Assembly: GCA_037387885.1 (NCBI GenBank)
Contig: JARRKQ010000001.1
Span: 491 to 64,490 of the forward strand
Length of the DNA: 64,000 nucleotides
Origin: Alphaproteobacteria bacterium
GTDB taxonomy: Bacteria > Pseudomonadota > Alphaproteobacteria > JAPULJ01
Direction of reading: 5' to 3'
Part shown: piece by piece, positions 1-64,000 of the stretch
Position numbering within the stretch: position 1 is the first letter of the stretch
How the letters are laid out: every line of letters starts with the position of its first letter
The notes under the pieces: generated by a model
What the model was told of the DNA's origin: nothing
Seen by the model: the letters and a program-made list of their open reading frames with translations, nothing else
Databases searched by the model: none
Position numbers and translations under genes: made by a program

Positions 1-1941
1 CGAAAGGCAGTTCGACTGCTCGACACAGTCGCCGCAGCCCTCGCAGACGTCCTGGTTGATGAAGATGCGCTTGTCGGGATCGGGGAAGGTGCCGCGCTTC
101 CTGCGGCGGCGCTTTTCGGCGGCGCAGGTCTGGTCGTAGATGAGCGCGGAGACGCCCGGCCAGTCGCGCAATTCGCGCTGCACCTCGTCGAGGTCGCGGC
201 GGTGATGGAAGGTGACGCCCGGCGCGAAGTTGGAGCCGATCGGATACTTGTCGGGCTCGTCGGAGACGACGGCGATGCGATCAACGCCCTCATCGGCGAC
301 CTGGCGCGAGATCATCGGCACGGAAAGCGGGCCGTCGACCGGCTGTCCGCCGGTCATGGCGACGGCGTCGTTGAAGAGGATCTTGTAGGTGATGTTGACG
401 CCGGCCGCCTTGGCCGCGCGGATCGCCATCAGGCCGGAATGGTAGTAGGTGCCGTCGCCGAGCGACTGGAAGACATGGTTGGTCGTGGTGTGCGGCGCCT
501 GGCCGATCCAGGTCGCACCCTCGCCGCCCATATGGGTCCAGCCGTAAACGTCGCGGTCCATCCAGACGGCCATGAAGTGGCAGCCGACGCCGCCGACCGC
601 GCGGCTGCCCTCGGGCACGCGCGTTGAGGTGTTGTGCGGACAGCCGGAGCAGAAATAGGGCGTACGGGCGACGATCGCCTCCGAGCCCTTGTGTCCGCCG
701 ATGCTGTCGAGGAACGCCATGCGTTCCTTGAGCGCGCTGTCGTCGCCGTGCATCGCCAGCAGGCGTTTGCCGATGGCGCGGGCAAGCTGCTCGGGTGTGT
801 GCGTGCCGTAAGGCGGCAGCAGCTCGGCGCCCGTCTCGTCGGTCTTGCCGATGATGCGCGGGGATTTCTCGCGGCTGTTGTAGAGCAGCTCCTTCATCTG
901 GGTTTCGATGAAGGCGCGCTTCTCCTCGATGACGAAGACCTCCTCGAGCCCCTTCGCCAGGGTCTGCGCGATGTTGGGCTCGAGCGGCCAGATCATGCCG
1001 AGCTTGAGGAGCCGGATGCCGAGGGCCTCGGCGCGCTTCTCGTCGATCCCGAGAATGCGGAGCGCGCGGCGCACGTCGAGATAGCTCTTGCCGGCGGCGA
1101 CGATGCCCAGGCGCGCCTTGGGCGCGTCGAGCACGATCCTGTTGAGCCCGTTGGCGCGGGCATAGGCCTTGGCGGCCTCGAGCTTGTATTTGTACTGACG
1201 CGTCTCGGCCGGGATGGCCATCTCGCCGACGCGGGTGCTCATGCCGCCCTCGGGGATTTCCAGATCGCGGGGGCGGATGATCTTCGGCTCGTCGGGGTCG
1301 AGGGTGAGCGTGCCCGAGGCCTCGACCGTGTCGGCCTCGGTCTTGTAGCCGACCCAGAGGCCGGAGGTGCGCGAGAGCCCGAAGCCGAGCAGGCCCATTT
1401 CGATGAATTCGGTCATGCCCGCCGGATAGATCACCGGCATCAGCGCATCCATGAAGCTGAACTCGCTGGGCAGCGCGAAGGCCGAGGAGGTGGCGCCGTG
1501 GTCGTCGCCGACGATGGCGAGCACGCCGCCCTTCTCGAAGGCGCCGGCCTGGTTGCCGTGCTTGATCGCGTCCATCGAGCGGGCGAGGCCGGGGCCCTTG
1601 CCATACCAGATACCGAAGACGCCGTCATACTTCGCGCCGGGGAAGAGGTTGACCTCCTGCGTGCCCCAGATCGAGGTGGCAGCGAGGTCTTCGTTCACCC
1701 CTGGCAGGAAGGTGATGTTGTGCTGCTTCAGCAGCGCTTTCACGCGCCAGAGCTCCATGTCGTAGCGCCCGACGGGTGAGCCGCGATAGCCGGAGATGAA
1801 GCCGGCGGTGTTCAAGCCCGCCGCGGCGTCGCGTTTGTGCTGTTCGATTGGCAGGCGGACGAGCGCCTGCAGGCCGGACATGAAAACCTGACCGCGTTCG
1901 GCCAGATACTTGTCGTCGAGGGTGACAACATTCGACGTCAT
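1..1941 (-). CDS. Indolepyruvate/2-oxoacid:ferredoxin oxidoreductase family protein (fused IorA/IorB type). N-terminal ~646 codons; the C-terminus runs off the window edge
   Basis: Minus-strand translation from ATG at 1939-1941, with GGAGG 6 nt upstream, reads MTSNVVTLDDKYLAERGQVFMSGLQALVRLPIEQHKRDAAAGLNTAGFISGYRGSP. That is the canonical IOR-family N-terminus. Near position 1 it reads ...DQTCAAEKRRRRKRGTFPDPDKRIFINQDVCEGCGDCVEQSNC, a ferredoxin-like Cys cluster. The gene is absent from the ORF track only because it is open at the window edge. The plus-strand ORFs 202..627 and 634..1779 are antisense artefacts. Confidence 0.8.
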   Translation of the reverse strand, partial: MTSNVVTLDDKYLAERGQVFMSGLQALVRLPIEQHKRDAAAGLNTAGFISGYRGSPVGRYDMELWRVKALLKQHNITFLPGVNEDLAATSIWGTQEVNLFPGAKYDGVFGIWYGKGPGLARSMDAIKHGNQAGAFEKGGVLAIVGDDHGATSSAFALPSEFSFMDALMPVIYPAGMTEFIEMGLLGFGLSRTSGLWVGYKTEADTVEASGTLTLDPDEPKIIRPRDLEIPEGGMSTRVGEMAIPAETRQYKYKLEAAKAYARANGLNRIVLDAPKARLGIVAAGKSYLDVRRALRILGIDEKRAEALGIRLLKLGMIWPLEPNIAQTLAKGLEEVFVIEEKRAFIETQMKELLYNSREKSPRIIGKTDETGAELLPPYGTHTPEQLARAIGKRLLAMHGDDSALKERMAFLDSIGGHKGSEAIVARTPYFCSGCPHNTSTRVPEGSRAVGGVGCHFMAVWMDRDVYGWTHMGGEGATWIGQAPHTTTNHVFQSLGDGTYYHSGLMAIRAAKAAGVNITYKILFNDAVAMTGGQPVDGPLSVPMISRQVADEGVDRIAVVSDEPDKYPIGSNFAPGVTFHHRRDLDEVQRELRDWPGVSALIYDQTCAAEKRRRRKRGTFPDPDKRIFINQDVCEGCGDCVEQSNCLS

Positions 1942-2031
1942 ACGTTACCTCCGAGGGTCTTGCGGCCTCGTCGCAAGAGGCCTGGCCGGAAGCGCGCGAC
2001 GCACTCGGTCAAGCGGCGGACCGTCCGGCCG

Positions 2032-3225
2032 TCATGCTGATATCCCGGTCTCGCGAAGGTGCTTGCACTCGGCCTCCGAGAAACCGGCTTCCATTAGGAT
2101 CTTGTCCGTATGCTCGCCGTATTTGGGCGGAAAGGCAATGTCGCGTTTTGCATAGGGCATATCCACCGCCATGGGTTGCATGCGGATTTCCTTGCCGTCC
2201 GGCAGATGCGTGCGGGTGAGCTTCGATGCAATCGCCGGCATCTCGCGCGCCTGCGGCACGGTGTTGATGCGTGCGTTGGGAATGCCCGCGGCGGCGAATT
2301 CGGCCTCGACCTCGTCGGTCGTGCCGGTCGATGTCGCGTCGCCCAGCTCCTTGTAGATCGCGTGGCGGTCGGCATAGCGCTCGTCGTTGGTGGTGCGGTT
2401 GTCGCGCGCAAGGCCGGCAAAGCGCGGGATCGCGGTCAGGCGCCGCCACTGGGTGTTCGAGCCCATCGCCATGTAGATGAAGCCGTCGCTGGTCGGATAG
2501 ACATTGGTCGGGATGAACTTGCGGTGCGCGTTGCCCCAGCGCGAATACTCTTCGGGATCGGCGTCGAAGTCGATGAGCGGCAGGGTGGTGATGAGCCACG
2601 AGGCGGCGGCCTGCGTCATCGAGACGTCGATACGCTTGCCCTCGCCGGTCTCGGCCTGCTCCGCGAGGCCGAGCATCACGTTGGCGTAGACCTCGTCGCC
2701 GGCTTTGAGGTCGATGATCGGGATGCCCGAGAGCGTCGGCGGGCCGTCCGGAAACCCGGTGGTCTCCATGAAGCCGGTCTGCGCCTGGATCGCCGGATCG
2801 TAGCCGGGGGTCTTGGGATAGTCCGGGCCCATCGCCGAGATGCCGGCCCAGATGAGCTTCGGGTTGATCGCCGACAAGGTCTCGTAGTCGATGCCGAAGG
2901 GCTCGTAGCGGCCGGGCAGGGTGTTGCAGCAGAAGACATCGACCTCGAGCTCGCGCACGATCTTGTGCAGCGCTTCGCGGCCCTCTTCCGATTTGAGGTT
3001 GAGCGCGATCGCCTCTTTGCCGCAGTTGGGCGCGACGAAATAGGAGTGGCGGTCGTCGTCGAGGACCTTCGAGCCGATGTACCGGTTGGGGTCGCCCGGA
3101 TGCGCATCGCCGTCGAGCGGCGTCGACTCGAGCCGGATCACCCGCCAGCCAAGCTGCACGAAGCGCAGCGTCGCGTACGTCATGGAGAGCGCCTGCTCCA
3201 TGGAGAGGACGGTGCGGGGCTTCAT
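2032..3225 (-). CDS. Family III CoA-transferase (CaiB/BaiF type)
   Basis: 397-aa ORF. The block [70 protein letters not shown]...[54 protein letters not shown] matches the conserved core of family III CoA-transferases. The ATG is at 3223-3225. Confidence 0.85.
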
Positions 3226-3329
3226 GGGCGGACCTTAACCTGGATAAACATGAGACCCTCGTCCTTCGACAAGCTCAGGATGAGGCCCTCATGCCGAGCC
3301 TGTCGAAGCATGTGGGCCGGGATGACTTG

Positions 3330-5654
3330 TTACTCCGCCGCCTGGCGCATCCGCTGCTCGCGCTCGAAAAGGCCGCGGGCGAGCTTCTCGGGCGAGACAG
3401 GCGGGTGGTCGATGCGCACGCCGGTGGCGTTGTAGACGGCGTTGCCGACGGCCGGCGCGATCACGATGGTCGGAAGCTCGGCGATGCCCTTGGCGCCGGC
3501 GGGGCCTTCGGAGTCCATGGTCTCGATGAAGGTCATGTCGATGCGTGGCATCTCGGGCGCGGTGAAGAGGTGATAGTCGCGGAAGAACGGGTTCTTCACG
3601 ATGCCCTTCTCGATCTTCAGATCTTCGGAGAGGGCGTAGCCGAGACCCATGGCGATGCCGCCCTCGATCTGGCCCTCGAGGCCGGTGAGGTTGATGACGC
3701 GGCCGACATCCTGGACCGACCACACGGTCTCGACCTTCACTTCGCCGGTGAAGGTGTCGACGATCACCTCGGCGACGTGGACGGCGTTGGAGTACGCGGC
3801 CGACATGTCGCCCACATGGTTCTCGTCCTCCGATTCGGTCGGCGGCTCGTAGTAGTCGGACTGGATGACGAGCTGCGCGGCCTCGCCGGCGAAGTGCATC
3901 TGGCGGAGCAGCCGGTCGAGCGGCATCACCGCGACGCCGTCTTCTGCCTGCACGACATGGCCGCCGCGGAGATCGAGCGCGTCGGCGGAGACGTTCGACT
4001 GCTTGGCCGCCGCATCGAGGATCTGCGCCTTGGCCTTCTGGGCGGCGCGCTGGGCCGACTTGCCGGCGATATAGGTGGTGCGGCTGGCATGCACGCCGAC
4101 ATCCCAGGGCCCGGTCGCGGTGTCGTTGGCGACGATGGTGACGTCGCGCATCGGAATGCCGAGCTCCTCGGCCATGATCTGCGCGATCACCGTGTCGATG
4201 CCCTGGCCGATCTCGCTCGCGCCGGTGATCACGGTGATGCGGGCGTAGTCGTCCATCTTGATGATGGTGCCGCAGCCGTCGGATTTGTGGATCTTGGCGC
4301 CGCCGGCATTGTGCAGCGAGGCGGCGATACCGATGCCGCGCTTGTAGCGCTCGGGGCTGTCCCAGCCGTCCTTGTACTTGGCCCACTTCGCCAGGAAATC
4401 GGATTTCTCCGCCGCGGTGTTGAGGCAGCCGACGAGGTCGATGCAGCCGAGGTTCGAGCCCTGCGGCGTGATCTCGTCGGGCTCATTGGCGTTCTTCAGG
4501 CGGAACTCGATCGGGTTGAAGCCGCCGATCTCCGCCATCTTGTCCATATGCGTCTCGATCGCCCAGGTCGCCTGGACGTTGCCGTAGCCGCGGAAGGAGC
4601 CGGCGAAGGGGTTGTTCGTGTAGACCGCCTTGGCGCTGTAGTGGATGTGCGGCACCTTGTAGTGCGAGGTGATGGTCCGCATCGTGACGTAAGGCGTGGT
4701 CGCGCCCCACGAGGTGTAGCCGCCGTTATTGAGCAGCGTGTCGACCTCGCGAAACGTAAGCGTGCCGTCCTTCTTCATACCCGCCTTGATCTTGAACTCG
4801 ACCGGCTGGCGGGTCGGCGAGGCGATAAACTCCTCCTCGCGGCTGAAGATGACCTTGACCGGGCGGCGGGTTGCCTTGGCGAGCAGCACGCAGATCGGCT
4901 CGTAGGGATAGACGTCGAGCTTGGAGCCGAAGGCCCCGCCGACGGGCGGCTGGACGATGCGCACGTCGCCCGGATGCATGCCGAGCGAGGGGGCGATGTC
5001 CATCTTCATGATGAAGGGATACTGCGACTGCGAGTAGAGCGTGACGCGGCCGTCGGGGTCGATGTCGGCGACGGCGCAGGACACGCCCATGTTGCAGTGG
5101 GTGACGTAGTGGACGTTGTAGTCGCCCTCGACGATGAAGTCGCTCTCGGCCTTGCCCTGCTCGATATCGCCGTGGTCGAAGTGCTGCGCCATGGCGATGT
5201 TGTCGGGCCGCTCCTCGTGGATCACCGGGGCGCCGTCCTTGAGCGCGTCCTCGCATTCGAAGACGGTCGGCAGATCCTCGTATTCGACCGTAATGAGTCG
5301 CAGCGCCTCGTCGCAGGCTTCCTCGCTCTCGGCGGCGACGGCGGCGATCTCGTCGCGGATGCAGCGCACCCGGTCCTTCTTGAGCGGCGGGTTGTCCTTC
5401 AGGACGCCGATGCCGAAATCAGGCGTGTCCGCGCCGGTCAGCACGGCGTGCACGCCGGGGACCGCTTTGGCCTTTTCGGTGTCGATCCGCAGGATCTTGG
5501 CGTGCACCCGATCGGTGCGCAGGATCTTGCCGTAGAGCATGCGCGGCAGGACCATGTCGTTCACGTAGCGCGTGCGGCCGGTCGTCTTGTCGGGCGCGTC
5601 CATCTTGCGCACGCGCTTGCCGATGATGGTGTCCTTCTCGATGATCTTGGTCAT
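3330..5654 (-). CDS. Xanthine dehydrogenase / aldehyde oxidase family molybdopterin-binding large subunit
   Basis: 774-aa ORF (MTKIIEKDTIIGKRVRKMDAPDKTTGRTRYVNDMVLPRMLYGKILRTDRVHAKI...). It is the same architecture as CoxL/XdhB-type Mo-hydroxylase large subunits. Genes for the 2Fe-2S and FAD subunits lie immediately upstream in the same operon. Confidence 0.85.
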   Translation of the reverse strand: MTKIIEKDTIIGKRVRKMDAPDKTTGRTRYVNDMVLPRMLYGKILRTDRVHAKILRIDTEKAKAVPGVHAVLTGADTPDFGIGVLKDNPPLKKDRVRCIRDEIAAVAAESEEACDEALRLITVEYEDLPTVFECEDALKDGAPVIHEERPDNIAMAQHFDHGDIEQGKAESDFIVEGDYNVHYVTHCNMGVSCAVADIDPDGRVTLYSQSQYPFIMKMDIAPSLGMHPGDVRIVQPPVGGAFGSKLDVYPYEPICVLLAKATRRPVKVIFSREEEFIASPTRQPVEFKIKAGMKKDGTLTFREVDTLLNNGGYTSWGATTPYVTMRTITSHYKVPHIHYSAKAVYTNNPFAGSFRGYGNVQATWAIETHMDKMAEIGGFNPIEFRLKNANEPDEITPQGSNLGCIDLVGCLNTAAEKSDFLAKWAKYKDGWDSPERYKRGIGIAASLHNAGGAKIHKSDGCGTIIKMDDYARITVITGASEIGQGIDTVIAQIMAEELGIPMRDVTIVANDTATGPWDVGVHASRTTYIAGKSAQRAAQKAKAQILDAAAKQSNVSADALDLRGGHVVQAEDGVAVMPLDRLLRQMHFAGEAAQLVIQSDYYEPPTESEDENHVGDMSAAYSNAVHVAEVIVDTFTGEVKVETVWSVQDVGRVINLTGLEGQIEGGIAMGLGYALSEDLKIEKGIVKNPFFRDYHLFTAPEMPRIDMTFIETMDSEGPAGAKGIAELPTIVIAPAVGNAVYNATGVRIDHPPVSPEKLARGLFEREQRMRQAAE

Positions 5655-5688
5655 GGAGCGGGTTCCCTAGCGCATGAGGTCGATTGAT

Positions 5689-6165
5689 TCAGGCGGTGGC
5701 CGTTCGCCCGGCGGCGATGACGGCGTCGATGATCTTCTTGTAGCCGGTGCAGCGGCAGACATTGCCTTCGAGGCCGCGCCGGATCTCGTCTTCCGACATG
5801 TTCGGATTGCGGTCGAGCAGATAGCGGATCTGCATGATCATGCCGGGCGTGCAAAAGCCGCACTGCACCGCGCCATGCTCGATGAAGGCGTCCTGCACGG
5901 GATCGATGCCGGCGTCGGTCCACAGGCCTTCGACCGTGAGCACCTCGCGGCCCTCGAGATCGACCGCGGGCATGAGGCAGGAATTGAGCGACTGGCCGTC
6001 CACGATCACGGTGCAGGCGCCGCATTCGCCCTCGCCGCAGGCGAGCTTGGCGCCGGCGAGGTCGAGGCGCTCGCGCAGGATCGTCAGCGCCGAGGCGCCG
6101 ACCGGAACGCCGACGCGGGTCGTCCGGCCGTTCAGTGTGAAAGTAACGTCAACCTGAAGCGGCAT
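5689..6165 (-). CDS. (2Fe-2S)-binding small subunit of the molybdenum hydroxylase
   Basis: It carries the two cluster motifs CGEGECGACTV and CGFCTPGMIMQ...CRCTGY. The likely start is MPLQVDVTFTLNG at 6165, and the long upstream extension in the ORF track is probably not translated. It overlaps the stop of the FAD subunit gene by 17 nt. Confidence 0.85.
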   Translation of the reverse strand: MPLQVDVTFTLNGRTTRVGVPVGASALTILRERLDLAGAKLACGEGECGACTVIVDGQSLNSCLMPAVDLEGREVLTVEGLWTDAGIDPVQDAFIEHGAVQCGFCTPGMIMQIRYLLDRNPNMSEDEIRRGLEGNVCRCTGYKKIIDAVIAAGRTATA

Positions 6166-7039
6166 GTCCGAGCTCCTGCATGAGATAGGCGCGTGCGAGG
6201 CGGCGGCGGTACCAGGCCGAGCCGCGATGGTCGTCGATCGGCGCGATCTCGGCGTCGAGCGCCTCGGCGGCGGTGTCAATTAAGGCATCATCGATGCTCT
6301 TGCCCTCCAGCGCGGCCTCGGTCTTGCGGGCGCGGATCGGCGTGGGCGCCACGGCCCCCAGCGCGAGCCGCACGTCGCGCAACGTTCCACCCTCGACATA
6401 GGCAGCGAAACCGAGCGAAACCAGGGCGATTTCGAGCGCCGGCCGCGGGCCGGTCTTGGCGAAGCCGCCATAAAAATTCTTGCCGGGAACCGCGAATTCG
6501 ACGCCGGTGATGAGCTCCTCCGGTGCGATCACGGTCTTGCCAGGGCCGGCGAAGACCTCGTTTATCGGCACGGTGCGCGTCTTGACCTTGCCGGCCTTCA
6601 TGGAGGCGAGCGAGACCTCGGCATCGAGGCAGAGCAGGGGGATCACGAAGTCGGCCGCGGGCGAGGCGTTGGCGATATTGCCGCCGACGGTCGCCGCATT
6701 GCGAATTTGTACGCTTGCGAACTTATCGGCCGCAGCTCGAAGCAGCGGGACTTTCTTGGCCAAATCCTTGTGCTCGAGCACCTGCGTCATGGTGACGAGC
6801 GCGCCGAGACGGATGCGGCCCGCCTTCACCTCGATGCCCGCAAGCTCGGGGACGTTCTTAATGTTGACGAGGCGCTTGCCGACCGCGCGGCCCGGCTCGT
6901 CCTTCTGGACCCAGAGGTCGGTGCCGCCGGCAACGCAGGTCGCGGCGCCATCCGCCAACGCGTCGAGCGCTTCGTCGAGCGAGCGGGGCGCAGCGTATTC
7001 CTCGATCGCCGGCGGTTGTTGGAGCTGGGGAAGGGTCAT
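6149..7039 (-). CDS. FAD-binding subunit of the molybdenum hydroxylase (CoxM/XdhA-like)
   Basis: 296 aa with a FAD-binding PCMH-type domain (AGGTDLWVQ...TVGGNIANASPAAD). At this length it lacks the Cys-rich insertion seen in 4-hydroxybenzoyl-CoA reductase HcrB. Confidence 0.85.
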   Translation of the reverse strand: MTLPQLQQPPAIEEYAAPRSLDEALDALADGAATCVAGGTDLWVQKDEPGRAVGKRLVNIKNVPELAGIEVKAGRIRLGALVTMTQVLEHKDLAKKVPLLRAAADKFASVQIRNAATVGGNIANASPAADFVIPLLCLDAEVSLASMKAGKVKTRTVPINEVFAGPGKTVIAPEELITGVEFAVPGKNFYGGFAKTGPRPALEIALVSLGFAAYVEGGTLRDVRLALGAVAPTPIRARKTEAALEGKSIDDALIDTAAEALDAEIAPIDDHRGSAWYRRRLARAYLMQELGHAASG

Positions 7040-7066
7040 TGCGGTCCTTTGTCTCTTTACGCGTGC

Positions 7067-8692
7067 CTAGAACCGCATCGGTTCCTGATAGCGGCCGAAC
7101 GCTTCCGTCAGCACGGCGGTGATCTCGCCGACCGAGGCGTAAGCCTTCACCGCATCCATGATCGCGGGCATCGTGTTGGCGTCGCCCTCGGCGGCGGCCT
7201 TAAGGTCGGCCAGCGCCTTGTCGACGGCGGCCTGGTCGCGGGTGGCCTTGACGTCGTTGAGGCGGCCGATCTGCCGGTCGGTGTCTTCCTTCTTGTAAGG
7301 ATGCATCTCGACCTCGGGCTCGTCCTCCTCGATCTCGTAGCAGTTGACGCCGACCTTGCGGTATTCGCCGGTCTCGAGGTCCTTCTGGTGCTCGTAAGCC
7401 TGCTTGGAGACGTGGGCCTGGATCTCGCCGTCGGCGATCATCTTGACGATGCCGCCCTTGTCGTCGAGCTCCTTCATGATGCGGACCATCTCGGCTTCCA
7501 TCTGGTTCGTCAGCGTCTCGACGTAGTAGGAGCCGGCGAGGGGGTCGACCGTATCGGTCATCCCCATCTCCTCGATCAGGAGCTGCATGGTGCGCAGCGA
7601 GATGCGCTGCGCCTTTTCCGACGGGATCGTGTACGCCTCGTCGTAGCAGCAGAGCGCGATGGTCTGCGCGCCGGAGAGCACGCAGCCGAGCGCATAGTAG
7701 GCGCCGCGCATGATGTTGTTCTCCGGCTGCTCGATGGTGAGGCCCGCGCCGCCGCCGCCGGCGATCATGCGCAGCCACATCGATTTGGGGTTCTTGGCGC
7801 CGTACTTGTTCTTGACGATCTTGGCCCAGAGGCGGCGGCCCGCGCGGAACTTGCAGACCTGCTCGAAGAACTGGCCGAAGATGTTGTAGTTGAACGACAT
7901 CCGGTAGGCGAACTCGTCGATGTCGAGCCCGCGCTTCAGCACCTCGTCGAAGTATGCGCTGGCGATGGCGAAGCCGTAGGCCATCTCTTCCGTCGGCGTC
8001 GCGCCCGATTCGCGGATGTGATAGCCGCAGACCGAGACGGGCGAGTAGAGCGGCGCGTGCTTGGCGCAATACTCCATCGTGTCGGCGACGAGGCGCACCG
8101 AGGGCTCGACCGGATAGATCCATGTGCCGCGGCCGACGAACTCTTTCAGAATGTCGTTCTGGCAGGTGCCGCGGAGCTTCGAAAGATCGAAGCCGCGTTT
8201 CTCGGCCATCGCCAGATACATCGCGATCATGATCGCGGCGGTGCCGTTGATGGTGAGCGAGACGGTGATGTTCTCGATGTCGATACCGTCGAAGGCGATC
8301 TCGACGTCTTTCAGCGTGTCGATCGCCATGCCGACGCGGCCGACCTCGCCGCCGGCCATCGGATCGTCGCTGTCATAGCCGCACTGGGTCGGCAGGTCGA
8401 AGGCGACGTTGAGGCCTGTATTGCCGGTCTCGATCAGATATTTGAAGCGCTTGTTCGTGTCCTCGGCGTTGCCAAAGCCCGTGTACTGGCGCATCGTCCA
8501 TGGCCGCTTGCGGTACATCATGTCGTGGATGCCGCGCGTGAACGGGTATTCGCCCGGCTTGCCGATTCCGTCGGGCGCCCCTTCATCGGGCAAGCGGGTC
8601 GCCTCCACGTCCTCTTCGGTATAGATCGGCTTGATCTCGATGCCCGACTCGTTGCGGCGGGTATCGGCGTCCGGTTTACGCTGCACGTTCAA
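7067..8692 (-). CDS. Methylmalonyl-CoA-mutase-family acyl-CoA mutase, large catalytic subunit (split form, no fused B12 domain)
   Basis: 541 aa. Conserved blocks PFTRGIHDMMYRKRPWTMRQYTGFGNAED and GLNVAFDLPTQCGYDSDD, then TCQNDILKEFVGRGTWIYPVEPSVR and GYHIRESGA. The substrate-contact positions are Tyr (RQYTGF) and Arg (FVGRGTW), as in methylmalonyl-CoA mutase, not the Phe/Gln pair of isobutyryl-CoA mutase. The start is a TTG at 8690-8692 with AAGGAG 7 nt upstream. Confidence 0.85.
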   Translation of the reverse strand: MNVQRKPDADTRRNESGIEIKPIYTEEDVEATRLPDEGAPDGIGKPGEYPFTRGIHDMMYRKRPWTMRQYTGFGNAEDTNKRFKYLIETGNTGLNVAFDLPTQCGYDSDDPMAGGEVGRVGMAIDTLKDVEIAFDGIDIENITVSLTINGTAAIMIAMYLAMAEKRGFDLSKLRGTCQNDILKEFVGRGTWIYPVEPSVRLVADTMEYCAKHAPLYSPVSVCGYHIRESGATPTEEMAYGFAIASAYFDEVLKRGLDIDEFAYRMSFNYNIFGQFFEQVCKFRAGRRLWAKIVKNKYGAKNPKSMWLRMIAGGGGAGLTIEQPENNIMRGAYYALGCVLSGAQTIALCCYDEAYTIPSEKAQRISLRTMQLLIEEMGMTDTVDPLAGSYYVETLTNQMEAEMVRIMKELDDKGGIVKMIADGEIQAHVSKQAYEHQKDLETGEYRKVGVNCYEIEEDEPEVEMHPYKKEDTDRQIGRLNDVKATRDQAAVDKALADLKAAAEGDANTMPAIMDAVKAYASVGEITAVLTEAFGRYQEPMRF

Positions 8693-9083
8693 GGGTCTTC
8701 TCCTTGATGAAATCGACGATTTCGTTGAGCTTCGAGCCGGTGTTGAACACCGCGTCGAGCCCGATCTTGCGCAAGGCCTCGTGGTCCTCGCGGGGCACGT
8801 TGCCGCCGATCACCCAGAGGCGGTCGTCGAGCCCGTATTCCTTCAGCAGTTCGGCAATGCGCTCGCAGATCGGAATATGCGAGCCGGAGAGGATGGAGAG
8901 CGCGATCACGTCGACATCCTCGTCGCGGGCGGCGTTGGCGATCATCTCCGGGCTCTGGCGTAGGCCCGTATAGATGACCTCGAAGCCGGCATCGACCAGC
9001 GCGCGCACCACGATCTTGGCCCCGACGTCATGGCCGTCGAGGCCGGGCTTGGCGACCAGGATGCGGACTTTCTTGTCAGCCAT
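8676..9083 (-). CDS. Cobalamin-binding small subunit of the split acyl-CoA mutase
   Basis: 135 aa (MADKKVRILVAKPGLDGHDVGAKIVVRALVDAGFEVIYTGLRQSPEMIANAA...). It has a DxHxxG-type B12-binding motif (GLDGHDVG). Its 3' end overlaps the start of the large subunit gene by 17 nt. Confidence 0.85.
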   Translation of the reverse strand: MADKKVRILVAKPGLDGHDVGAKIVVRALVDAGFEVIYTGLRQSPEMIANAARDEDVDVIALSILSGSHIPICERIAELLKEYGLDDRLWVIGGNVPREDHEALRKIGLDAVFNTGSKLNEIVDFIKEKTLERAA

Positions 9084-9101
9084 CGTGCTGCGCTCCGATA
9101 T

Positions 9102-10802
9102 CTATTCCGCCGCCTGCGACGCCGGCTCGTAGCCGTAGACTTCGCGGGCGGTGTCTTCTGAAATGATGCCGTTCTTGACCTCTTCGGCGAGCTTGGTGCG
9201 GTCGCGCTTCTTGGGATCGCCGTAGCCGCCTCCGCCGCCGGCCTGCTGGAAATAGACCGTGCCCTTCGGCAGTCCGGTAATGAGGTCCTTGTTGAGCGGC
9301 ACCACGTCGTTGCCGTCGGGGGTGGTGAGCTTGATCGTGTTGAGCGTGCCGTCGCCGCCGCCGAAGAGCCCGAAGGCGGGCTCGTAGTCGCCGTCGCCGA
9401 AGGTCACGAGCTGGGTGTTGTCGGAGCCGAATTCGTAGACCGTCTCGATGCCGATTCCGCCGCGCCACTGTCCGGCGCCGGCCGAGTCGGTCAGATATTC
9501 GTGCTTGATCAAGCGGTGCGGCGACTGCTGTTCGAACATCTCGTAGTCCTGGTCGAGCACGCCGCCCGAGGCGTCGATCATACCGATATGGTCGTAGCCG
9601 TCGGTGCCATTCATGGCGCCGGCGCCGCCCTTCATGCCCATGAAGAAGATGTCGACGTAGTCGTCGTCCTTCTCCTCGTCGAAGCCGGTGGTGAGCGACG
9701 AGAGCAGATTGTTCCAGCCGGCCGTCACGCGGTCGGGAATGGCCGGCGCGAGTGCGCGCTGGATCGCGTCTGCGTTGGGCGGGCAGAGGTGGTTGCCGAA
9801 GGTGGTCGCCGCCGGATAGCCGGCGTTCAGGATCGTGCCTTCGGGAATGATGATCTCCAGCGGCGCCAGCATACCCTCGTTATGCGGAATGTCGGGATTG
9901 ACCATCTGGAGCAGCGTCAGCGCCGTGGCGCTCGCGCTCGAGGTATAGGTGCCGTTGACGAAGCCGTTGGTGCGCGCATCGGTCTTGGAATAGTCGAAGG
10001 TGATCGCCTTGTCCTTGACCTCGATGTCGACGCGGATGGTGTATTTGGAGCCCTTGTTCTTGCCGTCGTAATAGACGTAGCCCTCGCCCGAGTAATTCCC
10101 GTTCGGGATCGAGCCGATCTCGGCTTCCATCATCTTCTGCGTGGCATCGAAAAGCGCCAACTTGTGCCGCTCGAAGACGTCGAGCCCGTGTTTTTCCAAC
10201 AGCGCCACCATGCGCCGCGCGCCGACATTGGTCGCGCCCATCTGCGAGCGCATGTCTTCCTGGACGATGTCGAAGCGGATATTGGCGAAGATGAGGTCCC
10301 AGACATCCTTGCGGAAGGTGCCGCCGTCATAGACCTTGACCGGCGGGATGCGGATGCCTTCCTGCCAAACCTCTACGGCGTTGGGGTTGTAGCCGCCAGC
10401 GACCGCGCCGCCGATATCGGCCTGGTGGCCCTTGACCGCCGTCCAGGCGACCAACTTGTCCTCAAAGAAGATCGGCCGGAACACGGCAACGTCGTTGTTC
10501 TGGTTGCCCATCGAGAAGACGTCGTTGTGGAAGATGACGTCGCCCGGCTTAAAGTCACCCTCGAAATACTCGATGATGTATTTGCACACCGGCGCCAGCG
10601 AGAAGGCGAGGATCGGCAGGTTCTCGGTCTGCTCCAGCATCCGGCCTTCGCCGTCGTAGAGCCCGGTCACGAAATCCTTGGCCTCGCACAAGATGGGCGA
10701 GCGCGCGGTTTGCTCGACCGACATGCTCATCTCGTCGGTGATCGACTTGAAGGCGCGCGCGAAGACCGACAGCAGGATCGGATCGATATCGGATTTGCTC
10801 AT
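9102..10802 (-). CDS. Hydantoinase B / oxoprolinase family protein (HyuB-like)
   Basis: 566 aa, starting MSKSDIDPILLSVFARAFKSITDEMSMSVEQTARSPILCEAKDFVTGLYD, a typical HyuB N-terminus. It overlaps the hyuA stop by 4 nt (ATGA). Confidence 0.85.
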   Translation of the reverse strand: MSKSDIDPILLSVFARAFKSITDEMSMSVEQTARSPILCEAKDFVTGLYDGEGRMLEQTENLPILAFSLAPVCKYIIEYFEGDFKPGDVIFHNDVFSMGNQNNDVAVFRPIFFEDKLVAWTAVKGHQADIGGAVAGGYNPNAVEVWQEGIRIPPVKVYDGGTFRKDVWDLIFANIRFDIVQEDMRSQMGATNVGARRMVALLEKHGLDVFERHKLALFDATQKMMEAEIGSIPNGNYSGEGYVYYDGKNKGSKYTIRVDIEVKDKAITFDYSKTDARTNGFVNGTYTSSASATALTLLQMVNPDIPHNEGMLAPLEIIIPEGTILNAGYPAATTFGNHLCPPNADAIQRALAPAIPDRVTAGWNNLLSSLTTGFDEEKDDDYVDIFFMGMKGGAGAMNGTDGYDHIGMIDASGGVLDQDYEMFEQQSPHRLIKHEYLTDSAGAGQWRGGIGIETVYEFGSDNTQLVTFGDGDYEPAFGLFGGGDGTLNTIKLTTPDGNDVVPLNKDLITGLPKGTVYFQQAGGGGGYGDPKKRDRTKLAEEVKNGIISEDTAREVYGYEPASQAAE

Positions 10803-12910
10803 GCCACGGCCTCCAGACTGGGTTTGACCAGCTCTTCGCGGCCCTTCTGGTAGACCGCAAACGAGCCGTACTGGTCGCAGACGCAGTCGTAGGACTGGGT
10901 GACCAGGATCGAGGTGTTTTCCTGTTCGATGATCGCGGGCCCCGTGATCCGATAGCCGAACTTGGTGTTGTGGCCATCATAGACCGGGACGGTCGCCGCT
11001 TCGCCGGTTTCGGGCACGATGATCTTGCGCTCGCCCTTGAGCGCGGGCGAGGGGTCAGCCCCGGCATAGCTCTCTTGGGTGTAGGCCGGCTTGTCGGTGC
11101 GGCCGACCGCCTGCAGGCGGACATTGATGATCTCGACCGGCGTGCCCTGCTCCTCCAGCGAATAGCCGTAGAGCCGGTTGTGCTCGGCGTGGAAGAGCGC
11201 CTTGATCGCCTCGCCGTCCTGCGCCTCGACGGCGCTGATCGGTGCCTCGTGCGTGACCTCGTGATACTGTTTGGCGTAGCGCGCATCGAGCTTGAGGATG
11301 TAGTCGCGCCGATCCTTTGAGATGCTCTCGCTGTCGAGCAAAGCGTCGCCCTCCGCGCGCATCTCGGCGATCAGCGCGTTCAAAGTCTGCCAGTCGCCGT
11401 CGTCGATGCGGCGGACATAGCTGCGCACGAAGTCGTGCTTCAAGTCCGACATCAGCATGCCGGCGGCGCAAAAGATCGAGCTTTCGCGCGGTACGATGAG
11501 CAGTGGGATTTCGAGCTCCTCGCCGATCATGCAGGCGTGGTTGGGGCCGGCGCCGCCGGCGACCACCATCGGGAACTCGCGCGGATCGAAGCCGCGCTTG
11601 ATGGTGATCTCGCGCACGCCCTGGGCCATATTGGTGTTGATGACGCGGTACATGCCGAGCGCGGCTTCCTCGACCGACATGCCGAGCGGCTTGGCGATCT
11701 TCTCTTCGATCGCCTTGCGCGCCGCATCGACGTCGAGCTTCAGTTTGCCGCCGGCGAAGTAGCCCGGATCGAGATAGCCCAGCACCAGATCGGCATCGGT
11801 GCAGGCCGGCAGCTCGCCGCCCTGGCCGTAGCAGACCGGGCCCGGATCGGCGCCCGCGCTTTGCGGGCCCATGCGCAAGAGGCCGCCTTCGTCGATCCAG
11901 CCGATCGAGCCGCCGCCGGCGCCGATGGTGACGATGTCGAGCATCGGCAGCGCGATACGGTAGCGGTTGATCTCGCCCTCGTTCGCCGTGATCGGCACGC
12001 CGTCGAGTACCATCGCGGCATCGAAGCTGGTGCCACCCATATCGACGGTGAGGCAGTTCTTCTGGCCGTGCGCCTCGGCGTAGCCGAGCCCGGCGACCGG
12101 ACCCGCCGCCGGGCCGGAGAGCAGCGTCATCGCCGCCGTCGTCTGCGCCGTCTCGGGCAGCACCACGCCGCCATTCGACTGCATGATCAAGAGCACGCCC
12201 TTGAAGCCGGTATCGGCCAAACGCTTCATCAGCGCGTCGATGTAAGCGCGCAGCTTGGGGCCGTTGTACGAATTCAGAACCGTCGTCGAGACGCGGTTAT
12301 AGAAGCGGATCGAGGGCAACAGCTCTGCGGAAACCGTGAGATAGGCGTCCGGCATTTCGCGTGCGACGAGCTCGCCCGCAGCCTTCTCATGCGCGGGATT
12401 GGCGAAGGCGTTCATGAAGCAGATCGCCACCGCCTCGACGCTCTCGGCCTTGAAGGTCTCGATCGCGGCGCGGACATCGTCGAGCTCGAGGCCTTCGATC
12501 TCGCGGCCCTTGCGGTCGAGCCGGCCGCGCACGCCGGCGCGCAGATAGCGCGGCACCAGCGGCGGCACGTTGGTGTAGCGGTTGTTGTACTGCTCCTCGC
12601 GGATGCCGCGGCGCATTTCCAAAGCGTCGCGCACGCCCTCGGTGGTGATGAGGCCGGACTTGGCGCCCGTGCGGGTCAGCGTCGCGTTCGTCGTCACCGT
12701 GGTGCCGTGGACGATCGTGTCGATCGTCGGTGCGAAGGCCTCCAGCGTGCTGCCGGCGGCCTTGGCGATGTCGGTCAGCCCGTTGATCAGGCCGATGGAG
12801 GGATCCTTAGGCGTCGACAGCGTCTTGAAGATCTGCGGTTCCGCGTCGTCCGAGACGACCAGGAAATCCGTGAAGGTGCCGCCAACGTCGATGCCGATCT
12901 TGGTCGTCAC
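10799..12910 (-). CDS. Hydantoinase A / oxoprolinase family protein (HyuA-like)
   Basis: 703 aa. The GTG start reads MTTKIGIDVGGTFTDFLVV, followed by the ASKHA-fold ATPase motifs typical of hydantoinase A. A GGAAGGGA ribosome-binding site lies upstream. No acetone-carboxylase gamma subunit gene follows it. Confidence 0.85.
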   Translation of the reverse strand: MTTKIGIDVGGTFTDFLVVSDDAEPQIFKTLSTPKDPSIGLINGLTDIAKAAGSTLEAFAPTIDTIVHGTTVTTNATLTRTGAKSGLITTEGVRDALEMRRGIREEQYNNRYTNVPPLVPRYLRAGVRGRLDRKGREIEGLELDDVRAAIETFKAESVEAVAICFMNAFANPAHEKAAGELVAREMPDAYLTVSAELLPSIRFYNRVSTTVLNSYNGPKLRAYIDALMKRLADTGFKGVLLIMQSNGGVVLPETAQTTAAMTLLSGPAAGPVAGLGYAEAHGQKNCLTVDMGGTSFDAAMVLDGVPITANEGEINRYRIALPMLDIVTIGAGGGSIGWIDEGGLLRMGPQSAGADPGPVCYGQGGELPACTDADLVLGYLDPGYFAGGKLKLDVDAARKAIEEKIAKPLGMSVEEAALGMYRVINTNMAQGVREITIKRGFDPREFPMVVAGGAGPNHACMIGEELEIPLLIVPRESSIFCAAGMLMSDLKHDFVRSYVRRIDDGDWQTLNALIAEMRAEGDALLDSESISKDRRDYILKLDARYAKQYHEVTHEAPISAVEAQDGEAIKALFHAEHNRLYGYSLEEQGTPVEIINVRLQAVGRTDKPAYTQESYAGADPSPALKGERKIIVPETGEAATVPVYDGHNTKFGYRITGPAIIEQENTSILVTQSYDCVCDQYGSFAVYQKGREELVKPSLEAVA

Positions 12911-12980
12911 GGTGCCATCCCTTCCGGTTTATTGGATCACACAAACACAGCCAGTCTTCGCCAGCTTTCGAGGTGACTAT

Positions 12981-13016
12981 AACACAATATTGTTGGACGT
13001 CCAACAATATTGTGTT
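12981..13016. promoter_or_regulatory. Perfect 36-bp palindrome in the divergent hyuA/ech promoter region; a putative MarR operator
   Basis: AACACAATATTGTTGGACGTCCAACAATATTGTGTT equals its own reverse complement (checked base by base). It is AT-rich in a high-GC context, and it lies between the hyuA start (12910) and the crotonase start (13135). Confidence 0.6.
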
Positions 13017-13134
13017 TGCCGGCATGCCCAAGCCGGCCGCTTGCGGTCGCCCGCGGCGCCCGGTAGCGTCGGGCATCATATGGGAGACAACCGGGCGGCA
13101 AAACCACCGGATTAGAAAGGGAGCGAGGCGAGCC

Positions 13135-13926
13135 ATGGCGGAGAATGCATTGCTGTTCGAGGTGCGCGACGGGGTTGCGCGGATCACGCTGAACCGGCCC
13201 GACGAGGCCAATCCGCTAGCGGTCGAAAGCGCCAAGAAGCTGTTCGACTATGCGATCGAGATCGACCAGGATCCCAGCATCCGCGCCGTGATCTTGACCA
13301 GCACCGGCCGGTTCTTCTCCGCCGGCGGCGACCTCAAGTTCTTCCACGACAATGCCGACCGGGTCGGCCATGTGCTGAAGGAAACGACGAGCTATCTGCA
13401 CGCCGCGCAGTCGCGCTTCGCGCGCATGGCAGCACCAGTCGTAGTCGCGATCAACGGGATTGCGGCGGGCGGCGGGGCGAGCATCGCCTTTTGCGGCGAC
13501 ATCGTTCTGGCGGCGCAGTCGGCGACCTTCACCATGGGCTACACGGCGGCCGGCCTCTCGCCGGACGGTTCCTCATCCTACTACCTGCCGCGGCTGGCGG
13601 GCCTGCGGCGGGCGCAGGAGCTCTTCCTGACCAATCGCCGGTTCACCGCGGACGAGGCGGCCGAATGGGGCCTCATCACCCGCGTCGTGCCGGACGATAA
13701 GCTGATGGAGGAGGCCGACGCTCTGGTCGCGCAGCTGGCCAAGGGGCCGACCCAGGCCTTCGGCTCGGTGAAGGCGCTGTTGGCGGATACGTTCACCAAC
13801 ACGCTGGAAACCCAGCTGGAGATGGAGACCCGCCACATCGCGGCCAACGGGGCGGGGCATGACGGCCGCGAAGGTGTTGCGGCCTTCGTGGCCAAGCGCA
13901 AGCCCGACTTCAAGGGCGTGCAATAG
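13135..13926 (+). CDS. Enoyl-CoA hydratase/isomerase (crotonase) family protein
   Basis: The start reads MAENALLFEVRDGVARITLNRPDEANPL, preceded by a GGGAG ribosome-binding site. The oxyanion-hole region reads FFSAGGDLK ... AINGIAAGGG. The ORF-track start at 12973 is an upstream extension and probably not translated. Confidence 0.85.
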   Translation: MAENALLFEVRDGVARITLNRPDEANPLAVESAKKLFDYAIEIDQDPSIRAVILTSTGRFFSAGGDLKFFHDNADRVGHVLKETTSYLHAAQSRFARMAAPVVVAINGIAAGGGASIAFCGDIVLAAQSATFTMGYTAAGLSPDGSSSYYLPRLAGLRRAQELFLTNRRFTADEAAEWGLITRVVPDDKLMEEADALVAQLAKGPTQAFGSVKALLADTFTNTLETQLEMETRHIAANGAGHDGREGVAAFVAKRKPDFKGVQ

Positions 13927-13990
13927 GCGCAGGGAATTTGGCCGTGGAGACGGCCGCGCGTTTTCCGCGAAAATCCGTGCAACGATACGC

Positions 13991-14010
13991 TTTGTTGGAC
14001 GGCAAACAAA
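13991..14010. promoter_or_regulatory. Operator-like inverted repeat upstream of marR, related to the 36-bp palindrome
   Basis: TTTGTTGGACGGCAAACAAA shares the TTGTTGGACG...AACAA core with the 12981 palindrome. It sits 20 nt upstream of the marR start codon. Confidence 0.4.
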
Positions 14011-14029
14011 TCCCGGCTATGATGCGCCC

Positions 14030-14557
14030 ATGAGCGATATCAGCGATATGAGCGACAGGCCCGATCCGGCCCATTCAGATGCGGCGGCGCAGACCGGCAA
14101 TGGCCAAGACCGCCATGGCGCGATCGATTTCGGCGACCTCGACGACTTCGTGGGCTTTCAGCTGCACCGCGCGCGCAACGTTGCCGCCTCGGTGCTGCAC
14201 AAGCTGATCGCGCCCGAGTTCGTGCCGGGGCATTTCCCCATCCTTTATCTGATCGCACAGAACCCCGACCGTACCCAATCGGCGATCGCCAGGGCCGTGG
14301 GGCTCGACCGCTCGTCGCTGGTGCCGATCCTCAACCGGTTCGAGAAGAGCGGCTGGGTCCAGCGCATTCCCTCGCAGGGCGACAAGCGCGCCCATGCGCT
14401 TCGCCTGACGCCCGCGGGCGAGCGCAAGATGCAGGACCTCCGCGACAAGGTGATGTCGATGGAGGACCGGATCTCCGACGCGCTGGGCGACGACGGCCAG
14501 AAAGCCATGCTCGACTATCTCCGGCGCATCCAGGACGCATTTGATCAAACGCGGTAG
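14030..14557 (+). CDS. MarR family transcriptional regulator
   Basis: MSDISDMSDRPDP...QSAIARAVGLDRSSLVPILNRFEKSGWVQRIPSQGDKRAHALRLTPAGE is a MarR winged-helix fold. The start is placed at the ATG at 14030, and the 13859 start in the ORF track gives an unlikely N-terminal extension. Confidence 0.8.
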   Translation: MSDISDMSDRPDPAHSDAAAQTGNGQDRHGAIDFGDLDDFVGFQLHRARNVAASVLHKLIAPEFVPGHFPILYLIAQNPDRTQSAIARAVGLDRSSLVPILNRFEKSGWVQRIPSQGDKRAHALRLTPAGERKMQDLRDKVMSMEDRISDALGDDGQKAMLDYLRRIQDAFDQTR

Positions 14558-14607
14558 GTGATCAAACGCTGTAGGTGATCAAACGCGGTAGGCGACCAGA
14601 CGCGGGG
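14543..14607. repeat. 17-bp tandem repeat, 3.8 copies (GATCAAACGCGGTAGGT), spanning the marR stop codon
   Basis: The copies read GATCAAACGCGGTAGGT, GATCAAACGCTGTAGGT, GATCAAACGCGGTAGGC and GACCAGACGCGGGG. The marR TAG stop lies inside the first copy. Confidence 0.7.
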
Positions 14608-14676
14608 AGCACAACAGTCCCGTTCGCTTGACCGAGGTCAAGGCGCCGTTGCCGCCGCACCGATCAAATCGTTCCC

Positions 14677-16026
14677 ATGACGCCGGACCTGCTGGATCGC
14701 TATAGCGGCCCCGTGCCGCGCTACACGAGCTATCCGACCGCCCCGCATTTCTCCGCGGAGGTGGGGCCGGATACGTATCGTGCATGGCTCGCCAAGCTGG
14801 ACCGCGATGAGCCGCTGTCGCTTTACGCGCATATCCCGTTTTGCCGCACGCTCTGCTGGTTCTGTGGCTGCCATACGCGGGCGGTCAATCGCTATTCGCC
14901 GGTCGAGGCGTATCTCGAAGCGCTGAGTGCCGAGGTGGCCTTGGTGTCGGAGGCGATCGGCAAGAATGCGCCGGTCGCGCATCTTCATTTCGGCGGCGGC
15001 ACGCCGACCATCCTGAGCTCGGCGGATTTCGCCCGTTTGATGGATCTGTTCCGGGCCCGCTTCCAGCTCCTGCCCGAAGCGGAGATCAGCGTGGAGATCG
15101 ATCCGCGCGGCATGGGCCGGCAGGAGATGCGCGGGCTCGCCGATGCCGGGGTCACGCGGGCGAGCCTGGGCGTGCAGGATCTCGACCCGGCCGTCCAGCA
15201 GGCGGTCAACCGCATCCAGCCGCGCGCGATGACCGAGCAGGTCGTCGACTGGTGCCGGGAGCTCGGGATAGGCGGCGTCAATATCGACCTCATGTATGGC
15301 CTGCCGCACCAGACCGTCGACGGCGTGGCGGCGACGGCGCAAGCGATGGCCGATCTCGTCCCCGACCGGATCGCCATCTTCGGCTACGCCCACGTGCCCT
15401 GGATGAAGCCGAACCAGAGGCTGATCGACGAAACGGCGCTGGCGGGTGCCTGGGAGCGCTGGCGCCAGGCGGAAGCGGCGGCCGAGGTGCTGGTCGCGGC
15501 CGGCTATCGCCCGATCGGGCTCGACCATTTCGCCCGCGACGACGACGCCTTGGCGCAGATGGAGGCGGCCGGCCGGCTGCACCGGAACTTCCAAGGCTAT
15601 ACCGACGATCAGGCGCGTACGCTGATCGGGCTCGGCGCTTCCTCGATCGGCGATCTGGGGCAGGGCTATGTCCAGAACGATCCCGATGTCCGGAACTATA
15701 TGACCACAGTGGCGGACGGCCGGTTCGCCACCGTCAAGGGCGTGGCGCTCGACGCCGAAGACCGCCTGCGCCGGGCCGTGATCGAGCGGCTGATGTGCGA
15801 TTTCGAGGTCGATCTGGGTGCGCTCGCCCGGTCCTATGGGATGACGCCCGATTGCTTCGCGGCCGACAAGGCGGCGCTCCATTCGCTCGCCTCCGATGGG
15901 CTGGTCGAGGTCGCGGGCGACCATGTGCAGGTCGTGGAGGCGGGGCGACCCCTCATTCGGGTGGTCGCGGCGGCCTTCGATGCCTATCTCGGCCGCGGCG
16001 AAGGGCGCCATTCGCGGGCTGTTTGA
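14677..16026 (+). CDS. hemN: Oxygen-independent coproporphyrinogen III oxidase (radical SAM)
   Basis: MTPDLLDRYSGPVPRYTSYPTAPHF...SLYAHIPFCRTLCWFCGCH carries the CxxxCxxC radical-SAM motif, and the HemN-type C-terminal domain follows. Confidence 0.9.
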   Translation: MTPDLLDRYSGPVPRYTSYPTAPHFSAEVGPDTYRAWLAKLDRDEPLSLYAHIPFCRTLCWFCGCHTRAVNRYSPVEAYLEALSAEVALVSEAIGKNAPVAHLHFGGGTPTILSSADFARLMDLFRARFQLLPEAEISVEIDPRGMGRQEMRGLADAGVTRASLGVQDLDPAVQQAVNRIQPRAMTEQVVDWCRELGIGGVNIDLMYGLPHQTVDGVAATAQAMADLVPDRIAIFGYAHVPWMKPNQRLIDETALAGAWERWRQAEAAAEVLVAAGYRPIGLDHFARDDDALAQMEAAGRLHRNFQGYTDDQARTLIGLGASSIGDLGQGYVQNDPDVRNYMTTVADGRFATVKGVALDAEDRLRRAVIERLMCDFEVDLGALARSYGMTPDCFAADKAALHSLASDGLVEVAGDHVQVVEAGRPLIRVVAAAFDAYLGRGEGRHSRAV

Positions 16027-16332
16027 CGCACTTCCGCATACGTGGTCATGCAGCTATTGGTCCATTTTGTCGCAGGCCGGCTTAGGAATGGATATTGGCA
16101 AGGCGGGCCCACGTATTCTATTTTGCAGGGCAGGACGCTGGCGGGAGTGCTCGTACAGCGCGTTTTGGCGCGCTGACCGGAGAATTGACTGGAAATCTGG
16201 CCAGACCTCTGGATACTCACGCCATGTTCAAGCAATCGTAACGGGGTTCGCCCGGGACGATGAACCCTGCAACGGGACAGAATTCATGACAGTCGTGAAA
16301 CCGGACTGTCGTTGAGCGAAAGGAGCCATGGG

Positions 16333-16734
16333 ATGAGGTTTTTGATTTTGCTGTTCGCCTCGCTGGCCATGACGGTGGCCGCCGGTTCGGCCTATTCGGC
16401 AGGCGACGCCAAGCGCGGCGGGAAGCAGTTCAGCCGCTGCAAGGCTTGCCATTCCGTTGAAGCGGGCAAGAACAAGATCGGTCCCTCGCTCCACGGCGTT
16501 GTCGGCCGCAAGGCCGGGACCGCGGCGAAGTACAAATATTCCAAGAGCCTCGCGGCCGCCGGTGCAAAGGGTCTCGTCTGGACCGAGGAGAACCTGATGG
16601 AGTATCTGAAGGGCCCGACGAAGTTCCTGAAGAAGTATCTCGATACCAAGAAGGTCCACAACAAGATGAAGAACCGCTTCAAGAAGAAGTCGCTGCGCGA
16701 GAACATCATCGCCTATCTGGCGACGCAGAAGTAA
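16333..16734 (+). CDS. Class I c-type cytochrome (cytochrome c2/c550-like)
   Basis: A signal peptide (MRFLILLFASLAMTVAAGSAYSA) is followed by the CKACH haem-binding motif and a Lys-rich C-terminus. AAAGGAG lies 8 nt upstream of the ATG at 16333. Confidence 0.85.
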   Translation: MRFLILLFASLAMTVAAGSAYSAGDAKRGGKQFSRCKACHSVEAGKNKIGPSLHGVVGRKAGTAAKYKYSKSLAAAGAKGLVWTEENLMEYLKGPTKFLKKYLDTKKVHNKMKNRFKKKSLRENIIAYLATQK

Positions 16735-16757
16735 CGCGCGCGTCAGGTTCGTGACGA

Positions 16758-16796
16758 AATCGGGCGGGGCCTTCGAGGTCCCGCCCGTTTCGTTTC
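16758..16796. terminator. Bidirectional intrinsic terminator-like hairpin between the convergent cytochrome c gene and the nadX-like gene
   Basis: An imperfect GC stem (GGGCGGGGCC / GTCCCGCCC, loop TTCGAG) within 16760-16787 is followed by a T-rich GTTTCGTTTC. Confidence 0.5.
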
Positions 16797-16841
16797 AGGC
16801 TCGAGTTGGCCGCTCAAATCTCACCGCTTAGATTTCCCTAC

Positions 16842-17681
16842 TCAAATCTCAATGGCGCTCGCCCGGTTGCGGATCGCGCGCAGCACGCTGTAGGCGGTGA
16901 GCGAGGAGGTCTTGGGGTTCTCCGGCAACGGGTTGCCGCGCAGCTCCATGGTCATCGAACCAAAAGCCCCGTCCGCTTCGATCAGATGGATATTGCCGCC
17001 GGCCTCCGGGTCGGCGATCAGCCGAACGGCGGTGTCGGTGAAGCCCACGCCCGCGAGGGCGACCGTGGCGGCGACATTGGCGTTCTTGGGATAGAGCCGC
17101 GCCGCTTCGTCGGCAGGGCCCGTATAGAGCTCGGTCGCTTCCGTGAGCGCGTTAAGATCGGCGACCTCCTCGGCGGGCGAGCCGGCCCAGGCCTGTGGCG
17201 GCTTGCGCGAAGTGTAGCGGACCTGCGTGAGCCCGCCTTCGCGCGCGGCCGCAAGCGCATCGACGCCGCCGATGGCGCCCGGCGCGATCAGCATCCGCCC
17301 GCTCTCCGCCGCGGCGAGGAGACGGTTGTAGAGCACGGGATCGGCAAGCGCGCCGACCGAGACCACCAGCAGATCATGGCCCTGTTCCAGCGCGGCGACA
17401 CCGTGCTCGGCCAGACCCTCATGGCCCGCGACCTCCACGACCAGTCCCGGCGGGGTGGGTAGTTGGTCGATGGCGCTCACCACGCTGACGGCGTCGCCGA
17501 CCTCGTCCTGGATCGCGGCCACGCGCGCCGGGCGCATGACGATGGCGGCGATCTGGGCGTGCTGCTCCTTGGCGAGGCGCGCATGGACATAGCGCCCGAT
17601 CGCGCCGTAGCCGATCAGGGCAATGTCCAGCGGCACGCTCGGGTCCACGCCTGGCTCCACATTGGGGTCGATGTCATCCAT
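16842..17681 (-). CDS. Aspartate dehydrogenase (NadX) family NAD(P)-dependent dehydrogenase
   Basis: LDIALIGYGAIGRYVHARL is a Rossmann motif, and the overall match is to L-aspartate dehydrogenase-like proteins. The start is ambiguous: ATG at 17717, ATG at 17681, or GTG at 17648. The last has a GGAG ribosome-binding site and avoids overlap with the upstream gene. Confidence 0.65.
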   Translation of the reverse strand: MDDIDPNVEPGVDPSVPLDIALIGYGAIGRYVHARLAKEQHAQIAAIVMRPARVAAIQDEVGDAVSVVSAIDQLPTPPGLVVEVAGHEGLAEHGVAALEQGHDLLVVSVGALADPVLYNRLLAAAESGRMLIAPGAIGGVDALAAAREGGLTQVRYTSRKPPQAWAGSPAEEVADLNALTEATELYTGPADEAARLYPKNANVAATVALAGVGFTDTAVRLIADPEAGGNIHLIEADGAFGSMTMELRGNPLPENPKTSSLTAYSVLRAIRNRASAIEI

Positions 17682-19227
17682 CTTTGGGCGTCGGCGGGCC
17701 GGCGAAGCGTTTCGCATACGGGCCGACCGCGGTCATGTCGATCTCGACGACGGCCGGGCCCTCGACCGCGAGCGCGCGGGCGAAGGCATCGGCGAAGCCG
17801 GCGGGATCGGACACGCGCTCGTGGGCCAGGCCCATCGAGCCTGCGAGCTTGGCGAAGTCGGGCGTGACGAGATCGGCGTAGATGCGCCGTCCGCCATACT
17901 GGGCGTCCTGGATGTTGCGGATCACGCCGTAACCGAGGTCGTTCATCAGGATGAGGGCGATGTCGGCCTTCTCCTGGACGGCGGTCGCGAGCTCGCCAAG
18001 GCCGAGCGCGAGCCCGCCATCGCCCACGAGGGCGACGGTCTTGCGCCCGTCATTGCCGAGCGCGGCGCCGATCGCCATGGCGAGGCCCTGGCCGATGCCG
18101 CCGCCCAGCGGGTGCACGCCCTGGCGCGGACCCGAAAGATCGACGTAGCGGTTGCCCCAGGTGCTGTTCGAGACGGTAATGTCGCGCACCCAGGCGGCAC
18201 CCTCGGGCATGGCGGCGCGCAGATCGTCGATGATGCGCGCGTAAGGGCCGAAGCCGTCGCGCAGGTCCTCGACCCCCGCGGTCTTGGCGGCCGCGAGGTC
18301 GTCCGCGAAGGCCGGATCGATCGCGGGGCCGTTGCCGAGCCGCTCGATCAGGCCCTGCAGGGCCAATTTGGCGTCGCCCGCGATGAAGAGATTGTTCGCG
18401 TAGGACAGGCCGTCCTTGGCCGGGTCGGCGTCGATGCGGGCGAGCGGCTGGGGCAGGGCGAGGGTGTTCTTCAGCGTCTCGTTGCCGCGCAGGCGCGTGC
18501 CCACGGCGGCCATGAGATCGACGGTCTTGTAGAAGTCGGCGACCGCCGGCACGGCGTTGAAGGCGCCGAGGCTCATCGGGTGGCCTTCCGCCACGACGCC
18601 GCGGCCGTTGACGCTGGTCACGATGCCGACGCCCATCTCGGCGAGTTGCCGAGCCTCGGTCGCGGCTGCCCTTGCGCCGCCGCCGAACCAGAAGAGCGGA
18701 CGCTTGGCGTCGCGGACCAGCGCTGCGAGGCGGTCGAGCGCGGCACTGTCGGGGACCGGCGGGTCGACGACCGGCGGCGTCATCGTGCCGGGCAGCGTGG
18801 TCTCGGCGCCCTGGACGTCGATCGGGATCTCGACGCTGACCGGTCCCGTGGGCGGGGTAAGGGCGGTCTTCACCGCTTCTTCGAGGACGGCGAGCGTGTC
18901 CTCGGGCCGCGTGATGCGGAAGAATTTCTTCGAGATCGCGTGCAGCATGCCGGGCTGATCCGGCGCTTCGTGGATGTATCCGCGGCCCTGGTCGAGAAAC
19001 CCGGTCTCGATCTGGCCGGTCAGATGCAGCACCGGCGTGCCGGCGGTGAGCGCCTCGACGAGGCTGCCGGCGGCGTTGCCGGCCGCAACGCCCGTAGAGG
19101 TCACGCCGACGCTGAGCCCGCCGGTCACCCGCGCGAAGGCGTCGGCCATGTTGAGCGCGCCCGCCTCGCCGCGCGCCGGTACGAAGCGCACGCGCCCGCG
19201 TGCGGCGATCGCATCGAGGATCGGCAT
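17674..19227 (-). CDS. Thiamine-pyrophosphate-dependent enzyme (acetolactate synthase / benzoylformate decarboxylase family). The annotated ORF lacks its N-terminal ~30 residues
   Basis: A TPP motif (GDGGLALGLGELATAVQEKADIALILMNDLGYGVIRN) and the central and C-terminal domains are present. The in-frame sequence upstream of the first ATG still encodes the conserved N-terminus (VGALVAAYLEACGVSAAFGVISIHN). It is closed by a TAA at 19318-19320 and has no in-frame start. See findings. Confidence 0.75.
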   Translation of the reverse strand: MPILDAIAARGRVRFVPARGEAGALNMADAFARVTGGLSVGVTSTGVAAGNAAGSLVEALTAGTPVLHLTGQIETGFLDQGRGYIHEAPDQPGMLHAISKKFFRITRPEDTLAVLEEAVKTALTPPTGPVSVEIPIDVQGAETTLPGTMTPPVVDPPVPDSAALDRLAALVRDAKRPLFWFGGGARAAATEARQLAEMGVGIVTSVNGRGVVAEGHPMSLGAFNAVPAVADFYKTVDLMAAVGTRLRGNETLKNTLALPQPLARIDADPAKDGLSYANNLFIAGDAKLALQGLIERLGNGPAIDPAFADDLAAAKTAGVEDLRDGFGPYARIIDDLRAAMPEGAAWVRDITVSNSTWGNRYVDLSGPRQGVHPLGGGIGQGLAMAIGAALGNDGRKTVALVGDGGLALGLGELATAVQEKADIALILMNDLGYGVIRNIQDAQYGGRRIYADLVTPDFAKLAGSMGLAHERVSDPAGFADAFARALAVEGPAVVEIDMTAVGPYAKRFAGPPTPKDG

Positions 19228-19410
19228 GTTGTGGATCGAGATGACGCCGAAGGCGGCGCTGACGCCGCAGGCCTCGAGATAGGCCGCGACCAGCGCGCCG
19301 ACCGTTGTACATCGACTTTACACATCCGTTCTGCGATTCGCTGCGCAGCGATCTCCTCGATGCCGCACGCCGCGCGGACGTACCTGTCCACGACGGCGGC
19401 GTTTACGCGG

Positions 19411-20229
19411 TCACCCAGGGGGCACGCGCTTCCAGACCTGCGGCTCGTGCGTCGCTTCGTCGATCTGCTGGACTTCGGAGGTGTATTCGATGACGAAGTC
19501 GTTGGGGTCGCGAAAATAGGAGAAGACGTTGTTGCCCGGCCCGTGCCGGCCGATGCCCCAGGCGACGGGAACTTCGTGCGACTTGAGGCGGCCGATGCCG
19601 CGCATCTGATCGTCGAGCGAGGGCATCTCGAAGGCGATGTGGTTGAGCGAGGCGTGCTCCGCGCGGTTGAAGGCGATCGAGTGGTGATCGGTGTTGCAGC
19701 GGATGAAGACCATCTGGTCCTCCGACCAGTCGCTGACCCGGAAGCCGAGCGCCGACTCGTAGAAGGCGAGGCAGGTCTCGAGCCGCGCCGTATTGAGCAC
19801 GACATGGCTGATCTTGCGGGGGGCGGCCGGGCGGTCTGGCGCGTCGGCATAGGTCTCGACCCCGGCGGAGATGCGAAGCAGCCGGTTGTCGGGATCGACG
19901 ACGGCGAAGCCGGTGCCGCCGCCGGGCGTTTCGTTGGGGCCGATCGGCTGCGCGATCGGCGTGCCGTCCGCGACGAGGCGGTCGTGCATTTCCTGCAGCC
20001 GTGTCTCGTCCGGCACGGCGAGCTTGATCCGGACGATGCCGCGGGTCTCGCGGTCGTGCAGCGAGAGGATGTGGTGCTCGGGCCCACTGCCGCGCAGATA
20101 GACCGCGCCGGGTTCGGTGTGCACGGTCTCCAGGCCCCAGCACTCGGTGTAGAAGGTCTCGCTCTGCGTCAGGTTCAGCCCGCCGAGACCGAGGCCGCGT
20201 AACCGAGTGACACCTACCTGATTGGTCAT
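19411..20229 (-). CDS. Two-domain VOC-family extradiol ring-cleavage dioxygenase (catechol 2,3-dioxygenase-like)
   Basis: 272 aa from MTNQVGVTRLRGLGLGGLNL. There are two VOC modules (HHILSLHDRE ... HHSIAFNRAEHASLNHIAFEM). The 439-aa ORF in the track is an upstream extension with Arg-rich sequence. Confidence 0.8.
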   Translation of the reverse strand: MTNQVGVTRLRGLGLGGLNLTQSETFYTECWGLETVHTEPGAVYLRGSGPEHHILSLHDRETRGIVRIKLAVPDETRLQEMHDRLVADGTPIAQPIGPNETPGGGTGFAVVDPDNRLLRISAGVETYADAPDRPAAPRKISHVVLNTARLETCLAFYESALGFRVSDWSEDQMVFIRCNTDHHSIAFNRAEHASLNHIAFEMPSLDDQMRGIGRLKSHEVPVAWGIGRHGPGNNVFSYFRDPNDFVIEYTSEVQQIDEATHEPQVWKRVPPG

Positions 20230-20243
20230 GTCGCGGGTTTCCC

Positions 20244-21071
20244 TTACGCCGAGCGCCGCTCGCCGCGATGGCCGAGCCATTCGGAGATCGTGCCCGCGGT
20301 CTCGACCACGGCGTCGCGGATCCAGGTTTCCAGATCGTCGCCGCTCAGGGTGGATTCGGGCGTGGTGATGTTGATCGCGGCGATTACCGCGCCCTCGGCA
20401 TCGAAGACCGGGGCAGCGACGCTGGCGATGCCGCGCTCGAAGTTCGAGCGGCTCAGCACGTAACCTTGCGCGCGGTCGCGGGCGAGCTGGGCGATCAGAT
20501 CGTCGAGTGAGGTTGCCGTCACCTCGCTGAAGGCCTCGAGCGGTTGGCCCTTGAAGCGCGCGCGGACGTCGTCGGCGGAAAGCTGCGAGAGCAGCGCGCG
20601 GCCCATCGAGGTCGCGTGCGCCGGCAGGCGCGAGCCGACCTGGACATGGCTGGTCAGCGCCTTCTGCACCGCGTGGCGTGCGACATAGACAATCTCGGTG
20701 CCGTCGAGGATCGCCAGATGCGCCGAGCATTGGGTACGGTCGCGCAAGGCCATCAGATGCGGCTGGGCGACCTCGACGATCTCGATCGACGAGAGGAAGG
20801 CAAAGCCGAGGCCGAGCACGCGCGGGCCGAGGCGGTAGGATTTCGTCGCCTCGTCGCGCACCAGATAGCCGAGCTCGGCGAGCGTGTAGGCGATGCGGAA
20901 GGCCGAGGATCGCGTGAGCCCCACCGCGCGCGCGAGGTCGGCGAGCGAAAGCTGCGGCGTCTCGGCGGTGAAGGCCGAGAGCATGGCAAGCCCGCGCGCC
21001 AGGCCCGGCACCATGTAGCGCTCATCCGCGCCGGCCGCATTCGCGTCCGCGTTGTGAGTGGCATCGGTCAT
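20244..21071 (-). CDS. IclR family transcriptional regulator
   Basis: 275 aa from MTDATHNADA. The HTH reads LSLADLARAVGLTRSSAFRIAYTLAELGYLVRD, and a C-terminal IclR effector domain follows. Its start overlaps the stop of the upstream hydrolase gene (ATGA). Confidence 0.85.
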   Translation of the reverse strand: MTDATHNADANAAGADERYMVPGLARGLAMLSAFTAETPQLSLADLARAVGLTRSSAFRIAYTLAELGYLVRDEATKSYRLGPRVLGLGFAFLSSIEIVEVAQPHLMALRDRTQCSAHLAILDGTEIVYVARHAVQKALTSHVQVGSRLPAHATSMGRALLSQLSADDVRARFKGQPLEAFSEVTATSLDDLIAQLARDRAQGYVLSRSNFERGIASVAAPVFDAEGAVIAAINITTPESTLSGDDLETWIRDAVVETAGTISEWLGHRGERRSA

Positions 21072-21889
21072 GCAGCAGCGCGCTCCTGTTCGGCGAGGAA
21101 ATCGGCAAGCACGGTGTTGAAGCGTTCCGGCGCCTCGACATACGGCAAGTGACCCAGCCCATCGAGCAGCACGAAGCGGCCGTTCACGAGCGCATCGGCG
21201 ATACGGCGGCCGCCCTCGGGCGGGGTGACGATGTCTTCGCCGCCGCTGACGACGAGCGCCGGCGCGTCGCAGCCGTCGAGGTCGGCGAAGATGTTGCCTT
21301 GCGAGAGCGTGCGCGCGGCCTGGGCATAGCCGTCGGGCCGCACCTGGCGCATGACGCCGCGCACGGCTTCGAGCACGTCCTCGCCCGTATTCGGGCCGAC
21401 CAGCTTGGCCGCGCGGGCTTCGGTCATCTTGGCGGGGCCGTCGTTGTAGACGCCGTCGAGGCGCATCTTGAGCGACGTCTCCCGCGTCTCGGGATCGGCC
21501 TCCGCGTGGCCGATGGCGGGATCGGAGAGGAGAAGCGAACGCACCCGGGCGCGGTGGCGGCCCGCGAAGGCGCCGGCGAAGAGCGAGCCCAGTGAATTGC
21601 CCACCAGATGCGCGCTCTCGATATCGAGCGCATCGAGCAGGCGGGCCAGCGCATCGGCATAGGCGGCGGTGCCGGGGCACTCGCCGTCGAGATCGCCCGA
21701 GCCGCCATAGCCCGGCGCATCCCAGGCGATCGCGCGATGGTGCGCGCCGAAATGATCGAGCTGGTTGGTCCAGCCAGCCGATCCCGAGCCGATGCCGTGC
21801 AGGAAAACGATGGGCGCGCCGCTGCCGGCCTCGCGGTAGGCGATGGTGAGGCCGTTGGCGTCGATCTGCTTCAGGGCGTGTTCGCTCAT
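21068..21889 (-). CDS. Alpha/beta-hydrolase, meta-cleavage-product (C-C bond) hydrolase-like
   Basis: The N-terminal region reads IVFLHGIGSGSAGW, and there is a GNSLG nucleophile elbow. It is about 273 aa. Confidence 0.8.
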   Translation of the reverse strand: MSEHALKQIDANGLTIAYREAGSGAPIVFLHGIGSGSAGWTNQLDHFGAHHRAIAWDAPGYGGSGDLDGECPGTAAYADALARLLDALDIESAHLVGNSLGSLFAGAFAGRHRARVRSLLLSDPAIGHAEADPETRETSLKMRLDGVYNDGPAKMTEARAAKLVGPNTGEDVLEAVRGVMRQVRPDGYAQAARTLSQGNIFADLDGCDAPALVVSGGEDIVTPPEGGRRIADALVNGRFVLLDGLGHLPYVEAPERFNTVLADFLAEQERAAA

Positions 21890-21901
21890 GGTCTCAAATC
21901 C

Positions 21902-22663
21902 TCAGTTGAAGACGAAGCCGCCGTTCACCGGCAGAAGCTGGCCGGTGACGAAAGCGGCGCCGTCCGACAGCAGGTAGACGACCGAACCGACCACATCCTC
22001 GGGGTCCTGGGCGCGGTGCATGGCGCGGCCCTCGACGTAATGGTCGTGGCGGTCCTGGGGGACGTATTCGGTGGCCTCGACGCGGGTGAGGCCGGGGGCG
22101 ATCGCGTTGACGGCGATGTTGTCGGGGCCGAGCTCGCGGGCGAGCGCCCGGGTCATGGCGATTACCGCGCCTTTGCTGGAGACGTAATGCAGCAGCTTGG
22201 GCGCGCCCCAGAGCGCGGTGTCGGAGGCGATGTTGACAACGCGCGCACCGTTCACGCCTTTCCTGAGCAGCGGCGCGCAGGCCTTCACCGCGAGCCAGAG
22301 CCCGCGGACATTCACCTGCATGACGCGGTCCCAGGTCTCGATGTCGATCTCCTCGAACGTCTTGCCGCCGATGCCGGTGGCGATGGCGCCGTTATTGACC
22401 AGTCCGTCGATGCGCCCGCAGCGTGTCTCGACCGTTTCGGCCATCGCCGTGACGCTGCCCGGATCGCCGAGGTCGAGCGGCACGAAGAGCGTCTCGTAGC
22501 CGGCATTGCCCAGGGCATGGGCGGTATCGCGGCCCCAGTCCTCGTTGATCTCGGCGATCACGACCATCTCGGCCCCGGCCTCGGCAGAGGCTTCCGCGAA
22601 GGCGCGGCCGAGCCCGCGCCCCGCGCCGGTCACCACGATCACCTTGCCGTCGAGCGCGCCCAT
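21902..22663 (-). CDS. SDR family oxidoreductase
   Basis: TGAGRGLG is the cofactor-binding motif and YVSSK the catalytic YxxxK. 253 aa. Confidence 0.85.
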   Translation of the reverse strand: MGALDGKVIVVTGAGRGLGRAFAEASAEAGAEMVVIAEINEDWGRDTAHALGNAGYETLFVPLDLGDPGSVTAMAETVETRCGRIDGLVNNGAIATGIGGKTFEEIDIETWDRVMQVNVRGLWLAVKACAPLLRKGVNGARVVNIASDTALWGAPKLLHYVSSKGAVIAMTRALARELGPDNIAVNAIAPGLTRVEATEYVPQDRHDHYVEGRAMHRAQDPEDVVGSVVYLLSDGAAFVTGQLLPVNGGFVFN

Positions 22664-22669
22664 GGGCGG

Positions 22670-23068
22670 TCAGGCCTGCTTTTCTAGGTGCCAGTCATGC
22701 TCGGAGATGTCGACGACCACGCCGTTCACGTCCTTGACCTTGGTCTCGACCTCGACCCCGGGCACGTCGGGCAATTCCATGAAGTATGCGCCGCCATTCG
22801 CCTCGATCTTTTTCATCGTCTCGTCGAGGTCGTCGACCACGAAGCCGAAATGATGCACGCCCGCCCAGTCGGGGCCGTTGATCATCGAGGGCTGGCCCTC
22901 GGGGAATTTGAGCAGCGTCAGGTTCATCACGCCGTCGGACAGCATGATCGTGTCGCCAATCTCGCTCTCCGACTCGTAGACGCGGCGCAGATCGAACGCC
23001 GCCTCGTAGAAGGCGGCAGCCTTCTCGAGATCGGGGACTTGCATCGCGATGTGGCGCAGCTTCGCCAT
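22670..23068 (-). CDS. VOC family protein (glyoxalase/bleomycin-resistance/dioxygenase fold)
   Basis: 132 aa. MAKLRHIAMQVPDLEKAAAFYEAAFDL is a typical VOC N-terminus. Confidence 0.75.
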   Translation of the reverse strand: MAKLRHIAMQVPDLEKAAAFYEAAFDLRRVYESESEIGDTIMLSDGVMNLTLLKFPEGQPSMINGPDWAGVHHFGFVVDDLDETMKKIEANGGAYFMELPDVPGVEVETKVKDVNGVVVDISEHDWHLEKQA

Positions 23069-23090
23069 CGATCGGCTCGCTCCTTCGGCC

Positions 23091-23636
23091 TTACTTCTTC
23101 GGCCGCTTGATCTTGGAGAGCGGGTGGTCCGGCGGATAGGTCGGCGTCTGCGGCTTAGAGTTGCCGAGCATCACGCACATCAGCGCTTCTTCCTGGCCGT
23201 CGTTCAGCAGACCGCGATAGAGGCCCGGCGGCACCGAGATCAGGTCGCGCTCCTTCAACACCGTCTCGAAGCGCTCGCCGTCCTGCTCGACGAAGAGGCG
23301 GATGCGGCCGCGCAGCATGAAGAACACCTCCTCCACGTCGTCATGAACGTGGATCGGGCCTTCGCAGCCGGCGGGCAGCACCATGGTCGAGAAGGTGAAG
23401 TGCTCGGCTGGCACGGTGTTCTGGTCGGACGAAATGCCCGTGCCGCCGGTGCCCATGTAGCGCATCTGGGCGCGGCGGTATTTCGGGTCGTAGTCGGCCT
23501 GGAACTTCAGCGCGTCCCAGTCGTAGCGGCGCGTCTCGTAGCGCGCGATGCGGCTCTCGACCCAGTCGCCGAGGCTCATATCGGCCGGTTTGCCGCCGAC
23601 CGTCTGGTCGTCCTTGAGTGCGGTCTGTGCGCTCAT
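23091..23636 (-). CDS. Cupin-domain protein
   Basis: 181 aa. A cupin motif is present (GPIHVHDDVEEVFFMLRGRIRLFVE). Confidence 0.7.
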   Translation of the reverse strand: MSAQTALKDDQTVGGKPADMSLGDWVESRIARYETRRYDWDALKFQADYDPKYRRAQMRYMGTGGTGISSDQNTVPAEHFTFSTMVLPAGCEGPIHVHDDVEEVFFMLRGRIRLFVEQDGERFETVLKERDLISVPPGLYRGLLNDGQEEALMCVMLGNSKPQTPTYPPDHPLSKIKRPKK

Positions 23637-23698
23637 GATCGCTTCGCTCCTTGCTTTGATCGCAATGTGTTGGTCGTCGGTGTTGTCGCTTTCGGCGG

Positions 23699-24751
23699 CT
23701 ATTCGGCCGCCGCTTGCTCGTGCTCCAACGCGGCCAGCGCCTCGAGCTGGGCCTTGGCCTCTTTCTCCAGAATGCGGCGGACGCGGGCCATGCCGGTGTC
23801 GTGCTGGTAGAGGAATTCGCGGGCCCGCGCCTCGGGCGCCATGTTCTCCAGCACCACGCGGTCCTGCTCGAGCACGTCCCAGTGGAGGCCTTCCAGGCGG
23901 TTCCGGTACATGAAGCGCCAGAGGTCGCGCTGCCAGCCGGCGACCTTGCGGTTGCGCCAGAAGAAGACCTGACAGGTGTTCTCATCGATCGGCGTGACGC
24001 AGCCGACGATGCCGAAAAGCCCGCCCGGCCCCGCCGACTTGCGGTAGGGGATGGCAAGGCGGAGGAAGATGGCGCCGGTCTCGCGGAACTCGACCCAGTC
24101 GAAGTTGATGTCGCGCTGGGTCTCCTTCTCGAAGACGAGGCCTTTGTCGATCTTGGAGACCTTCATCTTCGCCTGCTTGTCGCCTTCGGCCATCGAGTGC
24201 GAGAGCGCGTGGAGATAAGCGCCGTGCATCGGGTCCATGACGTTGTCGACCGCGTAGCGGTAATTGCATCGCCAGACCGCGGTGCAGAGCATGGTCGCGT
24301 ATTCTTGCGTGTTCGCCAGCTCCTCGGGCAGGACGAGATCGACCGGCTCGGGGTGCGCCGCGTCGCCGAAATAGGCGAACACCGCGCCTTCGATCTCGCG
24401 CACCGGATAGCTCTTGACCGGCTTGGTGCCTTCCAGCGGGCAGCGATCGACGGCGGGCACGGCCTTGACCTCGCCGTCGCCGCCGACCTCGATGCCGTGA
24501 TACCAGCAGGCCAGGCGGTCGCCCAGGTTCCAGCCAAGCGAGAGCCGCGCGCCGCGATGCGGGCAGCGGTCCTCGATCGCATGGGGCGTGCCGTCGGTGT
24601 CGCGCCAGACTGCGATGTTCTCGCCGAGGCGCGTGATCCCGGCGGGCCGCGTCGTCACCTGGTAGCTCGGTGCGATCGGGTACCAGAGATTGCGCAAGCC
24701 GCTGTTCACGAGCCCGTCGATAGCGCTGCGGTCGATCTTCGATGTCGTCAT
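23699..24751 (-). CDS. Rieske [2Fe-2S] non-haem-iron oxygenase alpha subunit with no partner beta subunit (class IA/III type)
   Basis: Rieske motif CPHRGARLSLG...CWYHG. The catalytic domain follows, with DNVMDPMHGAYLH. The start is MTTSKIDRS at 24751, with GAGG 6 nt upstream. Confidence 0.8.
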   Translation of the reverse strand: MTTSKIDRSAIDGLVNSGLRNLWYPIAPSYQVTTRPAGITRLGENIAVWRDTDGTPHAIEDRCPHRGARLSLGWNLGDRLACWYHGIEVGGDGEVKAVPAVDRCPLEGTKPVKSYPVREIEGAVFAYFGDAAHPEPVDLVLPEELANTQEYATMLCTAVWRCNYRYAVDNVMDPMHGAYLHALSHSMAEGDKQAKMKVSKIDKGLVFEKETQRDINFDWVEFRETGAIFLRLAIPYRKSAGPGGLFGIVGCVTPIDENTCQVFFWRNRKVAGWQRDLWRFMYRNRLEGLHWDVLEQDRVVLENMAPEARAREFLYQHDTGMARVRRILEKEAKAQLEALAALEHEQAAAE

Positions 24752-24788
24752 GGCAAGCCTCGTGTGCCCGTCATATTCGTATTCGGGT

Positions 24789-25745
24789 TCATATCGGTAT
24801 CGCCACATCGCCGAAGTCGCGCTTGGGCAGGTAGCGCAACACGCGGCGCTCGGCCAGGATGACGAGCGCGTAGGCGATGATGCCGATGAGGGTCAGAAGG
24901 ATGATGGCGGCGAAGACCGAGCCGGTATTGCCCTGGCCCTCGCCCTGGACCAGCAGGTAGCCGAGCCCGGTATTGCCGCCGACGAACTCGCCCACCGTGA
25001 CGCCGATGACGGCGAGGGTGGAGCCGATTCGCAGGCCCGAAAAGAGCGAGGGCATCGAGGCCGGGAACTCGATCTTCCAGAAGATCTGCCAGCGGCTCGC
25101 CTTGAAGGAACGGGCGAGGTTGATCAGCGCCGGGTCGACCGTGCGCACGGAGGTCAGCACGTTGATCAGGATCGGGAAGAAGACGATCAGGACGGCGACC
25201 AGGATCTTTGGCGCCATGTTGTAGCCGAACCACAGGATGAAGAGCGGCGCGAAGGCCACCTTGGGCGCGATCTGCAGCGCCAGGAGGTAGGGCGAGGCGA
25301 TGACTTCGGTGGTCGGCGACATGCCGAGCAGATAGCCAATCACAGCACCCAGCAAGCAGCCGAGGCTGAAGCCGACCAGCACCTCGAAGCAGGTGATGCC
25401 GGCGTGATAGAGGAGCTCGCTGTTCTGGTAGAGAAAGACGCCTTCCTGGATCACCAGCGAGAGGCGGGGGATGTTGTAGGGCGCGATGCCGAGCAGCACC
25501 GGACCCCATTCCCAGCCGGCGACGAACAGCACCAGGACGACAAGACTGAGCCAGGTCTCCTTGCGGTTGAAGCGGCTGGCGAGCCCGCGCTTTGCCGCTG
25601 CCGGCGTAGGTGCGGGCGCTGCCACCGGGCGCGGCCCCTGTTCAACTGTCGCGGCCGCGCAGCAGGTCGCCGCAGCGCAGCTCCGCTCCGCATCGGGCCG
25701 CGGAACGGCCGGGGCAAGGGCGCCGGCGTCGCGGGCCGCCATCAC
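24789..25745 (-). CDS. ABC transporter permease, NitT/TauT (nitrate/sulfonate/bicarbonate) family
   Basis: There are multiple transmembrane segments and an EAA-like loop (ARSFKASRWQIFWKIEFPASMP). Its start overlaps the ATPase gene stop (ATGA). Confidence 0.85.
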   Translation of the reverse strand: MMAARDAGALAPAVPRPDAERSCAAATCCAAATVEQGPRPVAAPAPTPAAAKRGLASRFNRKETWLSLVVLVLFVAGWEWGPVLLGIAPYNIPRLSLVIQEGVFLYQNSELLYHAGITCFEVLVGFSLGCLLGAVIGYLLGMSPTTEVIASPYLLALQIAPKVAFAPLFILWFGYNMAPKILVAVLIVFFPILINVLTSVRTVDPALINLARSFKASRWQIFWKIEFPASMPSLFSGLRIGSTLAVIGVTVGEFVGGNTGLGYLLVQGEGQGNTGSVFAAIILLTLIGIIAYALVILAERRVLRYLPKRDFGDVAIPI

Positions 25746-26542
25746 GCCGCCTCGATTTCGTCGCCGATGTGCAGCAAGCCCATCAGCTTGGTGATGTAGT
25801 CGCCCATCTTGGGATGGCCGCGCCGGGCGATCGGCTTCTCGCGCTCGGGCATTTCGACGGCGATCTCCTCGATGATGCGGCCGGGACGTGACGACATCAC
25901 CAGGACGCGGTCAGAGAGCGCCACCGCCTCGATCAGATCGTGGGTGATCAGGAAAGCGGTCTTGCCCTCGTCTTTGAGGGTGCGCGCGAGATCGGTCTGG
26001 AGGACCATCTTGGTCTGCGCATCGAGGGCGGAGAAGGGCTCGTCGAGCAACAGCACGTCGGGGTCCATCGCCATGGTGCGCGCGAGTGCGGCGCGCTGGC
26101 GCATGCCGCCGGAAAGTTGGTGGGGGTAGGCATTGGCGAATTCGCCCAGCTTGTATTTCGCGATCAGATCGAGGGCGACCGTGCGGCGGCTCTCCCTGGC
26201 CACGCCCTGGATCTCCTGGCCGAGTTCGACATTGTCGCGGATCGTCCGCCAGGGCAGCAGCAGGTCCTTCTGCAGCATGAAGGCGACGTGCGAGTTGGGC
26301 CCGTCGACCTCTTCCCCGTCGACCAGCACCGTTCCTTCGTTCGGGCGGTCGAGCCCGGAGCCGAGATTGAGCAGCGTGCTCTTGCCGCAGCCGCTCGGCC
26401 CGATCAGCGAGACCACCTCGCCGTCGGCCAGCGCCAGCGAGACGTCCTCGACCGCCGTGATCACTGGATCGCGGCCGTCACCCGAATTGCGGTTGCCGAA
26501 GCGCTTGGTGACCTGACGGAACTCCAGGCGGGAGGTTGCCAT
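25742..26542 (-). CDS. ABC transporter ATP-binding protein, NitT/TauT family
   Basis: Walker A GPSGCGKST, signature LSGGMRQRAALAR and Walker B LLLDEPFSALD. GGGAGAG lies upstream of the ATG. Confidence 0.9.
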   Translation of the reverse strand: MATSRLEFRQVTKRFGNRNSGDGRDPVITAVEDVSLALADGEVVSLIGPSGCGKSTLLNLGSGLDRPNEGTVLVDGEEVDGPNSHVAFMLQKDLLLPWRTIRDNVELGQEIQGVARESRRTVALDLIAKYKLGEFANAYPHQLSGGMRQRAALARTMAMDPDVLLLDEPFSALDAQTKMVLQTDLARTLKDEGKTAFLITHDLIEAVALSDRVLVMSSRPGRIIEEIAVEMPEREKPIARRGHPKMGDYITKLMGLLHIGDEIEAA

Positions 26543-26560
26543 GGGTGCTCTCCCGTCCGC

Positions 26561-26962
26561 TCAGCCGCCGCTGCCGGCAGGCTCGCCGGCGCCGAGGCGC
26601 TGCATCACGGACTTGAAGGAGGTTTCGGTCCAGGGATTGCCATCGGGATCGGCGGGCCCGGTCTCGTTCAGGCCGGCGATGATGGCATCGAGCTCGTAGA
26701 TTTCCTTGGTGAACAGCGCTTCGAGCGCATCGCCCAGCGCGTTCTCATAGTCGGTCGGCGGGGCGGGCCGGGTCTGCCAGCGGATCAGCGCCGGCGCGTC
26801 GTAGCGCTCGATCGACTGGGCATTGCCCTTGTTGGGACCGTCGGCCTTGCTGTCGAGCTGGCCGGCAGCCGCTTTCGCCTCCATTGCGAACCGCAGGTGG
26901 GGATTGAAGTCGGACACGTTCGCGACCCTCCCGGTGCTTGCCGGCTCGGCGCACCCTGCCAC
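26561..26962 (-). CDS. Hypothetical protein of unknown function in the oxygenase/transporter operon
   Basis: There are no recognisable motifs. Third-codon-position GC is high, consistent with coding. A shorter 107-aa version starting MEAKAAAGQ at 26884 is possible. Confidence 0.45.
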   Translation of the reverse strand: MAGCAEPASTGRVANVSDFNPHLRFAMEAKAAAGQLDSKADGPNKGNAQSIERYDAPALIRWQTRPAPPTDYENALGDALEALFTKEIYELDAIIAGLNETGPADPDGNPWTETSFKSVMQRLGAGEPAGSGG

Positions 26963-26987
26963 CGATGCCGGCCCGTGTGCTTCATGG

Positions 26988-27037
26988 TAGTTTTGTATAT
27001 AAAACTATTGTTCTTATACAAAACACATTAACAGGCC
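26988..27037. repeat. AT-rich ~50-bp element with internal inverted repeats (GTTTTGTATA ... TATACAAAAC); left copy of a pair flanking the Rieske ferredoxin gene
   Basis: The sequence is GTAGTTTTGTATATAAAACTATTGTTCTTATACAAAACACATTAACAGG. It is about 75% identical to the reverse complement of the 27601-27655 element. Spurious ORFs containing YKTIVLI are translations of this motif. Confidence 0.5.
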
Positions 27038-27095
27038 GGTGCGAGAGAATCAAGGGCCGGATTTCGCCGTGCGAACCGGGCGGATCAGGCGAGCT

Positions 27096-27413
27096 TCACG
27101 AAGATAGCTTCACGAAGATATCGTCGCCCTCGACCTTGACCTGATAGACGGTGAGGTCCTCCTCGGCGGGCGGGGCGAGGCACTTGCCGGTCCTGATGTC
27201 GAACTTGGCGGCATGGAGCGGGCACTCGACCTGGCCGTCCTCGACGAACCCCTCGCTCAGCATCACGAAGGCATGCGGGCAGACATTCTCGGTCGCGAAG
27301 AACTCCTCGCCGATCTTGAAGATCGCCACCAGCTTGTCGCCGACTTCTGCCGCCGCGGGCTCGTCCTCGTCGACCTCGCTGGTGCTCGCGACCTTGTGCC
27401 ATTCTTCCGCCAT
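27096..27413 (-). CDS. Rieske-type [2Fe-2S] ferredoxin (oxygenase electron-transfer component)
   Basis: 105 aa from MAEEWHKVASTSEV. CPHAFVMLSEG...CPLHAAKF is the Rieske motif. The 162-aa ORF in the track carries an unlikely N-terminal extension. Confidence 0.8.
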   Translation of the reverse strand: MAEEWHKVASTSEVDEDEPAAAEVGDKLVAIFKIGEEFFATENVCPHAFVMLSEGFVEDGQVECPLHAAKFDIRTGKCLAPPAEEDLTVYQVKVEGDDIFVKLSS

Positions 27414-27600
27414 CGCTCTCCTCGTATCTGGTTGCTGTCCCGCCAGCGTGCCCCGTATCCGGCCCTGATGCTGATGGCAGGACGTCGGATCAGAAGTATA
27501 GGTCTCGCGCCGCTGGGTAAACAGAGGCCGCGCCGGTGACGGCGCCGCGCTTTGGGACCGCTCTCGGTCCCGCGGCTTGGGCATTGATCGGCGGAGCGCT

Positions 27601-27655
27601 GCCTGTTAGTCTGTCTAAAATAAGAACGATCGTTTTGTATATCAAACATTCTTCG
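27601..27655. repeat. AT-rich element in inverted orientation relative to 26988-27037; contains the perfect palindrome AACGATCGTT
   Basis: The sequence is CCTGTTAGTCTGTCTAAAATAAGAACGATCGTTTTGTATATCAAACATTCTTCG. It lies in the divergent promoter region between the ferredoxin gene and the substrate-binding-protein gene. The CCTGTTA end mirrors the TAACAGG end of the other copy. Confidence 0.5.
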
Positions 27656-27818
27656 ACATATCCCGTTTCAGGCCGTTTCGCACTTTGAAGCCAATGGAGT
27701 AGTGTCGGGGCAGGCGTGCGGGTCGCGCCGCGGAACAGCATTGCGCCGACGGCGAAGCTTCAACGTCGGACGCCAGCATGACGGCAGATCAGCCGGACGA
27801 CAAAGGGAGAGTCTCAGC

Positions 27819-28814
27819 ATGCTCAATCGACGGACGACGACGGTGGCGCGCAAAGCGCTCATCGGGATCGCGGGCGCAGCGCTCGCGATGACGCTCGGCG
27901 CCGGCTCGGCCAGCGCGGAGAAAGTGACCTATCTGTTTCCGGCGCCGCCGATCCTGCCGGCGTTCGGGCCGATCCAGATCGCCAAGGGCAAGGGTTACTA
28001 CAAGGCCGAGGGCCTCGAGGTGGTGTTCCAGCGCGGCAAGGGCGGCGTCGACGTCGCCAAGCAGGTCGGCGCCGGCAATGCGCAGCTCGGCGGCGGACTG
28101 GCCGACGGGCCGATCATCGTGCGCGCCCAGGGCGTGCCGGTGCGCTCGGTCGCTTCATTTGGCGGCCGTGGCTTCATGCAGCTCGTGGTGCGCGCCGATA
28201 GCGGCATCAAGTCGCCCAAGGATCTGAAGGGCAAGACCATCTCGGTCATGTCCTACCAGGACACGACCTTCTATGCGTTGCGCGGCATGTTGGCGAGCGA
28301 GGGGCTCACCCTGAAGGACGTGAAGGCGATCGCGGTCGGCCCGCGCAACGTGCCGACGATGGTGATCGAGAAGAAGGCCGTGGCCTGCGCCTGCGTGCCC
28401 GACTGGATCCCGCCCTTCCACCGCGCCAAGGTGAAAATCAACATCATCAAGTCGGAGGACTACTTCCCGCACATGGCGCAAGCCATTCTGGCCTCCGACG
28501 ACATCATCAAGAAGAATCCCAAGATGGTCGCCGCCTTCATCCGCGCCTCGCTGAAGGGCATGAAGGACATCATGGACAACCCCAAGGCGGCGGCCGCCGA
28601 TTTCGCCAAGTTCGTGCCGCTGTGGAAGGGCAAGGAAGGCTATATCACCGGCGTCTTCACCTACTACGCCCAGCTCGTCTATCCGGGGCAGAAGAAGCTC
28701 GGCGAGATCAATGTCGAGCGCCTGACCAAGCTGCAGGACTTCTATGTGAAGCAGGGCATCGTGCGGAAGCGGGTGCCGGTCGCCGATCTCTACACGAACC
28801 AGTTCATCAAGTAG
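27819..28814 (+). CDS. ABC transporter substrate-binding protein, NMT1/THI5-like (NitT/TauT family)
   Basis: A signal peptide (MLNRRTTTVARKALIGIAGAALAMTLGAGSASA) is followed by a periplasmic binding fold. AAAGGGAGAG lies upstream of the ATG at 27819. Confidence 0.85.
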   Translation: MLNRRTTTVARKALIGIAGAALAMTLGAGSASAEKVTYLFPAPPILPAFGPIQIAKGKGYYKAEGLEVVFQRGKGGVDVAKQVGAGNAQLGGGLADGPIIVRAQGVPVRSVASFGGRGFMQLVVRADSGIKSPKDLKGKTISVMSYQDTTFYALRGMLASEGLTLKDVKAIAVGPRNVPTMVIEKKAVACACVPDWIPPFHRAKVKINIIKSEDYFPHMAQAILASDDIIKKNPKMVAAFIRASLKGMKDIMDNPKAAAADFAKFVPLWKGKEGYITGVFTYYAQLVYPGQKKLGEINVERLTKLQDFYVKQGIVRKRVPVADLYTNQFIK

Positions 28815-28837
28815 TGGGCCGACCATCGGTCGAAACG

Positions 28838-28870
28838 AAAACCCCGGCCTTAGCGCCGGGGTTTTTTGTT
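28838..28870 (+). terminator. Rho-independent terminator after the substrate-binding-protein gene
   Basis: AAAACCCCGGCCTTAGCGCCGGGGTTTTTTGTT has a 7-bp GC stem followed by a T6 run. Confidence 0.75.
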
Positions 28871-28941
28871 GGGGCCACTTACGTATCCCTCCTCCTCTGA
28901 AGAGGGGGAGGGGATGAGAGAGGTCCCGAACGAATTTCGCG

Positions 28942-29469
28942 TCAGAACGGCACCGAGATCGTGTCGAGCACGCCCTCGGCGTTGACCAGATCGACGCGCT
29001 TCCAGGCGATGCGCCAGCCGCCGCCGGACCGGCGCAGGCAATGGCGCGCGGTGGCGCCGTAGACGCGCTGCTCGCTGAGGCGGTGCTCGAGCATCACGAA
29101 CTTCGACCGCACCACCGCTTCCTTACCGCCGTCGGCGGTGCTTTCGAGCGTCGTGCCGCTGACCACGCGCACGGTCGCGATCGGCGGCGAGACGGCGTGG
29201 CCCGTCCCGTCGGTGAGGCGGCGCACGCGCGCCTCCATCAGCATCCGGTCGTCGTAGAAGATCGAGATCTCGTTCAGCGGATCGGTCTGCTCGGGCCGGT
29301 GCGGCGCCCAGTAGTAGGCATCGTCCGCGTAGAGCGCGAGCCAGTCCTCGTAGCGGGCTTCGTCGAGCAGGCGCGCTTCCTCCAGCACCAGCGCGGTGAC
29401 CGTCGTCATCGCCTCGGGCGACAGCCGCACCGAGCTGTCTCGCGGCTTGGCTTTGACCTCAGTCGTCAT
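28942..29469 (-). CDS. Aromatic-ring-hydroxylating dioxygenase beta subunit
   Basis: 175 aa with an NTF2-like fold. EARLLDEARYEDWLALYADDAYYWAP is typical of small subunits. It overlaps the stop of the alpha subunit gene. Confidence 0.8.
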   Translation of the reverse strand: MTTEVKAKPRDSSVRLSPEAMTTVTALVLEEARLLDEARYEDWLALYADDAYYWAPHRPEQTDPLNEISIFYDDRMLMEARVRRLTDGTGHAVSPPIATVRVVSGTTLESTADGGKEAVVRSKFVMLEHRLSEQRVYGATARHCLRRSGGGWRIAWKRVDLVNAEGVLDTISVPF

Positions 29470-30824
29470 TCGGCGGCCTCTGCGCTAGCGTTGGTGGCCG
29501 GGCGCATGTAGTCGAGCCAAGCCTTGAACTGGTTGCGGATGTGGATCTCGCTGGTGCCGTGATCGCCGTGGCGGCCGCCGCGCTCGTCGTCCACGTCATG
29601 CCCCTCGCCGCGGCCGAGATGCAGCCACTCCGTACCCTCGCTCTGCAGGCCGTCGCGGATTCGGCGGTAGATCTCCAGATCGTCGGTCAGGATCTGCGAG
29701 GCCGGCGAGTTGATCGCATTGGCGAAGCGCACCGTGTCCTGGAACATCGCCTCGGGCGCGCCTTTGAGGCGGAAGGAATAGATGTGTACCTCGGTCTTGT
29801 CGGGCGCCACCGGCAGGATGACGCGGAGCTGGCGGAAGGACGACATGAAGGTGAGGTTCGGATAGACGATCGTGTTGAAACGGGCGACGCTCAGGATCTC
29901 GCGCGTGCGCTTGGCGCCCTGCGCCGCTTCGAGCGCGTCGCGGTATTCGACGAAGACCGGATCGTCGGAGGCGGCGAGCAGGCGCTCGTCGTCGTGATAG
30001 TCGCCCATGTATGAGTGGCCGCCGTCATAGGCCCAGACGCCGACATTGTCCCAGATCTTGGTGAGCACGCCGTTCTGCGTCATCTGCCGCACGGCGATCT
30101 CGCCGGCACCGTCGGTGGGCGCGTCCATGCGCTGCTTGGCGGCGGTGTCGATCGACGAGGCGTGCACGAAGGCCGGATGCATCAGGTCGTTGACGTTCTC
30201 GATATAGAGCTTCCAGTTGCCGTCGTAGGTGTGCTTGAAAATGCCGCCCGCGACCTCGATCTCGCCGCCCGGCGCGCGGTCGACCATGTCATCGAAGGAC
30301 GTCGTGATGTCGCCCAGCCACTCTTCGAGTGCAGGACCGTCTGCGGCGAGGCTCGCAAAGACGAAGCCGCGATAGATCGCCTGGCGGGCGACGGGCCGTA
30401 ATCCCAGCGAACCGCGCTCCTTCTCGAAGCGCTCGTCATAGCCTTCCTGGCGCGGCACGCCGATCAGCGCGCCGTCCGTCCCGAAGGTCCAGCCGTGATA
30501 GCCGCATTGGAAATGCTTGGCGTTGCCCGTCTCCGCGGCGCAGACCATGGCGCCGCGATGGGTGCAACGGTTGTGCAGCACGCGTACATTTCCGTCGCGG
30601 CCCCGCACCATCAGGACGGGCTGGCGGCCGAGGCGGGTGGCGTAGAAGTCGCCGGGCTTCGCCACCTGGCTTTCGTGGCCGACGAAGAGCCAGGCGCGGC
30701 CGAACAGGCGCTCGAGCTCGAGCTCGAAGATATCCGGGTCGGTATAGACGCTGCGGTGGACGCGGTCGGGCTGGATCAGCGCCGCGAGGTCGGGCGTCGG
30801 CCGGTGGGTGAGGGGACGGTTCAT
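29466..30824 (-). CDS. Rieske aromatic-ring-hydroxylating dioxygenase alpha subunit (alpha/beta type)
   Basis: Rieske motif CTHRGAMVC...CGYHGW. The catalytic domain carries the mononuclear-iron His/Asp region. The start is MNRPLTHRPTP at 30824. Confidence 0.85.
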   Translation of the reverse strand: MNRPLTHRPTPDLAALIQPDRVHRSVYTDPDIFELELERLFGRAWLFVGHESQVAKPGDFYATRLGRQPVLMVRGRDGNVRVLHNRCTHRGAMVCAAETGNAKHFQCGYHGWTFGTDGALIGVPRQEGYDERFEKERGSLGLRPVARQAIYRGFVFASLAADGPALEEWLGDITTSFDDMVDRAPGGEIEVAGGIFKHTYDGNWKLYIENVNDLMHPAFVHASSIDTAAKQRMDAPTDGAGEIAVRQMTQNGVLTKIWDNVGVWAYDGGHSYMGDYHDDERLLAASDDPVFVEYRDALEAAQGAKRTREILSVARFNTIVYPNLTFMSSFRQLRVILPVAPDKTEVHIYSFRLKGAPEAMFQDTVRFANAINSPASQILTDDLEIYRRIRDGLQSEGTEWLHLGRGEGHDVDDERGGRHGDHGTSEIHIRNQFKAWLDYMRPATNASAEAAE

Positions 30825-30914
30825 GGGCAGGCACTCCATCCTGGCTGCGGAACGCCGAAGAACATATATGTTCGAATCTGGCATGCGCCGGGCATGGCGT
30901 AAAGGCGAGCCATA

Positions 30915-32036
30915 TCACGCCGGCATCAGCGATCCGAGATCGCCGGGCCGGATCGCCCAGGCAGGCAGTGCGTCGGCGGGGGCATGTGGGCCGGCCTCCT
31001 TGGCGGGGAAGCCCTCGAGGACGAGATTGTCGCCGAAGCTCGCCCCCTGGCGGACCAGCGCGCCCGCTTTGATCAGGCAATTGGCGCCGACCACCGAATT
31101 GTCGCAGACGATCGCGGCGGGCTCGACGACGGTGCCCGCCCCGATGCGGCAGCCATGGATCATCGCGCCGGGACCGATCACCACCCCGTCGGCGAGCTCC
31201 AGCGTGTTGTCGGGCAGCAGGTGGAGGACCGCGTTCTCCAGAATCTGGACGTCGGCGCCGATGCGCACGGGCCCGTGGCTGTCGCCGACGATGCGCACGC
31301 CCGCGCCGATGATGCTCCGCGCCCCGATCACGACGTCGCCGGTGATCTCGGCGCTATCGAAGAGCACGGCGTCGGAGGCGATCTCGGGGGACTTGTCGTT
31401 GTAGCGATAGATCTGCGCCATGGTCGGTCCTGCGTTTGTCGATTCGCGGTAGGTCTCGGTCGGAACGTCGGGCAGCGAGAGATCGCCGCCCCGCAGCGCA
31501 GTAAGCCGCGCGATATCGGCCTCGTTCGCGGCGCGGATCGTCCGGCCGGGACGGCCGACGACGACGGCGTTGTCGGGCACGGTCATGCCTTCGGGGATCA
31601 GCGTGCCCTCGCCGGTGAAGACGCGGTCGCCGAGCACTGCACCCGGCATGATGACGGTCGCGTTGCCGATCTCGCAGAGGTCGCCGATCCGCGCGCCGAT
31701 CACCCGGGCGAGGTGGCCGAAGACGGTGCGTCGGCCGACCGAGGCCGGCATGTCGGGTCGGCCGACGATCACCCCGGTTTCCAGCAGCGCCGTGCCCGCG
31801 CCGATGGCGACGCCGCCGCCTGCGGCGCGCACCGCCGTGCCCTGGCCCAGATAGGCACCGGGGCCGATCTCGATCGGGCCGATCACTCGGGCGGAGGCCG
31901 CGATGCGCGCGCCGCCGTGGCTCCGCCGTTCGTCGTGGTCGGGTTGCTCGAAGGCCATCGCCCCAAAATCCGCCGTAGCGTCCGCCATTCCGCCCGTGCC
32001 TTTGATAGCACGGCCGTCGTGTGGGGCGGATGACAA
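30915..32036 (-). CDS. Tandem left-handed beta-helix (hexapeptide repeat) protein, two gamma-carbonic-anhydrase/PaaY-like modules
   Basis: Hexapeptide-repeat patterns ([LIV]GxxxxIG) recur in both halves. The second half begins MAQIYRYNDKSPEIASDAVLFDSAEITGDVVIGARSIIGAGVRI. An alternative start is at 31988 (MADATADFG). Confidence 0.65.
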   Translation of the reverse strand: MSSAPHDGRAIKGTGGMADATADFGAMAFEQPDHDERRSHGGARIAASARVIGPIEIGPGAYLGQGTAVRAAGGGVAIGAGTALLETGVIVGRPDMPASVGRRTVFGHLARVIGARIGDLCEIGNATVIMPGAVLGDRVFTGEGTLIPEGMTVPDNAVVVGRPGRTIRAANEADIARLTALRGGDLSLPDVPTETYRESTNAGPTMAQIYRYNDKSPEIASDAVLFDSAEITGDVVIGARSIIGAGVRIVGDSHGPVRIGADVQILENAVLHLLPDNTLELADGVVIGPGAMIHGCRIGAGTVVEPAAIVCDNSVVGANCLIKAGALVRQGASFGDNLVLEGFPAKEAGPHAPADALPAWAIRPGDLGSLMPA

Positions 32037-32103
32037 TCAGATAGTTGACTCAGGCAACTAATTTGATTGAAATGGACGTGCGACCTTGAGTATTGGCGGT
32101 GCA

Positions 32104-33054
32104 ATGACGGAAACACTGCAACCCACCGAGGCCAAGCGGATCGAGGCGGTGCGGCGCTTCAACCGCTTCTACACGCGGCGCATCGGCGTGCTGCGCGAGG
32201 GCCTCCTCGACAGCCCGTTTTCGCTCACGCAGGCGCGGGTGATCTACGAGCTGGCGCACCGGGCGGGTGTGACGGCGCGCGAGCTCGGCGCCGATCTCGG
32301 CCTCGATGCCGGCTATCTGAGCCGGCTGCTGCGCGGCCTTCGCGAACGCGGGCTGGTGGCGGAGACGCGCTCGTCCAGGGACGGGCGGCGCAAGCTGCTG
32401 CACCTGACGCGGGCGGGGGAGGTTGCCTTCGCGACGCTCAATGCCCGCTCGCGCGAGGAGATCGGGGCCATGCTGGGCGCGCTGGCGCCGCGCGACCGCG
32501 CGCGCCTCGTCGCGGCGATGGAAACGATCGAACAAACGCTTAAGGCCAAGCCCGAGACGCGATCGCCCTACATCCTGCGCCCGCACCGGGCCGGCGACAT
32601 CGGCTGGGTGATCCAACGCCATGGCGCGCTCTACGCCCAGGAATACGGCTGGGACGAAACCTTCGATGCCATGGTGGCGCGGGTCGCCGCCGACTTCATC
32701 GACAATTTCGACGAGGCGCGCGAGCGCTGCTGGATCGCGGAGATGGAGGGCGCGATCGTCGGCTCGGTCTTTCTGGTGCGCCAATCGGACGCGGTCGCGA
32801 AGCTGCGCATGCTGCTCGTCGATCCGGCTGCGCGCGGCCACGGGCTCGGCCGGCGGCTGGTCGAGGAATGCATCGCCTTCGCGCGCGCGGTCGGCTACTT
32901 GAAGATTACGCTCTGGACCAACGATATCCTGTACGCCGCCCGGCATATCTACGAGAGCGTCGGCTTCGTGCTGATCGACGAGGAGCCCCATCACAGCTTC
33001 GGCCAGGACCTGGTCGGCCAGACCTGGGAGCTCGATCTGAAGACGAACGCGTGA
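32104..33054 (+). CDS. MarR-type HTH domain fused to a GNAT N-acetyltransferase
   Basis: The N-terminal winged helix reads FSLTQARVIYELAHRAGVTARELGADLGLDAGYLSRLLRGLRERGLV. The C-terminal GNAT motif reads RGHGLGRRLVEECIAFARAVGY. Confidence 0.75.
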   Translation: MTETLQPTEAKRIEAVRRFNRFYTRRIGVLREGLLDSPFSLTQARVIYELAHRAGVTARELGADLGLDAGYLSRLLRGLRERGLVAETRSSRDGRRKLLHLTRAGEVAFATLNARSREEIGAMLGALAPRDRARLVAAMETIEQTLKAKPETRSPYILRPHRAGDIGWVIQRHGALYAQEYGWDETFDAMVARVAADFIDNFDEARERCWIAEMEGAIVGSVFLVRQSDAVAKLRMLLVDPAARGHGLGRRLVEECIAFARAVGYLKITLWTNDILYAARHIYESVGFVLIDEEPHHSFGQDLVGQTWELDLKTNA

Positions 33055-33061
33055 GTGGCGC

Positions 33062-34444
33062 CTAATCCACCGCCACCACGTCGAAGGCGATCGAGACGCG
33101 GCGCTGGGGCGACTTGAACGGCACGGTCGCGTGATAATAGTAACCGGGGAAGAGCACCATCAGCCCTTCATGCGGCTGGATCTCGATGGTCTCGTGCTCG
33201 GCCTTGAGCGGTAGCTCGGCGGGTGGGCGGCCGAGCTGGAACCAGCCGCCCTTGGCGGTCTCGTCGGCGACCACGTCCGGCACTTGCGGGTAGTAGCAGC
33301 CGCCCATATAGCCTTCGAGATGAAGATGCGGGGCGAGATTGCCTTCGCCTTCCAGCACCACGCCCCAGGCGGTGATGCGCCAGCGCTCGGGCCATTGGGC
33401 GAGGAAGGGGTGGTCGGGCGGCACGCTCACGCTTGCCCGGTACTCCTCGACCGCCTCATACATCATGCGCTCGAGCGTCTCCATCGGGCCCTTGTCGCCG
33501 TCGAGCATCTCTTCGGTGATCCACAGGCTGGGATGGTGATAGGTGGGATCGCTCTCGGGCGGGACCTTGAGCGTCGGATGGTTGCGCACATGGCTGACCA
33601 GCGCGGCGTTGAACGCATCGAGGCTCTCATAGCCGGGGATCTCCTCGTAGCGCCGGGTGCGGACGAGGCCGTCGAAATCGAGCCAATAATGCAGCCGCGT
33701 CTTGTCGCCGAGCTCGTTGAGGGCAATGCAGTGGTAGGACATCGCGGCGACGCTGCCGGGGAGCGCCGCGAGCCAATCGGCCGCGGCATCGGCGGCGCCC
33801 GCCGCATCGCCCTCGGCGAGCAACGTGTCGGTCAGATTGTTGTGCGCCTCGTTCCAGTCGGGCCGTGCGGCCAGCGCCGCGCGGAACGCGTGTTCGGCTT
33901 CGTCGAAGCGTTCGAGCTTCTGGAGCGCGAGACCGAGGTTGCGTTGGCTGTCCACGGCGTCCGGGGCGAGGTCGAGCGTGCGCGCATAGGCTTCGGCGGC
34001 CTCGGCGTGCTGGCCGAGCGCCATCAGCGCGTTGCCGAGATTGTGATACGCCGGGGCGAGGTCGGGCTTGATCGCGATCGCGGCGCGGTAGGCCTCGATG
34101 GCCGCCTTGGTATCACCGTGCTGTTGCAGCGCCCGGCCGAGATTGTAATGCGCTTCGAAGAACTGCGGCTCGTTTGTGACGGCGGCGCGGTAGTGCTCGA
34201 CCGCGGTTTCCGCGTCGCCCATGCGCAGAGCGATCATGCCGGCGAAAGCGTGCACGTCGGCGCGCGCGGGCTGCAGCGCCAGGATCTGGCGGCAGACGGT
34301 CAAGGCATCAGCCTGGCGCCCCGATTGAAAGAGCGCGCCCGCCTGTTGCTGCAAGGCGGCAACCTCCGCCGGGGGTGACGCGTCCGTCCGCGGCCGACGG
34401 GGCGCGGATCGTCTTGCACGGCGATTGGATTTGCGGGCACTCAT
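33062..34444 (-). CDS. TPR-repeat protein with a C-terminal 2OG-Fe(II)-oxygenase-like domain
   Basis: There are several TPR units (AEAHYNLGRALQQHGDTKAAIEAY...). The C-terminal region reads PGYYYHATVPFKSPQRRVSIAFD. The start is MSARKSNRR at 34444, and the extension in the ORF track is implausible. Confidence 0.6.
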   Translation of the reverse strand: MSARKSNRRARRSAPRRPRTDASPPAEVAALQQQAGALFQSGRQADALTVCRQILALQPARADVHAFAGMIALRMGDAETAVEHYRAAVTNEPQFFEAHYNLGRALQQHGDTKAAIEAYRAAIAIKPDLAPAYHNLGNALMALGQHAEAAEAYARTLDLAPDAVDSQRNLGLALQKLERFDEAEHAFRAALAARPDWNEAHNNLTDTLLAEGDAAGAADAAADWLAALPGSVAAMSYHCIALNELGDKTRLHYWLDFDGLVRTRRYEEIPGYESLDAFNAALVSHVRNHPTLKVPPESDPTYHHPSLWITEEMLDGDKGPMETLERMMYEAVEEYRASVSVPPDHPFLAQWPERWRITAWGVVLEGEGNLAPHLHLEGYMGGCYYPQVPDVVADETAKGGWFQLGRPPAELPLKAEHETIEIQPHEGLMVLFPGYYYHATVPFKSPQRRVSIAFDVVAVD

Positions 34445-34546
34445 CGGCCGCGACCCTAGCGGAATCAGGGACCGATGCAAACGCCGGCCGATTGAGCGCC
34501 GTTCGATTGAACAGTGGGCCGCCCCCGTGCCAATCTCGGCGCCGCC

Positions 34547-35452
34547 ATGCCGGAGCTGCCCGACATCACCGCCTATATCGAGGCGCTCGACCGCCGCGTC
34601 ACCGGCGCGCCGCTGGAGGGCGTGCGCCTCGCGAGCCCGTTCCTGCTGCGCACGGTCGAGCCGCCGCTCGCCGACTTCACCGGCAAGCGCGTGCGTGGGC
34701 TGCGCCGGATCGGCAAGCGCATCGCCTTCGGCTTCGAGGACGATCTCTGGCTGGTCCTGCATCTGATGATTGCGGGCCGGCTCCACTGGAAGGCGGCGGG
34801 CGCCGCCATTCCCGGCGGCAAGCGGGGCCTGGCGGCGTTTGATTTTCCCGACGGCACGCTGATCCTGACCGAAGCCGGCTCAAAGAAGCGCGCCTCGCTG
34901 CATGCGGTCAAGGGCGAGGCCGGGCTCGCGGCGCACGATCCGGGCGGGATCGAGCTCTTCGAGGCGAGCCTTGAGGATTTCTCCGCGCGGCTCACCCGGT
35001 CGAACCACACGCTCAAACGCGCGCTCACCGATCCGCGCCTCTTCAGCGGCATCGGCAATGCCTATTCGGATGAGATCCTGCTCTACGCCAAGCTCTCGCC
35101 GGTGGCGATGACGCAGAAGCTCGACCCGGACGAGATCGCGCGCCTCTTCGAGGTGACCAAGAAGACCCTCAAGGAGTGGTGCGAGCGCCTACGCGATGAG
35201 ACGGGCGAGGGCTTTCCGGAGAAGGTCACGGCGTTCCGGCCGGAGATGGCGGCGCATGGCAAGTTCGGGCAGCCCTGTCCCGTCTGCGGCGCCAAGATCC
35301 AGCGCATCCGCTACGCGACCAACGAGACCAATTACTGCCCGAGCTGCCAGACCGGCGGGCGATTATTGGCCGACCGCGCGCTCTCGCGGTTCTTGAAGAA
35401 GGACTGGCCGCGCCGGCCCGAGGAGTTCGAGGAGCTGCGCGGCGGAAGATAA
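34547..35452 (+). CDS. Fpg/Nei family DNA glycosylase (formamidopyrimidine-DNA glycosylase-like)
   Basis: [10 protein letters not shown] has the catalytic Pro2/Glu3. The H2TH domain and C-terminal zinc finger [25 protein letters not shown] follow. Confidence 0.85.
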
Positions 35453-35523
35453 GAAAACGGCCGGACCCGCTTGCACGAGCCCGGCCATCCGTCCGGTCGT
35501 TTAGATCTCGACCAGGATCTCGA

Positions 35524-36009
35524 TTAGATGATGCGGATGGTCACGTTGCGCCGGCCGTGGCGCTTGACCAGCGCGAACAGGCGGGCGGCGTTGCCGGGCG
35601 CCAGGCGGACGCAGCCATGCGAGGCCGGCCGGCCGAGGCGGCGCACCGCGCCGGTGCCGTGGATGGCGTGGCCGCGGCTGGTGAAGAAGATCGAGTTCGG
35701 CATCTTCGCCATGTTGTACTTGCGCGAGTAGTGCATCTTCTTCAGCACCAGCGGGCGGAAGGTGCCGCGCGGCGTGGCGTGGCCGCGCTTGCCGGTGGAG
35801 ACGCGAAAGACGTAGCGCTTCACGCCGCCGACGCGGACGACCATGCGCTGGGTGCGCTTGTTGATGGTGATGACGATCTTGCCGCGCGACTTGGCGCCGT
35901 GCCCATAGCGGTTGTGGGCCTGGGCGCTGCCGGCGAGCAGGGTGAACGCGGCGACGGCCGCGGTGATCAGCGCGAGACCGCGCGAAAGCGGAGAGGTGAA
36001 CGTGGACAT
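35524..36009 (-). CDS. L,D-transpeptidase (YkuD domain)
   Basis: A signal peptide (MSTFTSPLSRGLALITAAVAAFTLLAGSAQA) and a catalytic HGCVRL motif are present. GAGGAG lies upstream of the ATG at 36009. Confidence 0.8.
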   Translation of the reverse strand: MSTFTSPLSRGLALITAAVAAFTLLAGSAQAHNRYGHGAKSRGKIVITINKRTQRMVVRVGGVKRYVFRVSTGKRGHATPRGTFRPLVLKKMHYSRKYNMAKMPNSIFFTSRGHAIHGTGAVRRLGRPASHGCVRLAPGNAARLFALVKRHGRRNVTIRII

Positions 36010-36148
36010 GTGAAGGCTCCTCAAAGAATGGGTTTGGGGCGAGATCGCCCTCCGAGTTGCCTCCACACTAGCCATGCGCGATCCGCCGCGCAGTGACGCG
36101 GGTCACAATGGTAAACAAATGGTTAATGGGGTGACGGTCGCCGGTTCG

Positions 36149-37000
<852 letters not shown>

Positions 37001-37169
37001 AGGCGATCCGGCGCTGTGCTGACGGAGACGGCCATCAAAGATGACTTACGTTTAGAAATCACTGATATCCCCCGGCGACAAGGCCGGATCGGAAACGGTG
37101 CCTAAATCCAGGATTCGTAACGGTTTGGTGTTGGCGAAGCCGAGGGTGATGGGTTAGAAGGGGCCGTTC

Positions 37170-38510
37170 ATGAGGGGCCGGCAAGGCCCGCAGAGACGTA
37201 CCGATTTTTCGCCCGTGACATCGCAGCCCCCGATTTCCAATCCCGACACGCCCGCGCGCGCGCCGGTCGATGCTCCGCTTCTGGCGCCGTTCCGCGGCCT
37301 GCGCCCGATCCGATCGGCCGCCGCCGGCATCATCGCGCCGCCCTACGACGTGATGACCACCGACGAGGCGCGGGTCCTGGCCGAAGGCCGCGACTATTGC
37401 TTCCTCAAAGTCTCGCGCCCGGAGATCACGCTGCCGGCCGGCAGCGACCCGCACGGCGTCGACGCCTATGCAGCGGCGCGCGCGGCCTTGCGGCGGATGA
37501 TCGAGGCGGGCGTGTTGATCCGCGACGCGGCGCCGGCCTACTACGTCTACCGGATCGCCGACGGCGAGCATGTGCAGACCGGGCTCGCCGCCGCGGCGCC
37601 CGTCGCGGCCTACGAGACCGGCTTCATCAAGCGACACGAGTTCACCCGGCCCGATCGCGAGCTCGACCGCGCCCATCAGATCGATGCGGTGAACGCGCAA
37701 ACTGGCCCGGTCCTGGCGATCCACCGCCGCGCGCCCGCCTTCGAGGCGCTGCTGGACGCTGCGACCAAGGCCGAACCCGATTGCGACGTCACGGTCGACG
37801 GGGTGCGCCACACGATTTGGGCGGTCACCGATCCCGAAGCCGTCGCGGCGATTTCCGCCGCATCCGAGGCGCTCGACGCGCTCTACATCGCCGACGGCCA
37901 TCACCGCAGCGCCGCCGCCGCCCGGGTCGCGGCGATGCGGCGCGAGGCCAATCCCGATCACCGGGGTGACGAGCCCTACAATGCCTTCCTCGTCATCACC
38001 TTCCCCGACGACCAGGTGCGCGTGCTCGACTACAACCGCGTCGTCTATGACCTCAACGGGCTCACGCCGGATGCATTCTTGAAGCAGGTGGCCGGGCCTT
38101 TCGACGTCGCGCCGAGCGACGGGCCGGCTCGGCCGGCCGGTGCCCATGAATTCGGGCTCTATGTCGCCGGCGGCTGGTATCGCCTGACCATGAAGAATCC
38201 GCCGTCGGACGATACCGACGTGCTCGCGCGGCTCGACGTCACGCTGCTGGCCGAGCACATCCTCGGGCCGATCCTGGGCATCGGCGATCCGCGCGAGGAC
38301 ATGCGGGTCGATTTCGTCGGCGGCGCGCGCGGTCTCGACTGGCTGCAGCATCTGGTCGATGACGGCCCGATGGCGGCGGCCTTCGCGCTCTATCCGACCC
38401 AGGTCGCAACCCTGCTCGAGGTCGCCGATGCCGGCGGGATCATGCCGCCGAAATCGACCTGGTTCGAGCCTAAGCTGGCCGACGGGCTGATCTCCTATCC
38501 GCTCGACTGA
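37170..38510 (+). CDS. DUF1015 domain-containing protein
   Basis: APFRGLRP near the N-terminus and ADGHHRSAAAARVA match the DUF1015 family signature. Confidence 0.75.
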   Translation: MRGRQGPQRRTDFSPVTSQPPISNPDTPARAPVDAPLLAPFRGLRPIRSAAAGIIAPPYDVMTTDEARVLAEGRDYCFLKVSRPEITLPAGSDPHGVDAYAAARAALRRMIEAGVLIRDAAPAYYVYRIADGEHVQTGLAAAAPVAAYETGFIKRHEFTRPDRELDRAHQIDAVNAQTGPVLAIHRRAPAFEALLDAATKAEPDCDVTVDGVRHTIWAVTDPEAVAAISAASEALDALYIADGHHRSAAAARVAAMRREANPDHRGDEPYNAFLVITFPDDQVRVLDYNRVVYDLNGLTPDAFLKQVAGPFDVAPSDGPARPAGAHEFGLYVAGGWYRLTMKNPPSDDTDVLARLDVTLLAEHILGPILGIGDPREDMRVDFVGGARGLDWLQHLVDDGPMAAAFALYPTQVATLLEVADAGGIMPPKSTWFEPKLADGLISYPLD

Positions 38511-38517
38511 GCGCGCC

Positions 38518-39486
38518 TCACGGCCCGGTTTTCAGACAGCCAATCAGGTCCGCGACAAGCCGCCGCATCAAGGTAAAGTATGCCTCCTCGCCCGGCGCGA
38601 TCCGCGCGCCCAGCGGGTCGAGCGTGGCGGCACGGGCGCCGGTGCCTTCGATCACCGTGGCGACGATGCTCGGCCGGAATTGCGGCTCGGCGAAGACGCA
38701 GCGCGCCTTGCGCTTGCGGATCGTCTTGCGGATATCCCTCAGGCGGCGCGCGCCGGGGGTGCGTCCGGGATCGAGCGTAATCGCGCCGACGGCGCCCAGG
38801 CGATAGCGGCGCTCGAAATACTGATAGGCGTCGTGGAAAACGATGAAACGCGCGGTGCGAACGGGCGCAAGTCTGCGGTCGAGGTCGCGGTCGAGGGCGT
38901 CGAGCTTTGCTGACAGCCGCGCCGCGTTCGCGCGATACGCGGCGGCATTGGCATGATCGGCCTTGACGATCGCCGCCGCGATCGCCGCCGTCATCGCCTT
39001 GGCATTCCGCGGATCGAGCCAGAGATGGGCGTCGATCTCGCCATGCGCGTGGGGTCTGCCGTTTTTCGCCGTAGGCCGGGTCTCGTGGCCGTCGTCGTCG
39101 CGAACCCAGGCGCCACCCTCGCGGACCTTGAGGGTCGCAACGCCCTTGGCTTCGATCAGCGCGACCGTCTGCGCCTTGCGGGCCAACGTCTTCAAGGGGC
39201 GCACCAGGAAGCGCTCCATGTCCTCGCCGATCCAAAAGACGATGCGGGCCGAGGCGAGCGCCTTGGCATCGGAGGGACGGAGCGAAAACGCATGGGGCGA
39301 GGCGCCGCCCTTGAGGAGAAGCGTCGGCGTCCCGACCCCGCGCATGACCCCGGCCACGAGCGAATGAACCGGGGGGATCGAGGCGACGACCTTGGGCGCC
39401 TCGGCAGCACAAATGCCGGGCACGCCGCCGATTACGGTAAGGAGGGCGACGATTGCGGTCGCCCCCGCGCGGATTACTCCCGGCAT
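38518..39486 (-). CDS. znuA: Zinc ABC transporter substrate-binding protein
   Basis: A signal peptide, a cluster 9 SBP fold, and a His-rich flexible loop (DDDGHETRPTAKNGRPHAHGEIDAH) typical of ZnuA. It is divergent from zur-znuCB. Confidence 0.85.
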   Translation of the reverse strand: MPGVIRAGATAIVALLTVIGGVPGICAAEAPKVVASIPPVHSLVAGVMRGVGTPTLLLKGGASPHAFSLRPSDAKALASARIVFWIGEDMERFLVRPLKTLARKAQTVALIEAKGVATLKVREGGAWVRDDDGHETRPTAKNGRPHAHGEIDAHLWLDPRNAKAMTAAIAAAIVKADHANAAAYRANAARLSAKLDALDRDLDRRLAPVRTARFIVFHDAYQYFERRYRLGAVGAITLDPGRTPGARRLRDIRKTIRKRKARCVFAEPQFRPSIVATVIEGTGARAATLDPLGARIAPGEEAYFTLMRRLVADLIGCLKTGP

Positions 39487-39539
39487 GTCTGCTGCTCCTC
39501 GCCGCGCCCGTCGCGAAAGGATTGAATCTCGCTCGAAAC

Positions 39540-39582
39540 GCTATATCATAACATTTAATTGATAGTGTTATATCATAACAAT
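39540..39582. promoter_or_regulatory. Putative Zur box pair in the znuA / zur-znuCB divergent promoter
   Basis: There are two copies of TATATCATAACA (TATATCATAACAT at 39543-39555 and TTATATCATAACA at 39568-39580). The second copy forms the imperfect palindrome TGTTATATCATAACA. The region is AT-rich and immediately upstream of both the znuA and zur start codons. Confidence 0.55.
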
Positions 39583-39645
39583 CTTTGTCAACCGCTGTTG
39601 AAACGACGCTGGACGGCCAGACGGCGGAGAAGGGATCGAACAGAA

Positions 39646-40134
39646 ATGGCCAACGCCGATAACGCCTCGACGCGCGACCACAGCCCCCACGATCATGCTC
39701 AGTGCATCGACGACGCCCTCGATGCGGCGGCCGAGATCTGCGCGCGGCGGGGCGCGCGGCTGACGCCCTTGCGGCGGCGGGTGCTGGAGCTCGTCTGGGC
39801 CGGCCACGAGGCGGTCAAGGCTTACGATCTGCTGGCCAAGCTCGATGCCGGGGCGAAGCCGCCGACGGTCTACCGCGCGCTCGATTTCCTGGTGGCGCAC
39901 GGCCTCGTCCATAAGCTCGAAAGCCTGAATGCCTATGTCGGCTGCCCGCGGCCGCAGACGGCGCACGAAGGCCAGTTCCTCATCTGCGACACCTGCGGTC
40001 TGGTCGACGAGATCGATGCGCCGGAGCTCAACAGCCAGCTCGTCGAGCGCGCCGCGATCGCCGGTTTCGCGCCCCAGCGCCAGACCGTGGAGGTTCACGG
40101 GCGCTGCGCGGCCTGCGGCGGCAGTCGGTCATGA
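39646..40134 (+). CDS. zur: Fur-family zinc uptake regulator
   Basis: MANADNASTRDHSPHDH, then the HTH, and C-terminal CxxC ... CxxC (CDTCG ... CAACG). It is co-oriented with znuC and znuB, and its stop overlaps the znuC start (ATGA). Confidence 0.85.
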   Translation: MANADNASTRDHSPHDHAQCIDDALDAAAEICARRGARLTPLRRRVLELVWAGHEAVKAYDLLAKLDAGAKPPTVYRALDFLVAHGLVHKLESLNAYVGCPRPQTAHEGQFLICDTCGLVDEIDAPELNSQLVERAAIAGFAPQRQTVEVHGRCAACGGSRS

Positions 40135-41003
40135 GTGCGGACGGCGGCACCAATGGTGGCGGCGGGGCCGGCCGGCCGCTGATCGCGGGCGTGGATCTGG
40201 GCGTCCACCGCGACGGCAAGACGCTGCTCGAGCACGTGAACGTTGAAGTCGCGGAGAACGAGATCGTCACGCTGATCGGCCCCAACGGCGCCGGCAAGAC
40301 GACGCTGATCCGGGTGCTGCTCGGCGTACTGGCGCCCGATACGGGCACGGTGGAGCGGCGGCCGGGCCTTCACATCGGCTATGTGCCCCAGCGCTTCGAG
40401 GCCGATCCGGTACTGCCGCTCACCGTCTCGCGGTTCCTGTTGCTCGGTACGCCGCGGCCACCGGCCGGCGCGCTCGACCGCATCCTGGACGAGACCGGGA
40501 TTGCGGAATTGCGTCAGGCACCGCTCCACGCGCTCTCGGGCGGCGAGCTGCAACGCGCGCTGCTGGCCCGCGCCCTGCTGCGCGATCCCGACCTCCTGAT
40601 CCTCGACGAGCCGGTGCAGGGTGTCGACTTCTCCGGCCAGCTCGATCTCTACGATCTGATCGGGCGCTTGAAGCGCGAATATGGCTGCGGGGTGCTGATG
40701 GTCTCGCATGATCTCCACATCGTCATGCGCGCGACCGACCGCGTGGTCTGCATCAACCGGCATCTCTGTTGCGCCGGCCAGCCCGAGGCCGTGTCCCGGC
40801 ATCCCGAATATGTCTCGCTCTTCGGGCCGCGCGCGGGCGAGCTCGCGGTCTATACGCACGAGCACGACCACAAGCACGACCTGGCCGGCCATGTGGTGCC
40901 GGCCGAGGGCGGGCACGATCATCATCATCACCATGATCACGCGCATACCCACACCCACGACTCTGCGCACGACAAAGGATCGGGGGGCGCGGGCGATGCT
41001 TGA
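40131..41003 (+). CDS. znuC: Zinc ABC transporter ATP-binding protein with a His-rich C-terminal tail
   Basis: Walker A GPNGAGKTT, signature LSGGELQRALLARAL, Walker B LLILDEP. The tail reads HEHDHKHDLAGHVVPAEGGHDHHHHHDHAHTHTHDSAHD. Confidence 0.9.
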   Translation: MSADGGTNGGGGAGRPLIAGVDLGVHRDGKTLLEHVNVEVAENEIVTLIGPNGAGKTTLIRVLLGVLAPDTGTVERRPGLHIGYVPQRFEADPVLPLTVSRFLLLGTPRPPAGALDRILDETGIAELRQAPLHALSGGELQRALLARALLRDPDLLILDEPVQGVDFSGQLDLYDLIGRLKREYGCGVLMVSHDLHIVMRATDRVVCINRHLCCAGQPEAVSRHPEYVSLFGPRAGELAVYTHEHDHKHDLAGHVVPAEGGHDHHHHHDHAHTHTHDSAHDKGSGGAGDA

Positions 41004-41802
41004 GAGCTTCGTTGTGCGTGCGCTGATCGGCGGCATCGGCATCGCGCTGGTGGCGGGACCGCTCGGCTGCTTCGTCGTCTGGCGGCGGATGGCCTATTTC
41101 GGTTCGTCGATCGCCCATGGCGCGCTGCTCGGCGTGGCCCTGGGGCTGCTCTTCGGGGTCGGGCTGACGCCGGCGGTTCTCGTCGTCTCCGTAGTCCTGG
41201 CCATGCTGCTCGTTGTGTTCCAGCATCAACGTCTGCTGCCGACCGATACGTTGCTCGGCATTCTCGCCCATGCGGCGTTGGCGTTCGGTCTCATCGCCCT
41301 GGCGCTGATGGAGGGCGTGCGGGTCGATCTGATGGCCTATCTCTTCGGCGACGTGCTCTCGATCGGCTGGATCGACATCATCTGGATTTATGGCGGCGGC
41401 GCGTTGGCGCTGACGGCGCTGGTGCTCGTCTGGACGCCTCTTCTGGCGGCGACATTGAACGAGGAGCTGGCGCGCGCTGAAGGCCTGCCGGTCGGCCGCG
41501 CCCGCACGGTCCTGATGCTGCTGATCGCACTTGTCGTGGCGATTGCGATGAAGATCGTGGGCGTGCTGCTGATCGTCTCGCTGCTGATCATTCCGGCCGC
41601 GGCCGCGCGATGCTTCGCCCGCACGCCCGAAGCGATGGCGGCGTTCGCCGCGGGGATCGGCGTGTTGTCGGTGATCGGCGGCATTGCCGCCTCGATGGCC
41701 TGGGACTGGCCCGCCGGCCCCGCGATCGTGGCGGCCGCGACGCTGCTGTTCGTCGTGAGTCTGGGGACCGGCGGCGGGCGACGCGCGCTGGAACGAAGCT
41801 AG
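40996..41802 (+). CDS. znuB: Zinc ABC transporter permease
   Basis: 268 aa from MLESFVVRALIGG, hydrophobic throughout. It overlaps the znuC 3' end by 8 nt. The 364-aa ORF in the track is a 5' extension. Confidence 0.85.
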   Translation: MLESFVVRALIGGIGIALVAGPLGCFVVWRRMAYFGSSIAHGALLGVALGLLFGVGLTPAVLVVSVVLAMLLVVFQHQRLLPTDTLLGILAHAALAFGLIALALMEGVRVDLMAYLFGDVLSIGWIDIIWIYGGGALALTALVLVWTPLLAATLNEELARAEGLPVGRARTVLMLLIALVVAIAMKIVGVLLIVSLLIIPAAAARCFARTPEAMAAFAAGIGVLSVIGGIAASMAWDWPAGPAIVAAATLLFVVSLGTGGGRRALERS

Positions 41803-41815
41803 CTGGAACCGGCGT

Positions 41816-42904
41816 CTACGACGTCTTCTTTTTCTCGATCAGGTCCTTCAGGCGCAGCTGCATGTGGCTCAGGTTGGTTGCGGGCACCTTGTAGGCCCAG
41901 CCCTTGAGCCGCGCCCGCAGCGCGGCGACTTCCTTCTTGGCCGCGTCCGCCGTCTTGATCTCCATCTTCTCGTGCACCTTGCCCTTCGGCGTGATCGCGC
42001 CGGCGGCGTTATAGGCGACGTCGAAGCTGACCCAGAACTCGTCCTTCTTCACCTTGGCGACCCGCGCGGTGACGACGATGCCGTCGTAGGTGCGAATCTC
42101 GGCGGTCGAGACGGTCAGCTTGTCCCAGTCGATCTTGGACGCCTCGCGCACGTCCTCCAGCTCCAGCTTCTCCAGCACCGCGGCGACCGCGCTGATGGTG
42201 CCGTCGGTCTTCGGCACCATGCCCTCGGGCAGCGGGTAGTTGGTCAGCTCCAGCGCCGCGCCGGGCTTGGGTCGCCTGATCGCAACCGTCTCGCCGGCCT
42301 TGCCGCTGACCGCGACGAAGCGGACGCGGGTCTTGCGGATATCGGCCAGGTCCTTGTCGATCCAGTTCGACGGATCGTGATCGATGCTGATGTCGCCGGA
42401 CGCCTTCCAGGCGCGCTTTTCGCCGGGCTTGCGGTAGTAGGCGGTGCCCGGCCCGAAGCGGCCGCGCGCGGTCTTGCCGATGAGCAGCTTGGCCAGCGTC
42501 TTGTTTTTCGCGCCGACGACGGTGACGAGCTGTGCCGCGGAGTCCTTGTGCGAGAGATCGCGCAGATCGAGCCGCTCGTAGAGATCGGGGCGGTTGGTCT
42601 TGGGCTCCAGCACCTTCATGCCGGCGAGGCCGACGAGGATTTCCTTCACCTTGTCGGGATCGGCGGCATAGCCGCCGCGCTCCTTGACGTGCCAGCCGTC
42701 CTTGTCGCGGGTGATGGTAAGCGAGCCCTTCTTGCGCGCGATGGTGATGCCGCGCACGTCGTTGATCGACTTGGCGAGCTCGGGAAGCACGAGCTTGCCG
42801 CTGCCGGCGACCTTGGCGAGCCGGTTGGAGGGCTCGGTCGCGATCGCCGCCGCAACCGCGACCGCGGTGACGCCGGCGAGGATCAGGAAGTTCCGTTTGC
42901 GCAT
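41816..42904 (-). CDS. DUF4340 domain-containing protein (partner of Gldg-type ABC auxiliary proteins)
   Basis: There is an N-terminal transmembrane anchor (MRKRNFLILAGVTAVAVAAAIA). Sequence and gene context, immediately after a Gldg gene, match DUF4340. Confidence 0.7.
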   Translation of the reverse strand: MRKRNFLILAGVTAVAVAAAIATEPSNRLAKVAGSGKLVLPELAKSINDVRGITIARKKGSLTITRDKDGWHVKERGGYAADPDKVKEILVGLAGMKVLEPKTNRPDLYERLDLRDLSHKDSAAQLVTVVGAKNKTLAKLLIGKTARGRFGPGTAYYRKPGEKRAWKASGDISIDHDPSNWIDKDLADIRKTRVRFVAVSGKAGETVAIRRPKPGAALELTNYPLPEGMVPKTDGTISAVAAVLEKLELEDVREASKIDWDKLTVSTAEIRTYDGIVVTARVAKVKKDEFWVSFDVAYNAAGAITPKGKVHEKMEIKTADAAKKEVAALRARLKGWAYKVPATNLSHMQLRLKDLIEKKKTS

Positions 42905-42915
42905 GGCTCCTCTCC

Positions 42916-44991
42916 TCAGCCTTCCGCCATCGCATGGCGTCGCCGGCGCCGCCGCCGCCGCACCAGACCCATGATCGCGGCGAAAATCGCGATCGCCAGC
43001 GGCACGGCGGCGATCGTGTAGAACTGGATGCGCCGCTCCAGCCGGTCGATGTCGCTGCGCATGGCGTGCTGGACAGCGCGCAGCTCGCCGCGCGTCTTGA
43101 TGATCTCGACGCGGAACTGATCGATCGCCTTGATCTGCGCCGCCGACAGGATCGTCTCGCCCGCCTTGTCGGTCTTGCTCTGCAGTTGGGTCAGCTTCTT
43201 GCGGGTCTCGGCCAGCTTCTTGACCAGGCCCTGCTCCTTGGCGCGCAGCCGCACGCTCGCCTTGCGCTGGATTTCCTGGACCAGCGTGAAGGGCCGGGCG
43301 GCCTGGCCGCGGCTGCGCAGACCGATGAGCCCCTTGCCACCGGCCATGTTGTCGACGGCGTTGATGATGAAGGCGCCGTTGTCGGCCGCGGCGACCGGGA
43401 CCTGCCGGCCATAGACCGACTGCCGGGAGATCCAGAACTTGTCGTCCATCAGGTCGGTGTCGGCGATCACGATGACGTTGATCGGCCCGACCGACTTGGT
43501 GAGGTGCTTGGGTTTCGGCTTTTTCTTTTCGGCCGGCTTGGCTTTGGGCTTGGCCTTGGCTTTTGCCTTGTCGTCTTTTTTCTTCTTGTCGCCCTTCTTG
43601 GGCTTCTCCGGTGGGGGGCCCTTGGGGAAGGCGCTCTCGGCGGGCCCGCGCAGGCGTGCGGCCAGCACCAGCACCCGGCCGCCGGCCTTATAGTCGGCGA
43701 CGAGCTTGGGCAGGTTGGGGCGGAAGCGCAGCTTGTTGGCGTCGATCAGCTCCGCCTGCGGCGTGCTGATCAGGAGCGGGGTCATGGTGACCTTGCTCTT
43801 GGTCTTCTCGTCGCGGACGATCGCGCCGGGCGAGGCGACATAGAGCTGGCGCAGCTCGGCCGTGACGATGTCTTCGCGGTTCATGTTGCGCGCGGTGAGC
43901 GCCATCCAGGCGAGATGCTCGACGACCTGTCTGCCGCGTCCGTCGGGGCTTGGGAACTGGACCCGAACCGCGCGCGAGGGGTCGCCGACAACCTTGTTGG
44001 GGAGCACCTTGATGCCCCACGGCTCCATGACCTTCGGCAGGCTCGATCCGGTGTCGAGATTCGGTATGCCGAAGCGGCCGCCGGCCCTGTCCGTCTCGGC
44101 GTGGGGGTCGATGAAGAAGATCGCCTTGCCGCCGCGCATGATGAACTGGTCGATGGCGTAGAGCGTCTGCGGCGAGGGCTTCTTGGGATGGACCACCAGG
44201 AGCACGTCGATGTCTTTGTCGATCGCCTTCGCGGCGCTGCTCACCTGGCGCATGGTGAAGCGCTCGCTGAGCTGGGAGAGCAGGACCCACGGCGTGCCCC
44301 ACATGCCGCGCCGCGCCGCCGGATGCGACAGGCGCAGGTTCGACATCAGGCCCACCACCTTCTTCTTCGGATTGGCGAGGCGCTCGACGAGACGCGTCAC
44401 GTCGTATTCGAGGAAGGATTCGCGGTTGGGATGGAAGAAGGCGATGGTCAACTCGTCGTCGGTGCTGTTGGTGCCGACGAGGCCGAAATAGCCCTTCTCG
44501 TCGGAACGGCTGCTGAGCGGCACGGCCTGAAGGCCGGCGCGGACCGCCTCGTCCTCGGTGGTCGAGAAGGGTTCGGGGTTGAGGATCTCCAGCCGGATCT
44601 TGCCGCCGGAGATACCCTGGTAGCGCTGCAGAAGCTCGCGCACCCGGGTGATGTAGGGAATGAAGGTCGGCGCGGCCTCGCCCAGCTTGCGCGAGTAGTA
44701 GAGCTTGAGCGTGATCGGCTCGTCGATAGAGGTCAGAACGGTCCGCGTGCTGTCGGACAGGGTGAACAGATTGTCCTCGGTGAAATCGAGCGCGGTGCCG
44801 CGCGAGAGCCGCCCCGACAGCGCATTCACCGCGACCAGCAGGACGGCCAGCAGGATCAGGCTCGCGATCGCGATGGTGCGGTGCCCGGCAAGGCCGGTTT
44901 CGGCCTTTGCCGGCGGCGTGCCCGCACCGCCGGTCTGGGGGGCGGACGGTTTTTCAGGTGAGTCCGGGTTGGCGGTCTTGCTGTCGGCCAT
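42916..44991 (-). CDS. Gldg-family ABC-transporter-associated auxiliary protein
   Basis: 691 aa with N- and C-terminal transmembrane segments. There is an internal Lys/Pro-rich low-complexity insert (PEKPKKGDKKKKDDKAKAKAKPKAKPAEKKKPKPK). It follows an ABC-2 permease and ATPase. Confidence 0.75.
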   Translation of the reverse strand: MADSKTANPDSPEKPSAPQTGGAGTPPAKAETGLAGHRTIAIASLILLAVLLVAVNALSGRLSRGTALDFTEDNLFTLSDSTRTVLTSIDEPITLKLYYSRKLGEAAPTFIPYITRVRELLQRYQGISGGKIRLEILNPEPFSTTEDEAVRAGLQAVPLSSRSDEKGYFGLVGTNSTDDELTIAFFHPNRESFLEYDVTRLVERLANPKKKVVGLMSNLRLSHPAARRGMWGTPWVLLSQLSERFTMRQVSSAAKAIDKDIDVLLVVHPKKPSPQTLYAIDQFIMRGGKAIFFIDPHAETDRAGGRFGIPNLDTGSSLPKVMEPWGIKVLPNKVVGDPSRAVRVQFPSPDGRGRQVVEHLAWMALTARNMNREDIVTAELRQLYVASPGAIVRDEKTKSKVTMTPLLISTPQAELIDANKLRFRPNLPKLVADYKAGGRVLVLAARLRGPAESAFPKGPPPEKPKKGDKKKKDDKAKAKAKPKAKPAEKKKPKPKHLTKSVGPINVIVIADTDLMDDKFWISRQSVYGRQVPVAAADNGAFIINAVDNMAGGKGLIGLRSRGQAARPFTLVQEIQRKASVRLRAKEQGLVKKLAETRKKLTQLQSKTDKAGETILSAAQIKAIDQFRVEIIKTRGELRAVQHAMRSDIDRLERRIQFYTIAAVPLAIAIFAAIMGLVRRRRRRRRHAMAEG

Positions 44992-45000
44992 GGTCGCTAG

Positions 45001-45735
45001 CTACTCCGCTTTCTCAAGATCGAGGACGATCGAATTCGCGATCAGGAAAAGCACGATCATCGAGCCGAAGAAGACGAGGTCGCGCACCTCGATGACGCCC
45101 TTGGAGATCGCGTTGAAATGGGTGAGGAAACTGAGCGAGGCGATCGTGTCGGCGATCGTCTGCGGCACCCAGCCTGCAAGGAAGGTGAGGACGAACTGCG
45201 TGCCGCTCAGCGTGAAGATGAGGCAGACCGCGGCGGAGACTACGAAGGCGATCACCTGGTTCTTGGTCCAGGCTGAGAAGCACGCGCCGATGGCGAGATA
45301 GCCGCCCGCCATCAGGAAGCTGCCGACATAGCCCGCGAGAATCGCGCCGTTGTCGGGATTGCCGAGCCGGTTCACGACGAGCCAGATCGGGAAGGTGAGC
45401 GCGAGCGCCACGCCGGCAAAGGCCCAGGCGGCGAGGAACTTGCCGATCACCGCCTGCGGCAGCGAGATCGGCAGGGTGAACAGCAGCTCGATCGTGCCGG
45501 ATTTGCGCTCTTCGGCCCACAGCCGCATCGAGATCGCCGGCACCAGGAAGAGATAAAGCCAGGGGTGAAAGACGAAGAAGGCCTGGAGATCGGCCTGCTC
45601 GCGGCCGAAGAAGTTGCCGACGAAATAAGTGAGCGCGCCGGCGACGGCGAGGAAAACCACGAGGAAGACATAGGCCACGGGCGTCGCGAAATAGCCGCGC
45701 AGCTCGCGCTTGAAAATCGTCCAGATATTGCTCAT
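45001..45735 (-). CDS. ABC-2 family transporter permease
   Basis: A six-TM hydrophobic profile and the typical ABC-2 N-terminus (MSNIWTIFKRELRGYFATPVAYVFL). Confidence 0.8.
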   Translation of the reverse strand: MSNIWTIFKRELRGYFATPVAYVFLVVFLAVAGALTYFVGNFFGREQADLQAFFVFHPWLYLFLVPAISMRLWAEERKSGTIELLFTLPISLPQAVIGKFLAAWAFAGVALALTFPIWLVVNRLGNPDNGAILAGYVGSFLMAGGYLAIGACFSAWTKNQVIAFVVSAAVCLIFTLSGTQFVLTFLAGWVPQTIADTIASLSFLTHFNAISKGVIEVRDLVFFGSMIVLFLIANSIVLDLEKAE

Positions 45736-45753
45736 ACGCGTCTCTGCCTGCTT

Positions 45754-46680
45754 TTACGCTGCCGTTTGCGTGATATCGCGGAACACTTCGTCGAGATGGC
45801 CGCGCTCGGCGTAGACCTCCTGGACCGGCCACTTCTCAGACCGCGCCAGATCGTTCACCGTCGCGATGATCGAGCGGCCGTCCTTGGGATAGACGATGAG
45901 CACGCCGCCGCCGCGCGGCTGCACGTTGGCGACCTCGTCCAATCCCCGCAGCGCTTCGGCGGCCGCCGCTTCGCTGTCCTTGTCGATCTTCAATGTGACG
46001 GCATTGTGATGGCGCGAGCGGGCCTCCATCTCCTCCGGCGTGCCGTCGGCGACGACGCGGCCGGATGCGATGATGATGGCGCGGCTGCAGACGGCCGTGA
46101 CCTCTTCCAGCAGATGCGTGGAGATGATGATCGCCTTCTGCGGCGCCATCTCGCGGATCAGCTTGCGCACCTCGTGCTTCTGGTTGGGGTCGAGACCGTC
46201 GGTCGGCTCGTCGAGCACCAGGACGTCGGGGTCGTCGAGCAGCGCCTGGGCGAGCCCCACCCGGCGCTTGAAGCCCTTCGACAGCGTCTCGATCGGCTGG
46301 TCATAAACCGAGGCGATGTTGGCAAGCTCGATCGTCTTCTCGATGCGCTCGGCGCGCGCCGAACCGCCCAAGCCCCGGATCCCGGCGATGAAACCCAGAT
46401 AGGAGCGCGGCGTCATGTCGGCATAAGCCGGCGCGCCCTCGGGCAGATAACCCAGATGCTGCTTCGCCTCGATGGGGTTCTGCACGATATCGAAACCGCA
46501 GATCGAGGCCGTGCCGGCGGTCGGGGTGAGGAAGCCGCAGAGCGTCTTCATCGTGGTCGACTTGCCGGCGCCGTTGGGCCCCAGAAAGCCCAGCACCTCG
46601 CCCTTGCCGACCTTGAAGCTGACCCCGTCGACCGCCTTGATCGGTCCGAAATATTTCGTCAACGAGTCTGCCTGGATCAT
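45754..46680 (-). CDS. ABC transporter ATP-binding protein (ABC-2 subfamily)
   Basis: Walker A GPNGAGKST, signature LSKGFKRRVGLAQAL, Walker B LVLDEPTDGLD. Confidence 0.9.
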   Translation of the reverse strand: MIQADSLTKYFGPIKAVDGVSFKVGKGEVLGFLGPNGAGKSTTMKTLCGFLTPTAGTASICGFDIVQNPIEAKQHLGYLPEGAPAYADMTPRSYLGFIAGIRGLGGSARAERIEKTIELANIASVYDQPIETLSKGFKRRVGLAQALLDDPDVLVLDEPTDGLDPNQKHEVRKLIREMAPQKAIIISTHLLEEVTAVCSRAIIIASGRVVADGTPEEMEARSRHHNAVTLKIDKDSEAAAAEALRGLDEVANVQPRGGGVLIVYPKDGRSIIATVNDLARSEKWPVQEVYAERGHLDEVFRDITQTAA

Positions 46681-46972
46681 GGCATCCCTTTTTCGCGCGT
46701 TCGCGCCATTGCGTCGTCAGGTTTGTGCGTCGGTAGGTTTGGCCGGCCGCTCGGCCGTCGATATAGGGCAGTCCTGCCGGCCGTCAACCGACACGCGCCC
46801 CGTTGCTTGGGCCGGATTCATATCGGGTCTGACGGTCCCACGCAAATGCTTCCGCGAGCGATTTTCCGGAGGTTTCAGGCGTTAATCATGAATCGGCCGT
46901 GCAGCGCCCGTGACGCCTCACGGCCGGCTGGCCTATGCTGCGCGACCGCGCCGGCAGACCTGGGAGGGGGAG

Positions 46973-47659
46973 ATGACCGTTTCGTATGACGTGATCGTCA
47001 AGGGCAACAATCTGGCCTTCCGCGGCGGCTATTTCGCCCTCGCCAACGTGACACTGGTCTTCACGCCCGACGGGCCGGTGCTGTTCGACACCGGGCATTA
47101 CTGCAACCGGCCCTCTCTGCTCGACGGCCTGACGCGCCACGGTCTCGCGCCGAAGGACGTACGCGCGGTCTTCCTCTCGCACCTCCATTTCGACCACTGC
47201 AACAACATCGACGTCTTCGCCGACGCCAAGGTCAATGTCTCGCAGCGCGAATGGGCGTATGTCGACGCGCCGCACGAAAAGGACATGTTCGTGCCCTGGA
47301 TGGTGCGCGAGCAGCTGAAGACGCATGACGTCGAGTTCCTCGACGGCGAGGGACGGATTGCCGAGGGCGTGCGTTACTTTCCAGCACCCGGTCACACGCC
47401 GGGGTCTTACGCGTTGGACCTCGACACCGCGGCGGGGGAGCGGGTGGTGCTGGCCGGCGATGCCATCAAATACGCCAAGGAGGCGGTGACCAAGCGCTGC
47501 GACATGGCCTTCGATACGATCGAGAGCGGCACTGCCTCGATCGAGCACATCCTCGCGATCGCCGACCGCATCGTGCCGGGGCACTTTCCCGAGCTCATCA
47601 AGCGCGATGGGACCTGGATCTGGGAGGAGGCGGCCGAGCTGCCTCTGCTGGTGCGTTAG
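46973..47659 (+). CDS. MBL-fold metallo-hydrolase
   Basis: The HLHFDH metal-binding motif is present. The start reads MTVSYDVIV, with GGAGGGGGAG upstream. Confidence 0.8.
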   Translation: MTVSYDVIVKGNNLAFRGGYFALANVTLVFTPDGPVLFDTGHYCNRPSLLDGLTRHGLAPKDVRAVFLSHLHFDHCNNIDVFADAKVNVSQREWAYVDAPHEKDMFVPWMVREQLKTHDVEFLDGEGRIAEGVRYFPAPGHTPGSYALDLDTAAGERVVLAGDAIKYAKEAVTKRCDMAFDTIESGTASIEHILAIADRIVPGHFPELIKRDGTWIWEEAAELPLLVR

Positions 47660-47670
47660 GTCGCGTCCGC

Positions 47671-48843
47671 TCAGCGCGGCGCGTAGACGGCGCGTTTTTC
47701 GGTGATGCCCTTGAGGTCGAATTCGCCCAGCAGCTCGAAGTCGCCACCATGGACGGCGGCAAAGGCGGCGGAGGCCAGCACGTTTTCGTCGATCTGACGC
47801 GTCAGCCCTTCGATGCGGGCGGCGAGGTTCACCGCCGGGCCGATCACGGTGAAGTCGAGCCGGTTGACGCTGCCGACATTGCCGTAGAGCACGTCACCGA
47901 AATGGAGCGCCACGCCGCACTCGAACGTCGGCTTGCCGGCGTCCGTCCTCGCCTCGTTGATGGCAGCGAGATCGACCTGCGCCGCGCGGGCGGCGGCGAG
48001 GGCACGGCGGGCGGCGTCGGCCTCGTCGTCATCTTTGGGCACGAAGATCGCCATCACCGCATCGCCGATGAACTTCAGGATCTCGCCACCTTCGGCCTCG
48101 ATCGCGCGCGCGACGGCATCGAAATAGTCGTTCAGGAGGTCGATGAGCTGAGGCCCGGGCAGCGTCTCCGATAGCGGCGTGAAGCCGCGCAGGTCGCAGA
48201 ACCAGATTGCCGCCTTGATCGTCTCCTGCGCGCCGCGCTTGATCGCGCCGTGCAGGACGCGCGTGCCAGCGACCGGCCCGACATAGGTGTCCACGAGCAT
48301 TCTAGCGAGGCGGTGCAGATAGAGCGTCTCCATGATCGGGGCGATGTCGCCCGCGATGCCCTCGAGCACGGCGATCTCGTCCTCGCTGAAGCCGCCCGCG
48401 CGGTTGGTCGCGTAGCTCACCGCCTTGTTCGAGCCGTCAGAAAAGGGGATGGGAATGACGATGTAATCGGTGAGCCCGGCAGCGCGGAGGTCGGGCAGGA
48501 CCGTGAACTCGCCCTCTTGCGGTGGGGCCTCCAGATGGCAGCGCACGCTGCGGCCCTCGTTGTAGACGATGTAGAGCGGGCTGTTGCGGAAGACCGCTTC
48601 GCCGTCGTCGGTCTGGCGGTACTGTCGGATGCTAACGCCCTTATCCTGCTCCCAGAGCGCGGAGAAGCTGTCGACTTGGGGATGCAGGCTTGGCACGCCC
48701 GAGGTGACGCGCACGATCGGCAGGCCCCAGCCGAGCAGGCGTTCGACGAAGGCGGTGACGAATACGTCGGGGTCTGCAATGAACCGCCCCTCCGCGCGCA
48801 GCCAGTCGCGGATCGCTTCGATGGTGGATTGCGGCTCGGGCAT
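47671..48843 (-). CDS. Class III adenylate/guanylate cyclase with an N-terminal sensor domain
   Basis: The C-terminal catalytic domain reads FCDLRGFTPLSE...LKFIGDAVMAIF...FGDVLYGNVGSVNRLDFTVIGPAVNLAARIEG. Confidence 0.8.
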   Translation of the reverse strand: MPEPQSTIEAIRDWLRAEGRFIADPDVFVTAFVERLLGWGLPIVRVTSGVPSLHPQVDSFSALWEQDKGVSIRQYRQTDDGEAVFRNSPLYIVYNEGRSVRCHLEAPPQEGEFTVLPDLRAAGLTDYIVIPIPFSDGSNKAVSYATNRAGGFSEDEIAVLEGIAGDIAPIMETLYLHRLARMLVDTYVGPVAGTRVLHGAIKRGAQETIKAAIWFCDLRGFTPLSETLPGPQLIDLLNDYFDAVARAIEAEGGEILKFIGDAVMAIFVPKDDDEADAARRALAAARAAQVDLAAINEARTDAGKPTFECGVALHFGDVLYGNVGSVNRLDFTVIGPAVNLAARIEGLTRQIDENVLASAAFAAVHGGDFELLGEFDLKGITEKRAVYAPR

Positions 48844-48875
48844 GAGCGGCGGGTTCTTCCAGCATGCGACACGGA

Positions 48876-50276
48876 TCAGTCCCCAAGAACCTGCATCGCC
48901 GCGGCGCGGCCGGCAAGCCGGCCGAGCACGGTGGCCGTCAGGAGCCCGTTGCCCGAGAGGTAACCCGAGACGTGCGGGCCGGACACACCGCAGGCCGCGC
49001 CGCCGCCGGCGAAGAGATTGGGGAGCGCCGTGCCGTCGGGGCGCAGCACGCGGCCGTCGGCGTCGACCACAAGTCCGCCCTGTGTGTGGAGCAGCGCGGC
49101 GGTCACCCGCACCGCGTAGTAAGGCGGGGCGAGCGGGGCCTGCCCCGTGAAGTCGCGGCCGAAGGGGCAGGGGCGTTCGCCCCTCGCGAAGCTTTGCGTT
49201 TCCGCAATGGTACGCGCGAGGGCGTCGGCCGGCAGGCCGGTTGCGTCAGCCAGCGCTTCGGCCGTGTCGCCCGTCTTGACCGCGCCCGCCTCGAAGGCGG
49301 TTCGGTAGTCGTCGAAGGTCATGCCGAGTTCGTGGATGCGCGCGTCGTAGATATCGAAGACGACGCCCTCTGGCTGGTCCTGCACGAAGACGGCCTGCTC
49401 CGAATAGCCTTGATGCTCGTTGGAGAAGCGCTCGCCCAACAGATTCACTTGAAAGCCGCCTTCCATCATCAACGCCCAGGTGATCTGGATGCCGTGCGGA
49501 TGCGCGATCGAGCCGTGGCCCTGATAGCCGCTCATATCGCGCGTGGCCGCGCCCAGCGCGGCGCCCCAGTCGATGCCCTCGCCCAGGTTGCCGGCATGGC
49601 CGAAATAGAGCGCGTTGGCGATCTCCGGGATGTTCTCGGCCACCATCGACGCGTTCCCGCCGAAGCCGTTGCAGGCCAGCAAGAGCACATCGCAGCCGAT
49701 ATCTTCGGCACTGCCGTCGGGCCGCTCGTACCATAGTCCGTGAACGCCCCCCGTCTCGTCCGCGAAGAGCGCGGTCACATGCGCGTCGCACAATATCTCA
49801 ATCCCGGCAGCCTCGGCGGCATTCCGTAGCGCGTCCATCAGCGCTTGGCCGGTCTTGCCGGGCGGGGCGTGCATGCGCAGACGCGAATGCCCCGGATAGA
49901 GGAAGCCCTCGACCAGCTCGAGCGGAATACCGCGGTCCTCGGCGAGCCAGTCGACGGTGGGGCCGGAGGCGCGGGCGATCACCTCGACCATGGCGGGATC
50001 GTTCTTGTCCTTGGCCTTGCGGCGGAGATCGCCAGCGAAGATCTCGGCGCTGTCGTCGATGCCTTTGGCCGCCTGGATGCGCGTGCCGGCGGCGGGGATC
50101 ATGCCCGACGACATGGCGGTCGAGCCCATCGGCAGCGGATCGCGTTCGAGCACCACGACCTCGGCGCCGAGCTCCGAGGCCGCGAGCGCCGCGGTCAGCC
50201 CACAGGCCCCGGCACCGACGATGACGAGCGGGACGGTGAAGGCGAAATCGGCCTGGTCGGGGCTGAGGATGGTCAT
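48876..50276 (-). CDS. FAD-dependent oxidoreductase of the fumarate reductase / succinate dehydrogenase flavoprotein-like fold (FAD_binding_2; TcuA / 3-oxosteroid-dehydrogenase-like)
   Basis: The N-terminal dinucleotide-binding motif is VIVGAGACGLTAALAASELGAEVVVLER. The C-terminal region reads LFAGGGAACGVSGPHVSG. Confidence 0.8.
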   Translation of the reverse strand: MTILSPDQADFAFTVPLVIVGAGACGLTAALAASELGAEVVVLERDPLPMGSTAMSSGMIPAAGTRIQAAKGIDDSAEIFAGDLRRKAKDKNDPAMVEVIARASGPTVDWLAEDRGIPLELVEGFLYPGHSRLRMHAPPGKTGQALMDALRNAAEAAGIEILCDAHVTALFADETGGVHGLWYERPDGSAEDIGCDVLLLACNGFGGNASMVAENIPEIANALYFGHAGNLGEGIDWGAALGAATRDMSGYQGHGSIAHPHGIQITWALMMEGGFQVNLLGERFSNEHQGYSEQAVFVQDQPEGVVFDIYDARIHELGMTFDDYRTAFEAGAVKTGDTAEALADATGLPADALARTIAETQSFARGERPCPFGRDFTGQAPLAPPYYAVRVTAALLHTQGGLVVDADGRVLRPDGTALPNLFAGGGAACGVSGPHVSGYLSGNGLLTATVLGRLAGRAAAMQVLGD

Positions 50277-50299
50277 GGGCGCCGCCGCGACGCGCGTTC

Positions 50300-51223
50300 T
50301 TAGCTCTGCCCCTTGAATGCCGCGAGGATCTCCGCGCCCGTCGCCGACCAGACGCCGTCATGGCTGGTGATATGCGCGAGCGCCGCCTCGAGCGCCCTGA
50401 TGCGGTGCGGCTGGCCCGACATCCAGGGATGGATGGTGACCGCCATGATCCGCCCGCCCTCGCTTTCGCTCTCGCGGTAGAGCACGTCGAACTGGTCGCG
50501 CACCTGGTCGACGAACTGCGCCTCGGAGTGGTGGTAGCCCATCATGATCGTCTGATCGTCGATCTCGTGGGCGTGGGGCATCGAGTGGATGGTGCCGTGC
50601 TTGGTCTTGATAGCGTAGGGCATGTCGTCGTTGATCCAGTCGCAGACGTAATCGATGCCTTCGGCCGCCACGAGGTCGAGCGTATTCTCCGATTCCGACT
50701 TGGCCGGCGAGAGCCATCCTGTCACCGGCTGCCCCGAGGCCTCGCGCAGGACGCTAAGCGCTTCTTGAACCAGAGCTTTTTCGTCGGCTTCGGCGAGCCC
50801 GCCATAGTGGAGCTTGCCCATATCGACGCCGTTCGCGATCACCTCCCAGCCGCGCGCGTTGATCTCGTCAATGAGGAGGGGATAGCGCTGGGCGATCTTG
50901 GAGTTCACCGCGACCGAGGCCTTTATGCCGAGCGTGTCGAGCAGCTTGAAGACGCGGAAGACTCCGACTCGGTTGCCGTAGTCGCGCAGCGTGTAGTGAC
51001 GAAGGTCGGGATAGGGGGTGACCATGCCGCCCGGCGCCTTGAAGGGCTGGGCCGGCTGGTTGAGCGGGAAGAATTCGAGCGCCGGCACGACCCAGAGCGC
51101 GATGCGCGCGCCGTTCGGCCATTCGATCTTCGGGCGCTTCTGGAGGATCGACCACTCATAGCGGTCGTGATCCATGCCGTAGCCGCGCTTGGGGTATTTG
51201 AGATAGTCGTCGGGGAGCGCCAT
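50300..51223 (-). CDS. Polysaccharide deacetylase (CE4) family protein, PuuE/allantoinase-like
   Basis: KIEWPNGARIALWVVPALEFF and the overall NodB-fold pattern. It is a paralogue of the next gene. Confidence 0.75.
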   Translation of the reverse strand: MALPDDYLKYPKRGYGMDHDRYEWSILQKRPKIEWPNGARIALWVVPALEFFPLNQPAQPFKAPGGMVTPYPDLRHYTLRDYGNRVGVFRVFKLLDTLGIKASVAVNSKIAQRYPLLIDEINARGWEVIANGVDMGKLHYGGLAEADEKALVQEALSVLREASGQPVTGWLSPAKSESENTLDLVAAEGIDYVCDWINDDMPYAIKTKHGTIHSMPHAHEIDDQTIMMGYHHSEAQFVDQVRDQFDVLYRESESEGGRIMAVTIHPWMSGQPHRIRALEAALAHITSHDGVWSATGAEILAAFKGQS

Positions 51224-51227
51224 CGGA

Positions 51228-52142
51228 TCAGCCTCCCTGATGTTTGGCGATATCGGCGATCGCCGTGTCGTAGTGGTGTTCGAGATACCACTGGGCGATC
51301 TCGCGGCCCGTCGTCATCCAGACATCGTCGTGCCCGGTGATGTATTCGAGCGCTTCGGCGAAGGGCTGGATGCGGTGGGGCTGGCCGACCGCGTAGGCGT
51401 GGAGCGGGATGCACATGACCGTGCCGCTCTCCCCGCCCTCCGCATACAACTGGTCGAAGTTCGCCTTCAGCATGTCGGCGTAGCGGCGCGGGGCCTGGAA
51501 GTTGAAGTTGTAGACGATGATGTCGTTCATCTCGAGCGAGTAGGGGATCGAGATGAAGCGGCCCTGCTTCACCTTCACCGGTTGGGGCTGGTCGTCGCAG
51601 AAGAGATCGCAGGTGTAGAGCAGGCCGTATTCGGCCAGCAGGTCCATCGTGCGCTCGGTATGGGTGAGCGCCGGAGCGAGCCAGCCCGCGATCATCTGCC
51701 CGGTGTGCGTCTTCACCGTCTCGATCGCGTCCTCGATGATGGCGCGCTCCTGCGCCTCGTCCATGTCGTAGCAGTAGCGCGTGTTGTAGATGCCGTGGGA
51801 GTAGAATTCCCAGTCGCGCTTGACGCATTCCTCGATCAGCTCGGGATGATGCTCGCAGAGCGCCACGTTCAGCGAGACGCTGCCGCGCACGCCGCAGCGG
51901 TCCATCACCTCCATCATCCGCCAATGCCCGGCGCGGTTGCCGTAGTCGCGCTGGGCGTAGGGCAGGATGGCGGGCGTCGGCCGCGGCCAGGGCGTGCGCT
52001 TGGGGTTCGATGGCGGATCGAGCTCGTAGAACTCGATATTGGGCGCAACCCAAAGGGCGACGCGCGCGCCGTTCGGCCATTCGAGCTTCGGCCGGTCCTT
52101 GTAGGGCCAGTAGTCGTAGAGCCCGGGATCGTCTTTCTGCAT
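51228..52142 (-). CDS. Polysaccharide deacetylase (CE4) family protein, PuuE/allantoinase-like (second copy)
   Basis: 304 aa from MQKDDPGLYDYWPYKDRPKLEWPNGARVALWVAPNIEFY. The 446-aa ORF in the track has an Arg-rich N-terminal artefact. Confidence 0.75.
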   Translation of the reverse strand: MQKDDPGLYDYWPYKDRPKLEWPNGARVALWVAPNIEFYELDPPSNPKRTPWPRPTPAILPYAQRDYGNRAGHWRMMEVMDRCGVRGSVSLNVALCEHHPELIEECVKRDWEFYSHGIYNTRYCYDMDEAQERAIIEDAIETVKTHTGQMIAGWLAPALTHTERTMDLLAEYGLLYTCDLFCDDQPQPVKVKQGRFISIPYSLEMNDIIVYNFNFQAPRRYADMLKANFDQLYAEGGESGTVMCIPLHAYAVGQPHRIQPFAEALEYITGHDDVWMTTGREIAQWYLEHHYDTAIADIAKHQGG

Positions 52143-52156
52143 GTTTTCGGGCTCGC

Positions 52157-52831
52157 TCAGTTGGGGGCCTGCCAGTCCTTCAGATAGCCGATCACGTCCG
52201 CCGCCGGCACGACGTCGGCATACTTGACCGCCATGTCGTAGAGGTTGGCGAAATGCGGGCTCTCGTGCTTGTCGGCGACGCATTCCTCCGCGACCACAGT
52301 GCGGTAGCCGTGGCTGAGGCTGTCGACGCAGGTCGCGCGCACGCAGCCGCTGGTCGACCCACCCGTCAGCACCACCGTGTCGCACTGATGCCAGACCAGC
52401 AGCGATTGCAGATTGGTCTCGTGGAACGCCGAGGCCATGCGCTTGTTGATGATGACGTCGCGGACCTTGTCGATGTTGAGGCGGTCGTCGAACTCCGAGC
52501 GCCTGGACCCGACCTTGATGTTCTGCAGCGAGTCGGGCGTGTCGGTGCGCGTGCCCCAGATGCCGCAATCCTCGCCCGATTCCATATAGGCGACATAGGT
52601 CCAGACGACGGGGATCGCCTTCGAACGCGCGAGATCGGAGATCTCGTTCACGTAATCCATCTGCTTGGGGTCGGTCTCGTAGGCGGTCTTGAACTCGCCG
52701 ACGTTCGTATAGGACTTCTGCAGATCGATATTGACGATCGCCGGTTTGCGGCCGAAGCCGAAGCGCGGGCGCGTCGGGTTCGCCTTGATCTCCTCATAGA
52801 GCTGGCGGGCCGTCTTGTCGGATGTCTCCAT
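52157..52831 (-). CDS. Isochorismatase-family cysteine hydrolase (amidohydrolase)
   Basis: The catalytic Cys is in LTGGSTSGCVRATCVDS and the conserved Lys in IINKRMASAF. It is related to CSHase, RutB and maleamate-amidase-type enzymes. Confidence 0.8.
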   Translation of the reverse strand: METSDKTARQLYEEIKANPTRPRFGFGRKPAIVNIDLQKSYTNVGEFKTAYETDPKQMDYVNEISDLARSKAIPVVWTYVAYMESGEDCGIWGTRTDTPDSLQNIKVGSRRSEFDDRLNIDKVRDVIINKRMASAFHETNLQSLLVWHQCDTVVLTGGSTSGCVRATCVDSLSHGYRTVVAEECVADKHESPHFANLYDMAVKYADVVPAADVIGYLKDWQAPN

Positions 52832-52843
52832 ACCGTCTCTCTC

Positions 52844-53737
52844 CTAGTCGTCTTCACTTTCGTATCGCTTGCCCATATCGAGCATGTCTTTGGTGCCGAG
52901 CAAGTCCTGCAGCCCGTCGAAATCGAGCATGCGGTCGCGCCAGGGCGCGGTCGAGCCGTGCTCGGCGAGGCTTCCGAAATAGTCGCGCAGCATATGGCCG
53001 ACCGCGCGCGCGGTGCCGCCCGGAAAGATCACCAGCTTGAAGCCGAGCGCCTGCAGCGCCGCGGCATCGAGGCTCGGCGTCTTGCCGCCCTCGACCATGT
53101 TCGCCATCAGCGGCGCGGCATTGCCGAGGCGCCCGACCATGGTCTGCATCTCGTCCTCGCTGCGCGGCGCTTCGACGAACAGCATGTCGGCGCCGGCCTC
53201 GGCGTAGCGCGCGGCGCGCTCGAGCGCGGGCTCGAAGCCCTCGACGCCGATCGCATCGGTGCGCGCGATGATCAGCGTGTCGGCATCGGCGCGGGCGTCG
53301 AGCGCGGCTTTGATCTTGCCGACCATCTCGTCGGTCGAAACGAGGTCCTTGTTGTCCAGGTGGCCGCAGCGCTTGGGATAGCTCTGATCCTCAATCTGGA
53401 TCGCCGAGGCGCCCATGCGCTCGAAGAGCTTGACCGTGCGGATCACGTTGAGGGCATTGCCGAAACCGGTATCGGCGTCGACGATGAGCGGGATGGCGAT
53501 GCGCTCGCGGATCGCCGAGACCACGCCCGCAACCTCCTCCATGCCGACGAGGCCGATGTCGGGCCGCCCGAAGCGGGCGTAGGCGATCGAGGCGCCGGAG
53601 AGATAGGCGGCGCGGAAGCCCGCCTCCTCTATCAGCAGCGCCGTGAACGCGTCGTAGCAGCCGGGCGCCACGACGATCTCCCGGCCCGTCAGCATGGCAG
53701 GGAGAGTTTCGCCACCAGGCGTGCGGGCGACATTCAT
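52844..53737 (-). CDS. Isocitrate lyase / PEP mutase superfamily lyase (2-methylisocitrate-lyase / 2,3-dimethylmalate-lyase-like)
   Basis: 297 aa from MNVARTPGG. ...IVDADTGFGNALNV...IEDQSYPKRCGHLDNK is the family active-site loop. Its start overlaps the stop of the LeuD-like gene (ATGA). Confidence 0.8.
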   Translation of the reverse strand: MNVARTPGGETLPAMLTGREIVVAPGCYDAFTALLIEEAGFRAAYLSGASIAYARFGRPDIGLVGMEEVAGVVSAIRERIAIPLIVDADTGFGNALNVIRTVKLFERMGASAIQIEDQSYPKRCGHLDNKDLVSTDEMVGKIKAALDARADADTLIIARTDAIGVEGFEPALERAARYAEAGADMLFVEAPRSEDEMQTMVGRLGNAAPLMANMVEGGKTPSLDAAALQALGFKLVIFPGGTARAVGHMLRDYFGSLAEHGSTAPWRDRMLDFDGLQDLLGTKDMLDMGKRYESEDD

Positions 53738-54243
53738 GCCGCCGCCCCTTTGAGCTTCTTCTTCAGATGCGGCAGCAGGCCGCCATCGGCGATCATGGCG
53801 AGGAGATGCGGCGGGATCGGCTCGCAAGAGAGGCGCTCACCGCCCTCGATCGCAAGGGTACCTTCGGCCGGATCGAGGCTGAGCGTGTCGCCCGCCCTGA
53901 TCTTGTCCGCGTCGGCGCAGACGAGCGCCGGCAGGCCGAGATTGATGGCGTTCCTATAGAAGATGCGGGCAAAGGATTTGGCGACCAGCGCCGATATGCC
54001 GAGCTCGAGCAGCGCTTGGCCCGCCTGCTCGCGCGACGAGCCCATGCCGAAATTCTCGCCGGCCACCAAGATGTCGCCGCGCTGGACGTTGCGGGCGAAG
54101 TCGGGATCGACCGATTCCAGGCAATGCTGGGCGAGCTCCGCCATCGAGCCCTTCATGTAGATGCCGGGCGCGAGCACGTCGGTGTCGATATTATCGCCGA
54201 AGACCCAGGCGCGGCCCGTCAGCGAGGTAATTTGCGCGCTCAT
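53734..54243 (-). CDS. Aconitase-family hydro-lyase small subunit (LeuD-like swivel domain)
   Basis: 169 aa. GDNIDTDVLAPGIYMK...VAGENFGMGSSREQA is typical of LeuD-like subunits. Confidence 0.85.
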   Translation of the reverse strand: MSAQITSLTGRAWVFGDNIDTDVLAPGIYMKGSMAELAQHCLESVDPDFARNVQRGDILVAGENFGMGSSREQAGQALLELGISALVAKSFARIFYRNAINLGLPALVCADADKIRAGDTLSLDPAEGTLAIEGGERLSCEPIPPHLLAMIADGGLLPHLKKKLKGAAA

Positions 54244-55520
54244 GCCGCCTTCTCCATCAGGAAGGCGCGCGGGTCGGTGATGTGGCCGGTGACGGCGCTC
54301 GCCGCCACAGTAAAGGGCGAGGCGAGATAGACCCGGCTTTCGGCATGGCCCATGCGGCCCTTGAAGTTGCGCGCGGTCGACGAAATGCAGACTTCGCCCG
54401 CCGCCAACACGCCGGCGCCATATCCGGCGCAGGCGCCGCAGCCGCTCGGCATCAGAATGGCGCCGGCCTCGGTCAGCACCGCAAGCGTGCCGTCGGCCGC
54501 CGCTTCGTTGGTGATGCGCGCCGAGGCGGGGGCGACCAGAAGGCGCACACCCGGCGCGACCTTGCGGCCGCCCAGGATTGCCGCGGCCATGCGCAGGTCG
54601 CCGAGCTTCGCCCCGGTGCAGGCGCCGATATAGGCCTGATCGATCTTCACCGTGTCGTGCGCCTCTGCATCGGCGGCGTTCTCCGGGCTGTGCGGCGCCG
54701 CGACCTGAGGATTGAGCGTGGTCGCATCGAAGCTGTGGATAGCCTCGACCTCGGCATCCGGATCGCTCTTCCAGTCGAGCGCGTCGTCACCGACATCGGC
54801 GCCGGCGGCGCGCAGATAGTCGAGCGTCACGTCGTCGGGCGCGATCAGGCCGACCTTGCCGCCGAGCTCCGCCGCCATGTTGGAGAGCACCATGCGCTCC
54901 GTCATTGGCAGCGCGGTCATGGCGGGACCGGTGTATTCGATCGCCTTGTAGTTCCCGACCCCCATGCCGAGTTCGCCGCAGAGCTTGAGCATCATGTCCT
55001 TCGCCGCGAGGCCCTCGCCCAGCGCTCCGGTCCACTCGATGCGGATGGTCGGCGGCACCTTGACCCAGATCTCGCCCGTCGCCATCACGCCCGCCATCTC
55101 GGTGGCGCCGATGCCGATCATGAAGGCGGCGAAGGCGCCGCCCGTCGTCGAATGCGAATCGCCGCCGGCGACGAACATGCCGGGCTTCAGATGCCCGCGC
55201 TCGGGCAGCACGATGTGGCAGATCCCCTGCATGTCGTAAAAGGCCTCGACGCCCGTGTCGCGCGCCCATTTGCGCGTCAGGTCGAGGATGGCGGCGCTTT
55301 CGGCATCGACTGCGGGGACGTAGTGGTCGGTGATCAGCACGACCTTCGAGGGATCCCAAACGTCCGCACCGATCTCTTCCAGCTTGGACACGAGGCGCCG
55401 CGGCCCGCTCGAATCGTGGACCATGGCGAGATCGACCTTGGCGGTGACGATCTCGCCCGGTGTGACGGACGGAACGCCCGCCGCCTTGGCGCAAAGCTTT
55501 TCCGCCAATGTCATGCTCAT
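54240..55520 (-). CDS. Aconitase-family hydro-lyase large subunit (LeuC-like)
   Basis: 426 aa. AGGDSHSTTGGAFAAFMIGIGATE and the three cluster cysteines (CTGAKL ... SGCGACAGYG) are present. Confidence 0.85.
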   Translation of the reverse strand: MSMTLAEKLCAKAAGVPSVTPGEIVTAKVDLAMVHDSSGPRRLVSKLEEIGADVWDPSKVVLITDHYVPAVDAESAAILDLTRKWARDTGVEAFYDMQGICHIVLPERGHLKPGMFVAGGDSHSTTGGAFAAFMIGIGATEMAGVMATGEIWVKVPPTIRIEWTGALGEGLAAKDMMLKLCGELGMGVGNYKAIEYTGPAMTALPMTERMVLSNMAAELGGKVGLIAPDDVTLDYLRAAGADVGDDALDWKSDPDAEVEAIHSFDATTLNPQVAAPHSPENAADAEAHDTVKIDQAYIGACTGAKLGDLRMAAAILGGRKVAPGVRLLVAPASARITNEAAADGTLAVLTEAGAILMPSGCGACAGYGAGVLAAGEVCISSTARNFKGRMGHAESRVYLASPFTVAASAVTGHITDPRAFLMEKAA

Positions 55521-55527
55521 GGCGACC

Positions 55528-56367
55528 TCACCCTGCCGGCGACCAGATCTTGCGGTCCTCGCCGTCGATCCGGTTGAGCGTCATCTGATACTGGTAGCGG
55601 TCGGGCCGGTAGAGCCCGGTGATATGCTCCACGGCGCGCTGGTCCTGGTCGTGAACCGTGCGCGTAATGCGCAGCAGCGGGGCGCCGACCTGCACCTCCA
55701 GCAACGGCGCGATGCGCGCATCCGCCAGCGCGGCCGTCAGCGTCTGGTGCGCCGAGGAGACGATCACGCCGCAGCGCTCGAGCAGGGCTAGCAGCGGCCG
55801 GTTGGCCAGATCGTCGCGGCTGTAGGAGCGGCCGAGGGCTTCGGGCACATGCGTCGTCAGATGCGAGAAGGGCTCGCCCTCCATGTGCCGCACGCGCACC
55901 GCGCGCTGAACCGTCGTGCCGGCCTCGCAGCCGAGGGCGCGGGCGATCTCCTCCGAGGCGGCGACGTAGTCGAAATCGAGGAGCCGCACCTCGGTCTTGA
56001 TGCCCATCTGCAGGAGATTTTCGAGCAAGCCTTCGACGGAGGCGCGGACGGGCGGCGAGGGCGCCTCGAAGCGCACCACGGTGCCGCGCCCGCGCTCGCG
56101 GCTCACCAGCCCTTCCGCGGCCAGTTCGTTCAGCGCCCGCTTGGCGGTGACCCGGCTGACCCCATATTGCCGCGTCAGCTCGAACTCGCTCGGCAGGATG
56201 GCGCCGTTGGGATAGGCGCCGCTCACGATCTCGTCGCGCAGGATCGTGTAGATCTGGTGGTAGAGCGGCGTCGGCTGGCGCGCATCGACGCCGCCGCGCG
56301 CGGCCGTCGCATTGGGATCGGCGGGTCGCCGGGCGAGCAGGGTATCTGTTCTCGGCTGCGCGGCCAT
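55528..56367 (-). CDS. GntR family transcriptional regulator, HutC subfamily (UTRA effector domain)
   Basis: The HTH reads LPSEFELTRQYGVSRVTAKRALNELAAEGLVSRERGRGTVV. The start is MAAQPRTDTL at 56367, with GGGAGGA upstream. It heads the minus-strand operon 55520-48876. Confidence 0.8.
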   Translation of the reverse strand: MAAQPRTDTLLARRPADPNATAARGGVDARQPTPLYHQIYTILRDEIVSGAYPNGAILPSEFELTRQYGVSRVTAKRALNELAAEGLVSRERGRGTVVRFEAPSPPVRASVEGLLENLLQMGIKTEVRLLDFDYVAASEEIARALGCEAGTTVQRAVRVRHMEGEPFSHLTTHVPEALGRSYSRDDLANRPLLALLERCGVIVSSAHQTLTAALADARIAPLLEVQVGAPLLRITRTVHDQDQRAVEHITGLYRPDRYQYQMTLNRIDGEDRKIWSPAG

Positions 56368-56442
56368 TGCTGAAGCGGATCCTCCCAAGAAAGCGAGCAA
56401 GCGAGAAAACGGCGCTCGGCTCGCCGTCCAAGTGACATGTTC

Positions 56443-56466
56443 AAATGGTATATTGACATATCATTT
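56443..56466. promoter_or_regulatory. 24-bp near-palindromic motif AAATGGTATATTGACATATCATTT in the GntR / qor divergent promoter (copy 1 of 2)
   Basis: The half-sites AAATGGTAT and ATATCATTT are inverted. It is AT-rich. A near-identical copy lies at 62417-62440. Confidence 0.5.
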
Positions 56467-56582
56467 AATGGGCCGCCAGGGCCGATTGGCCTGTCCCGGT
56501 CGCAATGCCTGGCGTTCCGGCCTATAACCGGCAGCCGCTTCGCGGCGGACGCGCCTCACACCACACCTGGAAAACACGGCTC

Positions 56583-57512
56583 ATGAAAGCGCTTCAGATA
56601 ATGGACTACGGCGGGTCTGAGCAGCTCGCCTTGAACGAGGTTCCCGATCCCGAGCCGGGGCCCGGGGACGTCGTCGTCGACATTGCGGCGGCGAGCCTGA
56701 ACCCGATCGACTGGAAGATGCGCGCGGGCCATATCCGCAAATTCTTCGAGTTCGACATGCCGCATGTGCCGGGCCGGGATTTCTCGGGCACCGTCCGCTC
56801 GGTGGGCGACGGCGTCGAGGGGATCGCGCCGGGCGATCCGGTCTTCGGCATTGCCGAGGTCGCCCGTTGGGGCAGTCACGCGGAAGCGCTCGCGGTCAAG
56901 GCCGGGATGGTGGCGGCCAAGCCCGAGGCGCTCAGCCACGAGGCCGCGGCGGCGCTCGGTATTTCGGCGATCACCGTGCTGGCGGCACTGGAGGTCACAG
57001 CTCCCATCGGCGCGGGCGACCGCATCCTCATTCACGCAGGCGCCGGCGGCGTTGGGCATCTCGCGATCCAGTACGCCAAGCACAAGGGCGCGGAGGTGCT
57101 GACCACGGCGCGCGAGGTGAACCACAGCTTCGTGACCGCCCTCGGCGCCGATGAGGCAATCGATTACACGAAGGTCGATTTCGCCGAGGCCGCGCCCAAC
57201 TGCGACGTGGTGTTCGACACGATGGGCGGCGAGGTCCACCGCCGCTCCTTCGATGCGCTGAAGCCGGGCGGGCTCCTCGTCTATCTGAATGCGGAACCCC
57301 TACCGGAAGGGCCGGGCCGTCCTGATGTCACGGTGCTCAACGCGCAAGTGCGCGGCGACCGGGCGGGGCTCGAGCGCATCGTGGCGCTGGTCGGCGAGGG
57401 GACGTTCAAGCCGGCGGTGGAGAAGACCTATGCGCTGGAAGAGTTCGCCGACGCCTATGCCCGCATCGAGACCGGGCATTCGCGCGGCAAGATCGTCTTC
57501 AAGATGGGTTGA
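56583..57512 (+). CDS. Zinc-binding alcohol dehydrogenase family NADPH:quinone oxidoreductase (MDR superfamily)
   Basis: MKALQIMDYGG, the nucleotide-binding motif AGAGGVGHLAIQ, and about 309 aa. Confidence 0.85.
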   Translation: MKALQIMDYGGSEQLALNEVPDPEPGPGDVVVDIAAASLNPIDWKMRAGHIRKFFEFDMPHVPGRDFSGTVRSVGDGVEGIAPGDPVFGIAEVARWGSHAEALAVKAGMVAAKPEALSHEAAAALGISAITVLAALEVTAPIGAGDRILIHAGAGGVGHLAIQYAKHKGAEVLTTAREVNHSFVTALGADEAIDYTKVDFAEAAPNCDVVFDTMGGEVHRRSFDALKPGGLLVYLNAEPLPEGPGRPDVTVLNAQVRGDRAGLERIVALVGEGTFKPAVEKTYALEEFADAYARIETGHSRGKIVFKMG

Positions 57513-57530
57513 ACATATTCACGGCACCAG

Positions 57531-57594
57531 CCCGCTCCCCCTCCCGGCCGCCTAATTAGGATACTCTCGTAGGGCGGCCGGGAGGGGGAGCGGG
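57531..57594. terminator. Long perfect hairpin (22-bp arms, 20-nt AT-rich loop) between the convergent qor and dctM genes
   Basis: CCCGCTCCCCCTCCCGGCCGCC - TAATTAGGATACTCTCGTAG - GGCGGCCGGGAGGGGGAGCGGG. It has no U-tract, so it is classed as a bidirectional terminator or REP-like element by position only. Confidence 0.5.
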
Positions 57595-57624
57595 CCGGAG
57601 CGAGGCGCCAGCCACAAAAGCCCG

Positions 57625-59079
57625 TCAAAATTTAGCCCAGGGCAGCCAGGTGGCGACCTCGGGGACCATGATGATCAGCGCCACCAGCGCCATGGCGCAG
57701 GCCATGAAGGGGATCGCGGCCAGGCAGATCTCGCTGAACTTGGTGCCCGGCGGCGCCACGCCCTGCATGACGAAGAGCAGAAGCCCGAAGGGCGGCGTGG
57801 TAAAACTGATCTCCATCGCCAGCAGCATGATCACGCCGAACCAGATCTGTGTGACCTCGAGCGGCAGGCCGAACTGAAGCTTGGCGATCACGGGGAAGAA
57901 GATCGGTACCGTGAGTAGCATCATCGCCAGCTGGTCCATGAACATGCCGAGCAGCAGCAGGATGCCGATCATCATCAGCAGCATCACGTAGCCCGACACG
58001 TCGAAGCTGGTCACCCATTCGATCAGCTTGACGCTCGCCCCCGAGGCGGCCAGCACGTTGGAGAACAGCGACGAGCCCAGCAGGATCACCAGCGCGATCA
58101 CGGTGACCCGCCCCGCGCCCCACATCGACTTCCACAAGGCTTTGCCGAAAGCGGGCGCGAAGCGCTTGAGCTGCTCCTTGGCCTCGTCGCGCCGCGCCAC
58201 CGCTTCGATGTCGCGGCCGCCGCTGAACAGCAACCGCACCAGCGGGGCGAAGAAGAGATAGATGAGCCCCAGCAGGATCACGCCCACCGAGCCATAGGCC
58301 GCGGCCTCCGACGGGGTGGCAATGCCGCCCATGATCAGCGCGATGACCATGCCGATGATCGAGATCATCGGCATCACGTCGCGGGCGAACATCTTGAGGC
58401 GCACCATGTAGGGCACGTATTCGACGTCGTAAGCCGGCGCCGCGTCGGGATCGATAGTGGCGCGCACGAAGATCAGCACCGCATACATGAGCGCCAGGAT
58501 GATGCCGGGCACGATGCCGGCGATCAGCAGCTTGCCGATGTCGATCTCGGCGATGGTGCCGAGGAGGACCGCCAGCGCCGAGGGCGGGATCAGCATGGCG
58601 AGCCCGCCCGTGCCCAGGATCGGGCCGATCGACATGCTCTTCTTGTAGCCGCGCTTGGTCATCTCCGGGACCATCAGCGTGCCGAGCAGCGCTGTCGAGC
58701 CCATCGACGAGCCCGAGAGCGTGGCGAGCGCCGTGCCGCCGGCGACCGTCACATAGGAGAGCCGCGCCGGCACCCGGCCCATCAGCATCTCCACCGCGTT
58801 GAACATCCGGTTGGCGAGCCCGGTATGGAAGAAGAGCTCGCCCATCAACAGGAACATTGGTATGGGCACGATTGCGAAGATCGCGATGTTCGAAAACGCG
58901 TTGTCCGCAAGCTGAAAGACGCTCGCCTCGAGATTGGCATCGAAGCCGCCGAAGCGCCCATAGATCAGATAGGCGGTGAACGTGCAGACGATCACGAAGG
59001 CGATGCCCACCGGCACGCCGATGAACATCAGGACCAGGATCGATCCCAGGAGCAGCAGCAGGATCCAGTACCACTCCAT
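57625..59079 (-). CDS. dctM: TRAP transporter large permease
   Basis: 484 aa and highly hydrophobic. The DctM-family blocks are present (MGSTALLGTLMVPEM ... GTIAEIDIGKLLIAGIVPG). Confidence 0.9.
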   Translation of the reverse strand: MEWYWILLLLLGSILVLMFIGVPVGIAFVIVCTFTAYLIYGRFGGFDANLEASVFQLADNAFSNIAIFAIVPIPMFLLMGELFFHTGLANRMFNAVEMLMGRVPARLSYVTVAGGTALATLSGSSMGSTALLGTLMVPEMTKRGYKKSMSIGPILGTGGLAMLIPPSALAVLLGTIAEIDIGKLLIAGIVPGIILALMYAVLIFVRATIDPDAAPAYDVEYVPYMVRLKMFARDVMPMISIIGMVIALIMGGIATPSEAAAYGSVGVILLGLIYLFFAPLVRLLFSGGRDIEAVARRDEAKEQLKRFAPAFGKALWKSMWGAGRVTVIALVILLGSSLFSNVLAASGASVKLIEWVTSFDVSGYVMLLMMIGILLLLGMFMDQLAMMLLTVPIFFPVIAKLQFGLPLEVTQIWFGVIMLLAMEISFTTPPFGLLLFVMQGVAPPGTKFSEICLAAIPFMACAMALVALIIMVPEVATWLPWAKF

Positions 59080-59652
59080 CTAGAGCTCGCTCGCCAGGTC
59101 GCGCTTCTGCTCTTCGAGCTCGATGCGGTCGCTCGCCACCCCGGCGATGCCGACATGCATCGGCTCCTCGGTGAAGGCGAAGCGCAAAAACTCCACCCCC
59201 ATCAGGAAGAAGCCGATGGGAAAGGGGATCGTGCTGATCCAGAGCGGGATGTTGAACTGGGCGCGCAGCTCGTCGAACGACATCGTGTCGCCCCAGCGCT
59301 CGGTGAAGAGCCCCCAAGTGTACCAGGTCCAGATGAAGCAGATGAGCGCCGCCGCCGTGACGATGCCGCGCGAGAGGATCTTGCGGGCGCGCTCGGGGAT
59401 CGCGGCGGTCAGCAGCTCGATATAGATGTGCGCGCGCTGGCGCACCAGCCAGGGCGAGCCCAGGAAGAGGATGTAGACGAATCCGTACTCGATGGCGATG
59501 TTGGCAAACGGCGTATAGGACCAGCCGGCGGCGCGGAAAACCGTCACATAGACGATCATCACCATGATCGCGCCGACATAAAGCGCCGCAATGGCCATCA
59601 ACAGCCAAAGCAGACGTCCCCACAGCCGATCAACGGCCTTCAGGACTGACAT
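59080..59652 (-). CDS. dctQ: TRAP transporter small permease
   Basis: Four predicted TM helices. It lies immediately upstream of and abutting dctM. The start is uncertain, at 59652 or 59679. Confidence 0.75.
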   Translation of the reverse strand: MSVLKAVDRLWGRLLWLLMAIAALYVGAIMVMIVYVTVFRAAGWSYTPFANIAIEYGFVYILFLGSPWLVRQRAHIYIELLTAAIPERARKILSRGIVTAAALICFIWTWYTWGLFTERWGDTMSFDELRAQFNIPLWISTIPFPIGFFLMGVEFLRFAFTEEPMHVGIAGVASDRIELEEQKRDLASEL

Positions 59653-59791
59653 TGCCCCCCTTGCTGTCCCCTGTGCCATTGGCGCCCCACACGCCGAATG
59701 ACGCCCTCATTGACGCCGATGGCGCCGAAAAATCGATCCCGGGACCAGCTGCGAGATGGCCCCGGGATCATCGATGAGCCGACCTCAGTGA

Positions 59792-60796
59792 CTACTCGCG
59801 CCAGGTCGCGCGCAGCTTGGCGGCGTTGCCGGCGCCGCGCTTGGTCTTTTTCAGGCGGTTGACCATGCGCTGATAGGCGCTGTCGACAGCCAGCTTCACG
59901 TATGCCTTCGGGTTCGGCACGGTGTAGAACTTCATGCCCTCATCCATCAGCGTCTTGCGCTCGGCGGCCGCCAGGGCCAACAGCTTTTTGCGAGCGGCGG
60001 ACTCCTGCGCGATGACCTGATCCTGGATCAGCTTCTTCGCGGCCGGGCTCAATGAGTTCCATTTCTTCAAGTTCATGATCCAGCCGATGTCGGTGTGGAA
60101 GAACTCCGGCTCGACGGCGTGGCGCAGGAACTTGTCCCATTTGAGGCCCTTGAGGCCGATGGTCGCCCAGGCCGCCGCGTCGACCACGCCCTTCTCAAGC
60201 GCCGGATAGGTGTCTGTGGCGCGGAGCGTGTGGGTGGTGGCCTTCATGGCGCGGAAGAAGGCGCCATAGATCGGGTTATCGCGCAGCTTCACGCCGGTGA
60301 AGTCGATCAGCCCGTCCTTGGTGAATTTCGGCGGGTTCTTCATGTAGATGCGGAAATGCCCGCCCGACGAGGTCCAGCCCAGATACTTCACGCCGAAATA
60401 CTTCTGGTGGATTTCGTCAAGGAGCTTGAAGCCGCCATTGGCGCGGACATGGCTGGGCGAGGAGTTCGAGGTCGCCACGGCTTCCGCTTCCGGCAGGCCG
60501 CGCGCGTAGAAGGCGGCGGGAATGCAGGAAATGTCGACGCGTCCGGCCTTGACCGCCGGCGGCTGCTTGAACATGCCGATCGAGTTGAACGGCAGGACCT
60601 TGATGTGCACCACGCCTTTGCCGGCCGCGTTGATCTTGCCGACCAGCTCCTTGCAGAGCTTGGTGTAGATCAGATAGTCGGGGAACGGGTGAACGAGCGT
60701 GAGCTCGGTCGCGGCGGCGTTCGCCGGCGCCGAGGCCGTTCCGATCACCGCGGCGGCGCTCGCCGCCAGCACAAATGATTTCAATTTAGTTTTCAC
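59792..60796 (-). CDS. TRAP transporter substrate-binding protein
   Basis: A signal peptide (MKTKLKSFVLAASAAAVIGTASAPANA) is followed by a periplasmic SBP fold. It lies upstream of dctQM in the same orientation. Confidence 0.8.
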   Translation of the reverse strand: MKTKLKSFVLAASAAAVIGTASAPANAAATELTLVHPFPDYLIYTKLCKELVGKINAAGKGVVHIKVLPFNSIGMFKQPPAVKAGRVDISCIPAAFYARGLPEAEAVATSNSSPSHVRANGGFKLLDEIHQKYFGVKYLGWTSSGGHFRIYMKNPPKFTKDGLIDFTGVKLRDNPIYGAFFRAMKATTHTLRATDTYPALEKGVVDAAAWATIGLKGLKWDKFLRHAVEPEFFHTDIGWIMNLKKWNSLSPAAKKLIQDQVIAQESAARKKLLALAAAERKTLMDEGMKFYTVPNPKAYVKLAVDSAYQRMVNRLKKTKRGAGNAAKLRATWRE

Positions 60797-60981
60797 AGTC
60801 TGCCTCCTAGCTTGTAGGTCACTCTCTCCAGTCCGATTTTCTTCAAGTCCGATTTCTTAACGTCAGATCGTTTGTCGCCTGCCGCAATCATCCCACGCCG
60901 ATGGCGACACGACAATGTTTTTGCTGGATATCCAACAATCAGGGTAAAGACGGTCGGACGCGTTTTGCGGGCAAAACAGTC

Positions 60982-62073
60982 TCATGCCGCGCGCTCCGCG
61001 GTGATCAGCGTCCAGGGAAAGCGCCAATCCGAATGCTTCGGGTCGAGCGCGCCGTCGGCTTCCTCGAAGGGCGTGACGGCCACGTTCTTGAAGCCCTTGG
61101 CGGCCAGAACCGCCGGCAGATCCATCTTCGCGAAGGGCTCCATGAAGGGCTCGTTGTTGCGCCGGCCATGCCCGTAATGGATGAAGCGGGCGAAGGCGTC
61201 TGGCAGGTGGTGGAAATCGAGATGCACCATGCGGCCGCCCGGCTTCAGCACCCGGCGCGCCTCGTCGAAGGTCGCCTCGATCACCTTGGGCGGCATTTCG
61301 TGCAGCAGCATGGTCGAGGTGACGACGTCGAAGCTTTCGCCGTCGAGCCCTGTATCCGAGGCATCGCGTTGGGCGAAGCGGACATTGCGGCTCTGATGAT
61401 CGGCCGCGCGCCTTGCGGCGAGCTTGAGGCAGGGCGCGGATAGATCGACGCCGACCACGGATGCATTGCGGAAGCGCTCATACAAAGGCTCTGTCGACTT
61501 GCCGAAGCCGCAGCCCATGTCGAGCAGGCGGTCCGGCGCGCCACCGGCTTCGATCGCGTCGGCCAGGCGGTCGTGCAGATCCTTGTGGCGCGCGCCATGC
61601 GTCGGCGTCGTGGTGCGCGCGCCGCGCTCGTAGACATAGCCGGCGATCTCGTCCGACCAGACCCCGCCCGGATGCTGGTGAATGTCGACGGCGGTGTAGT
61701 AGGTGGGCTGCTCGAACCCCGGATCGAGATCGAGCAGGCCCGGCGGCAGATCCGCCGGATCGAGGCTCGCCTCCAAGGCCGCGCGCTGCTGGGCATGATA
61801 GGGCTCAAGCCCGTAGCGGCCGGAATACTTGAAGCGCTGCAGATGCCGCTCGAGCCAGGCATAGGCCTGATAGAGCGTCGTTCCGCCGATCAGATCCGCG
61901 GCGTCGGCCGCGGTCTCCGGCGGTCTTTCGGCCGCCGCCGCGCGTTCATCGTAGTCGCGCCTCAGGGCCGGAAAGATCTCGCGCGTCCAGTAGAGCTTGG
62001 CCGCCAGAATGAAGGCCTGGCCGGCGGCGAAGCTGCGCCCATCGATCTCCGGCGCTGATTGCGACCCCGCCAT
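60982..62073 (-). CDS. Class I SAM-dependent methyltransferase
   Basis: Motif I reads LLDMGCGFGKST, motif II is an acidic loop (VVGVDLS), and motif post-I VLKPGGRMV is also present. Confidence 0.8.
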   Translation of the reverse strand: MAGSQSAPEIDGRSFAAGQAFILAAKLYWTREIFPALRRDYDERAAAAERPPETAADAADLIGGTTLYQAYAWLERHLQRFKYSGRYGLEPYHAQQRAALEASLDPADLPPGLLDLDPGFEQPTYYTAVDIHQHPGGVWSDEIAGYVYERGARTTTPTHGARHKDLHDRLADAIEAGGAPDRLLDMGCGFGKSTEPLYERFRNASVVGVDLSAPCLKLAARRAADHQSRNVRFAQRDASDTGLDGESFDVVTSTMLLHEMPPKVIEATFDEARRVLKPGGRMVHLDFHHLPDAFARFIHYGHGRRNNEPFMEPFAKMDLPAVLAAKGFKNVAVTPFEEADGALDPKHSDWRFPWTLITAERAA

Positions 62074-62433
62074 TCAGCGCGCGCCCTTGGAGACCTGCTC
62101 GCCGAGCAGGTTGCTCATCAGATGTGCGACGAAGGCCTCGCGGTCGGCGGCGTTCGCCGCCAGCTCGTCGGGGCTCGGCTCGGCATCGAGGGCGTCCTGC
62201 GCCACCACGCCAGCTTCGGCAAGGCGTGCTTCGAGCGCCCGCAACCGGTCGCGCAGCACATAGACCTCGCTGGCCAGCGCCATGGTCACGCCGAGAACCC
62301 GGTCGATGGCGGGGTCCTCGAAGAAGGTTTGCTCGGCCCGGGGGCCGGTCTCGTGCTCCGCGCCCATCTCCCTGACCCATTGGACGTCCGGCGTCTTCAA
62401 TTCCGTGCGCCGGATTAAATGGTATACTGACAT
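62074..62433 (-). CDS. Small hypothetical protein (119 aa), translationally coupled to the methyltransferase; its start codon lies inside the 24-bp motif
   Basis: It begins MSVYHLIRRTELKTPDVQWVREMGAEHETGPRAEQTFFEDPAIDRVLGVTMALASEVYVLRDRL.... The composition is coding-like. Its stop abuts the methyltransferase start. The ATG at 62431-62433 is part of AAATGGTATACTGACATATCATTT. Confidence 0.5.
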   Translation of the reverse strand: MSVYHLIRRTELKTPDVQWVREMGAEHETGPRAEQTFFEDPAIDRVLGVTMALASEVYVLRDRLRALEARLAEAGVVAQDALDAEPSPDELAANAADREAFVAHLMSNLLGEQVSKGAR

Positions 62434-62440
62434 ATCATTT
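62417..62440. promoter_or_regulatory. Second copy of the 24-bp motif (AAATGGTATACTGACATATCATTT), in the divergent region between the small-protein/methyltransferase operon and the tautomerase-SnoaL gene
   Basis: 23 of 24 positions match the copy at 56443-56466. Confidence 0.5.
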
Positions 62441-62566
62441 GCGGCCAGACCAGCCCCCAATCTTGGGGCAGGCGCGGCATTCGCCCGTGTTATGATCTTG
62501 CAAACACTGCCGGGGACGCCCGGGGCGGCAAACCGGGACCCAAGTCGAAGACCCAAGGAGAAGATT

Positions 62567-63154
62567 ATGCCGGTTGTGACGATCACCCTGATGGAAGGCT
62601 ATGACGACGATGTCCGCACGGCGCTGTCCGAGCGGCTGACCGATGCGGTGCGCGCGACCATCGCAGCGCCCTTGGACGGCATCACCGTGCAGATCAACGA
62701 GGTCAAGCCCACCGGCTACATGCGCGGCCGCCAGCGCCGGAAACCGGGCGAACCCGTGCCCGACGCCGCGACCGTCGTGCACGACTATCTGAAGGCAATG
62801 GAGGCGCGCGATCTCGACAAGGCGAAATCGATGCTCGCCGATGAATTCATCATGTATTTTCCCGGCACCGGCGAGATGCGCGGCCTCGACGAGCTGATCG
62901 GCTGGGCGAAGGACCGCTATGCCTCGGTCGGCAAGACCTACGAGCGCTTCGACGTCGCGCCGGGCGAGGACGGGGTTGCGGTTTACTGTTACGGCATGTT
63001 GGCCGGCGAATGGCTCGACGGCTCCAAGTTCAGCGACATCCGCTTCATCGACCGCTTCACCGTGCGCGACGGCAAGCTTGTCGATCAGCGCGTTTGGAAC
63101 GATATGGGTGAGACGATGTTGAAAGCGGCCGGCGCGCGCGCGGCGGCGGAATAA
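62567..63154 (+). CDS. Fusion protein: N-terminal 4-oxalocrotonate-tautomerase-like domain (Pro1) plus a C-terminal SnoaL/NTF2-like domain
   Basis: MPVVTITLMEGYDDDVRTALSERLTDAVRATIAAPLDGITVQINEV has the Met-Pro start and the beta-alpha-beta tautomerase unit. The C-terminal ~125 aa (ATVVHDYLKAMEARDLDKAKSMLADEFIMYFPGTGEM...) is SnoaL-like. AAGGAG lies 6 nt upstream of the ATG at 62567. Confidence 0.65.
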   Translation: MPVVTITLMEGYDDDVRTALSERLTDAVRATIAAPLDGITVQINEVKPTGYMRGRQRRKPGEPVPDAATVVHDYLKAMEARDLDKAKSMLADEFIMYFPGTGEMRGLDELIGWAKDRYASVGKTYERFDVAPGEDGVAVYCYGMLAGEWLDGSKFSDIRFIDRFTVRDGKLVDQRVWNDMGETMLKAAGARAAAE

Positions 63155-63177
63155 ATCGGGGACAGGAGAGCACGGGA

Positions 63178-63588
63178 ATGAAGATCAACGGAGCCTGCCA
63201 TTGCGGCGCCATCACCTACGAGGCCGAGGTCGATCCGGAGATGTCGCGGATCTGTCACTGCTCCGATTGCCAGACCATGTCGGGTGCGCCTTACCGGGCC
63301 ATCGTGATCGCCAAGGAGGAGGATTTCAAAATCCTCACCGGCACGCCGAAGATCTACGTCAAGACGGCGGAGAGCGGGAACAAGCGCGACCAGGGTTTCT
63401 GCGGCGACTGCGGCACCGCGCTCTTCGCCACCTCCCATGGCGGCGATGCGCCGAAGATCTACGGTCTCCGCCTCGGCGCCATCAAGCAGCGCGACCAGAT
63501 CCGCCCGACCGGCCAGATATGGACCGCCTCGGCCCAGCCCTGGGTGAACGATCTCCACGATATTCCGGGCTTCGAGAAACAGTCCTAA
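63178..63588 (+). CDS. GFA (glutathione-dependent formaldehyde-activating, CENP-V-like) family protein
   Basis: The zinc-binding cysteines lie in CHCGAITYE...CHCSDCQ...CGDCGTALF. Confidence 0.8.
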   Translation: MKINGACHCGAITYEAEVDPEMSRICHCSDCQTMSGAPYRAIVIAKEEDFKILTGTPKIYVKTAESGNKRDQGFCGDCGTALFATSHGGDAPKIYGLRLGAIKQRDQIRPTGQIWTASAQPWVNDLHDIPGFEKQS

Positions 63589-63594
63589 CGACCG

Positions 63595-64000
63595 CTAATC
63601 CGCTTTCGGCCAGCCGCGCACGCTGACGCGGTTCATGATGCGGGCGTCCTCGGGGCCGGTCGACTCGTCGAGCTTCGGGCCGGTGTGGAGCGTGGCGGCG
63701 TTGTCCCAGATCACGACGTCGTCAACTTCGTAGGAATGCGCGTACTGCACCTCGGGCGCGATGGCGTAACGGCCGATCTCGTCCAGGAAATTGCATGCTT
63801 CGTCCTCGGGCATACCCTCGACGCCGATGCAGGTGCTGGTCGCCCCGTAGAGCGCCTTGCGCCCGGTTGCGGGGTGCTCGCGCACCAGCGGATGATGCAC
63901 GGTGGGAAAGGAGCCGTCGCGCCGGCCCTCGTAGCAATGCGCCACGGTGGCGGAGTCCGCTTGCTTGCGTAACGCCTCCGGTAGCGACTCCAGCGCCGCA
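63595..64000 (-). CDS. TauD/TfdA-family 2-oxoglutarate-dependent dioxygenase, C-terminal part; the N-terminus lies beyond the window
   Basis: The frame is open to position 64000 (...EALRKQADSATVAHCYEGRRDGSFPTVHHPLV...AATLHTGP...RIMNRVSV). The C-terminal His and Arg-containing blocks of TauD-like enzymes are present. Confidence 0.75.
   Translation of the reverse strand, partial: AALESLPEALRKQADSATVAHCYEGRRDGSFPTVHHPLVREHPATGRKALYGATSTCIGVEGMPEDEACNFLDEIGRYAIAPEVQYAHSYEVDDVVIWDNAATLHTGPKLDESTGPEDARIMNRVSVRGWPKAD

Follow-up and report, generated by a model that had tools for sequence, protein, structure and literature searches.

Gene content and organization of the operon

Does the gene cluster at the start of the window (the whole stretch of DNA analysed, 64,000 nt, from an uncultured alphaproteobacterium) encode an iaa-type route of indoleacetate degradation, as proposed in the initial annotation, and by which reaction would the substrate enter it? 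Based on translation as well as Pfam and NCBIfam profiles, the minus strand of region 1-12910 carries a single tightly packed operon of nine genes, which are separated by at most 104 bp or otherwise overlap by 4-17 bp. All genes named in the initial annotation were found intact and in the order given there.

1..1941, minus strand: fused IOR-family 2-oxoacid:ferredoxin oxidoreductase, N-terminal 647 aa (translation; NCBIfam PRK13030, 982 bits, cutoff 816)
2032..3225, minus strand: family III CoA-transferase, IaaL-like (phenylsuccinyl-CoA transferase type), 397 aa (Pfam CoA_transf_3; 64% identity to CIB IaaL)
3330..5654, minus strand: molybdopterin subunit of a xanthine-dehydrogenase-family hydroxylase, IaaK-like, 774 aa (Pfam; 56% identity to CIB IaaK)
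5689..6165, minus strand: 2Fe-2S subunit, IaaJ-like, 158 aa (Pfam Fer2/Fer2_2; 56% identity to CIB IaaJ)
6149..7039, minus strand: FAD subunit, IaaI-like, 296 aa (Pfam FAD_binding_5 and CO_deh_flav_C; 49% identity to CIB IaaI)
7067..8692, minus strand: B12-dependent acyl-CoA mutase large subunit, IaaH-like, 541 aa (Pfam MM_CoA_mutase; 67% identity to CIB IaaH)
8676..9083, minus strand: B12-binding small subunit, IaaG-like, 135 aa (Pfam B12-binding; 59% identity to CIB IaaG)
9102..10802, minus strand: hydantoinase B-type subunit, IaaE-like, 566 aa (Pfam Hydantoinase_B; 77% identity to CIB IaaE)
10799..12910, minus strand: hydantoinase A-type subunit, IaaC-like, 703 aa (Pfam; 67% identity to CIB IaaC), first gene of the operon

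The reference locus (L038) was anchored by an IaaF protein identical to that of Azoarcus/Aromatoleum sp. CIB (AKU11680.1, UniRef name benzylmalonyl-CoA dehydrogenase) and shows the gene order thiolase, ligase, HydA, HydB, ACAD, B12, MCM, FAD, FeS, Mo, CoAT, and binding protein. When the comparison with the iaa products proposed in the initial annotation was run against this locus, eight operon products aligned over their full length and in collinear order with IaaC, E, G, H, I, J, K, and L at 49-77% identity, which bears out the suggested iaa-type catabolic cluster. Since these eight genes are orthologous and syntenic to the CIB iaa genes and relatives also possess IaaF, region 1-12910 very probably represents an iaa-type operon, predicted to convert the indole-3-acetyl skeleton to 2-aminobenzoyl-CoA by an oxygen-independent CoA-thioester route. 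Rieske oxygenase genes are also present within the window, and thus an "anaerobic" lifestyle of the host is not implied.

The same gene order was observed in more than 25, altogether about 30, independent loci of the Alpha-, Beta-, and Gammaproteobacteria (L004, L007-L034, L071, and L120-L122), mostly alphaproteobacterial MAGs, and therefore these genes have not come together by chance. Since Pfam and NCBIfam by themselves yield generic names only, the genes could also be read as chance neighbours with housekeeping or other catabolic functions, i.e., a methylmalonyl-CoA mutase, a xanthine dehydrogenase, and a caprolactamase/oxoprolinase. This is extremely unlikely: the genes are tightly packed or overlap, their order is conserved, none of the NCBIfam equivalog cutoffs for such enzymes is reached, and the Iaa identities are much above those of any characterised alternative. 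Synteny and orthology effectively refute such a set of unrelated adjacent functions.

Subunit assignment and predicted pathway

None of the eight Iaa-like products matches another characterised pathway better, the outcome named in the initial annotation as speaking against an iaa assignment; caprolactamase, MCM, HcmA, formyl-CoA transferase, and xanthine dehydrogenase all score far lower. HydA has its best PDB match in 5-oxoprolinase with 500 bits, compared to 944 bits for IaaC. As claimed before, the hydantoinase A and B subunits are both intact, and an acetone-carboxylase gamma-like ORF is absent from the operon. In fold family, two-subunit composition, and lack of a gamma subunit, the pair resembles CapAB caprolactamase and the 5-oxoprolinase/N-methylhydantoinase group, and ATP-dependent lactam hydrolysis is likely the chemistry common to all of them. 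Nevertheless, a caprolactamase identity was rejected, since the CapA and CapB profiles score only 700 and 370 bits on HydA and HydB (cutoffs 1000) and both subunits are far closer in identity to IaaC and IaaE. A second hydantoinase pair occurs with MaoC in relatives.

Like methylmalonyl-CoA and 2-hydroxyisobutyryl-CoA mutases, the mutase is B12-dependent and split into a large and a small subunit. Both identities were rejected, as the large subunit scores 751 bits with IaaH, but 509 bits with HcmA and 427 bits with human MCM, and falls short of the MCM equivalog cutoff (522 bits, cutoff 876; NCBIfam). Its Tyr, Ala, and Arg positions, which we take to be the MCM carboxylate-binding set, are identical in CIB IaaH. 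Tyr and Arg presumably also constitute a likeness to methylmalonyl-CoA mutase, whereas the Ile, Asp, and Gln found at the corresponding positions of HcmA are lacking. The retained set would be as expected for an aryl-succinyl-CoA substrate.

In case of the Mo hydroxylase, XdhA and 4-HBCR were rejected as identities of the Mo subunit, with scores below both NCBIfam cutoffs, and the length of the 2Fe-2S subunit agrees with the gene called in L001. For the CoA-transferase, formyl-CoA transferase is the best PDB match, but was rejected with 147 bits compared to 516 bits for IaaL; a homologue with 68% identity carries the JGI name phenylsuccinyl-CoA transferase.

From homology to the Aromatoleum enzymes we infer all catalytic steps of the pathway. 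The three-subunit, IaaIJK-like Mo hydroxylase would oxidise C2 of the pyrrole ring, and the ATP-dependent IaaCE-like pair would open the lactam thus formed, yielding (2-aminophenyl)succinate or the corresponding CoA ester. Even in Aromatoleum, the functions assigned to Mo enzyme and hydantoinase reportedly have the status of proposals (Ebenau-Jehle 2012). The IaaL-like CoA-transferase may then place CoA on the correct carboxyl group, followed by the predicted rearrangement to (2-aminobenzyl)malonyl-CoA by the split IaaGH-like mutase. An IaaF-type decarboxylating dehydrogenase, absent from the window but encoded in relatives past IOR and DUF169, would yield 2-aminocinnamoyl-CoA, and the divergently transcribed enoyl-CoA hydratase may begin beta-oxidation.

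13135..13926, plus strand: crotonase-family enoyl-CoA hydratase, 263 aa, divergent (Pfam ECH_1)

This gene, which adjoins the operon in L005 and L033 as well, is a candidate for the 2-aminocinnamoyl-CoA hydratase. The divergent hydratase of the initial annotation is thus present, but its start at 12973 has to be corrected to the likeliest one, ATG 13135, for which RBS and N-terminus are conserved in L033 and L005.

Homologues of the IaaB ligase, the IaaA thiolase, the IaaM binding protein, and the IaaF dehydrogenase are absent from the whole 64-kb window. Hence the window shows only part of the pathway, and the remaining steps have to be sought in relatives or in genome regions beyond it. Ligase, ACAD, and thiolase had been suspected to lie beyond position 1; for the ACAD this location is supported by L005 and L120. 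In these two, the only relatives with contigs reaching that far, an IaaF orthologue is located just past DUF169 on the opposite strand. Its GGG motif is the IaaF signature (PMC8360864). The form LIGGGTSE occurs in the in-cluster ACADs of 10 loci inspected and in the post-DUF169 ACADs of L005 and L120.

Substrate entry

The IOR gene is the last visible gene of the operon and is cut by the window start; it encodes about 1155 aa in relatives, where DUF169 follows, and shares 94% identity with its full-length counterpart in L001. It begins just 90 bp past iaaL on the same strand, an arrangement kept down to 85% CoA-transferase identity (L120). OFOR-type enzymes have been reported to convert indolepyruvate to indoleacetyl-CoA (PMC13290082). 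In the window lineage as well as in L015, L027, L034, and L071, which fall into at least three IOR clades, an IOR gene adjoins iaaL or iaaM, and it is therefore plausible that indolepyruvate and CoA enter directly as indoleacetyl-CoA via the co-transcribed IOR, replacing or supplementing an unlinked ligase. This reading is also favoured by the rarity of iaa linkage among fused IORs (one out of 80 sampled at random), by the missing IaaB gene in the window lineage and L015, and by an aminotransferase located after IOR in L027.

With the same core, it is quite possible, if somewhat under even, that entry follows the classical scheme: the cell would import free indoleacetate and activate it with an IaaB-type ligase from another part of the genome, and IOR would provide a secondary entry or serve another role, e.g., in ferredoxin-linked redox balance or in oxidising some other 2-oxoacid. 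IaaB is situated directly upstream of hydA in most iaa-type loci. L027 carries both IaaB and IOR, and thus IOR need not substitute for the ligase. Furthermore, indolepyruvate is only a putative substrate for the fused IOR subfamily, and fused IORs with about 50% identity abound, nearly all of them (79 out of the 80 sampled) without iaa linkage. The iaa-linked IORs share 48-56% mutual identity and are no closer to each other than to unlinked IORs (NJ tree without bootstrap support). Against classical entry stand the close spacing and repeated association of IOR with iaa genes, the lack of an IaaB-like ligase in the 64-kb window, and its absence from about 5 kb (L005) and 6.4 kb (L120) beyond IOR as well as from about 2.4 kb upstream of hydA (L005 and L033).

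Regulation

Two palindromic sites and a regulatory gene were identified next to the operon.

12981..13016, no strand: perfect 36-bp palindrome AACACAATATTGTTGGAC/GTCCAACAATATTGTGTT, putative MarR operator (repeat search; conserved in L033 and L005)
13992..14009, no strand: second copy of the operator core, TTGTTGGACGGCAAACAA (motif statistics)
14030..14557, plus strand: MarR-family regulator, 175 aa (Pfam MarR/MarR_2)

The MarR gene announced beside the hydratase does exist, downstream and on the same strand, but lies just outside the region ending at 13926 to which it had been assigned. The palindrome is situated in the 224-bp hydA-ECH intergenic region and overlaps a promoter-like site facing the operon (13003 to 12976, minus strand), and the second copy overlaps another one upstream of marR (13996-14023, plus strand; promoter scan). 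Against an expectation of 0, the 64 kb contain the motif just twice, namely at these two sites, and L033 has it at the same two. The adjacent MarR probably represses the operon by binding to both palindromic boxes, which lie over the -35 regions, and would be released by a ligand that is either an aromatic acid or an aryl-CoA. Its best solved-structure relative is CouR (PDB 6c28), presumably a p-coumaroyl-CoA-responsive MarR repressor; both adjoin aryl-CoA catabolic genes, and palindromic boxes lie near the window MarR, but the match amounts to only 65 bits (E 7e-17). With 7kfo, which we take to be an auxin-binding MarR, it scores 26 bits.

A CouR-like regulator, unlike the TetR and GntR adjacent to the reference and, as we presume, unlike auxin-binding MarR structures, might hint at true Iaa orthologues acting on another natural substrate, such as a 3-substituted indole or oxindole acid, or an aryl-succinate from another pathway. 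The 49-67% identity of several subunits leaves room for such a shift, and the set of accessory genes is not that of the reference (IOR and DUF169, and the additional hydantoinase pair with MaoC of relatives). We regard this as improbable: all eight core genes are kept together in unchanged order, relatives retain the IaaF GGG signature, and the presumed substrate-binding residues of the mutase are those of CIB IaaH.

Comparison with known iaa systems

Returning to the iaa-type assignment, the eight genes are orthologous to those of the iaa operon (iaaA-M, P-R) of Aromatoleum aromaticum EbN1, A. evansii KB740, and Azoarcus sp. CIB and agree in order and orientation. Common to both are the mutase Tyr, Ala, and Arg positions and, considering the nearest relatives, the GGG-motif IaaF. 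In CIB, iaaF is located between iaaE and iaaG; in the window it is missing there and in relatives it occurs in a convergent operon. Further differences are the lack of iaaB, iaaA, and iaaM in 64 kb, the fused IOR after iaaL (followed by DUF169 in relatives), the divergently transcribed monofunctional enoyl-CoA hydratase, and a MarR in place of the TetR and GntR genes.

The canonical alpha- and gammaproteobacterial MAG clusters (e.g., L007-L012, L016-L022, L026-L028, and L031) share the core order. Their HydA, HydB, Mo, CoAT, and large mutase subunit are 61-83% identical to the window proteins; for FAD, FeS, and B12 subunits the identity is lower (48-75%). Unlike in the window, iaaF remains between hydB and the B12 subunit gene, usually iaaB or a thiolase gene is located upstream of hydA and an SDR gene after iaaL, and IOR is mostly absent.

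The system had been called uncharacterised in Alphaproteobacteria, which holds experimentally, but iaa-type clusters are widespread among public alphaproteobacterial genomes and an IaaF orthologue of Rhodopseudomonas palustris has already been published (PMC8360864 Fig. 6). Due to this and the recurrence of the gene order elsewhere, the cluster is not a novel system; it is a further member of the known iaa system, with local differences in substrate entry and gene switching.

Gene content and operon layout

Genes were called from an ORF listing in combination with a codon-position GC filter and Pfam/NCBIfam scans. Nine minus-strand genes were identified within positions 1-12910, next to two genes on the plus strand.

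Genes of the iaa-type cluster (position, strand, product)
1-1941, minus, fused IOR-family 2-oxoacid:ferredoxin oxidoreductase (IOR), N-terminal 647 aa only in the window
2032-3225, minus, family III CoA-transferase
3330-5654, minus, Mo subunit of a xanthine-dehydrogenase-family enzyme
5689-6165, minus, 2Fe-2S subunit of the same family
6149-7039, minus, FAD subunit of the same family
7067-8692, minus, acyl-CoA mutase large subunit
8676-9083, minus, B12-binding small subunit of the acyl-CoA mutase
9102-10802, minus, hydantoinase B (HydB)
10799-12910, minus, hydantoinase A (HydA)
13135 (start ATG, most likely, by conservation in relatives), plus, crotonase-family enoyl-CoA hydratase
14030-14557, plus, MarR regulator

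Between adjacent minus-strand genes there are overlaps of 4-17 bp or gaps of at most 104 bp, which fits a single operon from hydA to the IOR gene. The 647-aa IOR fragment reached 982.5 bits against PRK13030, above the subfamily cutoff of 816. ORF listing and Pfam/NCBIfam scans confirmed the gene set and order of the initial annotation, including its lack of a gamma subunit, since no third-subunit ORF was found among the cluster ORFs. The plus-strand hydratase and MarR genes are present as proposed, but their coordinates had to be corrected. For the hydratase, ATG 13135 is the most likely start instead of GTG 12973, because conservation in relatives covers only the stretch from 13135 onward and its AGGGAG ribosome-binding site; the MarR gene spans 14030-14557.

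Assignment to the iaa pathway

A reference from a cultured organism was reached via a homologue search with an in-cluster acyl-CoA dehydrogenase (ACAD) and an exact look-up of the protein of Azoarcus (Aromatoleum) sp. CIB. The homologue P0261 is identical to AKU11680.1/WP_050415548.1 of this strain, named benzylmalonyl-CoA dehydrogenase in UniRef, and the contig encoding exactly the AKU11680.1 protein is referred to as L038. It starts with a partial gene for 3-hydroxyacyl-CoA dehydrogenase and enoyl-CoA hydratase domains and a TetR gene (both minus strand), GntR, thiolase and AMP-ligase genes, followed by HydA, HydB, ACAD, B12, MCM, FAD, FeS, Mo, CoA-transferase, and periplasmic binding protein genes. 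This content agrees with the published iaa gene set and with the assignment of IaaB as ligase, IaaF as dehydrogenase, IaaGH as mutase, IaaL as transferase, and IaaM as binding protein (PMC8360864).

In BLASTP comparisons, eight window products matched those of L038 over their full length and in collinear order, which bears out the initial reading of an iaa-type cluster.

Identity of window proteins to Iaa proteins of strain CIB
HydA, IaaC, 67%
HydB, IaaE, 77%
B12 subunit, IaaG, 59%
mutase large subunit, IaaH, 67%
FAD subunit, IaaI, 49%
FeS subunit, IaaJ, 56%
Mo subunit, IaaK, 56%
CoA-transferase, IaaL, 64%

Functional statements on the Mo enzyme and hydantoinase are based on PMC8360864 and general background. 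A homologue search with the CoA-transferase listed 120 relatives of at least 65% identity, and all those with examined gene context (L001, L004, L034, and L120-L122) are located in iaa-type loci. Among the relatives is P0055 (68% identity), carrying the JGI name phenylsuccinyl-CoA transferase, whose locus L004 shows the order HydA-HydB-ACAD-B12-MCM-FAD-FeS-Mo-CoA-transferase-SDR.

Other characterised pathways, considered initially as possible best matches, did not turn out as such, and no NCBIfam equivalog cutoff was reached for the alternatives listed. In case of the caprolactamase CapAB, the hydantoinase pair scored 699.9 bits (CapA) and 369.6 bits (CapB) versus cutoffs of 1000; in case of acetone/acetophenone carboxylase, 388 bits (ApcC) and 101 bits (ApcD) versus cutoffs of 1500, with the third-subunit ORF lacking. 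Methylmalonyl-CoA mutase (MCM; 521.6 bits, cutoff 876), XdhA (588 bits, cutoff 780), and the alpha subunit of 4-hydroxybenzoyl-CoA reductase (584 bits, cutoff 995) fell short of their cutoffs likewise. Compared to proteins of solved structure, the mutase scored 509 bits with 2-hydroxyisobutyryl-CoA mutase (HcmA) and 427 bits with human MCM versus 751 bits with IaaH, the transferase 147 bits with formyl-CoA transferase versus 516 bits with IaaL, and HydA 500 bits with 5-oxoprolinase versus 944 bits with IaaC. At the alignment positions of Ile, Asp, and Gln in HcmA, the window mutase carries Tyr (TMRQY), Ala (LNVAFD), and Arg (KEFVGRGTW), and so does IaaH of strain CIB. The Tyr/Arg pair, which we take to be the carboxylate-binding set of methylmalonyl-CoA mutase, fits an aryl-bearing succinyl-CoA-type substrate. 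Protein similarity and gene order provide good support for the cluster being a true operon of the iaa type, from an uncultured member of the Alphaproteobacteria.

Distribution of iaa-type loci

A genome scan seeded solely with two N-terminal peptide patterns of the Mo subunit yielded 29 loci, all of them in MAGs and none in Aromatoleum. These belong to the Hyphomicrobiales, Rhizobiaceae, Rhodobacteraceae, Sneathiellales, Rhodospirillaceae, and Rhodobiaceae among the Alphaproteobacteria, and to the Lysobacterales, Wenzhouxiangellaceae, Ectothiorhodospiraceae, and Oceanospirillum among the Gammaproteobacteria. According to tblastn mapping, most scanned loci show the canonical order with an ACAD gene between hydB and the B12 gene, and directly upstream of hydA most carry a gene for a thiolase or for a ligase resembling IaaB (48-54% identity); an SDR gene often follows the transferase gene. 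The closest relatives of the window are L033 and L005, with 98% and 96% identity of the Mo subunit, respectively. On plasmids, no orthologue was found by tblastn, matches reaching at most 39% identity.

A protein of Rhodopseudomonas palustris was previously placed in the IaaF branch, every member of which is encoded in an operon with further iaa genes (PMC8360864). Thus, the occurrence of the iaa system in Alphaproteobacteria is not new, and the initial description of the system as uncharacterised in this class holds for its experimental side only.

Several loci deviate from the common layout. Outside the lineage of the window, the nearest Mo-hydroxylase genes (80-82% identity) occur in split arrangements in L029, L030, and L006. 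In L030, several operons between them hold the mutase genes, a MarR gene, two ACADs (one of them IaaF-like), and a distant CoA-transferase (31%), and in L006 the three hydroxylase genes alone are recognisable within 22 kb. Beside its iaa-like cluster, L122 contains a second three-subunit Mo hydroxylase with crotonase, amidase, and AMP-ligase genes (12342-20081), and in L121 a second hydantoinase pair adjoins the cluster (12883-16640).

Lineage-specific layout and position of iaaF

The window shares its architecture with L001/L002, L005, L033, and L120 (85% CoA-transferase identity): the operon is devoid of an internal ACAD gene, the IOR gene directly follows the transferase gene, and a DUF169 gene follows the IOR gene. 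Upstream of hydA, the window, L005, and L033 carry the hydratase and MarR genes and no ligase gene. Within the 64-kb window, no tblastn match of E<1e-5 was obtained with IaaA, IaaB, IaaF, or IaaM of strain CIB, in agreement with the CoA ligase, acyl-CoA dehydrogenase, and thiolase having been noted as missing; IaaB was not found in the available stretches of L005, L033, and L120 either.

Only the contigs of L005 and L120 run past the DUF169 gene. Both continue with a convergent operon (L005 18730-22154, L120 16057-21194) of the order HydA2-MaoC-HydB2-ACAD, in which a MaoC dehydratase gene lies between the subunits of a second hydantoinase, followed by the IaaF-like dehydrogenase gene; HydA2 is visible in L120 only, as L005 ends inside the MaoC gene. 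This second ATP-dependent enzyme is only distantly related to the iaa pair, with 28-32% identity (HydB2 in L005 and L120, HydA2 in L120). The ACAD of L005 and L120 (Mo subunits 96% and 91% identical to that of the window, respectively) is 67-68% identical to IaaF of strain CIB and contains the motif LIGGGTSE; GGG in place of YEG is the IaaF signature (PMC8360864). The initial presumption of a dehydrogenase gene beyond position 1 is thus supported by these two relatives, though not shown for the window genome itself, in which the corresponding position would fall before window position 1. Due to the GGG-motif IaaF genes of L005 and L120, the idea that the divergent crotonase acts as a benzylmalonyl-CoA decarboxylase replacing IaaF was dropped.

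L121 and L122 (76-80% CoA-transferase identity) keep the in-operon ACAD gene and lack the IOR gene, so that the rearrangement appears restricted to the window lineage. Read from these loci, the accessory changes are the putative gain of the IOR and DUF169 genes, the relocation of iaaF, the unlinking of the ligase, thiolase, and binding protein genes, and a MarR gene with a putative operator. Three independent assemblies of the window type (L001, L002, and L033) stop right after the DUF169 gene, and in L005 a DUF559 endonuclease-like gene is situated at this position, which suggests a repeated or variable element breaking the assemblies.

IOR genes and pathway entry

IOR genes adjoin iaa genes in the window lineage, L015, L027, L034-L037, and L071. 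In case of L015 (Sneathiellales), an aldo/keto reductase gene is located upstream of hydA instead of iaaB. L027 (Rhodobiaceae) possesses iaaB, and its IOR gene is followed by genes for a PLP-dependent enzyme, a class I/II aminotransferase, and an FAA-hydrolase-family protein (14181-21692), a set consistent with the pathway being entered from an amino acid. In the Sulfuritalea-like loci L034-L037, the order is CoA-transferase, binding protein, Fer4 protein, IOR.

The background rate of this linkage, as opposed to a census, was estimated from a metagenome sample of 80 fused IORs with 49-56% identity, taken among the matches listed (at least 600). A single one of the 80 (L071) is iaa-linked; hence the linkage is far commoner among iaa loci than among IORs generally. 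In a neighbour-joining tree without support values, the window-type IORs are placed beside L015, L034 and L071 form one clade, and L027 stands apart, which indicates at least three separate IOR-iaa associations. Pairwise identities of iaa-linked IORs (48-56%) are no higher than those to unlinked IORs, and thus a dedicated orthologous group of iaa-linked IORs is not demonstrated.

OFOR-type enzymes were reported to convert indolepyruvate to indoleacetyl-CoA (PMC13290082), and the same compound is the first intermediate formed in the pathway following IaaB (PMC8360864), which makes a direct entry from tryptophan-derived indolepyruvate chemically sensible. Gene context supports such an entry via the IOR, though we regard it as tentative. 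Along this route, tryptophan would be converted to indolepyruvate, directly by the IOR to indoleacetyl-CoA, and further to 2-aminobenzoyl-CoA, with neither O2 nor free auxin being needed. It is conceivable, if somewhat doubtful, that in the window lineage and independently in the Sneathiellales IaaB was replaced by a co-transcribed IOR, resulting in a tryptophan-to-anthraniloyl-CoA operon under an aryl-CoA-sensing, CouR-like MarR regulator.

Regulation

The spacer between hydA and the hydratase gene (224 bp) contains a perfect 36-bp palindrome at 12981-13016, which is kept in L033 and largely in L005. Its core TTGTTGGACGKCMAACAA occurs again at 13992-14009, just upstream of marR; these are the only two sites in the whole 64 kb (0 expected by chance), and L033 carries the core at the same two positions. 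Only two sigma-70-like promoter matches were observed in the first 15 kb, TGGACG-16-TATAGT toward hydA and TGGACG-16-TATGAT toward marR, each overlapping one palindrome-core box. As their count equals the chance expectation, it is solely their placement over the boxes that is suggestive.

The best solved relative of the window MarR protein is CouR (65 bits, E 7e-17), a p-coumaroyl-CoA-responsive repressor. Membership in the 7kfo group of MarR structures, which we take to be the auxin-binding ones, is not claimed due to the poor match (26 bits). The regulator likely acts as a repressor that is released upon binding of an aromatic acid or an aryl-CoA. The Rfam scan gave no match across the entire window, not even to a cobalamin riboswitch. 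Starting from the marR stop codon, a 17-bp unit TGATCAAACGCGGTAGG in 3.8 tandem copies (14542-14605) fills much of the spacer before hemN.

Genomic neighbourhood and lifestyle

Directly beside the iaa-type cluster are hemN, encoding an oxygen-independent coproporphyrinogen III oxidase (14677-16026; 474 bits, NCBIfam cutoff 325), and a small c-type cytochrome gene (16312-16734), a hint of life at low oxygen. The host is probably facultatively aerobic, and for the pathway the term oxygen-independent is more fitting than strictly anaerobic. In vitro, O2 was the only electron acceptor used by purified IaaF (PMC8360864).

An aerobic-looking aromatic catabolic stretch is situated on the minus strand at 21068-30884, comprising a PcaD-like alpha/beta hydrolase, an SDR, a glyoxalase-fold protein, a VanA-like Rieske oxygenase, ABC transporter parts, a Rieske ferredoxin, and a two-subunit ring-hydroxylating dioxygenase, all with scores far below equivalog cutoffs. 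For the same reason, no link of the Rieske dioxygenase to anthranilate dioxygenase is claimed. The ORF at 32086-33054 combines an N-terminal MarR DNA-binding domain with a C-terminal GNAT acetyltransferase domain, and 33062-34786 encodes a protein with numerous TPR repeats, downstream of which lies a putative 2OG-Fe(II) oxygenase domain. Genes for a GntR/UTRA regulator, aconitase-family and PEP-mutase/isocitrate-lyase-family proteins, and an isochorismatase-family hydrolase, together with adjoining TRAP transporter genes (DctM, DctP), are located within 52157-56400 and 57625-60796 and may constitute a separate organic-acid utilisation locus.

Implications and comparison with the CIB locus

Through their turnover of auxin and tryptophan, bacteria of soils, sediments, and marine habitats influence the signalling of microbes with plants and algae. 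To our knowledge, biochemical work on the oxygen-independent iaa route is confined to a few Betaproteobacteria. The window and about 30 related loci show that uncultured Alpha- and Gammaproteobacteria commonly possess this route, with lineages differing in entry step, regulators, and position of the iaaF gene. If the IOR link is true, tryptophan transamination would be joined directly to the pathway, bypassing ligase and free auxin, and metagenomic iaa genes would have to be read as amino-acid catabolism instead of hormone degradation; if it is not real, a solid, unsurprising annotation remains. Compared to the stretch from iaaC to iaaL of strain CIB, the gene order of the window operon differs only by the missing F gene; it is otherwise collinear, forming one operon of the order C-E-(F)-G-H-I-J-K-L, in which the hydroxylase subunits follow the same FAD-FeS-Mo order.

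Follow-up and report, generated by a model that had tools for sequence, protein, structure and literature searches.

The two overlapping genes at 7067-9083 on the reverse strand of the window (the whole stretch of 64,000 nucleotides analyzed here) encode an AdoCbl-dependent acyl-CoA mutase, which, judging from sequence comparison, is very likely the orthologue of IaaH/IaaG of the anoxic indoleacetate (iaa) pathway. An earlier sequence-only reading of this DNA had called an arylsuccinyl-CoA mutase, and both orthology to and synteny with the iaa cluster of Aromatoleum supported that call. The annotation is correct but fairly ordinary, and it adds no new kind of enzyme. In the published pathway, IaaGH is named as the phenylsuccinyl-CoA/benzylmalonyl-CoA mutase and placed between the characterized enzymes IaaL, a phenylsuccinyl-CoA transferase, and IaaF (PMC8360864). 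Our literature search found no assay of any IaaGH; thus, even the reference function is deduced from the pathway.

The gene pair and its operon

The pair comprises the following genes.

7067..8692, reverse strand: mutase large subunit, IaaG-like, the substrate-binding TIM-barrel; 541 aa, TTG start, no fused B12 domain
8676..9083, reverse strand: B12-binding small subunit, IaaH-like; 135 aa, ATG start

The large subunit matched PF01642 (MM_CoA_mutase) over residues 15-533 with 647 bits, spanning profile positions 3-512 of 512, and TIGR00641 with 614 bits; in phmmer searches of PDB chains, it aligned over its full length with 4r3u, 2xij, 6oxc, and 1req. The small subunit matched PF02310 and TIGR00640, and its D16-x-H18-x-x-G21 (DGHDVG) is the DxHxxG motif of base-off/His-on cobalamin binding, so that the barrel domain and the B12 domain of the superfamily are both present in the gene pair. 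The TTG start of the large subunit was supported by three observations: the homologous codon is the ATG of ATG-AAC in 10 of 13 orthologues, an AAGGAG lies 7 nt 5' of the TTG, and MEJ2119095.1, the NCBI protein from the same MAG, is the identical 541-aa product. A GTG two codons 3' of the TTG is an alternative start, and the difference is trivial. The sequence-only reading had described a 541-aa large subunit that lacks a fused B12 domain and appears to start at TTG, with a 135-aa B12 subunit encoded upstream in a 17-nt overlap; the open reading frames, the Pfam matches, and the coordinates of the overlap (8676-8692) agreed with each part of this description. An Rfam scan of the window found no cobalamin riboswitch and no other Rfam family, and a promoter scan returned 2 sites against 1.1 expected, which is no better than chance.

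The neighboring genes are listed below.

1..1941, reverse strand: indolepyruvate:ferredoxin oxidoreductase family protein of the fused type, N-terminal 647 aa; gene cut off by the window start
2032..3225, reverse strand: family III CoA-transferase, IaaL-like (PF02515), 65% identical to the Aromatoleum counterpart
3330..5654, reverse strand: molybdopterin-binding subunit, xanthine dehydrogenase family (PF01315, PF02738, PF20256)
5689..6165, reverse strand: Mo-hydroxylase [2Fe-2S] subunit, 158 aa (PF01799, PF00111; L001 gene calls)
6149..7039, reverse strand: Mo-hydroxylase FAD-binding subunit (PF00941, PF03450)
9102..10802, reverse strand: hydantoinase B-type subunit (PF02538), 77% identical to the Aromatoleum counterpart
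10799..12910, reverse strand: hydantoinase/oxoprolinase A-type subunit, candidate lactam ring opener (PF05378, PF01968, PF19278); first gene of the operon
12973..13926, forward strand: crotonase-family protein, PaaG-like, divergent (PF00378); likely start about 13135, for a product of 263 aa, the same length as in L001
13859..14557, forward strand: MarR-family regulator (PF01047, PF12802); the L001 homologue has 166 aa, and the start is probably about 14057

The core iaa set (hydantoinase A/B, Mo-hydroxylase, mutase, and CoA-transferase) is intact and tightly packed on the reverse strand at 2032-12910, and its proteins are 56-77% identical to their Aromatoleum counterparts (67% for the hydantoinase A-type subunit against that of Aromatoleum toluclasticum). 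The mutase gene is translationally coupled within a nine-gene operon, inside which the two mutase genes overlap and whose composition is conserved across phyla. The genes for the [2Fe-2S] and FAD subunits likewise share 17 nt; the mechanical open reading frame of the [2Fe-2S] subunit extends to 6279, whereas the full 158-aa tblastn match covers 5692-6165 and the homologues are also 158 aa long. The oxidoreductase fragment is 91% identical to the 1155-aa protein of L001, which scored 1573 bits on NF009589 against a cut-off of 816. The crotonase scored 218 bits on TIGR02280, below the cut-off; among solved proteins, PaaG-type isomerases are the closest to it, and their P-D motif is kept. With such relatives and this motif, a role for the crotonase as a methylmalonyl-CoA-decarboxylase-like replacement of IaaF was unsupported. 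IaaF is the benzylmalonyl-CoA dehydrogenase, which yields cinnamoyl-CoA, and IaaB the indoleacetate-CoA ligase. No IaaF-type acyl-CoA dehydrogenase, IaaB-type ligase, thiolase, or MaoC was found in the 64-kb window, where the step after the mutase is left without an assigned gene. For the context of the source contig, a relative with 94% identity (P0012) was taken as a stand-in.

Active-site residues and a clade-specific signature

Three elements of the large subunit bear on its substrate.

8483..8485, reverse strand: Tyr70 codon (MutB Tyr89), placed by the alignments; invariant in 75/75 clade members
8129..8131, reverse strand: Arg188 codon (MutB Arg207), between Gly187 and Gly189, which are specific to the clade; methylmalonyl-CoA mutase (MCM) has Val and Asn there
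7736..7768, reverse strand: glycine-rich loop M309-IAGGGGAGL-T319, clade-specific; I310, G313, G314, and G315 invariant

Tyr89, Arg207, and Gln330 have established roles in these mutases, and the ICM type has Phe/Gln at the Tyr89/Arg207 positions. The motifs RQYTGF (position 68), TCQNDILKE (176), FVGRGTW (185), and GYHIRE (223) of the large subunit lie inside the 647-bit family match, so their chance occurrence is of no concern. Two concordant mappings against four solved mutases, by phmmer alignment to PDB chains and by MAFFT, placed Y70, Q178, R188, Y224, and H225 of the window protein at P. shermanii chain positions 88, 196, 206, 242, and 243, which correspond to Tyr89, Gln197, Arg207, Tyr243, and His244 of the literature, since chain numbering runs one behind. 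These residues and DxHxxG are common to MCM (MutB 1req, human MUT 2xij) and the window enzyme, and the five catalytic columns read Tyr/Gln/Arg/Tyr/His in all 75 clade members. Thus, the Tyr/Arg, Gln, and His contacts named in the sequence-only reading were correctly assigned to the MutB positions.

The same residues bear on a mutase for an uncharged acyl group, that is, one of the isobutyryl-, 2-hydroxyisobutyryl-, 3-hydroxybutyryl-, or pivalyl-CoA type. HcmAB (4r3u) is the closest solved structure and shares the split subunit type, with a separate B12 subunit, and its HcmA was the top PDB match of the large subunit (509 bits, 47% identity), while HcmB (4r3u_C) ranked second for the small subunit, behind 2yxb. 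However, the Tyr and Arg columns are occupied in HcmA by Ile and Gln, in agreement with the published Ile90 and Gln208, and the HcmAB substrate has no free carboxylate, whereas the window protein has Tyr70 and Arg188, neither Phe/Gln nor Ile/Gln. In addition, the carboxylate-binding pair is kept in every clade member, and the representatives with the ICM-like Phe/Gln pair belong to groups other than the window clade. We therefore give almost no credence to an uncharged-acyl substrate, and the earlier argument against ICM- or HCM-type specificity held up in the direct alignment with HcmA. The Tyr/Arg pair had also been read as fitting an arylsuccinyl-CoA mutase, and here the two halves of the argument parted: the pair is predictive of a substrate with a free carboxylate, but by itself it is no pointer to an aryl substrate, being present in 67 of 132 superfamily representatives, including canonical MCMs and the unrelated split mutases L077-L084.

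The clade is marked by a private signature, for example RMIAGGGGxGLT at the place where RTHSQTSGWSLT stands otherwise. The MCM counterpart of this loop is T-HSQTSGWSL-T, which contains His328, Gln330, and Thr331. In total, 18 positions were invariant in the clade and had no match in any of the 12 sequences compared with it, namely the eight split mutases L077-L084 and the four solved mutases. In P. shermanii numbering, the clade substitutions include V206G, N208G, Y210W, F287N, H328I, Q330G, T331G, and N366C; the residues expected of an MCM sensu stricto, His328, Gln330, Thr331, Phe287, and Asn366, are thus replaced by Ile, Gly, Gly, Asn, and Cys. The H-x-Q-T and S-L-H-T-N motifs, which are retained in HcmA, are both replaced in the window protein. 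The signature tracks gene context: P0122 (52% identity, with the B12 domain fused N-terminally) has the same signature and also lies in an iaa-like cluster, whereas P0124 (48%), from the next clade, has no signature and adjoins a carboxyltransferase. The signature substitutions probably open room for an aromatic ring in a widened pocket. An AlphaFold model of the large subunit, based on 20 aligned sequences from close relatives, gave no basis for a pocket argument (its pLDDT averaged 60.6 and fell below 50 across residues 306-393).

Phylogeny, gene context, and competing readings

We placed the large subunit in a neighbor-joining tree of 160 sequences that included the solved MCMs and no labelled ethylmalonyl-CoA mutase (ECM). 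The window clade was monophyletic with 93% bootstrap support, or 100% when the fused sister P0122 was included, and it lay outside the solved MCMs. The large subunit is 69% identical to the orthologues of A. toluclasticum and Aromatoleum sp., which share a 90% cluster with proteins of A. evansii and other Aromatoleum, and the small subunit is approximately 60% identical to the Aromatoleum protein. Orthology to IaaGH was read through this cluster of A. toluclasticum, Aromatoleum sp., and A. evansii rather than through A. aromaticum EbN1; the iaa pathway was reportedly worked out in A. evansii and A. aromaticum, by Ebenau-Jehle et al. in 2012. As in the window, IaaG and IaaH of A. aromaticum and A. 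evansii are split subunits encoded by overlapping genes, with the same active-site signature in IaaG and the same neighbors (hydantoinase A/B, a three-subunit Mo-hydroxylase, and an IaaL-like CoA-transferase). The hosts differ: Aromatoleum is a denitrifying member of the Rhodocyclales, whereas the window comes from an uncultured alphaproteobacterium.

These relationships bear on whether the pair could be a methylmalonyl- or ethylmalonyl-CoA mutase of central metabolism that adjoins aromatic-catabolic genes by chance. In its favor, the equivalents of Tyr89, Arg207, Gln197, and His244 are all as in MCM, the public annotation is "methylmalonyl-CoA mutase family protein", and the comparison with the ECM clade was indirect, in a set with no labelled ECM. 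However, the large subunit scored 521.6 bits on the MCM equivalog NF006944, below its cut-off of 876, and it is only 37-41% identical to the solved MCMs, from which it is separated by at least 18 clade-specific replacements, among them all of the MCM-conserved H328/Q330/T331, F287, and N366. In contrast to the catalytic chains of the solved MCMs, which are fused to the B12 domain, the B12 subunit here is a separate protein, and the mutase gene is coupled within the conserved nine-gene operon. Moreover, no MeaB/ArgK-type chaperone was found among the approximately 50 window open reading frames scanned against Pfam (about 10 short ones lay outside the scan). With the position in the tree and the NF006944 score, the clustering with methylmalonyl-CoA mutases that the earlier reading had named as a possible refutation did not appear. 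ECM is reportedly a fused polypeptide (Erb et al. in 2008). NCBIfam includes no model for ECM, and tblastn against annotated plasmids identified no ECM either. Two fused candidates, P0200 and P0239, had no ccr-type context, and both fell outside the window clade. The conclusion that the pair is not an ECM is thus supported by the split architecture, the monophyly of the clade, and the uniform iaa context, in a tree with no labelled ECM. Overall, we consider a central-metabolism mutase very unlikely.

The gene context across relatives was in agreement with an iaa-type mutase. We defined the iaa set as hydantoinase A/B, the B12 subunit, the Mo-hydroxylase subunits, and the family III CoA-transferase. 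Among 80 genome loci, every mutase with at least 59% identity and flanking DNA adjoins at least part of this set, and most such loci also lie beside an IaaF-like acyl-CoA dehydrogenase, a ligase, and a thiolase, whereas eight matches with 50% identity or less had no iaa context. The clade was found in MAGs labelled as many phyla, including a Thermoplasmatales-labelled archaeon. Compared with the Aromatoleum iaa cluster, the window cluster has no IaaB ligase, IaaF dehydrogenase, or beta-oxidation genes, and adds the fused indolepyruvate:ferredoxin oxidoreductase, the divergent PaaG-like crotonase, the MarR regulator, and, in L001, DUF169; the IaaF and IaaB genes are present at most other clade loci.

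These differences bear on whether an enzyme of the same fold and clade could act on another substrate, from the breakdown of tryptophan/indolepyruvate or another N-heteroaromatic acid, or on a differently substituted aryl- or alkylsuccinyl-CoA. Such a reading draws on the absence of IaaF, IaaB, thiolase, and MaoC from the 64 kb, on the order at L001 and L002, where the CoA-transferase is followed by the oxidoreductase and DUF169, and on the crotonase/MarR pair, which is specific to the window's lineage. In addition, some clade members, most clearly L011 and L021 with 10 kb on both sides, have no Mo-hydroxylase and only distant hydantoinase homologues, which suggests that the mutase core was reused with other upstream chemistry. 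However, the core set that handles the arylsuccinyl thioester is intact at the identities to Aromatoleum given above, and the mutase signature residues are all unchanged. Furthermore, an indolepyruvate oxidoreductase yields indoleacetyl-CoA, so that an indolepyruvate input would lead to the same mutase substrate, and L086, a relative with 86% identity that also has the oxidoreductase, keeps an IaaF-like gene directly past that of the oxidoreductase. Thus, a different substrate appears improbable, though less so than the central-metabolism and uncharged-acyl readings.

Proposed reaction and its meaning

For an IaaGH-type mutase, we propose the following mechanism. AdoCbl would be bound in the base-off/His-on state through His18 of the small subunit, and homolysis of the Co-C bond would give a 5'-deoxyadenosyl radical that takes a hydrogen from the substrate, upon which the CoA-thioester carbonyl would move to the adjacent carbon. 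In this way, (2-aminophenyl)succinyl-CoA and (2-aminobenzyl)malonyl-CoA would be interconverted. The free carboxylate may be held by Tyr70 and Arg188 and the thioester by His225 and Gln178, as in methylmalonyl-CoA mutase; both enzymes presumably move the thioester group by the same radical 1,2-shift. This shift would resemble those from succinyl- to methylmalonyl-CoA and from methylsuccinyl- to ethylmalonyl-CoA, with an aryl group on the carbon of the migrating terminus. Ecm/MeaA, whose substrate is a malonyl-CoA with a methyl substituent on the future radical-center carbon and which retains Tyr/Arg, is, compared by description, the closest mechanistic analogue, with methyl where the window enzyme would have aryl; Ecm belongs to central carbon assimilation and is a single, fused polypeptide, whereas the window enzyme is split. 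Upstream, the Mo-hydroxylase and the hydantoinase-like enzyme may convert indoleacetyl-CoA into the arylsuccinyl thioester, the IaaL-like CoA-transferase would supply the correct regioisomer, and in this lineage indoleacetyl-CoA may arise from indolepyruvate via the co-encoded oxidoreductase. The mutase substrate and the entry of indolepyruvate are predictions, and an alpha2beta2 quaternary structure would follow by analogy with HcmAB.

A broader joint reading, which we regard as possible but doubtful, holds that the window encodes a re-wired iaa pathway, in which the oxidoreductase would replace IaaB, indolepyruvate derived from tryptophan would be fed in directly as indoleacetyl-CoA, and the reaction that follows the mutase would differ (no IaaF in cis, a PaaG-like crotonase instead), and that the glycine-rich loop, F287N, and N366C would form the first sequence rule for aromatic-accepting acyl-CoA mutases. 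If that rule were true, dozens of Tyr/Arg clades with non-canonical loops would be unexplored substituted-succinyl-CoA mutases.

The orthology to IaaGH changes no concept. The pathway and the mutase role date from a 2012 proposal, which was repeated in 2021. In public databases, "methylmalonyl-CoA mutase family protein" is the only label given to the window protein and to all of its relatives, the Aromatoleum ones included, and the NCBI curated families include no model for this clade. Many annotations would be corrected if the clade were recognized by its signature together with its gene context. The signature also names concrete residues for engineering B12 mutases toward bulky substrates. 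In MAGs, the clade would mark the anoxic catabolism of auxin or of the tryptophan side chain.

The split mutase and its substrate contacts

The mutase is encoded by two overlapping genes:

8692 to 7067, minus strand: mutase large-subunit ORF, 541 codons, TTG start
9083 to 8676, minus strand: B12-subunit ORF, 135 codons, ATG start

As the sequence-only reading had claimed, this is a split enzyme: the two ORFs had 17 bases in common (8676-8692), and profile searches detected no cobalamin domain in the 541-aa large protein. The large subunit gave a full-length Pfam MM_CoA_mutase match (647 bits, profile 3-512 of 512) and also matched TIGR00641; the small subunit matched PF02310 and TIGR00640 and carried D16-G-H18-D-V-G21, the DxHxxG motif that provides the His ligand to cobalt. 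With both defining domains present, the mutase barrel and the B12 domain, the pair belongs to the AdoCbl acyl-CoA mutase superfamily. The TTG start proposed earlier is credible, because AAGGAG lies 7 nt upstream, the homologous codon was ATG followed by AAC in 10 of 13 orthologues, and the NCBI product from the same MAG (MEJ2119095.1) has the identical 541 residues; translation could instead begin at a GTG two codons downstream, with no practical difference.

All four peptide motifs quoted beforehand were found, at residues 68, 176, 185, and 223. Residue equivalence was determined from phmmer alignments to solved structures and from an independent MAFFT alignment, and both agreed; the index of the deposited P. 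shermanii MutB chain equals the literature number minus one.

Equivalent substrate-binding residues (window; P. shermanii chain index; literature)
Y70; 88; Tyr89
Q178; 196; Gln197
R188; 206; Arg207
Y224; 242; Tyr243
H225; 243; His244

Misassignment of the Tyr/Arg pair had been set in advance as a refutation test, and both alignments placed the pair correctly. In HcmA (2-hydroxyisobutyryl-CoA mutase, PDB 4r3u), these columns held Ile and Gln, at 90 and 208 once the 11-residue tag offset was removed, the published specificity residues. Crystal structures and mutants of methylmalonyl-CoA mutase (MCM) assign carboxylate binding to Tyr89 and Arg207, and contact with the thioester carbonyl to His244. 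The pair excludes the isobutyryl-, 2-hydroxyisobutyryl-, and pivalyl-CoA mutase types, as had been argued. It was less telling about the aryl group than implied: the pair was common to canonical MCMs and eight unrelated split mutases (L077-L084), and occurred in 67 of the 132 full-length superfamily representatives obtained when 1.84 billion cluster representatives were searched exhaustively. Because it is so widely shared, the pair means a substrate with a free carboxylate, not specifically an aryl-substituted one.

The His328, Gln330, and Thr331 of MCM were kept in only 26 of these 67 representatives, and the loop bearing them was highly diverse among the superfamily representatives (P0121-P0270); this diversity suggests that many specificities of dicarboxylic acyl-CoA mutases are still uncharacterised. 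The gene cluster of one representative, P0200, contained a radical-SAM protein, an AIR-synthase-like protein, a flavin monooxygenase, and a nitrilase-family protein.

Orthology with IaaGH

A scan for orthologues, limited to one genome per species, yielded 80 loci. The mutases of Aromatoleum toluclasticum and an Aromatoleum MAG were 69% identical to that of the window, and they fell in a 90%-identity cluster together with those of A. evansii, A. petrolei, A. toluolicum, A. tolulyticum, A. toluvorans, and Azoarcus sp. CIB. Anoxic degradation of indoleacetate and its iaa operon were described in A. evansii and A. aromaticum. Synteny was scored in a tblastn presence/absence matrix, for which the query proteins came from the window and from a canonical relative. 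All mutases of at least 59% identity with flanking DNA adjoined some or all of the iaa set (homologues of hydantoinase A and B, the B12 subunit, the FAD, FeS, and Mo subunits of the Mo-hydroxylase, and a family III CoA-transferase). Most also had an acyl-CoA dehydrogenase, an AMP-ligase, and a thiolase beside them; the iaa context was absent in this matrix around matches of 50% identity or less.

Neighbour joining of 160 sequences gave a tree in which the IaaG clade was monophyletic (93/100 bootstraps), as was the clade together with its sister, P0122 (100/100), and in which the IaaG clade stood apart from the solved MCMs and HcmA. Clustering with MCMs, named earlier as grounds for refutation, was thus not seen with the solved MCMs of this tree. 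P0122, at 52% identity and with the B12 domain fused N-terminally, still carried the residue signature of the clade, and its gene lay between an acyl-CoA dehydrogenase and a Mo-hydroxylase with a CoA-transferase; the next nearest clade (P0124, 48%) lacked the signature and adjoined a carboxyltransferase. The boundary of the IaaG family is sharp. A sister form at locus L088 (2692-9969; 688 aa, 52% identity) had the B12 domain fused N-terminally and the same signature, and there the FAD and FeS subunits of the Mo-hydroxylase were fused into one.

Taken together, sequence, phylogeny, and synteny identify the window mutase as an IaaGH orthologue. MCM sensu stricto was rejected because the score fell below the curated cut-off and canonical barrel residues were lost. 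Public annotation gave all clade members, those of Aromatoleum too, no label more specific than "methylmalonyl-CoA mutase family" or "acyl-CoA mutase large subunit family", and the IaaG-, IaaL-, and IaaF-like proteins tested stayed below the cut-off of every NCBIfam model. IaaGH was named phenylsuccinyl-CoA/benzylmalonyl-CoA mutase in the 2021 IaaF paper, where its step follows that of the characterised CoA-transferase IaaL and precedes that of the decarboxylating dehydrogenase IaaF (PMC8360864). The earlier interpretation as an arylsuccinyl-CoA mutase is therefore supported as a prediction by Aromatoleum orthology, iaa synteny, and clade phylogeny.

Clade signature and proposed reaction

At eighteen positions, the IaaG clade had an invariant residue that was shared by none of the 12 sequences compared with it (split mutases L077-L084, eight in all, plus four solved mutases). 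In P. shermanii numbering, these replacements were S114N, V141M, L152A, Y210W, P214V, S241C, A248S, F287N, E297Q, T327M, H328I, T331G, S362T, T365L, I372Y, A373T, Q387M, and I446V; further replacements were Q330G/A, N366C, V206G, and N208G.

Signature segments (IaaG clade; MCM)
[FY][IV]GRG[TA]W; FMVRNTY
[RK]MIA[GA]GGGxGLT; RTHSQTSGWSLT
S[FY]N[FY][ND]I[FHY]G; SFFWGIGM
QT[MIS]ALC[CS][YF]DE; QSLHTNSLDE

Strands 2 and 5-8 of the MCM barrel seat the acyl moiety and the adenosyl group at their C-terminal ends. Judging from strand periodicity and the MCM structure, many signature positions appear to alternate there as lumen-facing residues would, and a larger cavity beside the aryl-bearing carbon would result from the change of His, Gln, Thr, Phe, Asn, and Val to Gly, Gly, Gly, Asn, Cys, and Gly. 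The AlphaFold model of the mutase (pLDDT 60.6) was too poor for a pocket argument.

By analogy with the family, AdoCbl would be held base-off/His-on on the small subunit and undergo Co-C homolysis; the 5'-deoxyadenosyl radical would then abstract a hydrogen, the thioester carbonyl would migrate between neighbouring carbons, and the hydrogen would be given back. The substrate pair would be 2-(2-aminophenyl)succinyl-CoA and (2-aminobenzyl)malonyl-CoA, with a benzylic radical on the malonyl side. Ethylmalonyl-CoA mutase (ECM) performs formally the same reaction, with a methyl group where an aryl group is proposed here; the split architecture and uniform iaa context argue against ECM identity. For the arylsuccinyl-CoA mutase, the thioester would arise from indoleacetyl-CoA via the Mo-hydroxylase and the hydantoinase-like enzyme, and an IaaL-like transferase would set the right regioisomer; intramolecular CoA transfer has been reported for IaaL (PMC8360864). 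The operon composition fits this reaction. We found no IaaGH enzyme assay in the searchable literature.

A variant iaa operon

The operon runs HydA-HydB-B12-mutase-FAD-FeS-Mo-CoA-transferase-oxidoreductase, and neighbouring genes overlap or lie apart by no more than ~100 nt. The B12/mutase overlap of 17 nt recurs between the FAD and FeS subunit genes (6149-6165), and the hydantoinase A/B genes overlap by 4 nt; these overlaps suggest translational coupling along the operon. The surrounding features are:

1-1941, minus strand: fused indolepyruvate:ferredoxin oxidoreductase family gene, next after the CoA-transferase
12973-14557, plus strand: PaaG-like crotonase and MarR regulator, divergent from the operon
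14677-16026, plus strand: HemN-like radical-SAM gene beside the cluster (neighbourhood kept in L001, 1869-3922)
19411-30884: oxygen-dependent aromatic catabolic genes, 7-18 kb from the "anoxic" cluster
23699-24808 and 29466-30884: two Rieske oxygenases

The 19411-30884 region also holds glyoxalase/extradiol-type proteins, a cupin, a hydrolase, an SDR, and an IclR regulator, and the host is probably aerobic or facultative. In L001, the locus of a 94% relative, a small cytochrome c-like gene adjoined the HemN-like gene.

Whereas canonical iaa clusters carry the indoleacetate-CoA ligase IaaB upstream of hydantoinase A, the 64-kb window contained no homologue of IaaB, IaaF, thiolase, or MaoC hydratase, so that the accessory iaa mark of IaaF plus IaaB in cis was absent from it. 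The oxidoreductase of L001 (16908-21412, 1155 aa) scored 1573 bits against a cut-off of 816 and was followed by a DUF169 gene; weaker homologues (49-58%) occurred in L013, L029, L033, and L047.

Related loci (identity to the window mutase; gene content)
L004; 81%; canonical cluster
L085; 82%; canonical cluster
L087; 84%; crotonase and MarR as in the window
L086; 86%; oxidoreductase variant, with an IaaF-like gene (16598-17737, opposite strand) just past the oxidoreductase

The IaaF-like gene of L086 was 63% identical to the canonical one, and since L086 keeps it beyond the oxidoreductase, the IaaF absent locally may be encoded elsewhere in the genome. Crotonase and MarR genes were both present in L001/L002 and L087, and only MarR in L086; the crotonase, which keeps the isomerase-type P-D motif, possibly substitutes for part of the downstream pathway.

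Six loci (L011, L021, L034, L051, L060, and L064) showed another pattern in the tblastn matrix: FAD and [2Fe-2S] Mo-hydroxylase subunits were not found (L034 with limited downstream sequence), hydantoinase A and B were 36-40% and 28-31% identical, and L051 and L060 gave weak matches to the Mo-hydroxylase large subunit (39% and 44%). The mutase and dehydrogenase were kept in all six, and the CoA-transferase was missing only in L051. This may represent a second pathway, with a different precursor and the same mutase chemistry.

In the window, the indolepyruvate oxidoreductase would yield indoleacetyl-CoA directly, which would make the ligase unnecessary. This suggests that the lineage may feed tryptophan-derived indolepyruvate into the pathway. 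The analysis brings no new concept; its value is to improve the annotation, to supply a residue signature that can be tested, and to document a variant operon.

Follow-up and report, generated by a model that had tools for sequence, protein, structure and literature searches.

What does a perfect, AT-rich palindrome of 36 bp do between two divergently oriented catabolic genes of an uncultured alphaproteobacterium? Within the 64,000-nucleotide stretch of DNA analysed here (the window), this palindrome, AACACAATATTGTTGGACGTCCAACAATATTGTGTT, here called O1, lies between the start of hyuA (GTG 12910, minus strand) and the ATG of a crotonase gene (13135), with its centre 88 nt from the start of the hyuA operon on the minus strand. 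A sequence-only reading of the same DNA had described it as exact, and exact it is: the two 18-nt arms are 100% complementary and no spacer separates them. Its G+C content is 33%, against 66% for the window, and the 36-mer occurs once in the 64 kb. It is twice the length of any other perfect palindrome in the window, the arm of the runner-up reaching 9 nt, and the longest arm over 200 shuffles was 12 nt. We consider it likely, from the comparative evidence that follows, that the palindrome is the main operator of a MarR repressor encoded 1 kb away, acting in the circuit described below; its 20-bp centre is very probably where that neighbouring MarR binds. Positions of the features are collected in Table 1.

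Table 1. Genes, predicted promoters and putative operator sites in the window
Feature	Position	Strand	Remarks
Indolepyruvate:ferredoxin oxidoreductase (IOR)-family protein	1..1941	-	cut by window end
Family III CoA-transferase	2032..3225	-	NCBIfam
Molybdenum hydroxylase, xanthine-dehydrogenase family	3330..7039	-	three subunits
Molybdenum hydroxylase subunits	FAD 6149-7039; 2Fe-2S ~5689-6165; Mo 3330-5654	-	
B12-dependent acyl-CoA mutase	7067..9083	-	small B12-binding subunit 8676-9083; large subunit 7067-8692
hyuB, hydantoinase B-type subunit	9102..10802	-	family matches (Pfam, NCBIfam)
hyuA, hydantoinase A-type subunit	10799..12910	-	Pfam, NCBIfam; first gene in putatively repressed operon
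Predicted P_hyuA	12976..13004	-	-35 TTGGAC (reverse complement of 12999-13004), 17-nt spacer, extended -10 TGnTATAGT
O1	12981..13016	.	perfect 36-bp palindrome; conserved core of the predicted operator 12989-13008 = ATTGTTGGACGTCCAACAAT
Crotonase (enoyl-CoA hydratase/isomerase, ECH)	13135..13926	+	Pfam ECH_1
O2	13992..14009	.	imperfect putative operator TTGTTGGACGGCAAACAA before marR; all eight distinct ECH-marR-order loci keep O2
Predicted P_marR	13995..14023	+	-35 TTGGAC (13995-14000), 17-nt spacer, -10 TATGAT (14018-14023)
marR	14030..14557	+	175 aa, N-terminal extension ~35 aa; Pfam MarR/MarR_2
TRAP transporter dctPQM	57625..60796	-	dctP 59792-60796, dctQ 59080-59679, dctM 57625-59079
O3	60921..60938	.	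TTGCTGGATATCCAACAA; 124 nt upstream of dctP start codon (GTG, 60794-60796)

The palindrome is not an isolated oddity of this locus. The earlier reading had also pointed to a related site 20 nt before marR with a core in common, and this is confirmed: O2 in its 20-nt form reads TTTGTTGGACGGCAAACAAA (13991-14010), the marR ATG lies 20 nt downstream at 14030, and the cores of O1 and O2 agree at 16 of 18 positions. When TTGTTGGAYRTCMAACAA is searched for with up to two mismatches, it is found at three places in the 64 kb, against 0.00 expected from 100 shuffles; the third place, O3 at 60921-60938, had been missed. The observation at O1 and O2 is far beyond chance. The core divides into two inverted half-sites, TTGTTGGAC and GTCCAACAA, and falls within the format of roughly 16-20 bp typical of MarR-type pseudopalindromes.

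Both O1 and O2 coincide with predicted promoters. A scan of positions 12800-14200 with a sigma-70-like consensus returned two promoter-like sites where 0.3 were expected, each overlapping one core, and in both P_hyuA and P_marR the TTGGAY half-site is the predicted -35 hexamer. At P_hyuA this hexamer and the entire spacer fall within O1, the spacer being the left palindrome arm, and the extended -10 reads TGTTATAGT (12976-12984). The same geometry, with a TATA-type -10 placed 17 nt from a TTGGAY half-site, is retained in the orthologues. At P_marR just 6 nt separate the -10 from the marR ATG and a Shine-Dalgarno sequence is absent before that codon, so that the marR mRNA is predicted to be probably leaderless. 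The distance from TATGAT to O2 is constant in every locus that bears O2, and the ATG follows 5-7 nt later in 7/8 of them (the exception is L054). Because the cores overlap the predicted promoters, a repressor bound to either one would cover the -35 and the spacer.

Conservation among related genomes delimits the part of the palindrome that is likely to matter. Orthologous loci were drawn from MarR homologues, a genome scan and a metagenome scan, giving 13 distinct loci, all from uncultured Alphaproteobacteria, across which the MarR is 55-95% identical to that of the window; a MarR-alignment scan of 185,579 species genomes contributed only four relatives, all of them uncultured MAGs. The 20-bp core ATTGTTGGAYRTCMAACAAT stands at the hyuA promoter, the marR promoter or both in 13/13 of these loci, and the intergenic DNA around it diverges among orthologues while the core stays. 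Dyad symmetry is found in 13/13 loci at positions +-2, 3 and 5-10 from the centre, in 7-9/13 at +-11-15 and in 3-4/13 at +-16-18. Because symmetry at these positions is kept in every locus as far as +-10 and then falls, the conserved unit of the predicted operator is the 20-bp core and not the whole 36-mer, and the outer 8 bp of each arm is a clade-specific extension outside it. Flanks of the ACAATA/TATTGT type are seen in some lineages, and only the window, L054 and L006 are perfect over 36 bp. Taken together, 17 distinct related loci spanning 215 kb hold 26 sites, each of which stands at a hyuA, marR or dctP promoter.

The orthologues occur in two gene orders. In the first (order A), hyuA and the crotonase gene diverge from O1 and O2 precedes marR, as in the window, L001, L004, L006, L007, L054, L065 and L066. 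In the second (order B), hyuA diverges from marR, which is followed by the crotonase gene, and in these five loci (L008, L009, L017, L023, L051) a single site serves both divergent genes. The presence of the core on hyuA and marR promoters across all these loci lends comparative support to the earlier suggestion that the neighbouring MarR uses these sites as operators and that marR is autoregulated. Between the two orders we also observe a gene-order swap accompanied by operator duplication.

The marR product itself matches Pfam MarR (4e-13) and MarR_2 (3e-13), passing the gathering cut-off in each case, and its PDB matches include 37 MarR structures. Rhodopseudomonas palustris CouR is the closest solved relative (6c28, E 6.8e-17, residues 30-168 aligned), followed by PcaV and SlyA, and the aerobic auxin sensor IadR is remote from it (7kfo, E 6.9e-5). 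Its best NCBIfam match, of the Saro_0803 type, reaches 65.8 bits where the cut-off is 200, which leaves the protein in no curated family.

An association between motif and MarR genes also emerges from a metagenome scan for the 20-mer that covered 241 million records and was blind to gene content. The scan returned 58 loci, 34 with high and 24 with low GC, and one site per contig save for a tandem pair on the low-GC contig L020. A MarR gene was nearby in 0/24 of the low-GC matches, which are most readily taken to have arisen by chance in AT-rich sequence. Among the high-GC matches, a MarR-family ORF lies no more than 400 bp away in 10/34, and 7/34 are order-A orthologues in which marR is about 1 kb away. 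The MarRs of six distant lineages are 23-30% identical to the window's and have the recognition-helix segment LDRS[ST][LV]V in common with it, residues N78, P79, Q83, L92, D93, R94, S95 and V98 being invariant. No MarR was present in the flanking DNA examined at three loci where the motif lies between a DUF2478 gene and a molybdenum hydroxylase operon, or at five further high-GC motif families. The MarRs of cultured Sneathiella strains (36-40% identical, with the same recognition helix) stand in a gene context different from the window's and have no motif within 9 kb, so that conservation of the helix alone does not predict the motif.

The third site lies far from the cluster. O3 stands before dctP, with which the genes for a TRAP transporter begin, about 47 kb from the MarR cluster. 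Of three other lineages compared, two retain the site: it is kept upstream of dctP in L069-71, where DctP is 89% identical, and in L068 (on the same contig as L004) two O3 sites stand in tandem, 20 bp from start to start, with a junction, CAACAA-TA-TTGTT, that is the same as in the flanks of the window palindrome. Upstream of dctP in L072, from the same MAG as L009, the site is absent, and at O3 in the window we could place no promoter resembling the sigma-70 consensus. We regard dctPQM as a putative distant member of the regulon on the strength of site conservation.

The pathway under this putative control can be narrowed from the gene content. At the level of family assignments, a hydantoinase-type lactamase, a two-subunit B12 mutase and a family III CoA-transferase are found together in one cluster. 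The anaerobic indoleacetate (iaa) pathway of Aromatoleum employs a hydantoinase-type 2-oxoindoleacetyl-CoA lactamase, the mutase IaaGH and the CoA-transferase IaaL, together with the binding protein IaaM, the ligase IaaB, the dehydrogenase IaaF and the regulators IaaQ and IaaR (PMC8360864; PMC5214803), and its intermediates are CoA esters (PMC8360864). The iaa clusters of Aromatoleum aromaticum and A. evansii and the cluster in the window are alike in their lactamase, IaaGH-like mutase, IaaL-like CoA-transferase, crotonase and solute-binding protein families; the host here is an uncultured alphaproteobacterium, and the likeness is one of families. The iaa cluster of Aromatoleum also encodes a molybdenum hydroxylase. 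Because the gene set fits the hallmark enzymes of the iaa pathway, we propose that the substrate is probably an indoleacetate-like aromatic acid. This assignment is incomplete, because neither an IaaB-like ligase nor an IaaF-like dehydrogenase was found among the roughly 40 window ORFs screened; the hyuA operon exits the left end of the window and may continue beyond it. In the related locus L008, an acyl-CoA dehydrogenase of IaaF-like type follows hyuB. Downstream, the syntenic neighbouring aromatic cluster includes an IclR gene. A MarR identical to the window's is recorded from a MAG.

We propose that the parts would work together as follows. A MarR dimer would occupy the 20-bp inverted repeat. 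At O1, where one half-site doubles as the P_hyuA -35 and the remainder fills the spacer to the extended -10, bound MarR would exclude RNA polymerase, and repression there would silence hyuAB, the B12 mutase, the molybdenum hydroxylase, the CoA-transferase and the IOR-like gene. O2 stands likewise to the -35 and spacer of the marR promoter and would confer negative autoregulation, and O3 would bring substrate uptake through dctPQM into the regulon, until an effector freed the DNA of its repressor. The distribution of sites is best explained by a putative regulon of three promoters, those of the hyuA operon, marR and dctPQM. Such a circuit is a textbook MarR repressor switch, of which this motif and its target promoters are a new example. 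As for the effector, an acyl-CoA intermediate of the pathway seems more likely than free indoleacetate, because the closest solved relative is CouR and the iaa intermediates are CoA esters; we offer this as a guess by analogy.

Known MarR systems show similar arrangements. The -35 boxes of divergent promoters in Rhodococcus jostii RHA1 fall under a single CouR box, more boxes lie before a transporter gene and another operon, and CouR is autoregulated and released by p-coumaroyl-CoA, not by the free acid (PMC4737184). The layout is the same as in the window, with a box on the -35, one box per divergent pair and boxes before transporter or other operons, whereas the RHA1 box, cATTGA-N5-TCAATg, differs from the window core in sequence and spacing and the pathway served is that for hydroxycinnamates rather than an iaa-like one. 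CouR of R. palustris (PDB 6c28/6c2s/6c9t) is, like the window's MarR, alphaproteobacterial and equipped with an N-terminal extension. Its operator, taken from published primers (TTGTTATACTCTATAACTA...), begins with TTGTT as the window's does and has half-site ends of the AAC type, but the interior of the half-sites differs, TTGTTATA-N3-TATAACTA against TTGTTGGA-N2-TCCAACAA, as does the spacing (8+3+8 against 8+2+8). The window's MarR is not an orthologue of this CouR, its score against the Saro_0803-type NCBIfam model lying below the cut-off, and it shares neither the curated-model membership nor the operator-sequence identity of the CouR/FerR-type acyl-CoA-sensing subgroup. For Variovorax IadR (MarR_73), the site recognised is 24 bp long and separates the gene for the regulator from the catabolic operon, and the ligand frees the repressor from it (PMC9613470). 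IadR and IacR resemble the present case in being MarR repressors near a catabolic operon and differ from it in their remote sequence, in the aerobic iad/iac pathway and in having IAA itself as the ligand. In the literature searched, neither IaaR nor IaaQ has a published operator, nor does any iaa-like cluster of the anaerobic type, and queries with the motif strings matched only unrelated primers, with no paper containing the motif.

For an iaa-like cluster, a 20-bp motif and three target promoters are thus specified, and an uptake system 47 kb away is putatively tied to the pathway, a link that gene order alone would not show. The LDRS[ST][LV]V signature in the recognition helix also serves to retrieve related regulators from metagenomes. 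For an uncultured lineage, the regulon becomes testable with synthetic DNA and recombinant protein, and the window's MarR is a candidate sensor for intermediates of the indoleacetate pathway.

A separate question is why symmetry should extend beyond the core in the window and its nearest relatives. Over about 236 aligned intergenic positions, the window is set apart from L006 by 4 differences, two of which mirror each other at positions 2 and 35 of the palindrome: the L006 36-mer, AGCACAATATTGTTGGACGTCCAACAATATTGTGCT, is equally perfect, with AGC..GCT in place of AAC..GTT. The chance of a mirrored pair is, by a rough estimate, 1-4 in 1000 (6 change pairs x 18 mirror pairs / 27,730 position pairs, multiplied by about 1/3 to 1 for complementarity). 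Constraint from the promoter does not account for the pair, because the base changed in the left arm is the 'n' of TGnTATAGT.

One explanation, which we think possible if somewhat improbable, is that only the core is functional and that the outer arms are kept perfect by intrastrand template switching, that is, by quasi-palindrome correction. Quasi-palindrome mutagenesis is established in E. coli, where template switching copies a change between arms, and the double substitution in L006 is its expected product. The O1 strand forms a stable DNA hairpin (-15.3 kcal/mol, z -6.3), as the mechanism needs, no part in a promoter could be detected for the right arm, and the more distant orthologues have lost the symmetry and kept the core. 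Templated correction does not account for the origin of the extension, however, nor for the recurrence of ACAATA/TATTGT flanks in the separate lineage of L009, L017 and L023. Cruciform extrusion was judged unlikely, the centre of the palindrome, GGACGTCC, being GC-rich.

Alternatively, the full 36 bp may bind several MarR dimers side by side in a 20-bp register, either as the dimer-of-dimers of the earlier reading or as a central dimer with two flanking ones, to give cooperative, switch-like repression; we regard this as unlikely. It would accommodate the fact that window and L006 both have perfect 36-mers despite the mirrored double substitution, the symmetry at +-11-15 in 7-9/13 loci, and the tandem sites of L068, which stand 20 bp apart with the junction that is also found in the window flanks. 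Against it, symmetry at +-16-18 is confined to the clade of the window (3-4/13), the flanks are mere quarter-sites (ACAA/TTGT) and a single dimer suffices for the core. The left arm is, moreover, also under constraint from the P_hyuA spacer and extended -10, the distant MarR-associated sites are without the extension, and stoichiometry is not derivable from sequence. The two ACAATATTGT sub-palindromes were rejected as separate dimer sites, 10 bp being too short.

We are similarly doubtful of a broader proposal in which the 36-bp symmetry was selected through a dimer array in 20-bp register and the core and the LDRS[ST][LV]V helix form a portable operator-regulator code. If it were true, an array of a central dimer and flanking dimers on ACAA/TTGT quarter-sites, as the L068 tandem might suggest, would make an unusually cooperative switch, and an uncharacterised MarR subfamily would control several catabolic clusters in uncultured Alphaproteobacteria by the same code.

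Could the sites belong to another regulator altogether, with the MarR link incidental? Next to dctPQM stands a GntR gene (GntR/UTRA), both in the window and at all orthologous dctP loci retrieved, and the IclR gene of the downstream syntenic cluster is a second candidate. Nonetheless, L072 has the GntR gene and no motif, the motif tracks MarR genes through unrelated metagenome contexts, and in every locus it lies on the promoter of marR itself; assignment to GntR or IclR is in our estimation very improbable.

A REP-type or mobile-element origin of the palindrome, or a role as a hairpin acting at the RNA level as terminator or attenuator, unrelated to MarR, is scarcely credible: it is an AT-rich, strongly folding intergenic palindrome, as such elements may be, but the 36-mer has a single copy in 64 kb, the related sites all stand at three orthologous promoter types, and O1, between divergent genes, would be untranscribed under the predicted promoters and has no T-tract. 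Recurrence at many unrelated loci, which the sequence-only reading had named as the mark of a REP-type element, is not what we see, the three sites in the 64 kb and the 26 in 215 kb of related loci all being at promoters. O1 has no Rfam match, no viral contigs with the extended motif were found, and a plasmid near-identity search with positions 9000-16100 gave only short unrelated matches and no close relative.

How far the MarR operator would reach within its own cluster can be judged from the crotonase gene. A candidate promoter, CTTGCG-N18-TAGCGT at about 13041-13070, lies 40-60 bp past the palindrome, and in the intergenic alignment the block CTTGCR-N18-TAGCGT is kept in most order-A loci. 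The crotonase gene therefore appears to be served by a promoter of its own outside the operator, a candidate that this conserved block suggests. The earlier claim that one operator controls the whole cluster holds in part: the predicted operator overlaps the promoters of the hyuA operon and marR, but for the crotonase gene a separate candidate promoter is conserved. A mirror-image crotonase promoter on the right arm of O1 was considered and rejected, since its -10 position reads TTGCCG. In the other direction, the putative regulon extends past the cluster, to the TRAP transporter.

Operator number and gene order vary together among the loci compared with the window. In more distant relatives (L008, L009, L017 and L023/L051) a single operator separates hyuA from a divergent marR, which is followed by the crotonase gene (ECH), whereas in the window's lineage ECH precedes marR and two operators are present, O1 at the hyuA promoter and O2 before marR. 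This difference implies that a swap in gene order would have taken place together with duplication of the operator.

Coordinates of operator-like sites and neighboring features in the window and in compared loci
Feature	Locus	Position	Sequence or context
Candidate crotonase promoter block	Window	about 13041-13070	CTTGCG-N18-TAGCGT; between palindrome and crotonase start codon
Hairpin	Window	13940-13964	GGCCGT-GGAG-ACGGCC, TTTT a few bases on; between crotonase stop and O2
marR -10 and start	Window	14018-14032	TATGAT, 6 nt, ATG
HemN-like radical SAM gene	Window	14677-16026	next after marR
Second aromatic-type cluster	Window	16842-25745	downstream of marR
Second aromatic-type cluster	L001	11397-19648	downstream of marR
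Second aromatic-type cluster	L004	12763-20285	downstream of marR
Third operator-like site (O3)	Window	60921-60938	TTGCTGGATATCCAACAA; upstream of dctPQM
Tandem operator-like sites	L068	3839-3876	ATGTTGGTCATCCAACAA-TA-TTGTTTGATGTCCAACAA; upstream of dctP
Other palindrome	L072	about 3830-3850	AATGATATGTCATTAT; upstream of dctP
Single operator	L008	5960-5977	hyuA<-site->marR->ECH
Single operator	L009	872-889	hyuA<-site->marR->ECH
20-bp motif	L036	153-172	DUF2478/Mo-hydroxylase divergent promoter
20-bp motif	L060	10024-10043	DUF2478/Mo-hydroxylase divergent promoter
20-bp motif	L067	2071-2090	DUF2478/Mo-hydroxylase divergent promoter

A third operator-like site, O3, precedes the TRAP transporter genes dctPQM, 47 kb from the catabolic cluster. 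O3 is kept upstream of dctP in L068 and L069-71 and is absent from L072. The L068 sites form a tandem pair with a start-to-start spacing of 20 bp, and the 36-bp palindrome of the window has flanks that match their junction. Upstream of dctP in L072, another palindrome stands in place of the missing MarR-type site; it may be bound by a different regulator, for example the adjoining GntR/UTRA protein.

The same 20-bp motif, the conserved core of the candidate operator, also occurs in three metagenome contigs (L036, L060 and L067), in the divergent promoter that separates a DUF2478 gene from an operon encoding a Mo-hydroxylase (Fer2 and large subunit); their available sequence contains no marR gene. 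Moreover, it adjoins the genes of six MarR lineages (L010, L014, L031, L048/L053, L062 and L064) whose proteins share only 23-30% identity with the window's MarR, and the recognition-helix segment LDRS[ST][LV]V is common to all of them and to the window's protein. The nearest homologues from cultured bacteria, in Sneathiella marina and Sneathiella sp. (L073 and L074; 36-40% identity), have the same recognition helix; their genes follow those for malate synthase G and an HbpS-like protein, and no such operator lies within 9 kb.

Within the window, the marR -10 element lies so close to the ATG, with no Shine-Dalgarno sequence between them, and this short gap (5-7 nt) recurs so widely (7 of the 8 loci with O2, the exception being L054), that a leaderless marR mRNA is predicted. 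The block between O1 and ECH, found in most loci sharing the window's gene order, is a candidate for a separate crotonase promoter. The hairpin before O2, not flagged in a terminator scan, could be a weak terminator parting the ECH and marR transcripts.

Downstream of marR, the HemN-like gene is missing from L001 and present in L004. A second, syntenic aromatic-type cluster, in which no MarR-type site was found, comprises an aspartate-dehydrogenase-like gene, a TPP enzyme, glyoxalase-fold proteins, IclR, a hydrolase, an SDR, a cupin and a Rieske/VanA oxygenase.
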